From contig JBHLPF010000012.1 in the NCBI GenBank assembly GCA_048939765.1, forward strand, positions 1 through 39,881: a stretch of 39,881 bases of DNA. Direction: 5' to 3'. A model generated the notes under the pieces. The model saw nothing but the letters and a program-made list of their open reading frames with translations, was not told where the DNA came from and did no database searches. Both the position numbers and the translations under genes were made by a program. This document shows positions 1-39,881 of this stretch, piece by piece (the first letter of the stretch is position 1; every line of letters begins with the position of its first letter). This stretch comes from Promethearchaeota archaeon (GTDB lineage: Archaea; Asgardarchaeota; Thorarchaeia; Thorarchaeales; Thorarchaeaceae).

Positions 1-509
1 TCTCCGCGTCGAATAGTGTCACTTTCCAATTCAACTCGCAAAAGATGTATTCCTTCATTTGCGATTTCTTTCTGAATCATAGTCTGCTCCAATTCCACAG
101 ATTTACTAAGTGGTGCAGTGACCACAATGCGTCGCTTTGTCTTAGGGTCAAGTGCCCATTTAACCTCTATTTTGCCTTTGATTTCGTATCTAATCCAGCT
201 AAAGACGCCTTCAAAGCTAGAAACTGATTCTTTCGGGATTTCAAATGCAAACTCAAGCCGAGTTTCCCCTTCCATTACACTGGATTGATTCAGAAGCTCC
301 AGATGTTGGGAGAAATACTCGAATTTCTCAAGAAACACTCGACGATGTTTGCCACTACCAACGACTACTCTTGACTGCTCCGTGCAAGAGAAGACTAGAT
401 TCACTGACTCACAGTCGAAATCGTCATCACAAACCACAATTGCGTATCCTTCGACACGCTCGCCAGGAGAATATTCCTCCTTTGGCAAATGTATAGATAT
501 CTCCCTCAT
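1..509 (-). CDS. Arrestin N-terminal-like (alpha-arrestin/Vps26/SpoOM fold) protein, truncated at window edge
   Basis: Not in ORF track. Manual translation from ATG 509 (GTG 521 possible; in-frame TGA at 540-542) is open to the window edge: MREISIHLPKEEYSPGERVEGYAIVVCDDDFDCESVNLVFSCTEQSRVVVGSGKHRRVFLEKFEYFSQHLELLNQSSVMEGETRLEFAFEIPKESVSSFEGVFSWIRYEIKGKIEVKWALDPK... matching the Arrestin_N pattern YxPGExVxG...FxFxLP...SSFEGxxGxIRYxxKxxxxxxW. Confidence 0.8.
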   Translation of the reverse strand, partial: MREISIHLPKEEYSPGERVEGYAIVVCDDDFDCESVNLVFSCTEQSRVVVGSGKHRRVFLEKFEYFSQHLELLNQSSVMEGETRLEFAFEIPKESVSSFEGVFSWIRYEIKGKIEVKWALDPKTKRRIVVTAPLSKSVELEQTMIQKEIANEGIHLLRVELESDTIRRG

Positions 510-637
510 TGATCGTAACACTTTCCTATCGAACTGTCCTCATTACCTTGAGTGTACTCGGAAACGAATACAGAAAAACACTTGCTATAGAGTTAGGAGC
601 GGCCCTCTTGTTTTGCGGGCCATCTCGAATTAGGCAA

Positions 638-2158
638 CTAGAATCCAAACATTTGTGCATATTTGTGTTCCAAGTATTCGAGGAATGGTTTTGCATCAAT
701 TTCGCTTCCAGTAACGTACTTGACGAGGTCTGCGGGATCATACAATGCAGCTTTGCTCATGATATTCTCTGCAAGCCAATTACGAATGGGGTTGAACTCT
801 CCCTTTGAGATAAAGCTGCTCCACTCCGGCAAATCCTTGTTCATTAGCTGAATCCATTGACCATCGTACACGTTTCCAAGTGCATAGCTTGGGAAGTAGC
901 CATATGAGCCGCCTCCCCAGTGTGTGTCCTGGAGAACGCCTTCGGCATCATCTTTCACGTCCACTCCAAGATATTCTGAATATTTGTCGTTCCATACCAG
1001 AGGGAGCTCTGGAATCGATATCTTGTCAGCAAATAGAGCCTTCTCTATCTCAAATCGAATAATGATATGGAGCGAGTAGGTTACCTCGTCAGCTTCGATA
1101 CGGATCAAGGATGGCTTAACGAGGTTCACACCCCTGACGAAATCGATGAGGTCAATGTCAGAGAATGCATTATTCGTGAGGTCGTTGAGTCTGGGAAGAT
1201 AGTGCTCCCAGAACTGGGGAGTTCTCCCTATGATGTTCTCAACAAACCTTGACATCGATTCATGAATTCCATAACTCGCAGCAAAACCGACGGGCTGATA
1301 CATGTAGTCCCGATTTAGGTTCTGTTCGTATAGCGCATGTCCTCCCTCATGTAGCATCGCGAAGACAAGTGATGGAAGATTGTCTTCATAGTAATGGACT
1401 GTCACCCTCACATCATCGTAGTATCCGTTTGTGAAGGGGTGTTCCGTTTCATCTATGCGGCCTCCAGCTATTTCTGAAGTGGTATCGTACCCAATGAGGT
1501 TACCGAGATCAGTGGCAATCTTGCGCTGTATCTCGATGGGTATTCTTCTTGAAAGAAAACTCGTATCCACATTTTCAGAAGCATCCGCACATTTCTGAAC
1601 CAAAGGAACCAAACGATCTTTCAGTTGTGAAAACACCTTGTCAATCGTATCAGCTGTCATATTCCTTTCATACTGATCGAGCATGGAATCATAGATTGTG
1701 GAGCAGCCCTTGACCTTCATCGCAATCTCTTCTTTCTCACGAGAGATGTCGACGAGCTTCTGAAGTTCTGGCTCAAACATCTTCCAGTTCTTTGTGGCCT
1801 TGGCTTTCTTCCACACATCCGTGGCTATAGCCTGTTGCTTGGTGAGTCGACCTATCAACTCGGAGGGAATCTTTGTACCTATGTCATATTCTCTTCTTAC
1901 GAGGAACAGATTGCGTGACTGCACCTCGTTCAAGTCTTTTTCCTTCTCGGCTGCTTCCAGGAGCTTCCCTACTTCTGGAGAGGTTGATTTCTCGTGTCCA
2001 ATTTCGCTGAGCACTGATATCTGTTCACTTCTCAATTGAATACCTGCAGGAGGCATATAGGTTTCAAGATCCCAATAGATTACTCCCAGCGCGGTACCAA
2101 TGACAGCGATCTCTTTGGTTCTCTCCATCAATTCATCATATGCATTCATATCGAGCAC
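638..2158 (-). CDS. Carboxypeptidase Taq, peptidase family M32
   Basis: HEGGH zinc motif, HPF, HES, IRIEADEVTY and GYFPSYALG motifs of M32; about 500 aa. Confidence 0.95.
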   Translation of the reverse strand: MLDMNAYDELMERTKEIAVIGTALGVIYWDLETYMPPAGIQLRSEQISVLSEIGHEKSTSPEVGKLLEAAEKEKDLNEVQSRNLFLVRREYDIGTKIPSELIGRLTKQQAIATDVWKKAKATKNWKMFEPELQKLVDISREKEEIAMKVKGCSTIYDSMLDQYERNMTADTIDKVFSQLKDRLVPLVQKCADASENVDTSFLSRRIPIEIQRKIATDLGNLIGYDTTSEIAGGRIDETEHPFTNGYYDDVRVTVHYYEDNLPSLVFAMLHEGGHALYEQNLNRDYMYQPVGFAASYGIHESMSRFVENIIGRTPQFWEHYLPRLNDLTNNAFSDIDLIDFVRGVNLVKPSLIRIEADEVTYSLHIIIRFEIEKALFADKISIPELPLVWNDKYSEYLGVDVKDDAEGVLQDTHWGGGSYGYFPSYALGNVYDGQWIQLMNKDLPEWSSFISKGEFNPIRNWLAENIMSKAALYDPADLVKYVTGSEIDAKPFLEYLEHKYAQMFGF

Positions 2159-2207
2159 CAGAATGTGTCAATAGTCCTCTGACTGATTCAGCGGGTCTTT
2201 GGCCTAG

Positions 2208-3134
2208 TTATCTTTCTTCCGAAATAGTGCTTGCACCGTCATTTCTTCCGGGGTAGTTGATGATGAGAATTCCACCAATTACAAGAGCCAATCCCAGAAC
2301 GAATGTCCAGTAGATGGTTTCGCCAAGAATCAAAAATGATAGTGATGTGCCGAAGACCGGCACCAAGTTGATGAATCCGCCCGTTCTTGTTGCCCCTATT
2401 TGCTTTATTGACTCGAAATAGAAAAGGAATCCAAGAAAGGTGACAAAGACCCCCAGAAAGAGCACATTCATCCAAAACATTGGATCAGCCATAGCAGGGA
2501 GAGTCCAGAACTGCTCCGTTGTTGCGCTTAGACCGAACATCGTACAACCCACGAAAACTCCCGCGGCTGTCACCTCAAGAGGGGACATTGTTTTCATTGC
2601 CTCTTTTCCGATTGAAGAATACAATCCCCAAGTCATCATCGCAACCAATATGATGAGATTTCCAATCAGATAGTCCAATCTGAAGTCCAATAGTGCTTGT
2701 ACTCCTACTACAAAGATGATGCCCGCAAACGCCAATGCGAATCCTGCGTATTGCCATTTCTTGCTTAGGCGTTCCTTGTGAATCAGATGTGCGAACAAAC
2801 TCACCGTAGCTGGATTGAATCCCGCGATTATTGCTCCTTGTGCTGCGGTAGTGAATTGCATGCCGGTAAGAAAAAGGACACCATATCCAAAGATGCCCGT
2901 CAATCCCACTAGAAACAGGATTTTAGCCCGTCGTTTCGTGAAGATTCTAATTGGCGACTGCCCTTGGATGAGCAATATTATGATGAATAGAATACTTGCG
3001 ACTAGGAACCGAAAGAAGCCAATCGTAAGCGGTGGTGCGATTGCTACCAATACTTTGGCAGAGACCCAAGAGCCTCCCCAGAAGAACATACCCAGGATCA
3101 GGGCAATGTAATACTTGAGAGGTCGTTTATCCAA
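2208..3134 (-). CDS. DMT/EamA family transporter
   Basis: FWGGSWV, two EamA repeats, about 10 hydrophobic segments, LGE near C-terminus; start moved to TTG 3134 with GGAGATG upstream. Confidence 0.9.
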   Translation of the reverse strand: MDKRPLKYYIALILGMFFWGGSWVSAKVLVAIAPPLTIGFFRFLVASILFIIILLIQGQSPIRIFTKRRAKILFLVGLTGIFGYGVLFLTGMQFTTAAQGAIIAGFNPATVSLFAHLIHKERLSKKWQYAGFALAFAGIIFVVGVQALLDFRLDYLIGNLIILVAMMTWGLYSSIGKEAMKTMSPLEVTAAGVFVGCTMFGLSATTEQFWTLPAMADPMFWMNVLFLGVFVTFLGFLFYFESIKQIGATRTGGFINLVPVFGTSLSFLILGETIYWTFVLGLALVIGGILIINYPGRNDGASTISEER

Positions 3135-3285
3135 GGTTGGCCATCTCCTAATAGCTGAAATTCGACGAGTTGTCCTAGATTTAAAGCAACCTGAGCACGC
3201 TGAGTCTATCGTCAAACCGAAGAGTTCATATTCTATTGTGTAAGACTCGCTTGTGCGTCACTTTGCACAATCGCAGGGACTTGAA

Positions 3286-3708
3286 ATGCTGAACGACGAT
3301 GAGCTTGAGGCAATTCGACGGCGAAAGATGGAGCTCTTGATGGAGAGGGCATCAAAGCCCAAAGTGGAAGAGCCCCTATCACAAGGTCAGGTTCAGGTGC
3401 TTACGGATACAACGTTCTGGAATACTGTTTCACAGACTAAGACTGCCCTGATTGATTTCTTCGGTGAATGGTGTGCCCCGTGCAGGCAACTTGTGCCAAT
3501 ATTCAATCTACTTGCTCAGGACTACAAAGGAAAGGTCTACTTCGGCAAGATCGACATCGACAAGAATCCAAGAACAACTGTTCAGTTTGGTGTGCAGTCT
3601 GTCCCAATGGTCATAGGTTTCAAACATGGCAAACCAATCGGGAAGCTCCCTGGATTAAGGACGTTCGATGACTATGATACGGTTGTTGAGAAACTTCTTG
3701 CAGCATAG
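3286..3708 (+). CDS. trxA: Thioredoxin with N-terminal charged helix
   Basis: DFFGEWCAPC active site, SVP cis-Pro loop, N-terminal DDELEAIRRRKMELL extension as seen in archaeal thioredoxins; ATG 3286 preferred. Confidence 0.9.
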   Translation: MLNDDELEAIRRRKMELLMERASKPKVEEPLSQGQVQVLTDTTFWNTVSQTKTALIDFFGEWCAPCRQLVPIFNLLAQDYKGKVYFGKIDIDKNPRTTVQFGVQSVPMVIGFKHGKPIGKLPGLRTFDDYDTVVEKLLAA

Positions 3709-3719
3709 GGAAGCACTGG

Positions 3720-4577
3720 CTATTCTGTAAAGGAACTGATGTTGTCTTGACTTTCTAAAACGACCGCAGTAGGCATTGCTTTAGCATTTGTTGCTCTTGA
3801 CCAGTTTCCATTCCTGTCAGCCATTACGAGTCCAGCTTCACTTCCGGTTTTGATTTCAAAGAGATTCATCGCCTTATCGGCGGCTGATTGGATGTCCAAC
3901 CCTTGCTCAACATAGAGGACAGCCATCCTTGTGAGAGTTACCCTCATAATGTGCTCTCCCCATCCCGTGGCCGTAGCTCCGCAGATCTCGTTCGCATAGG
4001 CTCCTGCTCCCATTACAGGAGAATCACCAACTCTTCCTGGAAGCTTGTTGGAGATTCCGCCTGTAGATGAAGTCGCCGCAATGTTGCCATTGGAATCGAC
4101 AGCAACACATCCAACCGTATCTGCTCCCTCTATCTCGAAAATAGGTGAAATCACACCAGGTTCCCTTTCCTCACGATATCCCTCGGAGATCATCTGTTTG
4201 TAGATCCGATTGGCATTACTTCCCGCAAAGAATGCATAGTCAGTCTTCTCCATGATATATCGCGCCAGTGAAACTGGGTTTTGTATGTTTGTCACTGCTG
4301 CCACTGATCCAAACGCTAGATTGGGTCCATCGACTATCATGGCGTCTAGCTCCTTTACTCCGTCAAGATTTGCTCTCGCCCCTTGTCCTGCATTGAGCTG
4401 CCCACAGCTCTCCATGAATACTGTGCATGCCTCAGCTGCATCGATAGCAGTGCCCCCCTTCTCAAAAACTCTGAAGCCTACCGTTGCGGCCCTCTCGACA
4501 TATTCCATGCCTATTGGAATCCTTTCATCCTTCCAATCTCCAGCCCCACCGTGGACTATTATCATTGGCAGCCTCAT
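3720..4577 (-). CDS. iaaA: Isoaspartyl peptidase/L-asparaginase (Ntn hydrolase)
   Basis: IIVHGGAG N-terminus, DTVGCVAVD nucleophile Thr, TSSTGG and GRVGDSP motifs; start moved to ATG 4577. Confidence 0.92.
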   Translation of the reverse strand: MRLPMIIVHGGAGDWKDERIPIGMEYVERAATVGFRVFEKGGTAIDAAEACTVFMESCGQLNAGQGARANLDGVKELDAMIVDGPNLAFGSVAAVTNIQNPVSLARYIMEKTDYAFFAGSNANRIYKQMISEGYREEREPGVISPIFEIEGADTVGCVAVDSNGNIAATSSTGGISNKLPGRVGDSPVMGAGAYANEICGATATGWGEHIMRVTLTRMAVLYVEQGLDIQSAADKAMNLFEIKTGSEAGLVMADRNGNWSRATNAKAMPTAVVLESQDNISSFTE

Positions 4578-4721
4578 TGTACTCAAGCAGATGTTCCCGC
4601 TTAACCTATTACTAAGGGTTTTCATAGCCAATGCGCCAATACAAGATGAGTCCAATGACACATGACCTAACAATGAGAATTATCTTCCTTCTTTCTCTCA
4701 TTGCTTTTGGAGGCATTCGCA

Positions 4722-4928
4722 TTGACCAAGGATTATGAAGCTATTAAAGCCGAGGTGGAGGAGCGTCTGAAGTTCTGGTCCGAGTTTCTCAATACTGAAG
4801 AGGGGCGTCTGATTGTTGGTGATCTTGGTGAAGATGAGATGAAGCATTTTCACGCAGATGGCTGCATCTATGAGCTTAGAAGGGGAGGTCAAGAACGAAT
4901 ACTAGTCAAACTCGTTGGAAGAGAGTAA
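4722..4928 (+). CDS. Small hypothetical protein (68 aa)
   Basis: GGAGG at 4709-4713 followed by in-frame TTG 4722; fills an otherwise empty gap; soluble, charged composition. Confidence 0.6.
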   Translation: MTKDYEAIKAEVEERLKFWSEFLNTEEGRLIVGDLGEDEMKHFHADGCIYELRRGGQERILVKLVGRE

Positions 4929-4938
4929 CTGCTGAGTA

Positions 4939-7239
4939 TCACTCAATGATGGCTGGCAATGTGACAGTGAAGATGGTACCCTTGGTGTAGTCATCCTCAA
5001 CCCGATCTCCCACTGTTATTATGCCGCCAAAGGTTTCGGTCAGAGCATAAACCACTGAGAGCCCCAAGCCGGTCCCCTCTGCGCCTTCCATGAATCTTTG
5101 AAACAAAGTAGCTTTCCTCTCAGGTTCAATCCCTCTTCCGAAATCAATGACTTTGGTTGCCCAGAATGAATTTCCCCCGGTCTTCTCAAGGTCAATCTCC
5201 ACTATGATTCTCCTATGGTCTCGGGAATAGGCAATCGCATTCCTAAACAGATTGTAGAATAGATCGCTGAGAAGTCCATTTGCGGGTACGTAGCACTCAC
5301 TTATGTCTCTATTGACATGGAATTCGAACGTCTGATCGGGCAATTCCATGAGAACTTGCTCAATTGCATGGTCTATTGATCCAACTAGGTCAATGGTCTG
5401 AAGAGGTGGAGGCTCCTCCAAATCGGTCATACCTAGGCCTCTTACATTTCTGACAAGGTGATCGGCACGCCTAAGACATCCTCGGGCGTCTTGAAGAGCC
5501 ATTTCATACATATCTTGAGGTAACCCTTCCATGTCCAATAGGCCCAGTGCAACTGTCATGGCTTGGTGCAGATTCGAAATATCATGTGCTAGGATGTCAG
5601 AATACAGAGTTGCTCTCCGACGGGAGTCATCTGAATGAAACATCTCTTGGAGATATAACACTCCTATGACTGCGGGTCCAAGGAGCAGACCGATGAGTAA
5701 GAAAACCTCTGCAGCCCACCATCCTAGAACCCAATCGTCAAAATTACCCTTCAAGTAGTTTGGAATGATCCATAGTGCTAATACGCCAATAGAATATCCT
5801 TCCATCGATCTCCAATGCTTGTGCTTCTCTGCGCGTAGAAAGCCTAGATGAGTGAATGTGAACATTGCAGCAAAATTGATGCCAAGAAGTATTACGCGAC
5901 CAAGCGGAGTACCAGTTAAGCCTGGAGTCTGTGCGAGAATCCATCCTTCGAGAAATTGCCCTCCTACTACCATAGCAATGATAATACCCAATCGAGGAAT
6001 AATCCAGAACTCAGGTCTACCTAATTCATCTTCCTCGGGAGAGCGTGTCCAAATAATCCCTCTGATGAGATAGATTACAGAAGCAATGCTACCCACAATG
6101 TAAGGTACAAGTGATTCTCCCACAGTAATGAGGATTTCAGAATTTGAAAACAAAACAATGTGTGCTTCAATATAGGTCCAGCTCAAGAACAGCAGTATTA
6201 GTGGGTAGTGCACCCTTTGAGGCTTTTGTCTATGATATGCGTAAACTAGGAATCCCATCACACCTGACAGAACGGCAGCTCCAAGATGAGTGATATAGTA
6301 GGCTCCGAGCTCAACGGCGTAAAAGCCGGGTGCCCAAGAAGTCGCCATAATGCTGACCATAAATGGTGCAAATGGCAACATGCTGTAGAATATTGGCACA
6401 ACGAATGCAGAAAGCAGACTCATCCCCCATTTCAATTGCCCAGGCGCAGCGATTGCTATAATGAACGTCAAGAATCCCCACGATTCCAAAACCATGGCAA
6501 ACGCCCAATGAGCGCTTGGCAAGGCAAGTGAGGATAGCAATGGAATCGCCGAAATTGCGAATAGCATAAAGCTGATGATGAGTATAGAGGTCTGACGATC
6601 TCCTACTACAAATGGAGAACGAGATCTCAGAACGGCAGCTAATACAAGTGAACCAAATGCGAAGATATCGAGTATTGTTCCCCATGCTTGAAGAGATGGA
6701 TTATCTAGAGTTGGGAGTATCCAATATACTATGAATCCATCAAACAATAGCAGAATAAGAATCAAGAGCGGAGCTGCTTTCCAGGACATTTCTGTATTCT
6801 GGTTTCTTCTATGTAACAATGCCGCAATGAGTAGCATTATTCCAAGAAGTAACAATTCGAAGATGTCACTAGCTGTCTTTCTAATACCGTCGATTAGAAA
6901 TGATTCGCCCAGAGCATACGCGGTTTCCATGGATGCTGAGAGATGGATGATTGCTCTTGTCATTAGCACTGAGAATATTACAAACTCGTATACTGGCGGT
7001 CTTCCTCCTGCCTCACTGAAGACCCACGCTGCAGCCATGATGGCTAAGAACGCAAGCAACGAGTGAAATGCCACTCCGGTGTAGATTGAATCCCAGGATG
7101 GAATAACTGACAGATAAAGGACACTAGCGATTAGAGAAGCAGCTATTACTCCGATTGGAACATCCTTTCGTAGCTCACGCGGCATAGCTGAATCTGACTG
7201 CACACGAGGTCCCTTCTCATTTAGTATCAGGCCTTTCAT
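4939..7239 (-). CDS. Multi-pass membrane sensor histidine kinase (about 16 TM + HisKA + HATPase_c)
   Basis: H-box LAHDISN, N-box NLFRNAI, G1 DFGRGI, G2 GTGLGL; long hydrophobic N-terminus. Start uncertain (7239, 7203 or 7185); track start 7353 overlaps the neighbouring gene's promoter. Confidence 0.9.
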   Translation of the reverse strand: MKGLILNEKGPRVQSDSAMPRELRKDVPIGVIAASLIASVLYLSVIPSWDSIYTGVAFHSLLAFLAIMAAAWVFSEAGGRPPVYEFVIFSVLMTRAIIHLSASMETAYALGESFLIDGIRKTASDIFELLLLGIMLLIAALLHRRNQNTEMSWKAAPLLILILLLFDGFIVYWILPTLDNPSLQAWGTILDIFAFGSLVLAAVLRSRSPFVVGDRQTSILIISFMLFAISAIPLLSSLALPSAHWAFAMVLESWGFLTFIIAIAAPGQLKWGMSLLSAFVVPIFYSMLPFAPFMVSIMATSWAPGFYAVELGAYYITHLGAAVLSGVMGFLVYAYHRQKPQRVHYPLILLFLSWTYIEAHIVLFSNSEILITVGESLVPYIVGSIASVIYLIRGIIWTRSPEEDELGRPEFWIIPRLGIIIAMVVGGQFLEGWILAQTPGLTGTPLGRVILLGINFAAMFTFTHLGFLRAEKHKHWRSMEGYSIGVLALWIIPNYLKGNFDDWVLGWWAAEVFLLIGLLLGPAVIGVLYLQEMFHSDDSRRRATLYSDILAHDISNLHQAMTVALGLLDMEGLPQDMYEMALQDARGCLRRADHLVRNVRGLGMTDLEEPPPLQTIDLVGSIDHAIEQVLMELPDQTFEFHVNRDISECYVPANGLLSDLFYNLFRNAIAYSRDHRRIIVEIDLEKTGGNSFWATKVIDFGRGIEPERKATLFQRFMEGAEGTGLGLSVVYALTETFGGIITVGDRVEDDYTKGTIFTVTLPAIIE

Positions 7240-7352
7240 CAAGGCACTGGCGACGGACTTCAAGAAGCTGCATTTTGGCAAATTTAAGACTATTCTGATT
7301 GCAGTCTCTTTATATCTCACAAACCATCTTTTCAATTCTGGAGACTCTATCA

Positions 7353-9692
7353 ATGAACAGCCGGATGCAAGCGCTGCGGGACAAAATGGTGGGCACAGTT
7401 CCCAGCATCTCGATAATTAGGACCAAGCTATTTACTGAGTCTATGTGGCAAACTGAAGGTGAACCTGCAATAATGCGGCAGGCAAAAGCACTTGCCAATG
7501 TATTGCGAAACATGCCGATTGAGATTCTTCCTCACGAGCTTGTAGTTGGCAAAATAGTAGAGGATGTTCCAGGAGCAACGATATATCCTGAAGCCCATGG
7601 AACGAGAGTCTTTCCAGAGCTAGAGGATTTGCGGACACGCGGACCGAAAGCCTACTCGATTTCTGATGAATCCATCAATATGCTGATGGAGGAAATTGGA
7701 CCCTATTGGGCCGAGAGGTCTCTCCTCGCACACGTGGAGAAGTCTACTCCTTCCCATGTCATAGACACCCTTTACTCCGGTGCAGCATTTGTGCTTACTG
7801 AGTTGGCTGGCTACGGCCATGTAAGCATTAACTACCCGCTGCTCTTTTCGAAGGGATTCGACGAGATAGCAAATGAATCTCGGGAGCGGCTGAAACAGGA
7901 ATCAGACGACAAGAGAGACTTCTACAATGCTACTTCTATTGTAGCTGATGCTATCGTGGAATACGCGAACAGATACGCATTACTTGCCCAACAGCTTTCT
8001 GAAGAAGAAGACAACTCTGAGAGAAGATCAGAGCTTGAGAGCATCGCTGAAGCATGTAAGTGGGTTCCTGCAAAGCCTCCGCGTACTTTTCATGAAGCTA
8101 TTCAGTTCATTAGGTTCACCCACTTGGCACTCAGCTTGGAAACCTATGATGGACAAGCCATCTCTCTTGGAAGGATAGATCAATATCTCTATCCCTTCTA
8201 TAGAAAGGATTTGGATTCTGGAGTGCTAGATGATGAACGTGCGCGAGAGCTGGTTGAGAGCCTGTGGATCAAGCTCAACGAGCAGGTGCCACTGTTCGAT
8301 GAATTAGTCGCCCTGTATTTTGAAGGTCTCCTTACTACGAAGGCCGCCACTATTGGTGGGAGGCAACTGAATGGCTCTGATGCAACCAATGAGCTGACCT
8401 ACATCCTCTTGGAAGCTACAAGGCGAGTTGCCCTGCCACTTCCGAATGTACACGTTCGAATTCACAGTGAGACTCCAGATGCCTTGCTATCTGCAGTTGT
8501 TTCAACAATTGAGTCGGGAGTCAACAACATTGCTCTGTTCAATGATGATGTCATCGTTAAGTCAATGGAAAGGAAAGGTGTTTCGAAGGAAGATGCTAGG
8601 AACTACGCAACAATTGGATGTGTAGAACTTGCTCCCTTTGGCAATAGCTTCACCTCATCAGATGCAGCTCTCTTCAACATCGCTCTGTGTCTTGAACTTG
8701 CGTTGAACAATGGTGAAGCTGTTCATCTTGGTCAGCATCTTGGAACTGAAACCGGCGATGCGACCGAGTATGTTTCAATGGATGAGGTCATTGAAGCCTT
8801 TAGGAAACAAGTTTCATTTCTTGTCGCACAGATGGCTGAGGGATCAGATTCCTTTGAAAGAGGGAATATAGACCACAAGCCGACTCCATTGCTCTCGTTG
8901 TGTGTAGATGGATGCTTCGAGAAAGGTGCAGACATCACAACCGGGTCTGCGAAATACAACTTTACTGGGGTTCAGGGTGTAGGCATGGCTACAGTTGCTG
9001 ATTCACTTGCAGCCATTGACCAGTTAGTATTCAGAGAGAAGCGGATTTCTATGGAAGAGCTTGTTGCTGGTCTTCGTAAGGGACTGGAGAAGAATGAGCC
9101 TCTCAGACAGCTACTCCAAAACCGAGGCCCAAAATATGGTAATGATGATGAGCTAGCAGATGGATATGCGCGACTTGTCTCTAGAATTTATAGTGAAGAA
9201 GTTGAGAAGCACTCCAATGTGAGGGGCGGATCGTTCATACCTGGAATGTACTCAGTATCGACGCATGTTCCATTCGGCTATATGACAGGCGCGCTTCCGA
9301 GTGGTAGAGTGGAGGGGACTCCCCTAAGCAATGGAGCGTCACCAAGTGTGGGCTCCACAAGAAAGGGTCTGACTGCTGCCATGACTTCAACTTCGAAAGT
9401 CGACTATACGTTGTATCCTAATGGTATCGCATTCACATTGTCTATCGATCCTGCGATGGCGTCGGGTGAAGGGGCAGAGATTCTTGCCTCTCTTATACGG
9501 TCGTACGTGAAATTGGGAGGGATGCAGATACAATTCAACATGACTGATGTGGATACACTTCTGAGTGCCCAGAAGAATCCAGATGCTCACCGTGACCTCT
9601 TAGTGAGAGTTGCGGGGTATAGTGCCTATTTCACTGACTTGGGCTCAGACCTGCAAGAAGAAATTATCGGAAGATTTCAGAGGTCTAGCTAA
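7353..9692 (+). CDS. pflD: Glycyl radical enzyme, PFL2/PflD-like, substrate unknown
   Basis: C-terminal RVAGYSAYF glycyl-radical loop; single-Cys GCVE loop; GCVELAPFGNSFTSSDAA resembles Archaeoglobus PFL2 as recalled; ATG 7353 with GGAGA upstream and CTTTATAT at 7307-7314. Confidence 0.88.
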   Translation: MNSRMQALRDKMVGTVPSISIIRTKLFTESMWQTEGEPAIMRQAKALANVLRNMPIEILPHELVVGKIVEDVPGATIYPEAHGTRVFPELEDLRTRGPKAYSISDESINMLMEEIGPYWAERSLLAHVEKSTPSHVIDTLYSGAAFVLTELAGYGHVSINYPLLFSKGFDEIANESRERLKQESDDKRDFYNATSIVADAIVEYANRYALLAQQLSEEEDNSERRSELESIAEACKWVPAKPPRTFHEAIQFIRFTHLALSLETYDGQAISLGRIDQYLYPFYRKDLDSGVLDDERARELVESLWIKLNEQVPLFDELVALYFEGLLTTKAATIGGRQLNGSDATNELTYILLEATRRVALPLPNVHVRIHSETPDALLSAVVSTIESGVNNIALFNDDVIVKSMERKGVSKEDARNYATIGCVELAPFGNSFTSSDAALFNIALCLELALNNGEAVHLGQHLGTETGDATEYVSMDEVIEAFRKQVSFLVAQMAEGSDSFERGNIDHKPTPLLSLCVDGCFEKGADITTGSAKYNFTGVQGVGMATVADSLAAIDQLVFREKRISMEELVAGLRKGLEKNEPLRQLLQNRGPKYGNDDELADGYARLVSRIYSEEVEKHSNVRGGSFIPGMYSVSTHVPFGYMTGALPSGRVEGTPLSNGASPSVGSTRKGLTAAMTSTSKVDYTLYPNGIAFTLSIDPAMASGEGAEILASLIRSYVKLGGMQIQFNMTDVDTLLSAQKNPDAHRDLLVRVAGYSAYFTDLGSDLQEEIIGRFQRSS

Positions 9693-10726
9693 AACCGTTT
9701 CTTTCGCTTCGGATATGCACTGAAGGGTGCTCTGGGGGTCTGACTCACCCAATCCTTGGCGTCGTCAATTCGAGAAAGGGAGCGAAGTATGTCAAATGTG
9801 ATCCATCGAGTTGCTTCGGGTCTAGGCTGATACTCCCAGAGACCATAGTGTCCCTGCTGCTCCTGAAACCATTTCACGAGATCTTCCAATCGCTCATCAT
9901 TTTTGCCTGCTCCAATCCTCCATGACAAATCCAGAATTAGTGCAGGATCGAATCGTGCGTGATATGTGAAATGTCCACGGTGTTGTTCAAATCCGACTAG
10001 GCGGGCTACATTCAAGCCTACTGTCTTTCTATCTCTAGTTTCTCTACCAAGGAGAAGGTCTAATGCACGCTTTGCTTCGAGACTTGACCTTCTGGAGGGG
10101 TGATGCGCAAGAGTGGTAAGTGCAAGGGTTGTGTTTGTCCTGCATGCCCAGTCAGAGTGAGGCATCCTTCGATATCCTGCCCTATAGCCGAGGACTTCTC
10201 CCACCTTTCCAGTTGGCCACGCACCATCATCAAGCCGTTGGTCAATGAGCCATTCGTAGGCCAACTCTGCTCTCTTATCTGTTGAATAACCCGCTGTTGC
10301 GATACCTAACAATGGAATGGATGTCTGCAGAGGCACCATAGTATAGACGCCTCCATCAAGGCTGCTTCCATCATATGTCTGAGGAATTGCCCACGACCCA
10401 TCTCTCCTTTGCAGTGAGAATATGTATTCAACACCTCGTTTCATAGCTGGATGGTCCCGAGGAAGTCCAATGTAACCAAGTCTTTGAAGCGCAAATGATG
10501 TCGGCCTGACTCTATCCTTGGTTTCAGGGCCTCCAAGATCAGTGTTCTTCCATGATCCATCACTACTCTGCTTCTTCAGGAGATTCGATACCAGGGGGTC
10601 TTTTCCAATTAGCTCATCGAGTTCCATGACTTCGGTGTCATCATCGGGACGATTGAGGAGTTCTTTGAGCACAAGTCTTCGCAGACTTGGTGACCTGTCA
10701 GCCAACAGAAGTGGAATCCAAGTCAT
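9689..10726 (-). CDS. Prenyltransferase/squalene-cyclase QW-repeat (alpha/alpha barrel) protein
   Basis: Repeats KQSSDGSW, LQRRDGSW, DQRLDDGAW, QQGHYGLW; ATG 10726 overlaps the upstream TGA (ATGA); no DXDD cyclase motif seen. Confidence 0.8.
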   Translation of the reverse strand: MTWIPLLLADRSPSLRRLVLKELLNRPDDDTEVMELDELIGKDPLVSNLLKKQSSDGSWKNTDLGGPETKDRVRPTSFALQRLGYIGLPRDHPAMKRGVEYIFSLQRRDGSWAIPQTYDGSSLDGGVYTMVPLQTSIPLLGIATAGYSTDKRAELAYEWLIDQRLDDGAWPTGKVGEVLGYRAGYRRMPHSDWACRTNTTLALTTLAHHPSRRSSLEAKRALDLLLGRETRDRKTVGLNVARLVGFEQHRGHFTYHARFDPALILDLSWRIGAGKNDERLEDLVKWFQEQQGHYGLWEYQPRPEATRWITFDILRSLSRIDDAKDWVSQTPRAPFSAYPKRKKRF

Positions 10727-13700
10727 GACGCTCCCTCCAAGACCTCTCTCAAGTAAGGGGCAGTAGGTGTGTCCATCCCTGCAACCTCCCTTGGACTCCC
10801 AGTGGCTATCACCCTGCCACCTTTCGGTCCTCCAACTGGACCCAGCTCCAATAGCCAATCACAGGCTGCCAGGACATTCGGATGATGTTCAATAACAATG
10901 ACCGTGTTGCCTTCCGAGACAAGCCGCTGTAATACGCCTACGAGACGGTCGACATCCTCCAAATGCTGCCCAACAGTAGGTTCGTCTACTATGTAGAGGG
11001 TTGAAGATGAGTTCTTCTTGGAGAGTTCCTGTGCTATCTTGAGCCTCTGTATCTCCCCGCCTGAGAGTGTCACACTGGGTTGTCTGAGGACCAAGTAATC
11101 TAGTCCGACCTCCAATGCTGTTTTCAGCCTCCTTGAAACTCTGTCATCATCCTTGAACAGCTTGTAGAGCTGACCGAGTGTCATGGCGTTGAGTTCGGGT
11201 AATGAGATTCCCTTGACTCTAACATCCCATGCCTCTGGAGATCTCCCTGTTCCTTTGCATGTTTCACAGGGCGCAAATACATCAGGTAGGAATCCCATCT
11301 CAGTCCTAATTCGCCCCTGGCCTTCGCACACTGTGCATGGTGTACTGAGGCTCTTGTAATCCAACCCCAGTGCTTCTGCATCTTCACTCTCAGCATATAT
11401 CTGAACTAGCGACTTGAACAGGTCAAGAGCATGACCAGGACTCCGAATGCCCTTCCGACCCTGATCTAACATCACAACTCTCTCTGGACTCCCTGTGATC
11501 GATTCATGTTCTCCTGGTTCAAGTGGCACAAATGATACACTGGTTGTGAATTTCGTTGGCGCAAGGGCTCTTCCTATTGTGTCTATCATCAGAGTACTCT
11601 TGCCTGACCCAGATGTTCCACATATCCCAATAAGCAGGCCTAGGGGAAATTCTACTGTCAGGTTCTTGAGATTGTTTGCTTTTGCTCCCTTTACCTTCAT
11701 CCAGGCGATGGGTTCACGAGTTTCATCAGCAACAGCAGGCACTCTGTCACCTCGGAGCCATCTTGCCGTAATTGTATCTGCCTTCATCAATTCAGGGAGC
11801 GTACCGCTTGCGACTATTCTTCCACCTGACTCACCTGACTTGGGTCCCATGTCGACCACGATGTCTGCAGCTTTTATGACACCAAAGTCATGCTCGACAA
11901 CAATCACCGAGTGTCCTTCATCCCGGAGTTCTTTCAATGCATCAACAAGTGCATCCACCTCCGATGGATGCATTCCTCGCGTTGGCTCGTCGAGTAAGAC
12001 AGTCAGAGATGTGAGACCGCTGCCCAATAATGATGAGAGAACAACCCTTTGGGCCTCGCCTGCAGAGAGCGTGTTGGCCTCTCGATTAAGGTGAAGATAT
12101 CCAAGACCTACCTTCTCCAGAAAGCCGAGTTTCTTGATTATCTTCTCAAGATTACTTGTGGCAATCTCACCCTTCTTCGTTAGCTTTATGGCTCCAAGGA
12201 CCTGTTTCAATTCAGAAATAGGAAGTCCATTCAATTCGTCAATGCTACGGCCCTTTATCTTGATATTGCGGTATTTCTCACGTAGACCGCTCCCTTTACA
12301 CTCTTTACACTGCTCTCTTCTTGTATATGTGCCGCCAACATCCCAGTCACTAACCCATCGATAGAATCCACTCCAACTCCCCTTCGAATTAACCTCTACT
12401 CGCTTTCCTCTACGAGTTCCCAAGTAAGTGATGTCAAGAGGCTTTGGATTGGGGTCTCCATAAAGGAAAACATTCTGCACATGTTCCGGAATCTCATTCC
12501 AAGGTGTTGTCTTAGGGTCGAACCCATATCGCTTCCCGAGAGCATCAAGCGCCCCTCCAGCCCAGCTTGTTGGTGTACAGAAATAGCCCCTCGGGAAGTA
12601 GCCTGGAGAGTACATTGCTCCAGCGCAGATAGGCTTGTCAGGATGGACTATCAGCTTCTCAGGAATTGGCACTTGGCGATGTCCAACGCCACTGCAGGTG
12701 ACGCAAGCCGATGTGTATGTTCGCGAGGAGAAATCTCTAGGCCTCAGCAAAGGAACTTGCGTTTCACAAGCAGGACACTCCAATGTTTCTCCTCGTTTCA
12801 TTAATTTGCCACATTTCTCGCAAGGAACTTTCCCGATTGTAGCAAACAATGCTGCAAGATGATTGGATACCTCAGTCACAATTCCTACGGTTGTCCTAAC
12901 TGCGTACACTGACCACCATCCCGCACCTCGTCGTCGCCGAGATGTGATAGACATAGTGACGCCGAGTCCGCTGACTGATTCAACCGGCGCCTCAGGGCCC
13001 TCCCTTATTCCTTGCCTCTCATAAAGCGACAGGGATTCGTAGTATCTCCGCTCTGCCTCAGCCTGTAGTACATCCCTGACCAACGAGCTCTTTCCTGATC
13101 CCGATGGACCAGTCACGACTGTCAGTTTTCCCTTAGGAATGTCTAGACTGACATCTTTCAGGTTGTTGGCAGTGGCTCTCTTCACTTGGATAAAATCCGA
13201 CACACGACTGTGCTCTTCAGGGATCGCTCTTGGCGATAGCTTTTGTTCATCTCTCAGCGCTTTGGCGGTCAATGACATCTTGTTCTTGAGAAGTCCCTTT
13301 GGTGCTCCTTCAAACAGCAGTTCTCCGCCCTCGGGACCTGCACCAATCCCCAAATCGACAATCCAATCAGCAGAACGGATAATATCCAGATTATGTTCAA
13401 CGACAACAATCGTGGCACCAGCCTCAACGAGAGTGTCGAGAACACTTAGAAGACCATGAAGGTCTGCTGCTGAGAGACCTGTTGAAGGCTCATCGAGAAT
13501 TAGCAGGTCCTCTGAGAGTCCTCGCTTTCCTAGGAACCTAGCTAGTTTCACTCTCTGTGATTCGCCGCCCGAGAGTTGAGGAGATGGTTGCCCAAGCTTC
13601 AGGTACCCAAGTCCTATTGTGACGAGCGCATCAAGAATCTTGTTTGCTGAACGTTTCTTGTTTTCCGGAAGTCGTTCTTCTTGAGCTAGGAGTTGTTGCG

Positions 13701-15615
13701 CCTCCTGAATGGAGAGCTGATAGAAGTCAGCTATTGTCAGAACTTTGTTAGCAAACTCTACCTTGGTTTCTAGGACTTCAGGATTGAAGCGTTTGCCCTC
13801 ACACGATGAGCAGGTGATCCAAATTGAAGGAAGATAGCGCATCTTGACCTCTACCGCACCCATCCCCTTGCAGGCAGGACACATACCTTCGGGTCTGTTG
13901 AATGAGAAATGCGATGCGGATAGCTCTGATTCAGACGCATAGAGGTCTCTTATGATGTCTGACAGTTTCGTATATGTCGCGGGATTTGACCTAGGATTTC
14001 GTCCTATCGGCTTTTGATCTACAAGAACAGGTTTGAGCCTTTCACCAACAATCTCGGTGCATCCAGCAGGCTCTTTTTGTCTTAGCGACGGAACAAGAAC
14101 ATGTTCGACAAGAGTGCTCTTTCCTGAGCCAGACACTCCTGAAATGACGGTCAAACGTTCCAGAGGGATGTGGACTTCAATACCCTTGAGATTATGCTTC
14201 GCTGCGTTCTTTATGGTGAGGAACTCCTTCGGAAGAGTCCGCTCACGTTTGATGGGCACACTCTCATGCAGACTGAAGTACCTCCCCGTTGTGGTTTCTG
14301 CATCCCACAATTCTGCGGGTGTGCCGGTGAATACTATCTCGCCGCCGTCCTCACCCGCTGCTGGACCTATGTCTATCGCTTGGTCTGCCTCAGCGGCCGC
14401 CAGACGGTCATGTTCAACATAAATGACAGGACCAGGAAGTTCCCTAAATGCTGGAAGAACCTTCTTGACATCAGCAGCACTCTGTCCTATGGTTGGTTCA
14501 TCTAAAAGGTGCACCACGTCTTCCAATCTGTTGGTCAGCGAGATGGCCAAGCGAACTCTCTGACTCTCACCTCGAGAAAGACTAGGAGCCGATCGATTTA
14601 GCTGTATGTAGCCCAGTCCCACTCTGAGGAGAGCATCCAGTCGTTTCACAATCTCAAGCTTCAACCTTTTGGCAGTCGATGGTAAAACAGCATTCCTGAA
14701 GACCTTCCTAACCTCATCGACTGTGAGTGCCATCAGTTCGCCGAATCCGTGACCCTCCCATTTGACCATGGCTGCCTCGGAGTCCATTCCAGTGTAATGA
14801 CACACCTCACATCCATCACCGCCACATTCAGCACACTTCATTCGGAAGTGCTTTGGTTCCAATTCCTCAACCCACTTGCCACATTCACTGCACGCACCAG
14901 TCCTGGAGAGTCCAATTTCTCCAGCACTTGACTGAATAACCACTGAATTTGCGCCAAGAGCCGAGGCAATCCCTACACTCTCACGAATCTCTCTTCTTGC
15001 TGCTTTTCCAGTGTATCTCCCTATGATGACCGACACGTCATGCTCCAATGATGGAGTCAATTCTTTCTTCTTCCATGGTTTGCCATCGACAAGCAATGAT
15101 TCTGCACCGAATTCCTTCTCAAGAAGATTCAAGAGAGTGGAGTGTCCGCCTACAACTTTCCTCATTAAGGGTGCTGTGAGAATGAACTCTTCTTTCTTCG
15201 CCAATTCTCCTATTCTCTCTACAATCTCGTCTTCAGTCATCTTGGAGAGTGAGGCACCACATTGGGAACAAGACCTAGTTCCAAACCTAGTGTAAAGCAA
15301 TCTCAGGAATGGATGGAGACCTGAAGCAGACGCTAATGTGGAGAGAGGGTTTCGATTCAGCAGATTCTGCCCAACTGCTACTGTTGGGCCAATGCCAGAT
15401 ATAGAATCAACATTTGCTGGGGCAAGTCGGACCGTGGAGCGACCGGCATTGAACACCTCAAGAAATCTACGGCGAGCCTCGTGGTACATTGTGTCGAAAA
15501 CAAGAGAGGTTTTTCCTGAGCCACTTATGCCAGTGACTACTGTTAAGCCATCGCCTATATCAACACTCACATTTTTGAGGTTGTTCTCGCGGGCTCGCCG
15601 GATTCTAATGTCCAT
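10723..15615 (-). CDS. uvrA: Double-length UvrA-family ABC ATPase (two fused UvrA modules)
   Basis: Four Walker A (GISGSGKT, GVSGSGKS, GPSGSGKS, GTSGSGKS), four signatures (LSRGE, LSGGE, LSAGE, LSGGE), four DEP Walker B, four NLK starts, multiple CxxC zinc modules, PIGRNPRSNPATY motif. Confidence 0.92.
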   Translation of the reverse strand: MDIRIRRARENNLKNVSVDIGDGLTVVTGISGSGKTSLVFDTMYHEARRRFLEVFNAGRSTVRLAPANVDSISGIGPTVAVGQNLLNRNPLSTLASASGLHPFLRLLYTRFGTRSCSQCGASLSKMTEDEIVERIGELAKKEEFILTAPLMRKVVGGHSTLLNLLEKEFGAESLLVDGKPWKKKELTPSLEHDVSVIIGRYTGKAARREIRESVGIASALGANSVVIQSSAGEIGLSRTGACSECGKWVEELEPKHFRMKCAECGGDGCEVCHYTGMDSEAAMVKWEGHGFGELMALTVDEVRKVFRNAVLPSTAKRLKLEIVKRLDALLRVGLGYIQLNRSAPSLSRGESQRVRLAISLTNRLEDVVHLLDEPTIGQSAADVKKVLPAFRELPGPVIYVEHDRLAAAEADQAIDIGPAAGEDGGEIVFTGTPAELWDAETTTGRYFSLHESVPIKRERTLPKEFLTIKNAAKHNLKGIEVHIPLERLTVISGVSGSGKSTLVEHVLVPSLRQKEPAGCTEIVGERLKPVLVDQKPIGRNPRSNPATYTKLSDIIRDLYASESELSASHFSFNRPEGMCPACKGMGAVEVKMRYLPSIWITCSSCEGKRFNPEVLETKVEFANKVLTIADFYQLSIQEAQQLLAQEERLPENKKRSANKILDALVTIGLGYLKLGQPSPQLSGGESQRVKLARFLGKRGLSEDLLILDEPSTGLSAADLHGLLSVLDTLVEAGATIVVVEHNLDIIRSADWIVDLGIGAGPEGGELLFEGAPKGLLKNKMSLTAKALRDEQKLSPRAIPEEHSRVSDFIQVKRATANNLKDVSLDIPKGKLTVVTGPSGSGKSSLVRDVLQAEAERRYYESLSLYERQGIREGPEAPVESVSGLGVTMSITSRRRRGAGWWSVYAVRTTVGIVTEVSNHLAALFATIGKVPCEKCGKLMKRGETLECPACETQVPLLRPRDFSSRTYTSACVTCSGVGHRQVPIPEKLIVHPDKPICAGAMYSPGYFPRGYFCTPTSWAGGALDALGKRYGFDPKTTPWNEIPEHVQNVFLYGDPNPKPLDITYLGTRRGKRVEVNSKGSWSGFYRWVSDWDVGGTYTRREQCKECKGSGLREKYRNIKIKGRSIDELNGLPISELKQVLGAIKLTKKGEIATSNLEKIIKKLGFLEKVGLGYLHLNREANTLSAGEAQRVVLSSLLGSGLTSLTVLLDEPTRGMHPSEVDALVDALKELRDEGHSVIVVEHDFGVIKAADIVVDMGPKSGESGGRIVASGTLPELMKADTITARWLRGDRVPAVADETREPIAWMKVKGAKANNLKNLTVEFPLGLLIGICGTSGSGKSTLMIDTIGRALAPTKFTTSVSFVPLEPGEHESITGSPERVVMLDQGRKGIRSPGHALDLFKSLVQIYAESEDAEALGLDYKSLSTPCTVCEGQGRIRTEMGFLPDVFAPCETCKGTGRSPEAWDVRVKGISLPELNAMTLGQLYKLFKDDDRVSRRLKTALEVGLDYLVLRQPSVTLSGGEIQRLKIAQELSKKNSSSTLYIVDEPTVGQHLEDVDRLVGVLQRLVSEGNTVIVIEHHPNVLAACDWLLELGPVGGPKGGRVIATGSPREVAGMDTPTAPYLREVLEGAS

Positions 15616-15735
15616 GTTTTGACACCCTTGTCTACTTCATCGGGAGATGACTGACTTATATCCCGTGATTTGTCTAGCTCTCTCAGTTACTCCGAGTTCG
15701 GCATTTCCTTGTGCCAGATTTTGGCCCAGCAATTG

Positions 15736-16950
15736 TTACACGCTCTCTGCGAGTGCCGTCATTGTAATGGTTTCTTTTTCGCTGATTCGTTTGAGGAGCT
15801 CACAAACTGGCTTGATGAACTCAGAGTAGTCCGAAACCTCGTTCTTTGCAGCTTCATCCATAAGAATTGGCACCTTCTCAGCCTTCCTTCTAACATCGTC
15901 CAACATCTTCAACCCCTTCTTCTCAAGTAGCTCGTTGTTTGACCACTGGATCTCCCTCAGTTCAGCTAAGGCAGGGCATTCATCAGGCAGGAGGCCATTT
16001 GCCACATCTCTCCACATTTCTACTATGTCCCTAAACTCCTGTGCTCCCCTCAACATTGGATCGCTATTCATGAGTGTGCCGGCCTCCTGCAAGAAATCAG
16101 AGTATATCTGACGGAATATGGCCCCGCCTGACCCTCCTGTTTCTATGTATACGAAGTGCATCACGAGCGCATGTACAAGATTCCTGGGATTGGGAAACAT
16201 CTTCGGATATTTGGTGAGTTCCTTGCTCCATCTCATTATTCCCTTCACTCCGACATTGGAGATTGGAGGATTGAGAAGAGCATCTGCATTCTCGCGAATT
16301 GCATCAGGTATTATGTTCTCAAGAGGCGCGAGAGTTTCTGGAAAGGAGAAGCGCACCATTTGGTTCATGGCTGGAAAAGGAGGATATTCAGACGCTCGTG
16401 CTTTTTGAAGTTGGGTCAGAGCCATCTCAGCTGTTCCATGAAACCTGTCTGAGATGTAGGCCTTATTATTAGGCTCATCGATTCCATAGATGAGGAAATT
16501 GTGTTCACCGAAATGGTCGTCTTCACCAGTCAATAGATGGTCGAGATAAGCCATGTCGACACAGACCAGGCCCGGTTGGTTTTGCTTGAGAGTGTCTTTG
16601 AGAAACATGTGCGCCTTCTTTATGCTCTTGGTTAAGATTGACTCAAAGTCCCCTCCCAATCGCGTCGCAGCCTTTCCAAGAATGCCTGGAAACTTCCTGC
16701 AGTCCGATCTGTTCATTCCTCCAACAATGGGATATGGCATCATCTTCATGAACCAATAGATGAATCCCATTCCTGCCGAAATTCCAACAAGCATCGGCTC
16801 ACTGATCTCGTGTCCGAGGTGATTCATCAATCGAACCATGGAACTCGTCTGGCAATTCTTGCCATTCCCAAAATGTTTGAAATCGAGGACTATTCGTTCA
16901 TCGCCAATGCCAGCTGGCTTGAACTCCTTCTTCCTACTCATACTCTTCAC
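15736..16950 (-). CDS. BtrH N-terminal-domain protein (papain/C39-like fold, putative acyltransferase or peptidase)
   Basis: NCQT...ISEPMLVGISAGMGFIY, VDMAYL, HFGEH, YISD giving a plausible Cys-His-Asp triad; ETGGSGGAIFRQIYSDFL C-terminal motif; GTG overlaps padR stop (GTGA). Confidence 0.8.
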   Translation of the reverse strand: MKSMSRKKEFKPAGIGDERIVLDFKHFGNGKNCQTSSMVRLMNHLGHEISEPMLVGISAGMGFIYWFMKMMPYPIVGGMNRSDCRKFPGILGKAATRLGGDFESILTKSIKKAHMFLKDTLKQNQPGLVCVDMAYLDHLLTGEDDHFGEHNFLIYGIDEPNNKAYISDRFHGTAEMALTQLQKARASEYPPFPAMNQMVRFSFPETLAPLENIIPDAIRENADALLNPPISNVGVKGIMRWSKELTKYPKMFPNPRNLVHALVMHFVYIETGGSGGAIFRQIYSDFLQEAGTLMNSDPMLRGAQEFRDIVEMWRDVANGLLPDECPALAELREIQWSNNELLEKKGLKMLDDVRRKAEKVPILMDEAAKNEVSDYSEFIKPVCELLKRISEKETITMTALAESV

Positions 16951-17624
16951 CTGCCACTCTCCCAGAATAGAAATCCTGCCTCATCCTTCTCGATCTCTAG
17001 CACCAACTCTTCCAGCCATTTCTTTTCACATTTCAGTCTAACATGGGGTCTCTCGAACAATGCTAGAACCACTCCTAACTGAGCATCTGCTGGTATATCA
17101 GACGCTTTCATTCCCCCTACAATACGATTCGGTTCAGATTTGCGTATTCTATCGATATTCTTAATGGCATTAGCATGGCTTCCAAGAAAGTCGATTTGCC
17201 CCTCGAGATTTGCCAGTCGTCTCTTGAGTGAATCCACAGCTTCGCCCTTTGTTAACTGGAAGATGGCAGACATCCCTAGGTCGAAGAGACTGTTTGCCTT
17301 TGGTGGATCAACCAAGCACTGCACAATCTGATTTCGAAGATGTTTGGACCCCTTTCTAGTGATGGCGTATGTCTTCTTGGAAGGCTTGATTTTTTCGTCA
17401 GATTTCTGGCCTTTGATTAGACCCTTCCCTTCAAGCTCCTTCAAGGCTTTATAGACTGAAGAGAACTTGATGTCTACCCAGTTGCGATATCCACGCTGCT
17501 CGAGAATTTGGTTTATCTCATATCCGTATTTCGCGCCGGCTCCAATGAGTGAAAGGACTGCGAGATAGGTAGAGGGTAGAAGGACTGCATCCTTCTGCTT
17601 TGACTTAGATTCCATCTGTGCCAT
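16947..17624 (-). CDS. PadR family transcriptional regulator with long C-terminal domain
   Basis: LSLIG..KYGYEI, SSVYKALKELEGKGLI, KKTYAITRKG PadR winged-helix motifs. Confidence 0.9.
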   Translation of the reverse strand: MAQMESKSKQKDAVLLPSTYLAVLSLIGAGAKYGYEINQILEQRGYRNWVDIKFSSVYKALKELEGKGLIKGQKSDEKIKPSKKTYAITRKGSKHLRNQIVQCLVDPPKANSLFDLGMSAIFQLTKGEAVDSLKRRLANLEGQIDFLGSHANAIKNIDRIRKSEPNRIVGGMKASDIPADAQLGVVLALFERPHVRLKCEKKWLEELVLEIEKDEAGFLFWESGR

Positions 17625-17640
17625 CGAATCATCTCGTAGA

Positions 17641-17682
17641 TTATTATACTAGTATAATAACAAATATTCTACTGGTAGAATA
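17641..17682. promoter_or_regulatory. Tandem palindromic operator sites upstream of padR
   Basis: Perfect 20-bp TTATTATACTAGTATAATAA (17641-17660) and related TATTCTACTGGTAGAATA (17665-17682); minus-strand CTTATATT at 17685-17692. Confidence 0.75.
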
Positions 17683-17833
17683 GAATATAAGTCTTATGTC
17701 TGGCTCACTAAGTCAAAATCATACTGAACTGCCATTTCGCATTGTAGCCGCGAACCTATGATCAATGCTCGCAGCACACGTGGCCTGAATTGGTGATGGC
17801 AAGCGAATGTTTGGCGAGGTTGTCTGCCCTTTG

Positions 17834-18316
17834 CTATGAGTTCATTCTTTTCCATGTTCCAAGGAGATACTTTAGCTGACCATAGTGCTCAGTTTCGTGC
17901 GAGAAATTCAAGAGATACTTGTCGACAACCACTGCATGGTCAACCTCTCGAACTGAGTTGCGGCCTGCAATCATATCATCAAGAAATCCTATCGATACCT
18001 TTTGAGTTAGCTTCAGGAGTTCAATCGCTTCTGAGATTTGCATCATTTCATCTCTAGCTAATGCATAGGCTTTAACTCCAGGCCTGTATATTGCAACATT
18101 CTCTGCAGTGATGAACTGAGGGAAATCGAAACCAGGTATCTTATCTGTGACCATTAATTTCTCAAAAGCAGAGATATGGGGCACGATCCAAGCGGTTGCA
18201 TTTGATTTGGGTGTTGGCTGATAGAAGTAGCTACCATCGTCGAATTTCCCGAGGTATGCGATTAAGCTCTCTCTAAGCTTCAAATACAATGATTTGACCA
18301 ATTCCAAGTCGTCCAT
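17834..18316 (-). CDS. DinB/YfiT superfamily protein
   Basis: PTPKSNATAWIVPHI and HETEHYGQL three-His motif; start moved to ATG 18316 to remove overlap with divergent gene. Confidence 0.8.
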   Translation of the reverse strand: MDDLELVKSLYLKLRESLIAYLGKFDDGSYFYQPTPKSNATAWIVPHISAFEKLMVTDKIPGFDFPQFITAENVAIYRPGVKAYALARDEMMQISEAIELLKLTQKVSIGFLDDMIAGRNSVREVDHAVVVDKYLLNFSHETEHYGQLKYLLGTWKRMNS

Positions 18317-18337
18317 GGTTTCTGCACAATCAAATGT

Positions 18338-18353
18338 TACAGATATATCTGTA
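18338..18353. promoter_or_regulatory. Perfect 16-bp palindrome with ATATAT core between divergent genes
   Basis: TACAGATATATCTGTA in the 82-bp gap between dinB-like and S9 genes. Confidence 0.5.
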
Positions 18354-18398
18354 GGATTTCTGGAAACACACTTAGGGGGCTCTGCGACTGTAGAAGCC

Positions 18399-20255
18399 AT
18401 GAGTTCGCTGCAATCTCATTTCAGGAAGTTCCTGGCCGTTGAGGCGGCTGGAGGCGCAAGTTGGCATCCAGATGGCTCCAAAATTGCTTTTGCCTATGAT
18501 GCCCCCGGAGTGTTTCAAGTATATAATGTGCCCATTGAGAGGAGCAAAACCCTGTGGCCAACAAGAATTTCCTTTGAAAAGGACCGCTGCACAAATCCAA
18601 AGTACTTGAGTGACGGCACATTGCTCTTCACAATGGACAGAGGCGGTGATGAGAATTTCCAAATTGCCAAGATTGATTCAGACATGATCCTCGAATGGAT
18701 CACATCTGATTCCGCAGCGAAGCACATCATAGACCATGTTTCCGGCAATAGCTACTTCTTCATCGCTAATATTGAGGACAAAGCTCGATTCGATATCTAT
18801 CGTCATAGGCTTCCTACGGATAGAGCCCGACCTGAAGTCGTATTCAAACCCGAAGAGGGATTATGCCAAGTAGATGCTGTTTCTGCTGACGAGAAGTACG
18901 CAATCCTAGAGCAATACTTTGGCAACAACAATGTGAATCTTCTCTATCTCGATATTGCCAGTCGGGAAGCCATGAACCTGACGAAATCATTGGGAGAGTC
19001 TCGAACCAATCGGTGGGCGGCTATTCGATGGATAGACAATGACCATATTCTCGTTGCTACTGACTATGACCATGATATGATGCGCCTGGGCATCCTATCC
19101 CTATCGGGTGAGTTCGCCTCCTTGAAGGAAATTGAAGTTTCCGTGAGACATGAATTCGACTTTGCAGCTTTTTCTCCAGAATCAAGTTATACCTATTTCA
19201 TTCTGAATGAGGGAGGCTTCTCTAGCCTCTGGCGAGGCACATTCTCTGCAGACGGGGTCCGAACTCTTGACCAGATTGAGTTGCCAAGAGGAGCAGTTAT
19301 TGTACGTGGTGACTCACGATCTTTTCAAGACTCCTTGGCTATTTCACCGAATCATGAGCTTATGGCTATGACAATGAGTACCGCGACATCGCCTACCAAT
19401 ATCTGGATTCTTGATCTCGATGACCATTCATTATGGAAGGCTACAGATGTGGGGACTGCGGGCCTCAATCCATCTTCATTCGTTAATGCTTCACTTCATA
19501 ACTTCCTCAGCTTCGATAGTCTACCTATACCTTACTTCCGATATATTCCAAAAGGTGACATGCCTGAGAAAGGGTGGCCTGCCATTCTTATGATACATGG
19601 AGGTCCTGAGGCTCAGATTCTCCCCAGTTTTCAAGAAATAATTCAGTTCTTTCTATCAGCAGGGTATGCTATATTCACACCCAATATTCGCGGAAGCACG
19701 GGCTATGGACGGGCGTATATGGACATGGATAATGTGGAGAAGCGCCTGGATTCTATTATGGACATCAAGCATCTTGCATTGCACATCAAGGCGAATGAGA
19801 AGAGCATTGATGGGGACCGTCTAGTCATCTATGGCGGCAGCTATGGGGGTTTTGCTGTGTTGTCTGCTATGACAGAACATCCAGGTCTGTGGAAAGCCGG
19901 AGTTGATATCGTTGGCATTTCCAACTTCGTTACATTTCTGGAGAATACAGCGCCTTGGCGTAGATCGCTTAGAGAGTCTGAATATGGCAGCCTTGAGAAT
20001 GATCTGGAAGTCTTGAAGATGATTAGCCCAATCCAAAAGATCGATAAGATTACAGCTCCGCTCTTCATCATTCAAGGTGACAATGATGAACGAGTTCCCC
20101 TTTCTGAATCGGTTCAGATGTATGAGAAGCTGAAGGAGAATGGGCTTGAAGTTGAACTAATGCGCTTTGCTGATGAAGGACATGGCCTAGCAAAACTGGA
20201 GAATAGAATCAAGGCTTACTCCCGTGTTATCGAATGGCTCAAGGAAATCGTGTAG
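18399..20255 (+). CDS. S9 family prolyl oligopeptidase/acylaminoacyl peptidase
   Basis: IHGGPE, NIRGSTGYG, GGSYGG nucleophile elbow, NDERVP and DEGHG catalytic Asp/His; N-terminal propeller; ATG 18399. Confidence 0.95.
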   Translation: MSSLQSHFRKFLAVEAAGGASWHPDGSKIAFAYDAPGVFQVYNVPIERSKTLWPTRISFEKDRCTNPKYLSDGTLLFTMDRGGDENFQIAKIDSDMILEWITSDSAAKHIIDHVSGNSYFFIANIEDKARFDIYRHRLPTDRARPEVVFKPEEGLCQVDAVSADEKYAILEQYFGNNNVNLLYLDIASREAMNLTKSLGESRTNRWAAIRWIDNDHILVATDYDHDMMRLGILSLSGEFASLKEIEVSVRHEFDFAAFSPESSYTYFILNEGGFSSLWRGTFSADGVRTLDQIELPRGAVIVRGDSRSFQDSLAISPNHELMAMTMSTATSPTNIWILDLDDHSLWKATDVGTAGLNPSSFVNASLHNFLSFDSLPIPYFRYIPKGDMPEKGWPAILMIHGGPEAQILPSFQEIIQFFLSAGYAIFTPNIRGSTGYGRAYMDMDNVEKRLDSIMDIKHLALHIKANEKSIDGDRLVIYGGSYGGFAVLSAMTEHPGLWKAGVDIVGISNFVTFLENTAPWRRSLRESEYGSLENDLEVLKMISPIQKIDKITAPLFIIQGDNDERVPLSESVQMYEKLKENGLEVELMRFADEGHGLAKLENRIKAYSRVIEWLKEIV

Positions 20256-20347
20256 CAATGCTATCGTAGTCATAGTCGCAAAAGAAGAGCAATCGCTGTA
20301 ATCGAAATCTTTACCTTCGTTCCATACATTGCCAGATTGATGCCACT

Positions 20348-20449
20348 ATGGTAACTGTCAGAAGGATGATACTGAAGGCTGCGCTCCTAGTCATTGCAAT
20401 TGTCCTTTTCATAGTATTTCTCTATTTCCAAATGTTTCCTATGTCGTAG
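20348..20449 (+). CDS. Putative 33-aa single-pass membrane peptide
   Basis: MVTVRRMILKAALLVIAIVLFIVFLYFQMFPMS*; below ORF-track cutoff; basic N-terminus plus uninterrupted hydrophobic run. Confidence 0.45.
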   Translation: MVTVRRMILKAALLVIAIVLFIVFLYFQMFPMS

Positions 20450-20493
20450 AACTATTAAGCAACTCCCACTCCGCGTTTCATAGTTGATTGAAA

Positions 20494-22275
20494 ATGGTTA
20501 GCGAGGAGATGATTTGGGACCTATCTCAGCTGGTTGAATTCGACGACCCTGCGTATATCTCTGAACGACTTACTGCAATGGTAAGGTGGGCAGAAGGATA
20601 TCGCGACCAACATAGAGGCAAGATTGAGGACTATGACGCACAACAAGTCTCTGATATGATTGCGCAGTACGATAGGGAATTCTTGGAGTTCGATGGGCCT
20701 CACGAGTACGCATCGCTTCGCTATCAGGCTGATGTGACGGATGAGGTTGGCCAGAGGCTGTTTGAGAAAGTCAGGCATTCAGCGATGCTCATGAATCAAG
20801 CATTCGCCTTCTTTGAATTGGAGCTCGGCAAATTGCTCTCGAAGAAGCCAGAGATGATTGAGGCTCCTGAATTATCTGAATACAAGCATCAGCTGGAAAG
20901 GATTCAGCGCAAGAACCCACACTTGCTCCCTGAAGCGCAGGAGCAACTGATTATTGTGAAGGACCAGAATGGGATAAGGGCCTGGGAGAAGCTCTTCAGT
21001 GAGTGGCTCGCCACCCGTACCTTCGAGATTGAGATTGCGGGTGAAAAGAAGGTACTGCCTTATGGTGAGGTTATTGGGCTCTATCAAAATCCGGATAGAG
21101 ATCTTCGGAAACGGGCGAACCAGGTTGTGTACGAAACTCTTAGCAAGGATGCGACGTTGTGGGCATCTTCGATGTTGGCTGTGTTCAAAGACCATCATCA
21201 AATGACCAAGATTCGAAAATGGGATACGCCAATGACACAGAGCCTGATTGCAAATGATATGGATGAAGAAACCATCGAGGCTCTCATGACAACTATTGAG
21301 AAGAACGTGGATGTTCTTCAGAGATATCTTCGATTGAAAGCGAGAGTCATGGGCCTTGAGAAGCTTGGCAACTGGGACATCACTGCTCCATTGCCAAATT
21401 CTCCTGACAAGAAATACTCTTGGGCTGAATCACGTAAGCTTGTAGTTGAGGCCTACAACGACTTTGATGAACAGAGTGGTCAATGGATAGATGAGATGTA
21501 TGAGCGGCGTCACATGGATGCTGCGGTGAGAACGGGTAAGACTTCTGGAGCTTTCTGTTCTACATGGCATGCTGGACAGAGTGCGTACATCCTTCAGAGC
21601 TTTAATGGAATCATGGGCGACGTCTATACCTCCGCTCACGAACTGGGCCATGCGCTCCATGCTTACCTCGGAACACGCGCTCAGACAATGTCGAACTATG
21701 AGATTGGGAGCTGCATAGCTGAAACTGGCTCCATCTTTGGAGAGCTCCTACTGACAGAGAAGATGCTTGCAAATGCAAAGACCAAGGAAGAGAAGCAGGC
21801 TATCCTGTCCATCATTCTTGACGAGTTTGGCGAAGCAGGCTTCCAGGTGTCTGCCAGAGTGTTCTTTGAAACCAGCATGTATGACGCTCTTGAGGACGGG
21901 AAGTTCTTGGATGCTGAGAAGATCTCCGATCTTTGGGTTGCAGCACGAAACAAGATTTACGGAAACTCAGTTGAGTGGTTGCCCATAATGCGATATTGGT
22001 GGACAATGAAGATGCACTTCTACATGCCCAACTATCGCTACTATAACTACCCGTATGTATACGCTCAGCTTTTCGTCTTTGCCATGTACAGACTGTACAA
22101 GGAACAGGGCAAAGAGTTTGTGCCGAAGCTAAAATCACTCCTGGCTGCAGGTTCAAGCAGGTCTCCAAGAGAATTAGCGGCAAACATCGGCTTTGACATA
22201 ACCAAAGAGGAGTTCTGGCAGAAGGGTATTGACCAGTACTCAGAATTCATTAAGATGTTTGAAGCCACTATGTGA
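20494..22275 (+). CDS. pepF: Oligoendopeptidase F, peptidase family M3B
   Basis: WDLS N-terminus, GKTSGAFC, AHELGHALH, AETGSIFGE, HFY..YYNYPY motifs; ATG 20494. Confidence 0.93.
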   Translation: MVSEEMIWDLSQLVEFDDPAYISERLTAMVRWAEGYRDQHRGKIEDYDAQQVSDMIAQYDREFLEFDGPHEYASLRYQADVTDEVGQRLFEKVRHSAMLMNQAFAFFELELGKLLSKKPEMIEAPELSEYKHQLERIQRKNPHLLPEAQEQLIIVKDQNGIRAWEKLFSEWLATRTFEIEIAGEKKVLPYGEVIGLYQNPDRDLRKRANQVVYETLSKDATLWASSMLAVFKDHHQMTKIRKWDTPMTQSLIANDMDEETIEALMTTIEKNVDVLQRYLRLKARVMGLEKLGNWDITAPLPNSPDKKYSWAESRKLVVEAYNDFDEQSGQWIDEMYERRHMDAAVRTGKTSGAFCSTWHAGQSAYILQSFNGIMGDVYTSAHELGHALHAYLGTRAQTMSNYEIGSCIAETGSIFGELLLTEKMLANAKTKEEKQAILSIILDEFGEAGFQVSARVFFETSMYDALEDGKFLDAEKISDLWVAARNKIYGNSVEWLPIMRYWWTMKMHFYMPNYRYYNYPYVYAQLFVFAMYRLYKEQGKEFVPKLKSLLAAGSSRSPRELAANIGFDITKEEFWQKGIDQYSEFIKMFEATM

Positions 22276-22439
22276 AATATCTCTTGGCTTCCGTGGCTTC
22301 CACAATTCTCTTGATATTTTATGCATCAAACTGCTTCACTCTTGCCTCTATTACCAATGACCCTATAATGCTTCAAGCGCTGAGACGAATTTCCCTTATA
22401 TGCAGTTCCGCTTCTCGAGACTATTGGGAAGGAAATAGG

Positions 22440-23693
22440 TTGGCTAGCCAGCGGAATCTATCATACTTCGCAAGAAGGGCATGGTTTCTTCTGTCGGAAC
22501 CGCATCCCTCCGTTCAAGGGATACGGAAACGACAGCAGGCTAGGCTTCTCTCCACACTTCTCCTCCTGGCGTTGCCAATTCTCGGGATTTCACAATTCAC
22601 TAGCGAACTTGTTATAGCACCAACCGCAATTTTCCTTGTTACATCGATTCTTGTCTTTATTGCATACTTAGGTACAAGATCTCGATTCTTCGATATCTCA
22701 TTGGGGGTGACCTTGGCAGGCTTTACAATACTTCCAATTGTGATTTTTCTCTTTGGCACAACTTGGGAAGCTGCTGATTTACCTCGGCTAATGGTTTGGG
22801 TTACTGTTGCCCTCATTGGTGGCACTTTGCTGTCTCATACACGCGTGGTCCTACTTCAGGGTGTATCAATGATTCTAGCGATAGCTTTCATTGTTGGTGT
22901 TGTCTTCGAAGTTCCTTTTGCTGGGTATGTCACTCATCTAGTTACCGCAATCATAATTACAGCACTGATGTGTGTAGCTTCGTACATGCTGGAATCTTAC
23001 ATTAGCCAACTAGATTACCATGCAATAGAATCGGAGCGAAAAGCGCAGGAGCTTGAAGTCTATACTCAGCTCCTGCGCCATGACCTTCGTAATGACTTGC
23101 AGGCTGTGCTCAATTCAGTAGAGCTAGCTGAGATGTTTCTCAACATAGACCAGGAGAAAGTCGAAGAGAGTCTGAAGATGTCGCAGAATTTGGGTCAAAG
23201 AATGGCTCAATTACTGAATATATTCTCAATGCCACCAGAACAACCAGGGACGAACTTGGTTGAGCATATCAGGGAGATGGCGCTGGAGGCGGAAGAGACC
23301 TATAGCAATTTGGAGGTCAATGTTTCAAGCACAGATGCCGTGCAACATAGAAGCTTTACGGCAAGTAGATTGTTACCCTTGGTGTGGACGAATATCCTTC
23401 GTAATGCCGCTCAATACTGTGGCGATCCAGCATCTGTCAAGTTCGATATATCGGTCGAAAAAGACTCATTCCATGTTATAATTTCTGATGATGGACCAGG
23501 AGTGCCAGAAGAGAAGAAAGAATGGTTATTCAGGAGAGGTTCGAATGATTCTGCCGGAAGCGGGCTTGGATTATACCTGTCGAAAATTGTCTTGGAATCT
23601 CACAATGGTTCTATTGAGTTAGCTGACAATGATGAGGGGCAAATTGGGTCAAAGTTCATCGTTAGGATCCCTGCAAATCTGCTGGAATCCTGA
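22440..23693 (+). CDS. Membrane sensor histidine kinase (about 6 TM)
   Basis: LRHDLRN H-box, NILRNAA, DDGPGV, GSGLGL; start moved to TTG 22440 (GGAAGGA upstream, CTTATAT at about 22396). Confidence 0.9.
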   Translation: MASQRNLSYFARRAWFLLSEPHPSVQGIRKRQQARLLSTLLLLALPILGISQFTSELVIAPTAIFLVTSILVFIAYLGTRSRFFDISLGVTLAGFTILPIVIFLFGTTWEAADLPRLMVWVTVALIGGTLLSHTRVVLLQGVSMILAIAFIVGVVFEVPFAGYVTHLVTAIIITALMCVASYMLESYISQLDYHAIESERKAQELEVYTQLLRHDLRNDLQAVLNSVELAEMFLNIDQEKVEESLKMSQNLGQRMAQLLNIFSMPPEQPGTNLVEHIREMALEAEETYSNLEVNVSSTDAVQHRSFTASRLLPLVWTNILRNAAQYCGDPASVKFDISVEKDSFHVIISDDGPGVPEEKKEWLFRRGSNDSAGSGLGLYLSKIVLESHNGSIELADNDEGQIGSKFIVRIPANLLES

Positions 23694-23742
23694 GGAAGCG
23701 ATATTCGGGCATCCTCTGAATCTACCAACATAGCGCGGCTAA

Positions 23743-24777
23743 CTAACTGGATTTTCTCATGATGTTCTGGGTGTTTCTGGGAACAGGAAGATCTTTCATC
23801 GTGTGTAAGCCGGGTAACGTGTGGGCCAAAATGGGAATCATATTGACCGCCATTGCAGCAGTGCCAAAATCACCCATCACACCCCCTTCGATTCTTGATG
23901 TTACATTGGGGTATCCTTCAATCTTGATCTCATCATATTCTGGGGAAGCCCCTGCAAATGCAATGAAATCCAATGTGATGATAGCACTATTCTTCCTGCT
24001 TCCAAGTCCTCTGCTCTTGAGTCCTAGAACATTTCCGGCCTCGATTTTGGCAAATGAGGTTTCAATCACTTTCTCTGCAATTACTGCCTCAGGTGGAAAC
24101 TCTTCAAAGTGATCCAGACTCAAGCCCAAGGCATGATCAATCAATCGCATCGACTCTACTAATCCGACATGGCCGGTGATTGCACCACTTTCAATTGCCT
24201 CAGTGAATTCATTGACTGACATTGAGGTTCCAACCTTCTTCTGAAATGACGCCCTTCTTCTGGCAGAATCGATGACTCTTGTCACATGAATTCTGTCAAC
24301 TGACTGACAAGGCGCCGTCAGGACTATTGGTAGTAGATCCATTAGATATCCTGGATTGATTCCAGTTCCCAAAACTGACTTCCCTACTTCCTTTGCAGCT
24401 TTGTCAATCTCTTCTGATAGTGCTGGATATTTAACATAGGGATACGAGAGTTCCTCGCATATAGAAACCACATGCATTCCCGCTTCTAGACAACGAATTA
24501 TCGTTGGCTTCACCTTTTCCAACGATGATGAGGTGAGAACCAAGGCAGCATCAATAGGCCCTGATATTTCCTCAAAAGCTGCATCAACTGTCGGGTAGAT
24601 CCTGGCCCTGCTGTCTGTTGATTTAGTGAGGAACTCGGTGACCGGCTTTCCATTCAAATCAGGATCGACATCGACCACCGCGAGAAGTTGCAGATTGTCA
24701 CGACCAATGACAGTTTCAGCAATTGGCCTTCCAATTGTGCCAAATCCAACTTGAAGGACTCTAAACGGTTTTGTCAT
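23743..24777 (-). CDS. NAD(P)-dependent amine dehydrogenase, 2,4-diaminopentanoate dehydrogenase (Ord)-like
   Basis: GFGTIG Rossmann motif, SICEELSYP, GTGINPGY, GHVGLVES, GGVMGD. Confidence 0.8.
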   Translation of the reverse strand: MTKPFRVLQVGFGTIGRPIAETVIGRDNLQLLAVVDVDPDLNGKPVTEFLTKSTDSRARIYPTVDAAFEEISGPIDAALVLTSSSLEKVKPTIIRCLEAGMHVVSICEELSYPYVKYPALSEEIDKAAKEVGKSVLGTGINPGYLMDLLPIVLTAPCQSVDRIHVTRVIDSARRRASFQKKVGTSMSVNEFTEAIESGAITGHVGLVESMRLIDHALGLSLDHFEEFPPEAVIAEKVIETSFAKIEAGNVLGLKSRGLGSRKNSAIITLDFIAFAGASPEYDEIKIEGYPNVTSRIEGGVMGDFGTAAMAVNMIPILAHTLPGLHTMKDLPVPRNTQNIMRKSS

Positions 24778-24949
24778 AAACCCGTTTCAAAATCAACTGC
24801 CGTATAATCTTTTGGGGAGAGAAATTGATGTCGATAAAAAGAAGATCTTGAGGAATGCGCCCGGCTAGTAGACCTAGATGCCACTTTTCCTGAGGAATCA
24901 TTTGCTTTCTACCAGAGATTCTAATGCGTCTCAATGGACCATGTAGGGT

Positions 24950-25174
24950 TTAATCTCTAAATGAGATACATCCGTTCGGACATTCTTCTATGCAATTTCC
25001 GCATTCTTTGCAGTACATGACATGTGCAACCTGAGGGTTTTCATCCAGCTTCTCATAGACCCCATATCTACAGACCTTGACACAGGTTCCGCAGCCGTCG
25101 CAACATTTCTCATCAATTTTGGTAGGTATTGCATTCCACTCGCAGAGTTTTCGTGGGTCAATCCATGAATCCAT
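24950..25174 (-). CDS. 2[4Fe-4S] ferredoxin
   Basis: CDGCGTCVKVC and CKECGNCIEECP motifs. Confidence 0.88.
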   Translation of the reverse strand: MDSWIDPRKLCEWNAIPTKIDEKCCDGCGTCVKVCRYGVYEKLDENPQVAHVMYCKECGNCIEECPNGCISFRD

Positions 25175-25304
25175 ATGAATGCTGGTTTAGTGACATATTG
25201 CCGCCAACTTGGGAAATATCTTGGACTAGGTAGAACTATTAGCGACATCGGCAACTGACTCTAAGTCCTATGCCCATGCTGATGCTGCACGGAGAGGTGT
25301 CCTA

Positions 25305-27056
25305 ATGGCAGTCGAGAAAGAGGAAGCTATCTGGCAGAGCAAGATAATGGAGATTGTCAATGATGGTATCATAGTCCTAATTGAAGAGGATGTGATGCTA
25401 TCAAATGCCGCCTTTGCCGCCATGCTGAACTACGAAGCTGATGAGCTAGTTGAGGCATCTTTTGAGGACCTTCTTCATCCGTCCTCGAAGCGCTTTGACC
25501 GCAACATGATAGATGCACTGTATTCAGGTGATGAAATCACTGCGTTCAATACAAGACTCCAGTCAAAGGAAGGTGACACTGTTCATGTTGAGATTCATCC
25601 GGTCAATGTTGTTTACGAAGGAGAGGATGCCGTCTTAGCATGCATCAGAGATGTTTCAAGAAGGATTGCACTTGAAACAGAGGTCATTGAACTTGAGCAA
25701 AGATTCGCATCATTGTATGATATGTCCCCTATTGCGTATTTCATGCTAAGTCGCCAAGGCATCATTGAACAGATTAACCAAGCTGCTGAAGAGTTACTTG
25801 GATGCGATGGTAGTGATATTCTAGGGAGGGCACTATCCGATTTCCTACCTACAACTGAGTCGGACTATGATCCTGGAAAAGAACTGATTCGGGAAGTACT
25901 TAGAGGCAAGAATGTGAGTGGCATTGAGATACAGATGAAGCGCCCTGACGAACGAGTCATATGGACCAACGTGTCATCGAGGTCTCTCACAGCTGGTGCG
26001 GAGAAGCCTGCTGAGATTGGGCTCATGGCTTTCGATGTTACACAGAGAAGAGCTTCAGAGATGAGAATACTCGAGGAGAAACAGAGAGCTGATCTCTATC
26101 TAGGAATCATGGCGAGCGACCTTAACAACATCAACACTAGTGCCCTATACTCGCTCGAGTTTCTCAGCACAACCCTTGATTTGCCTGAACATCATCAAGA
26201 GGTTCTGAATGAGGTTGTCTGGAACATAAGACGGGCCTCGCGAATGATTGCTAACATGAGAGCCATCGTCATGTTGAAAGAATCTCCGCCCACTATTACG
26301 AAGACTGATTTATTCCCACACTTCACCAGAGGATTGCGAGAAGCGGACAGGGACTTCAAGGCAAAGACACTGAAGGTCAACACCAATATCGCGGATGACG
26401 CTTTTTGGGTATCTGGACATGCTTGGCTTTGGAGCGTGTTTTTCGTCATCCTTCATAATGCCTTAATGTACAACGAAAGCAAAGAAGTCGAGCTTGATGT
26501 CAAAGCTGAACTCATCGAGATGGGTCAAAAGATACGGATTGAGTTTGCGGATAGAGGCCCGGGAATCCATGATGATCTCAAGGAGAGTGTCTTTCGAAGA
26601 ACTGGCAGTACGGAGGGCCATGCTCTAAGCAGCGGTCTTGGATTGACCGTCGTCAACCAGATGGTGACAGACTTGAAGGGCCAGGTATGGGTGGAGGACA
26701 GGGTGCCCGGCGATATGTCGCAAGGCAGCAGGTTCGTCGTCATTCTTCCTGCTTGGAAAGAAGAATTGGTATTACCCTGCGGGCGCGAATCATGCATCAG
26801 TTTCTATAAGTCAGACCACTGCGTCTTCTGTGGTCCTGCTTTTGCCAACATGATTAGAGTGCTTGATGAGTTTGGTGTCAATCGCTCGATGGTTCAAGTC
26901 TTGAATGTCGATGATCCAGAATCAGGAGTGACAGAAGCAGACCTCATTGCTCTACCTACGATTCGTATCTGCGAAGCCGAACGAGAGGGATACGTGGAAG
27001 AGGATGATATCAGGACGCTTGTCTTGGAGATGATAATGAAGGGCTGCTTCTCCTGA
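25305..27056 (+). CDS. PAS-PAS histidine-kinase-like protein lacking the phospho-His, with C-terminal thioredoxin-like CxxC domain
   Basis: Two PAS domains (NAAF..RDVS; NQAA..FDVT); H-box position reads IMASDLNN; DRGPGI and SGLGL boxes; C-terminal FYKSDHCVFC...NVD...IALPTI. Confidence 0.85.
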   Translation: MAVEKEEAIWQSKIMEIVNDGIIVLIEEDVMLSNAAFAAMLNYEADELVEASFEDLLHPSSKRFDRNMIDALYSGDEITAFNTRLQSKEGDTVHVEIHPVNVVYEGEDAVLACIRDVSRRIALETEVIELEQRFASLYDMSPIAYFMLSRQGIIEQINQAAEELLGCDGSDILGRALSDFLPTTESDYDPGKELIREVLRGKNVSGIEIQMKRPDERVIWTNVSSRSLTAGAEKPAEIGLMAFDVTQRRASEMRILEEKQRADLYLGIMASDLNNINTSALYSLEFLSTTLDLPEHHQEVLNEVVWNIRRASRMIANMRAIVMLKESPPTITKTDLFPHFTRGLREADRDFKAKTLKVNTNIADDAFWVSGHAWLWSVFFVILHNALMYNESKEVELDVKAELIEMGQKIRIEFADRGPGIHDDLKESVFRRTGSTEGHALSSGLGLTVVNQMVTDLKGQVWVEDRVPGDMSQGSRFVVILPAWKEELVLPCGRESCISFYKSDHCVFCGPAFANMIRVLDEFGVNRSMVQVLNVDDPESGVTEADLIALPTIRICEAEREGYVEEDDIRTLVLEMIMKGCFS

Positions 27057-27065
27057 GTTGTCAGA

Positions 27066-28328
27066 CTAGTCTGATGTCAGCATCTCTGGTGTGGCATCTT
27101 CTATTGTCCTACATCCAGTCATGATCATTGCTCTTCTTAGATCGCCCTTGACGTAGTTGTAGTACATATTGACCGCATCAGCCCCGCCGGCTAGTGACAT
27201 CCTTAGTAGAGGTCTGCCAATGTGTGCTGTATCAGCACCCAAGGCAACTACCTTCAGAACATCAAACCCTGTCCTTATTGCACCGTCAACCATGATTGTG
27301 AGCTTTCCCTTAAGTTCGGCAGCGACATCAGGAAGAATCTCAACTACACCCTGTCCGTTATCAAGCACCCGTCCGCCATGATTCGATAGGTACACACCAG
27401 CAGCTCCTGAGTCCGCTACTGCGAGTGCATCTTCAAGCGTCATTATTCCTTTGAAGAACACAGGTTTGCTTGTGGAATCAACAAGCTCTTTCAGTTCATT
27501 GGGGCTCTTGCGATAGACAGGCTTACCTTTGGCGGCCCATATCGCAGACCCACAACCATCAAGATCGACGCCTATTGCGATAGCATCGTACTCTTCCGCG
27601 AGTTTGAAGAGTTCAAGGAGTCGTGATTGAGACTGAGGCTTGAATACAGCTATTCCCCAACCGCCATTCTCCTTCACCATGTCAATTCCCAGATGATCCG
27701 GCACTGCAGCCGTGTTTCCGACAAGGCCTATTGTCCCAAATTCCTTTGCGCCGCGTAGGAGACCTCGATAGAAATCCGCCTCTGAAATCACGTCATTCAT
27801 ACTAGCTTTCACACCAGACATGCTGCATCCCAAAACCGGCGCCACAATCTCCTTTCCAAATACCGTCGTCTTCATCTCAGGTTCAAAATGCTCCTTGACG
27901 ACCTTCTGTTTCAGTTTGTACTTGTGAAGGGCCAAGTAATTTGCATGAAACGTATTCCCCTGTCCAGCACCACCGACACCAAGTGGCTTTCCATACTTCT
28001 GCCCAGCACAAACCCTATCTCTAGCACCATCACAGACTGGATGAACACCACACAGACCAGAGAGCAATTCCCTTGCAATTGAGCGAAAGTAGGCGAGGTC
28101 CTTCTTCTCTGGCTCTGGACCATCCCTTCTCTTCCTGCTACGTGTCTTTTTCTCCAAGAACACCTCTTCACTGGTTTCCTGCATGTATCCTCTCGGCTGA
28201 CCGCAGACCGGGCATCTCCAGTCGTCAGGGATCTCTGCCACTTTGGTTCCTGGTGCTAGACCAGTTTCTGGGTCTCCCTCTTCTTCATCATATACATATG
28301 CGTTGCAGAAGGTACAGATGAAATACAA
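27066..28328 (-). CDS. Rubredoxin-fused FMN-dependent alpha-hydroxy-acid dehydrogenase/oxidase
   Basis: N-terminal [24 protein letters not shown] rubredoxin; KGI, SNHGGR, DGAIRTG, GRP FMN-barrel motifs; TTG start with GGAGG. Confidence 0.9.
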
Positions 28329-28448
28329 CTTTCAGCCTCCGCATTACTCTATCTGAGTATCGAACCAGGTCATAGCATCTATTACTAAATGTTGCTAATG
28401 AGGGTGAATCCATACAAGGCACAATCAGCTCGACATTAGCTACCCAAA

Positions 28449-28483
28449 TCACCCTGATGGTGAGAGAGGGAGAATTCCCTCTC
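28449..28483 (-). terminator. Possible terminator hairpins after MFS gene
   Basis: GAGAGGGA-4nt-TCCCTCTC (28464-28483) and TCACC-5nt-GGTGA (28449-28463) directly after the stop; weak U-tract. Confidence 0.35.
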
Positions 28484-28489
28484 CGAATC

Positions 28490-29842
28490 TCACATTCCAG
28501 GTCTCATATCGTCTTCGAGGTAAATATGTGCTTCACCCATTACAGGTTGTCTGACCTTGACCAGGATTAGTAGTGCAATTGCAAATACACCGAGAATGCT
28601 GAGCATTGCAACACGGTGAGCCATCGCTTCTCCTAAACTCGCAGCTAGTGCAAGCACGGTTCCATATACAGCCGGACCGATTATTGCCGCGAATTTCCCA
28701 CTCAAGGCATAGATTCCGAACATCTCAGTCTTTTTCTCTTCGGGGATGAACTGACCGTACATTGACCTGGCTGTGCTTTGCGAAGAACCCATTCCGACGC
28801 CTGCTATCATGCCAACTGTCCACCATATGATCTGAGCTTCACCAAAGAATGCGATAAGCAGAGCAGCAATCCAAATGCCGAGAGTGATCATCAGAGTCTT
28901 CTTGGTGCCAATTGAGTCTGCAATGTATCCGAAGACAAAGGCTCCTGGAATAGCAGCTAGCTGTGTCACTGCAAAGAATATCAAAATGAGCTCATCACTG
29001 AATCCATAGACCGCAGCTCCAAAAATGGCGGCGAAGTAGATCACTGTGCTTATTGCATCAGAAAACAGGAAGTAAGAGGCTAGGAACCGTGGCAGCCCTT
29101 CATATTCTCCAATCTTGCTGAAGGTCTTCCTCACTCGTCTGAAGCCTATCGTGACTATGCTTACACCCTCCTCATCAGGGAATTGACTTGGAGGTCGTTC
29201 TTTCAGCCCAATGATGCTTGGCACTGCAAACACTAGGAAGAATATTGCAGCAAACAGGAAGGGCAATGTTGGATAGTCTGGAAGCATGAAGTAGCTGACT
29301 AGCGCAATAATGATGGTTAGCATTGCACCCACATAGCCTGCTGCGTATCCAATACCGCTGATTCTTCCTACATCTTCTTCTGTACTGATTTCAGGCAGCC
29401 AAGCATTATAGAATGGCAAAGCGCCTTCAAATCCAATGTTTGCTATGATGAAGAGTATGAACCCCCACATCCACATATCTACCCCCAAGAATGTTGGCAC
29501 GTCCTCTCTGAGGAAGAACATTAGTGATGTGAAGACGATTGACAATCCAGTGTAGAATGTCAGGAACTTTTTCTTCGCACCAGAGTAGTCAGCCATAGCT
29601 CCGAGGATCGGCGATGTAAGCGCAATTATTAGCATCGTGATGCTTCCTGCATATCCCCAAAGAGTCCCTCCTAGAATAGGGTCTCCTACCAATCTTCGGA
29701 AAAAGAGCGGGAAGAGAGCAGTGACAATGAGTACTGTGAAACTTGTATTGGCAAAGTCAAACAGGTACCAAGCGGCTCTCTCTCTTCTGTCAGTTGGGAT
29801 TCTTCCGGTCGGTTGTTGCTCACCCATTACTTCTATCTCCAT
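28490..29842 (-). CDS. MFS transporter, UMF1/Atg22-like family
   Basis: AWYLFDFANTSF N-terminal motif, SPILGAMADYSGAKK, FYNAWLP, about 12 TM. Confidence 0.88.
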   Translation of the reverse strand: MEIEVMGEQQPTGRIPTDRRERAAWYLFDFANTSFTVLIVTALFPLFFRRLVGDPILGGTLWGYAGSITMLIIALTSPILGAMADYSGAKKKFLTFYTGLSIVFTSLMFFLREDVPTFLGVDMWMWGFILFIIANIGFEGALPFYNAWLPEISTEEDVGRISGIGYAAGYVGAMLTIIIALVSYFMLPDYPTLPFLFAAIFFLVFAVPSIIGLKERPPSQFPDEEGVSIVTIGFRRVRKTFSKIGEYEGLPRFLASYFLFSDAISTVIYFAAIFGAAVYGFSDELILIFFAVTQLAAIPGAFVFGYIADSIGTKKTLMITLGIWIAALLIAFFGEAQIIWWTVGMIAGVGMGSSQSTARSMYGQFIPEEKKTEMFGIYALSGKFAAIIGPAVYGTVLALAASLGEAMAHRVAMLSILGVFAIALLILVKVRQPVMGEAHIYLEDDMRPGM

Positions 29843-29957
29843 ACTTCATTATGATTTGAAACAACTCATGGCTTCATATCAGACATAAGTTTCTGTCGGA
29901 ACTACATTACTATCATCAACCGGAAGAGTTTACCATAAGTATAGACACACTCAAATC

Positions 29958-30350
29958 ATGCACGAAGCAGAGGCACTAAAATTCTGTGAGAGGTGGCTCG
30001 CAGCCTGGACTGGGAATCAGCCCGAGAAGCTTGTTGGGTTCTATGCGAATCATGCATTCTATCGCGATCCTTCAAAACCGCATGGTATCAAAGGTCGTGA
30101 CCAGCTGCTATTCTATTTCCAGAAATTGCTTGAGAGAAACCCTGATTGGGTTTGGACTGTTTCAAAGTTGTTCCCAACCAAAGACGGTTTTATTCTGAAA
30201 TGGAAGGCAGAGATACCGGTTGGCTCAAGTGTGTTGATTGAAGAAGGCATGGATATTGTCGAAGTCATGTTTGATAAGATTGTTCAAAATGAAGTGTATT
30301 TTGACCGATCGAATTGGCTAGAAGCATTGAAAGAGGACAAATGGTTCTGA
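29958..30350 (+). CDS. SnoaL/NTF2-like protein
   Basis: WLAAW..FYA..AFYRDP..GRD..GMD..KI...VYFD pattern. Confidence 0.85.
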   Translation: MHEAEALKFCERWLAAWTGNQPEKLVGFYANHAFYRDPSKPHGIKGRDQLLFYFQKLLERNPDWVWTVSKLFPTKDGFILKWKAEIPVGSSVLIEEGMDIVEVMFDKIVQNEVYFDRSNWLEALKEDKWF

Positions 30351-31091
30351 TTATACAGATAAGGCCTGATACCAATTCGCAATGATATCGTTGAATTGCT
30401 CCCATTGCTCTAGCATGACACTATGCCCCGCCTTGGGTATGACGTGCATCTCCGACCCCTCAATCCTTTCCGCCATGTATTGAGAGTATTTCACTGGAGT
30501 TAATGCGTCACTCTCACCCACAATTATCAAGGTGGGAAGGCTGATATCATTCACTCTTTCCATTATGTCAAATTCATTACACAACTTGTAGTCCCTGTGG
30601 GTTATGGAAGCTGGACACTTTCTGACTTCGACCCTAGATGCTTCTCTAAGATCTTCATCGGCATCGCCATGAAACATGATCTCGCCAACAGCATTCACAT
30701 AACCCTCAAAGTCATTCAGGAGCATATTCAGAATCATTGGATTCACTCTGAGTCGCGAACCAGTACCAACAAGTATGATGCCATTTAGCCTACCGGGGTT
30801 TTTGAGAGCATAGAGCTGAGTCAATGCTCCTCCCATGGAATGCCCACATAGAACCGGCTTTTCAAATCGGGAGACGACTGAATCAATGTCATCGAGATAC
30901 GAGTCGGTGGGATCAGCCTCCATCCGATCTCGTGTCTTTCCATGACCGTTGAGATCAAGGCCTATCATATGGAGTCGATCCGAGAGGTGCTTGATTTGCA
31001 TGTACCAGGTTGCTGAAGAGCCGCCTGCTCCATGGACCATGATGATTGGACCAGGATTTTCCTTTCCCCGTTCTTCAATGTGGACACTCAT
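30351..31091 (-). CDS. Alpha/beta hydrolase
   Basis: VHGAGG, DLNGHG, GHSMGG, GESD, AGH motifs; start moved to ATG 31091. Confidence 0.9.
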   Translation of the reverse strand: MSVHIEERGKENPGPIIMVHGAGGSSATWYMQIKHLSDRLHMIGLDLNGHGKTRDRMEADPTDSYLDDIDSVVSRFEKPVLCGHSMGGALTQLYALKNPGRLNGIILVGTGSRLRVNPMILNMLLNDFEGYVNAVGEIMFHGDADEDLREASRVEVRKCPASITHRDYKLCNEFDIMERVNDISLPTLIIVGESDALTPVKYSQYMAERIEGSEMHVIPKAGHSVMLEQWEQFNDIIANWYQALSV

Positions 31092-31142
31092 GATAGTGTG
31101 AACGCCTGCCCCTGCTTTGAACCTTGTGAATTTCCGCAAGGG

Positions 31143-31251
31143 TTTAAAAGAAGAGGTTTCACGGCGAGACTCGTGAGTTCTGTTATGGACATGCTCGATG
31201 TCGCCCTTTCATAGCTATGTCGCCTTTGAGGCCATAGTAGGAAAATCGAGC
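31143..31251 (+). promoter_or_regulatory. TATA box and structured 5' leader of the 64-aa gene
   Basis: TTTAAAA at 31143-31149; extended hairpin 31193-31251 ending 3 nt before the TTG start. Confidence 0.55.
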
Positions 31252-31254
31252 TAA

Positions 31255-31449
31255 TTGCCACACAAGAAGAGCCGTCGAGGCCAGAAGAAGACCCGTGTTC
31301 GTGAGGTCGGTGGTCTTCACTATCCCCGCAAGATGGTACGCTGCACTGTGAGTGCGGCTCCAAACTGCAGGGGCTGGGTGAATGGAAATACCATGCCTGC
31401 ACCGGGTATCTGCAAGCGTTGCTGGCAGAGATTGAATTCCAAGAAATAG
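31255..31449 (+). CDS. Small basic 4-Cys zinc-binding protein, possibly divergent ribosomal protein eL34
   Basis: MPHKKSRRGQKKTRVREVGGLHYPRKMVRC...C..VNG...GICKRC; own TATA box and terminator support a real gene; eL34 resemblance is by eye only. Confidence 0.6.
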   Translation: MPHKKSRRGQKKTRVREVGGLHYPRKMVRCTVSAAPNCRGWVNGNTMPAPGICKRCWQRLNSKK

Positions 31450-31478
31450 GGGTGTTTCACCCCTTTCTTCTGTTTTCT
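31448..31478 (+). terminator. Hairpin plus U-rich terminator
   Basis: AGGGGTG-TTT-CACCCCT followed by TTCTTCTGTTTTCT. Confidence 0.7.
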
Positions 31479-31530
31479 ATATTGGCTGCTATATCTTGGA
31501 CCACTGCAATCAGGCGTTTTCCTCAGATGT

Positions 31531-32487
31531 CTAGCCACGGGCCTCCTTTTCATAAGGAGTGCCGACTGCTTTGGGCGGGACAGATCTTCTTATTCCTGCA
31601 AGAGCCACAATCACTAGGATATACGGTATCATTTTGATGAAGTTGACGTACTCCAGCATGAAGTCGAATTCCGGCAAAACTGTTATAGCAAGTTGGAGTC
31701 CATCTAGGAATCCGAATAAGACGCCTGCCATGAGGCAGCCAAATGGAGTCCAGTTGCCGAAGATCAAGGCTGCCAGAGCAATGAATCCTCTTCCCACGGT
31801 CATCAACTTGCCAAACTCTGAGGCTAGTGAGATTGAAAGAAAAGCGCCTCCCAATCCTGAAAGACAGCCACTAAGAATCACCCCTATCATGCGTATGGCA
31901 CTAACATTAACTCCAGCAGCGTCTAGTGCGCTTGGATCTTCCCCGGCTGCCTGGACTCTAAGACCAAACGGTGTCTTATATAGCACATACCAGCTTACGA
32001 TGACCAGAATGATCATGATATACACAAGTGGAGATTGTGCTCCAAGAGCCCTCCCTAGGATTGGTATATCTCTTATGGGTTCTATGACTACATTTGGCAG
32101 TTTAGTGACTGAGTCCGACACTCCCTTGACGCCCCAGACGACCTCCAGCATTAGCGTAGTGAATCCTCCGGCAAAGAGTATGATGCCTGCGCCACTCACA
32201 ATCTGGTTCCCCTTGTACTTGACGCACACTATGGCGTGGACAGCCGCTAACATTCCTCCGGAAATCACAGCGGCCAATACACCTAACCAGGGATTGTTTG
32301 TGAAGTAAGTCGCGGCCACTGCGCTAAACGCGCCTATCAACATCATTCCCTCTAGACCTATGTTTACAACACCTGTCTTCTCCGAGAACAGGCCTCCCAA
32401 TGCTGCCAGAACAAGTGGTGTCGACATCATCAGAGTAGCCTTCAGAAGCCATCCTGCAAAGGTAATGAGAAGCTCAATCTCTTGCAT
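31531..32487 (-). CDS. ABC transporter permease (nucleoside/sugar, CUT2 type) 2
   Basis: SEKTGVVNIGLEG, TPFGLR..GE...A.DAAGVNV, GRGFIALAALIFGNW; ATG 32487 overlaps upstream TAA. Confidence 0.92.
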   Translation of the reverse strand: MQEIELLITFAGWLLKATLMMSTPLVLAALGGLFSEKTGVVNIGLEGMMLIGAFSAVAATYFTNNPWLGVLAAVISGGMLAAVHAIVCVKYKGNQIVSGAGIILFAGGFTTLMLEVVWGVKGVSDSVTKLPNVVIEPIRDIPILGRALGAQSPLVYIMIILVIVSWYVLYKTPFGLRVQAAGEDPSALDAAGVNVSAIRMIGVILSGCLSGLGGAFLSISLASEFGKLMTVGRGFIALAALIFGNWTPFGCLMAGVLFGFLDGLQLAITVLPEFDFMLEYVNFIKMIPYILVIVALAGIRRSVPPKAVGTPYEKEARG

Positions 32488-34043
32488 TATTCCGTACCTC
32501 CTTCGGACTGTATGGTGAGAGCCTGTGTCATCCAAAACACAACCGTTAAAATGAGCCCTACAATAACCATAATCAGACCCGTGTTGAAGAATACCCATCC
32601 TCCAATCAATGCATCAAGAGCAATAGCACCAAACCATGCAGTTGCTGGGATTGATGACCGGTAAATCTCTGTTTCTTGTCTTGCGAGTGTTTTGTACGCT
32701 GCTTGACCGCTTAGTATGCCAACAAGCAATGGGAATGCGGCGTTTATAGGATTAACTGGAAACAATGAAGCCGCCAAACCGAAACCCAAGAACAATCCAA
32801 ATAGATTGTAGACCAAGACGATGAGCCCGGGGAATGCTTCTCTATAATCCCTCCTGATCCAGGATACTGAATCAACGCTGTGTCTTCCAATCCAATCAAT
32901 GATTCTTGGTGCAGCCACAAAAACGACAACCAGACCTTGAATTAAGCCAACTATTTCTATTGGTACATGGGCGATCTGATGCATGCGATTGCCGCCTGCC
33001 CTGAGGGCTCCGAAGAATATCGCTGCGCCCAGCACACCCCAAGGACTGTTGTTGCCAAGAACTGCGACTGTTATCCCATCCCATCCTAATCCGCCCGACC
33101 AGCCATCAAGAAATCTGTGATGCGTCCCTAGGATTTCTCCTGCACCACCGATACCAGCTAGGGCTCCGCTGAGTCCCAGCGCCAGAGCCATCTTCCACTT
33201 GGCATTGATTCCTGCATATTCTGCGGCTTCCTGGTTCAGTCCGACTGCCTTCATCTCATAACCCAGAACAGTCCGCTTCAGTAAGAAATCAACACCAATA
33301 ACGCAAACGATGGCGACTACTATTCCCCAATGCAAATATGGACCCCCTATCTTCGGCAATTCTGCGGTTTCCAAGATTCGAGTCGTTTGGGAAATCCATT
33401 CATATTCTCCATGTTCTTTCAGTGGACCAGAGGACAGATATTGAGTGAAATTAATCGCTACATAGCTTAACATCATCGTAGTGACTACCTCGTGACTTCC
33501 ACGATAGGCTCTCAACAGCCCGGGGAGAAATCCCCACAGTCCCCCGACTATCGCCGCTACACCGATGCAAACGAGTGGATGAATCAAGAATGGAAGTGCA
33601 ATCACATATCCAAAGATTGCCGCTGCCATTGAACCCATCAGAAGCTGCCCTTCTGGCCCAATGTTGAATAGCCCGCATTTGAAGGCGAGTGCAACGGATA
33701 GTCCCGTAAGGACCAATGGAGTCGCATATTGCAGGATTCTGTCGGGTTGGTCCAAAGCACCCCGAATGAGGTGCTGGAAACCCAAGATGGCATCATAGCC
33801 CATGATCGTCAACAGAAGTGTACTCACTAGTATCGCAAGGGCAATGGACCCTAGAGCCCAGAGCAGCGGATTCCAGTAATGCCTATCTGGAAGTCGACGC
33901 TTGACTTTATTGAATACATCTGCAAGCCTTTGCACCCAAGCATACTTGAGGAGTCTGAGTTTCAGTCGCCCGATAGTGCCAAGCTTTTCCTCCTGCGTAC
34001 CAGCTCCCTCCGCAGCAATGTCCTCAGCGTTTTCCGTACTCAC
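32487..34043 (-). CDS. ABC transporter permease (nucleoside/sugar, CUT2 type) 1, with extra C-terminal TM segments
   Basis: GLFNIGPEGQ, HEVVTTMML, GLNQEAAEYAGI, GWDGITVAVLG. Confidence 0.92.
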   Translation of the reverse strand: MSTENAEDIAAEGAGTQEEKLGTIGRLKLRLLKYAWVQRLADVFNKVKRRLPDRHYWNPLLWALGSIALAILVSTLLLTIMGYDAILGFQHLIRGALDQPDRILQYATPLVLTGLSVALAFKCGLFNIGPEGQLLMGSMAAAIFGYVIALPFLIHPLVCIGVAAIVGGLWGFLPGLLRAYRGSHEVVTTMMLSYVAINFTQYLSSGPLKEHGEYEWISQTTRILETAELPKIGGPYLHWGIVVAIVCVIGVDFLLKRTVLGYEMKAVGLNQEAAEYAGINAKWKMALALGLSGALAGIGGAGEILGTHHRFLDGWSGGLGWDGITVAVLGNNSPWGVLGAAIFFGALRAGGNRMHQIAHVPIEIVGLIQGLVVVFVAAPRIIDWIGRHSVDSVSWIRRDYREAFPGLIVLVYNLFGLFLGFGLAASLFPVNPINAAFPLLVGILSGQAAYKTLARQETEIYRSSIPATAWFGAIALDALIGGWVFFNTGLIMVIVGLILTVVFWMTQALTIQSEGGTE

Positions 34044-35752
34044 TCAGACACCCCCTGAGAATATGTTCTTTCACTATGACCGGCCATCAGTAGTCCGAGC
34101 TCCTCAATGCTGGTTTCGTCTGGGGTTTTGATGGCCACTATTTGTCCTTCGAATATCACTCCTATTCTGTCAGCCAAAGTCCATACCTCGTCCAAGTCTG
34201 CCGTGACCAAGAGCAGGGCTACTCCAGAATCCCTCATTGACAGGAGCACTCTGTGGATGTACTCAGTTGCTCCGACATCTAGACCCCTGGTAGGCTGGGC
34301 AGCTATAACCAATTTGGGATCGAAAGCTAATTCCCTCGCAACGATTAGTTTCTGTTGATTTCCGCCTGACATAGTGCTGACACGTGACTTGGGACCCCCG
34401 ACCTTTATCGAGAACTCGTCGACAAGCTTCCTCGATGTTTCAAGGATACTATCCCGGTTTATAAACAACCTTCTTGGCCCCGAAGTGAAGCGTGCCCTAT
34501 GATGATTCCCGAGGACGATGTTCTCTCCTACATTATATCCAAGAACCAGTCCTCTTCTTTGCCTATCCTCAGGAATATGACTCACACCAGATTCCCGGAC
34601 ACTTCTGGGGTCTTCACCGGTTATGTCATGACCCAGTACAGTGATATGCCCTTCCAGTGGCTTCCGCAGACCTGAAATAGCCTCCACCAGTTCGGTCTGG
34701 CCATTCCCCTCCACACCAGCAATGCCAAAGATCTCCCCTGCATCTATTTCGAATGATATTCCTCTGACTCTTGTTAGCCCGTGACTGTCTGCTACCTTCA
34801 GTCCGTCTATCGAGAGGACGGATTCGCCCAATGACAGAGGGGCTTTCTCAACCCTGAACACAACAGGACGTCCGACCATCAACTTGGCCAGTTCTTGGGG
34901 GGATGTGTCATCCTTATTCACAGTCCCTACAAGCTCGCCATCTCGAAGAACAGAAATCCTGTCGCATAATGCCATCGGTTCACGTAGTTTGTGTGTGATC
35001 AATATAATGGTCCTGCCAGAGTCCCTGAAGACCTCTAGAGTCTCAAAAAGCTCATCAACTTCCTGCGGTGTCAGTACAGAAGTCGGCTCGTCAAGAATCA
35101 GAATGTCCGCTTCCCGATAGAGTGTCTTTATTATCTCGACTCTTTGTTGAATACCCACTGATAAGTCGCCCACGAGTGCCTTTGGGTCCACCGCGAGTCC
35201 ATTCTCTTCTGAGATTCTTCGTATCCTCTCCTCTGCTTTATCAAAGTCAATCCGCATGAGTTCCCTGCCCAGTCCAAGTGCTTTCCGGCCAAGTCCTCTG
35301 AATACGGAGCCCAGTTGTCCAAGGCTGCTGGACGCGTCCCCAGTCTGTTCTGGGGGCTGGTCTACTCTATTCGAGGCGGATTCAAGACCCAGTATGATGT
35401 TTTCTGCCACGGAAAGTGTAGAAATCAACTTGAAATGTTGGTGAACCATCCCTACCCCTCTGACAATGGCATCCTGAGGAGACTGCAACTCTACCTCCTC
35501 CCCCTTGATGACAATCCTTCCAGAGTCCTTTGTCAGCAGGCCGTAAAGTATGTTCATGAGTGTGCTCTTGCCTGCCCCATTTTCACCGAGAAGCCCATGA
35601 ACCTCGCCCTCTTCAACTCGCAACGTAATATCCCGGTTTGCCTGAACGCCACCCGGGAATGTCTTGCAGATTCCTTCAAGCTCAACTGCGTAGATGGCTG
35701 CAACCTCCTGTCCTAGGAAATCAAATCTCGTCTTAGAGACTCGTGAAGACAT
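34040..35752 (-). CDS. ABC transporter ATP-binding protein (two-domain nucleoside/sugar type)
   Basis: GENGAGKST, VHQHF, LSVG, ILDEPT, GVEGNGQ, HIPEDR, SGGNQQK, QPTRGLD. Confidence 0.95.
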   Translation of the reverse strand: MSSRVSKTRFDFLGQEVAAIYAVELEGICKTFPGGVQANRDITLRVEEGEVHGLLGENGAGKSTLMNILYGLLTKDSGRIVIKGEEVELQSPQDAIVRGVGMVHQHFKLISTLSVAENIILGLESASNRVDQPPEQTGDASSSLGQLGSVFRGLGRKALGLGRELMRIDFDKAEERIRRISEENGLAVDPKALVGDLSVGIQQRVEIIKTLYREADILILDEPTSVLTPQEVDELFETLEVFRDSGRTIILITHKLREPMALCDRISVLRDGELVGTVNKDDTSPQELAKLMVGRPVVFRVEKAPLSLGESVLSIDGLKVADSHGLTRVRGISFEIDAGEIFGIAGVEGNGQTELVEAISGLRKPLEGHITVLGHDITGEDPRSVRESGVSHIPEDRQRRGLVLGYNVGENIVLGNHHRARFTSGPRRLFINRDSILETSRKLVDEFSIKVGGPKSRVSTMSGGNQQKLIVARELAFDPKLVIAAQPTRGLDVGATEYIHRVLLSMRDSGVALLLVTADLDEVWTLADRIGVIFEGQIVAIKTPDETSIEELGLLMAGHSERTYSQGVSE

Positions 35753-35809
35753 CCTATGGGATGCTGGATTATTAAACTGGGTTATAAACCGTGCGGGATT
35801 GAAGTGCAG

Positions 35810-35842
35810 GGAAAAAAGAGGAAAGAGGAGGCGTTCGCCTCC
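35810..35842 (-). terminator. Hairpin plus U-tract terminator after bmp gene
   Basis: Minus strand GGAGGC-GAAC-GCCTCC then TCTTTCCTCTTTTTTCC. Confidence 0.7.
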
Positions 35843-35861
35843 AGTTTCGATTTAATTTACG

Positions 35862-37052
35862 CTATGGTATCCAGTAGAGATCGTTTGGTACTACGAGGCT
35901 ACCGTTCGCAATCGCGAGTTTCAAATCATCAACAACATCAAGTATGTCCTGGGGTATGACTCGCAGTGCTGGGAATTTTTCGTAATCGATGCCGCCATTC
36001 GCAATGCTACCAGTATACACACCCGGGGTGTGGGTTGCTTGTGTAGCGTTATAGATTGAATCATAGACTGCGATATCAACCCTCTTGAGCATCGATGTGA
36101 TGACAGAAGTAGGTCCTTCTGGCGGGTCTTGAGACGGATTGGGAGTTCCGAGGTACATCTGCGGTGAGTCAACACCGATTGCCCAGGTTGGATGTAGCAG
36201 GGTTTCGTTCAATACCTTGGCAGTGTTTATCACTCCTAGACCTGCTCGCCCTGTCGCTTGGAAGATGATGTCATTTCCGCCAAGATCGTACATTGCATCT
36301 GCTTTGACTGTTGCTGCAGCGATGTCGGTGAATGCCAAATAGTTGCTTCCAGTATATTCCACCTGGACGTTGCCTGGTGCGGTAGTCCCAACATAACCGG
36401 AAAACCCTGGTCTCGAGTAGTTAGCTCCCCAGACGTAGCCACCAATGAACTTCTCGAACAATGGGTCCGGATATGCTGCAAGAATTCCAATCTGGTCGGT
36501 CGTTGTAAACAGAGAGGCAAACGCACCAACAAGTGCAGAGCCCTCGTTCTCATTGAAGAGCAATGATGTGATTGTTGGATAGACAGCCGGATCCATGAAC
36601 ATATCGACGATTGCATAGGCTTGGTTCGCGCTTTCAGTTTCGTTGGCCACAGTTCCCAACGCACTACCTTGGGTGAATCCAATGCAGATTATTATGTCAT
36701 AGGGATCATCATAACCCACATGACGAGTATAGTCACGTATATACCCCTCGAATTCTGTCACAGACTGGGGTTCAACGTACGTGAACTCGATACCTAGATC
36801 TTCATGAGCTTTAACGGCCCCCGCGTAGGCGGCGTCATTGAAGCTCTTGTCACCAAGTCCCCCTGTCGCAAACACTATTGCGACATCATACGGATTAGGA
36901 TTGCCGGTTGGGGTGGTTGTCGTGGTTGTGGTAGTTGTCGTGGTCGTCGTAGGCGGTGCAAATGGATTGTATACAAGGACATAGATGCCTAGACCAGCAA
37001 TTGCTATGATGACAATTACACCCACAGCTAGCATTCCTCTATTAGAACTCAT
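35862..37052 (-). CDS. BMP family ABC substrate-binding protein (purine nucleoside type) with TM anchor and poly-Thr linker
   Basis: GGLGDKSFND, IGF, NEGSALVG, IGVDS, TSMLKRVD motifs; N-terminal TM then 13 consecutive Thr. Confidence 0.93.
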   Translation of the reverse strand: MSSNRGMLAVGVIVIIAIAGLGIYVLVYNPFAPPTTTTTTTTTTTTTPTGNPNPYDVAIVFATGGLGDKSFNDAAYAGAVKAHEDLGIEFTYVEPQSVTEFEGYIRDYTRHVGYDDPYDIIICIGFTQGSALGTVANETESANQAYAIVDMFMDPAVYPTITSLLFNENEGSALVGAFASLFTTTDQIGILAAYPDPLFEKFIGGYVWGANYSRPGFSGYVGTTAPGNVQVEYTGSNYLAFTDIAAATVKADAMYDLGGNDIIFQATGRAGLGVINTAKVLNETLLHPTWAIGVDSPQMYLGTPNPSQDPPEGPTSVITSMLKRVDIAVYDSIYNATQATHTPGVYTGSIANGGIDYEKFPALRVIPQDILDVVDDLKLAIANGSLVVPNDLYWIP

Positions 37053-37278
37053 CTATCTTCTTCTCTCCTAACATGTTAGTTCTGGAGTATCAAACGCAAG
37101 TAACCAATACTCTGCGTTTAGATGTTACAGTCGGTTGCCAAACTTACTAAAAAAGGCGTCGCAAACATGCTTGATTAGCTATTCAATTCAGGCGGTGTTT
37201 ATGAATGCGGCATATGAATTGACGAGCTATATTGTGCAGGATTACCTTTAAAACGGCAAATTCAGGGCGATTACTACC

Positions 37279-37725
37279 TTGAAGAAAATTCATAACCGGA
37301 ATCCGCTGATGCTATGTCTTGTCGGCGGGTTACTCATGATATCCTCTGGTGCGAGCGGAGCGATTAGTACCCTTGCTGAACTAGCTCCTCACCTAGGCAA
37401 TCTTTTCGGGACGGGTTTTGTCCTCACCTTTGATACTATCATGGGAATTCTTGCGGCTCTGACACTCATTAGTGGGGTCGGTGTGATTGTTGGAGGTCTG
37501 GTTCTGACTACGCGTTTCTATCTGCTTGGAAGAGTTGTTGTAGTCTTTTGCATCGTGATGGGCGTTGCAGGTCTCATCATGAGTCTTCTCCAATTACTAA
37601 TGGCAGGAACCCTAATGATGGGCCTATCCATTCAACTTGCTCAATCAATCGGCTGGGTCGGTGCGATGTTCTCATTAATCGCTCAGACAATCGCCGAGCA
37701 GCCTTCAATGCTTGCTTCAGAATGA
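37279..37725 (+). CDS. Hypothetical 4-TM membrane protein
   Basis: Four Gly-rich hydrophobic segments; TTTAAAA TATA-like box about 30 nt upstream of TTG. Confidence 0.7.
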   Translation: MKKIHNRNPLMLCLVGGLLMISSGASGAISTLAELAPHLGNLFGTGFVLTFDTIMGILAALTLISGVGVIVGGLVLTTRFYLLGRVVVVFCIVMGVAGLIMSLLQLLMAGTLMMGLSIQLAQSIGWVGAMFSLIAQTIAEQPSMLASE

Positions 37726-37729
37726 AGCG

Positions 37730-38125
37730 TTACAGGTCCAGAACTGAAACGGATGTTTCAAGCAATTTAGCAGCCTGAATGCACTCACGAAGAATCCCTG
37801 ACTTATCCTGATCCATCGGTGCGAAGCATGATACAAACCAAACTCCCTTGCCCGTGCCCACAACGAGAGCTATCGCCCCTTCTGGATTTATCGCGACAAA
37901 TCCATTCTTCTCAGTCATAGCGCTCAGGAAGGAGATCTGCTTGACTACGAAATTACTCGTTCCGCCATTCCAAGCACTGAAGATCGCATGAAGATCACTT
38001 GTGGCAAGTTGCATGTTGTCTGTTGCATAAGCGACTGTCCCTTCATAGGAAAATACAGCAGAACCAATGATCCCTTCATAATTGGACATTGCGATGTCTA
38101 TAGTCCTCTTGATGCGCATGACCAT
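37730..38125 (-). CDS. Asgard-type profilin-like protein (divergent)
   Basis: 131 aa; IIGSAVFSYEGTVAYATDN and FVVKQISF...FVAINPEG..LVV follow the pattern of Asgard profilins as recalled. Confidence 0.7.
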   Translation of the reverse strand: MVMRIKRTIDIAMSNYEGIIGSAVFSYEGTVAYATDNMQLATSDLHAIFSAWNGGTSNFVVKQISFLSAMTEKNGFVAINPEGAIALVVGTGKGVWFVSCFAPMDQDKSGILRECIQAAKLLETSVSVLDL

Positions 38126-38179
38126 TCTGATGTCCCATTATGAACTACATCTATCGATAGAAATAGGTATGTGGCGTAT

Positions 38180-38767
38180 CTAGTTGAATGTGAACATCAT
38201 TGCTTTTGCCAGAAGCAGAGTTCTTGCATGAAGCTCATCGTTCGATACGTGAGATGTAAACCTGTTATCTTTGACAGACATACCATGCCTTAGCGCAATA
38301 GACTCGAGGTTATCACCGTACAATTCTGATGATGTTAGCCGATAGCTGAACCAATCTCCGTTTGTTCCTTTTATTTGACAGCTGACATCTATGTAGCGAT
38401 CATCGTCAAGCAGTATTCTGAACCTCTTGCCAATAGCCTGCCTAATGGTCACATCAGGACCAAGGATTCCTCTAAAGACTCCCTCAGTGTAAATTGCAGC
38501 TGGGCTCGGGAGGAACGCCCAGCTCCAGAAGCTGTATACCAGAACCAGTAATGAGAGTGCAATGAAGAAGCCTATTGTGTTGTATGATGCTATCACAGGA
38601 AAGCCCTGTATCCATCCCTCGGGAAAAATCTCAGGAGGAGGGAAGTCGATGATTCCAGGCGAATAGAAGAGATAGAAAGCAACAGTGCCCACTATAAGGA
38701 GTGCGGAGACTGCGATCTTCTCTCTCTCCTTGTAAAGCGCTCTTGCGTTCGTGAGCAGTTCGTCCAT
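38180..38767 (-). CDS. Hypothetical 2-TM membrane protein with soluble C-terminal domain
   Basis: ATG 38767 overlaps upstream TGA (TGATG); two hydrophobic helices around a Pro-rich loop (DFPPPEIFP). Confidence 0.75.
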   Translation of the reverse strand: MDELLTNARALYKEREKIAVSALLIVGTVAFYLFYSPGIIDFPPPEIFPEGWIQGFPVIASYNTIGFFIALSLLVLVYSFWSWAFLPSPAAIYTEGVFRGILGPDVTIRQAIGKRFRILLDDDRYIDVSCQIKGTNGDWFSYRLTSSELYGDNLESIALRHGMSVKDNRFTSHVSNDELHARTLLLAKAMMFTFN

Positions 38768-39129
38768 CACTCTTCCTCCAAGGCCTTCAGGTAAATGCTC
38801 TTCGCCTCTTTTCCGTAAGCTCGACATATGTCAACAAGCACTCCCAAGAGGGGATGCTCATTGTTGATTCTGATTGAGTACAGCTTAGGTGTGAGTTGGT
38901 CTATCAAGATCATTTTCTCCTCCTGAAGGTGTGCCAGCACACCCCTGTAGAGACTTCTTGATTTCCCACTGTACCCTATCAGACGACTGAGTTGAACACC
39001 ACTGACGCTTCGGGGGTATATATGTCCCAGTGCCAAGAGAATTGCTCTCTTGGTGTCGTTGATTGACGACATGAGCTGGAGCAGTTCATATACGGTTCGG
39101 CGTGTGTCCTCCTCTGCCATTGCAATCAT
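38767..39129 (-). CDS. Putative winged helix-turn-helix protein
   Basis: KRAILLAL..YPRSVSGVQLSRLIGYS..SLYRGVLAHLQEEKMI..LYSI pattern; start 39129 or 39120. Confidence 0.65.
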   Translation of the reverse strand: MIAMAEEDTRRTVYELLQLMSSINDTKRAILLALGHIYPRSVSGVQLSRLIGYSGKSRSLYRGVLAHLQEEKMILIDQLTPKLYSIRINNEHPLLGVLVDICRAYGKEAKSIYLKALEEE

Positions 39130-39324
39130 GCCTTCCTTGGCACATCTAGTTGCTTGTGTCGCCCTTTACACAACAATTCTAGCAACTCTAGGCTAGCGCA
39201 AAGACGAGATTCCTCAATATATCTTTCTTTTCTAATTTCGAATGGATGCACCCTACAGAAGTTAATAAGAAAGCACACGACTAAGGGTCTAGAACCTTGT
39301 ATTCGTTGGAGGTTTATTCAGATT

Positions 39325-39881
39325 ATGGCTTTCGGAAGCAAATACTTCGGTTGGTTGTCAGCCATGGCGATTGTTCTCGCTGGAGGCTGGTTCCTATTGC
39401 CATCCGGGTATAATACCTTGATTCAGTGGATGGCTCCACAATTGGGTAACTATGTGCGGCCTTCACTGGTCATGGTCAATATTCTACTGGTCAACCCATT
39501 GACCAATATCATGATGGTCGCGATTTGGGCTGGAGCTGGTTTTGTCGGAGGAGTGCTAGCCGGTACAAAGAAGGGTGCCTTTGTGGTAGGATTCATGACC
39601 TGGCTCTTCTGCATTCTATTGGCTGGGTTCTGTGTCGTTCAGATGTTCATGTCTGGCCTTGACTTCGGTTCAATTCCCCCAATCCCTCCTGGAAGCTCAA
39701 TTGTTGACATTCTGGGCATTCCACTAATTCAAGATGTGATTGGTGGTATTCTCCCCATGATCTCGGGCATGTCGGGTGGAGGTTTAGACATCTTCTCCAT
39801 GGTCCTTCCACTTGTAATGTGGGTGATAGTGCCAATCGTTGTGGTGATTGTGGCTGGAATAGCTGGCGCGATGGTTCGCCC
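39325..39881 (+). CDS. Hypothetical multi-pass membrane protein, truncated at window edge
   Basis: Not in ORF track; GGAGGT at 39308-39313, ATG 39325, open to end: MAFGSKYFGWLSAMAIVLAGGWFLLPSG... Confidence 0.8.
   Translation, partial: MAFGSKYFGWLSAMAIVLAGGWFLLPSGYNTLIQWMAPQLGNYVRPSLVMVNILLVNPLTNIMMVAIWAGAGFVGGVLAGTKKGAFVVGFMTWLFCILLAGFCVVQMFMSGLDFGSIPPIPPGSSIVDILGIPLIQDVIGGILPMISGMSGGGLDIFSMVLPLVMWVIVPIVVVIVAGIAGAMVR

Follow-up and report, generated by a model that had tools for sequence, protein, structure and literature searches.

The 39,881-nucleotide window that we analysed, which is the whole stretch taken from contig JBHLPF010000012.1 of a Promethearchaeota archaeon, carries on its reverse strand an intact open reading frame of 1630 aa, in which two UvrA units are joined in one chain (Table 1). 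It is followed by a second gene, for a 345-aa protein, whose start codon overlaps the uvrA stop by 4 bp. In each of the four ATPase domains, the 32 family members compared show no variation in the Walker A Lys, the Walker B Asp-Glu, the H-loop His, or the signature motif, and each UvrA unit, as read from its motifs, has two catalytically equipped ABC ATPase domains. The Q-loop Gln is likewise invariant in three of these domains, and its absence from NBD-I of unit 2, as noticed in the original prediction, extends to all 32 members. The RRRRGAGWW stretch described there as an insert is real, but it reflects a 7-aa extension, specific to one lineage, of an Arg-rich loop that in other subgroups is shorter or contains a different insert.

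Table 1. Features of the double uvrA locus, with nucleotide positions in the window.
Feature	Position	Strand	Details and basis
Double-length UvrA paralogue	10723..15615	(-)	1630 aa; Walker A motifs of the four ABC ATPase domains at aa 29, 493, 836, and 1333
Unit 1 (aa 1-790): NBD-I, UvrB-binding domain, and NBD-II, without insertion domain	13246..15615	(-)	Profile and alignment
Unit 1 Zn module 1 (aa 116-245), enclosing the sole UvrB-binding-type domain	14881..15270	(-)	Pfam UvrA_inter; alignment
Unit 1 collapsed Zn module 2, CAECGGDGCEVC (aa 261-272); site of insertion domain loss	14800..14835	(-)	Alignment; spacing the same in all full-length homologues
Unit 1 C-terminal Zn finger (aa 579-605)	13801..13881	(-)	Motif positions; alignment
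Inter-unit linker (about aa 791-807)	13195..13245	(-)	Near-fixed length; pLDDT 74-78
Unit 2 (aa 808-1630): NBD-I, insertion domain, and NBD-II, without UvrB-binding domain	10726..13194	(-)	Profile and alignment
Unit 2 NBD-I degenerate Q-loop (no Gln), then Arg-rich loop including RRRRGAGWW, probably disordered	12886..12957	(-)	Alignment; loop pLDDT about 32 in the predicted model
Unit 2 collapsed Zn module 1 (CEKC, 11 aa, CPAC; aa 932-950); site of UvrB-binding domain loss	12766..12822	(-)	Alignment
Unit 2 Zn module 2 (aa 971-1106), enclosing the sole insertion domain	12298..12705	(-)	Pfam UvrA_DNA-bind; aligned with the UvrAs of C. thermocellum and M. tuberculosis
Unit 2 C-terminal Zn finger (aa 1427-1453)	11257..11337	(-)	Motif positions; alignment
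Partner gene: 345-aa alpha/alpha-toroid protein with QW-type repeats	9689..10726	(-)	ATG overlaps uvrA stop (ATGA)

The two units have lost complementary domains, much as had been proposed from a first reading of the sequence, and the CxxC motifs given there for both modules match the open reading frame exactly. In unit 1, CSQC (aa 116, nt 15259-15270) and CSEC (aa 242, nt 14881-14892) are separated by 122 aa (about 120 claimed), and the Cys pairs of the collapsed second zinc site are 4 aa apart. In unit 2, the first zinc site is the collapsed one, and CVTC (aa 971) and CKEC (aa 1103) enclose 128 aa (about 130 claimed). Here, Pfam places UvrA_inter at aa 127-228 of unit 1 and UvrA_DNA-bind at aa 986-1058 of unit 2, while the TIGR00630 profile is covered at positions 2-285 and 406-922 by unit 1 and at positions 2-127 and 251-924 by unit 2. 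Moreover, the same gaps are seen when the units are aligned to the two canonical UvrAs of this genome. Hence, by Pfam, profile, and alignment, the chain has a single UvrB-binding domain in one half and a single insertion domain in the other, and since all of the family shows this pattern, the phrase 'hard-wired asymmetry' describes the sequence fairly.

More than 110 full-length homologues have identical spacings in their 12 CxxC motifs, and two of these are on closed or near-closed chromosomes (the 3.16-Mb contig CP070761 and the 1.68-Mb contig CP070683). A fusion created in assembly, which the original prediction had named as a danger, is therefore not what we are looking at. In fact, we see practically no chance that the gene arose as an error of assembly or gene calling, or that it is a pseudogene decaying from two adjacent uvrA genes: nothing was found in favour of this, and it is refuted by the reading frame being open over 1630 aa, by the catalytic motifs all being invariant, and by the many independent full-length homologues of the same layout.

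For comparison with other double-length UvrAs, we surveyed 134 representatives of clusters at 50% identity, a similarity-ranked sample rather than all genomes, and found at least six domain layouts. The 10 closest cluster representatives, the most distant of them at 43% identity, all gave W-B-W for the first unit and W-I-W for the second with the domain HMMs. Within this sample the reciprocal layout is limited to one clade, with other layouts elsewhere, and so is not a general standard among double-length UvrAs. Hosts of the clade include Asgard and Bathyarchaeota archaea together with Chloroflexota and other bacteria, and this patchy spread over two archaeal groups and several bacterial phyla would mark the double UvrA as a mobile accessory repair function.

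Foldseek searches with unit 1 gave as top matches the UvrA chains 3uwx_A, 3zqj_A, and 2r6f_A. The whole protein scores above the cutoffs of TIGR00630 (1340 versus 729.8) and NF001503 (1304 versus 1147), these scores being sums over the two units, and in the genome profile search each individual piece is below the class I UvrA cutoff. With class I UvrA (from E. coli, G. stearothermophilus (PDB ID: 2R6F, 3UWX), and M. tuberculosis (PDB ID: 3ZQJ)), each unit shares the same core of two ABC ATPase domains and three four-Cys zinc sites. In contrast, class I protomers each have a UvrB-binding domain in Zn module 1 and an insertion domain in Zn module 2, whereas in the double UvrA both units are in one 1630-aa chain and each accessory domain occurs once, the former in unit 1 only and the latter in unit 2 only. 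Further differences from class I are the one Q-loop without Gln, a reduced set of basic residues in signature domain II (on a provisional mapping), and a gene that is coupled to a toroid gene and is distant from uvrB and uvrC.

The class II paralogues (DrrC, Ecm16 (PDB ID: 7SH1), and Deinococcus UvrA2 (PDB ID: 2VF7)) are also extra paralogues outside a uvrBC context, and unit 2 resembles them in its lack of a UvrB-binding domain. However, class II UvrAs are single-length homodimers without any UvrB-binding domain or first zinc module, whereas unit 1 keeps both a UvrB-binding-type domain and the first zinc module, and unit 2 still keeps a collapsed Zn module 1. Other double-length UvrAs, such as the fused UvrA of planctomycetes (PMC8567305) and the Chlamydia type (NCBIfam NF001885/PRK00635), are also head-to-tail fusions of two units, but with different layouts: both units complete, the second unit alone without an insertion domain, or both units without a UvrB-binding domain. 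The planctomycete type has W-B-I-W in both units, each of which is thus complete, and against the NF001885 profile the present protein scores 868.4 bits, below the cutoff of 3054. In the literature searched, the sole mention of a fused UvrA that we found concerns Planctomycetes (PMC8567305). The same literature gave no account of this layout or family. The classifications of UvrA homologues by Goosen and Moolenaar in 2008 and Marszalkowska in 2013 reportedly list a 'duplicated' class, which may cover this layout.

The layout by analogy matches the asymmetric UvrA2UvrB1 state in the 2025 cryo-EM structure of the M. tuberculosis UvrA2UvrB1-DNA complex (PDB ID: 9GA3; PMC11985968). There, the insertion domain of the UvrB-free protomer holds the lesion, whereas the other protomer binds UvrB with its insertion domain disengaged. 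Of the two insertion domains of UvrA2, one serves as recognition-ID and the other as support-ID, the first UvrB goes to the protomer with the released insertion domain, and within a single protomer UvrB on the UvrB-binding domain and an insertion domain on DNA are mutually exclusive (PMC11985968). However, in M. tuberculosis a symmetric homodimer passes through this asymmetric state transiently, whereas here the sequence itself is asymmetric, and UvrB is only a putative partner.

On balance we lean, without great confidence, towards this single-chain tandem UvrA paralogue being a built-in asymmetric sensor, its units paired like the protomers of UvrA2 and with one partner docked. In such an arrangement, units 1 and 2 would pack together as the two protomers, with unit 2 providing the single lesion-clamping 'recognition' insertion domain and unit 1 the single docking platform, which would never clash with an insertion domain in the same unit. 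The chain would then permanently mimic the UvrA2UvrB1 intermediate, where the first UvrB sits on the protomer that has released the DNA from its insertion domain, and the docking domain might subsequently recruit just one partner, namely the toroid protein translated with it or the UvrB of the host.

Alternatively, there may be no internal dimer, either because chains associate in pairs, with four units in all, or because the units serve as independent half-sensors on a tether. The units are 33% identical to each other but 35-39% identical to canonical UvrA, which would fit this, and the predicted model, covering aa 1-1200 only (pTM 0.68), is ambiguous for the packing between units. Nevertheless, we regard such an arrangement as unlikely, as a reciprocal, single-copy loss of accessory domains would be most easily tolerated if the units formed one pair, and UvrA is stated to require dimerisation for DNA binding (PMC11985968). 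Moreover, the linker is almost invariant in length, with a spacing of 343-344 aa from the second to the third Walker A motif in 107 of 115 homologues, and is predicted with moderate confidence.

Although the UvrB-binding domain is kept in unit 1, it is divergent (34.9 bits for Pfam UvrA_inter against a cutoff of 23.3), and it differs at several positions where a charged residue is common in other UvrAs; across those other UvrAs the domain is too variable for conserved UvrB-contact residues to be assigned firmly. In the insertion domain of unit 2, the equivalent of M. tuberculosis Tyr323 is aromatic in many members of the family, though not in all. The most degenerate part of the whole protein is signature domain II around the C-terminal zinc finger of unit 2. 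We placed M. tuberculosis R725, K735, R737, and R743 on the unit alignment by the M. tuberculosis sequence motif rather than by an alignment to 3zqj, and on this provisional mapping unit 1 keeps an invariant Arg (R556), has an invariant His (H569) as the R743 equivalent, and has the Lys/Arg pair deleted, while unit 2 apparently keeps none of the four. As these basic residues are reportedly needed for DNA binding (PMC3167621), their provisionally mapped reduction means that DNA binding of the canonical type may be altered in the double UvrA. We counted both the weakly recognisable UvrB-binding domain and these signature domain II residues against the built-in asymmetric sensor, along with the separation of the gene from uvrB and uvrC and the resistance-type genes beside some of the loci.

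On another contig of the same genome there is a canonical uvrB-uvrA-uvrA-uvrC cluster, from which it follows that the double UvrA gene, adjacent to neither uvrB nor uvrC, is an extra paralogue. Neither this cluster nor the toroid partner gene had been mentioned in the original prediction. Of 27 Asgard genomes with the partner, 25 carry uvrB, which would fit, indirectly, a double UvrA that loads UvrB onto damaged DNA. The two exceptions both carry uvrC; in one of these assemblies contig ends interrupt uvrA, and the other is 74% complete. At some loci the neighbours are PadR, BtrH-like, AlkZ-like, and GyrI-like proteins, which suggests a connection with genotoxin resistance, though they are not conserved from locus to locus. 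PADLOC gave mad3 and mad8 matches for the double UvrA, but these are generic, as the canonical UvrA of the genome also matches them, and a role in anti-phage defence was set aside; the partner itself had no PADLOC match.

Judging from the overlap of start and stop codons, the partner is translationally coupled to the double UvrA. A gene occupies the partner position after the double uvrA in all 13 loci compared, archaeal and bacterial, one of which, cut off by a contig end, contributes just a 79-aa fragment that was left out of the alignment. Partner proteins in the clade are 325-347 aa long and are as highly conserved as the ATPase. The structure model of the partner (pLDDT 82.7, pTM 0.85) matched terpene-cyclase and TED toroids in Foldseek (TM 0.31-0.49), and as regards function, NCBIfam, Foldseek, and the ESM Atlas yielded only this alpha/alpha-toroid fold and nothing specific. 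Two gene calls (P0243 and P0244) were the only candidates for a natural fusion of partner and UvrA, and both look like frameshifted calls because they start inside UvrA and have lost its last 24-41 residues.

Such a partner leads to a different view, in which the two genes form a UvrB-independent DNA-protection pair similar to the class II proteins DrrC and Ecm16. Here, the ATPase would scan the DNA for bound genotoxins or adducts, which it would evict or expose, and the toroid would sit, in place of UvrB, on the single UvrB-binding-type domain and bind the released ligand or lesion. The coupling and conservation of the partner, the divergence of the docking domain, the location apart from uvrBC, and the resistance-type neighbours all point this way, as does the degenerate signature domain II of unit 2, given that in canonical complexes this region contacts UvrB in trans (PMC11985968). 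Ecm16, too, functions without UvrB or UvrC (PMC9328131). Even so, this seems to us a possible but less probable reading: class II UvrAs are without any UvrB-binding domain, whereas one is kept in every member here, no pair-bearing genome clearly without uvrB was found among the 27 partner-bearing Asgard genomes, the resistance-type neighbours vary between loci, and the toroid has no specific functional match. We would also call it possible, if somewhat doubtful, that the double UvrA and the toroid make up a self-contained and previously undescribed two-gene module for DNA surveillance, with the toroid rather than UvrB on the docking domain, a class of lesions or of DNA-bound toxins sensed or neutralised without UvrBC, and the genes transferred between archaea and bacteria.

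As a built-in asymmetric sensor, the protein would bear on two long-standing questions in bacterial excision repair, namely whether the complex is UvrA2UvrB2 or UvrA2UvrB1, and how a symmetric dimer comes to place just one UvrB on the strand with the damage. A protein with permanently one docking and one clamping domain would be a ready-made asymmetric version of the UvrA machine. If UvrB is what it binds, one UvrB and one insertion domain would suffice, and structural biologists would have a particle free of symmetry averaging; if it binds the toroid instead, a new UvrA-based module would be defined.

As for the origin of the chain, FastTree grouped units 1 and 2 as sisters (support 88), and a quick IQ-TREE search did not recover this. 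A tree constrained to the sisterhood of the units was 20 log-likelihood units better than the quick IQ-TREE tree (AU p = 0.71). An origin by internal duplication specific to this family is tentatively favoured, with long-branch attraction being possible, and the raw identities between the units and canonical UvrA do not favour their sisterhood.

The motif scan of the double UvrA (P0001) found four Walker A motifs (residues 29, 493, 836, and 1333), as many signature motifs, and twelve CxxC motifs, making up a tandem of two complete UvrA cores, here termed unit 1 (residues 1-790) and unit 2 (residues 808-1630). The coordinates of the reading frame and of the CxxC positions in the original prediction were all confirmed. 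Moreover, its central claim, namely that one UvrB-binding domain and one insertion domain lie on opposite halves, is upheld by three independent comparisons that concur. Here, the sole Pfam match to the UvrB-interaction domain covers residues 127-228 and that to the insertion (DNA-binding) domain residues 986-1058, TIGR00630 profile positions 286-405 are missing from unit 1 and 128-250 from unit 2, and reciprocal gaps are also seen in an alignment with the two canonical UvrAs of the host genome. Unit 1 has a docking domain without an insertion domain, and unit 2 has an insertion domain without a docking domain.

Features of the double UvrA and adjacent genes (window coordinates for genes, residue numbers for zinc sites)
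Feature	Position	Strand	Details
PadR-family regulator	16947-17624	-	4-bp overlap with BtrH_N/DUF4872 gene
BtrH_N/DUF4872 protein	15736-16950	-	DarH-like acyltransferase or peptidase fold; 120 nt upstream of double uvrA
Double UvrA	10723-15615	-	Uninterrupted 1630-aa ORF
Unit 1 zinc site 1	CSQC aa 116, CSEC aa 242	-	122 aa between; motif scan
Unit 1 zinc site 2, collapsed	aa 261-272	-	CAECGGDGCEVC; motif scan
Unit 2 zinc site 1, collapsed	aa 932-950	-	CEKC, 11 aa, CPAC; motif scan
Unit 2 zinc site 2	CVTC aa 971, CKEC aa 1103	-	128 aa between; motif scan
Partner gene	9689-10726	-	345-aa protein; ATG overlaps double uvrA stop (ATGA)

A word-indexed search gave more than 110 full-length homologs (1615-1667 residues, 56-90% identity), whose hosts are named in their sources as Thorarchaeota, Promethearchaeota, Bathyarchaeota, Chloroflexi/Anaerolineae, and Desulfatiglandales, and all of which share the twelve CxxC motifs with identical spacings. 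Since two of these homologs come from contigs 3.16 and 1.68 Mb long, an assembly fusion, earlier named as a possible source of the double UvrA, is excluded. Across 32 diverse members, each of the four ATPase domains (NBDs) has an unvarying Walker A lysine, Walker B Asp-Glu, signature Ser-Gly-Glu, and H-loop histidine, and the Q-loop glutamine is invariant in three. The absence of this glutamine from NBD-I of unit 2, noted at first in the window's protein, extends to all 32, with the Q-loop region replaced by an Arg-rich loop that is disordered in the structure model. The RRRRGAGWW stretch, previously taken as an insert, is part of this loop, which is 7 residues longer only in the Thorarchaeota-like subgroup of the members compared.

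Double-length UvrAs are already represented by a planctomycete fusion (PMC8567305) and by the NCBIfam model NF001885. With residues 431-1630 as the query, 1.84 billion cluster representatives were searched exhaustively by HMMER. Nearly all of the best 150 matches were double-length proteins (1570-2343 residues), and their layouts were read using HMMs for the two accessory domains built from those same proteins. From the layout counts, asymmetry is common among fused UvrAs. Within this sample, which is ranked by similarity to the double UvrA and is not a census, having one of each domain on opposite halves is the mark of its clade alone, with the ten reciprocal representatives being the query's closest relatives among the best 150 matches (43-53% identity). 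The concern that the reciprocal pattern might be standard in double-length UvrAs was not borne out in this similarity-ranked sample, as the layouts vary. The source annotation of the double UvrA is generic only, and we found no published description of the reciprocal layout or of the toroid partner considered below; two older classifications of UvrA homologs may list a duplicated class.

Domain layouts among the best HMMER matches (W, Walker A motif; B, UvrB-binding domain; I, insertion domain)
Layout	Description	Representatives
W-B-I-W / W-B-W	Insertion domain missing in second unit	41
W-B-I-W / W-B-I-W	Both units complete	31
W-I-W / W-I-W	UvrB-binding domain missing in both units	23, plus 10 with variant Walker A
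W-B-W / W-I-W	Reciprocal, as in the window's double UvrA	10
W-B-I-W / W-I-W	UvrB-binding domain missing in second unit	4
W-B-W / W-B-I-W	Insertion domain missing in first unit	3

In trees of single units, built with the accessory domains masked, the unit-1 sequences formed one clade and the unit-2 sequences another, each with full support in FastTree and IQ-TREE, and the two clades were sisters in FastTree (support 88). A quick IQ-TREE search did not return the sister arrangement; a tree forced to keep the two clades together gained 20 log-likelihood units and withstood the AU test (p = 0.71). Counted against sisterhood was the identity of each unit to canonical UvrA (35-39%) versus that to the other unit (33%), and long-branch attraction may lie behind the sister grouping. 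The origin favored by these sequences would be a single internal duplication in the ancestor of the family, followed by reciprocal loss.

The host genome also carries a canonical cluster on a single strand of contig C88 (50392-60500), comprising uvrB, two tandem uvrA genes, and uvrC, and therefore the double uvrA is an additional paralog. Both canonical UvrAs are full-length class I proteins (962 and 952 residues, 49% identical) and, as different proteins from adjacent genes, could form heterodimers.

Directly 3' of the double uvrA, a gene at the identical 4-bp overlap was found at 13 of 13 loci, these being the window, four diverse public loci, five further Asgard genomes, and three distant family members. 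One distant locus has a bacterial sigma-70 neighbor, and one ends at the contig edge, leaving a 79-residue unaligned fragment that is presumed to be the toroid. About 1800 relatives of the partner pass a cutoff of E < 1e-5, and its conservation equals that of the ATPase, with 55-92% identity across the 120 closest ones listed. It is confidently modeled as an alpha/alpha toroid (pLDDT 82.7, pTM 0.85) that bears only a loose resemblance to terpene cyclases and to complement thioester domains (TM 0.31-0.49), and no specific function emerged from the family searches or the Atlas search. A partner-UvrA fusion was rejected, as the two fused public gene calls (P0243 and P0244) look like frameshift artifacts. 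Ahead of its ATG, the partner frame continues without a stop for 44 codons (window 10727-10858, minus strand), within the uvrA end, so that one indel near the uvrA 3' end makes a fused ORF, which probably explains both calls. On the plus strand, a pyruvate formate-lyase-like glycyl radical enzyme (window 7299-9692, 797 residues) is convergent with the partner gene, the 3' ends of the two ORFs sharing four bases (9689-9692).

The partner is patchily distributed, being present in 27 of the 151 sampled genomes of the phylum (4/26 in the window's taxonomic family, 16/19 in another), and in no sister species of the window's genus within this sample. We detected uvrB in 25 of the 27 partner-bearing genomes, versus 114 of 151 overall. 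Both exceptions carry uvrC, and one has a uvrA broken at contig ends while the other is a 74% complete assembly; hence, none of the 27 clearly carries the pair while lacking uvrB.

According to cryo-EM work from 2025 (PMC11985968), the symmetric UvrA dimer of Mycobacterium tuberculosis uses its two insertion domains differently when bound to damaged DNA: the flipped-out lesion is held by the 'recognition-ID' and not by the 'support-ID', and the protomer whose support-ID releases DNA is the site of the first UvrB. Within one protomer, UvrB on the docking domain and the insertion domain on DNA are sterically exclusive, and UvrB contacts one protomer at its docking domain and the other at signature domain II (PMC11985968). 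This asymmetric state would be written into the sequence of the double UvrA, with the unit 1 docking domain having no insertion domain to clash with and the unit 2 insertion domain serving as a single clamp. On our best reading, units 1 and 2 would form an internal UvrA2-like pair in which this one clamp senses the lesion and one partner is recruited. The spacing between units is 343-344 residues in 107 of 115 homologs, and this near-fixed distance, together with the modeled linker (pLDDT 74-78; pTM 0.68 for the model of residues 1-1200), indirectly supports a fixed arrangement of the units. As a natural, symmetry-free damage sensor, the double UvrA should appeal mainly to excision-repair specialists.

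Alternatively, the toroid and not UvrB might be docked on the double UvrA, with the pair acting outside UvrBC like the class II UvrAs DrrC and Ecm16. There is real room for this, because the docking domain of unit 1 is divergent (by Pfam and by comparison with other UvrAs), the stretch of unit 2 expected to contact UvrB in trans has degenerated more than any other part of the protein, and signature domain II seems to have lost basic residues. In M. tuberculosis UvrA, four basic residues of this domain are reportedly required to bind DNA (PMC3167621). By a provisional mapping, unit 1 keeps one, has a histidine for another, and lacks two by deletion, and unit 2 apparently keeps none. For this mapping, the residues were placed by way of the M. 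tuberculosis motif in the alignment with the two canonical UvrAs of the host genome.

The neighbors of the pair differ between loci. A BtrH-like gene, as in the window, is also near the pair at L017 (another genome; 1-6000, 12000-15000), together with AlkZ-like and GyrI-like genes, and is absent at L015, L016, L018, L020, and L021; L019 is a 5.5-kb contig without neighbors. At L018 (a Thorarchaeota chromosome; 1-6000, 16794-16899), the pair lies beside an Fpg/Nei-like gene and the genes of a DUF3795 protein and of an ATP-dependent DNA ligase, and an XPB-type helicase is encoded close by. DNA-repair or genotoxin-related neighbors recur around the pair, and none is conserved. The PADLOC mad3/mad8 models of the MADS defense system gave 385 bits for the double UvrA and 288 bits for a canonical UvrA (L001:1429-4317:-); both models match any UvrA strongly, and therefore a lone mad3 match is no sign of a defense system, a reading we rejected. 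Lastly, a possible operator is the perfect 20-bp palindrome TTATTATACTAGTATAATAA (window 17641-17660), which is separated by 17 nt from the padR start downstream of it.
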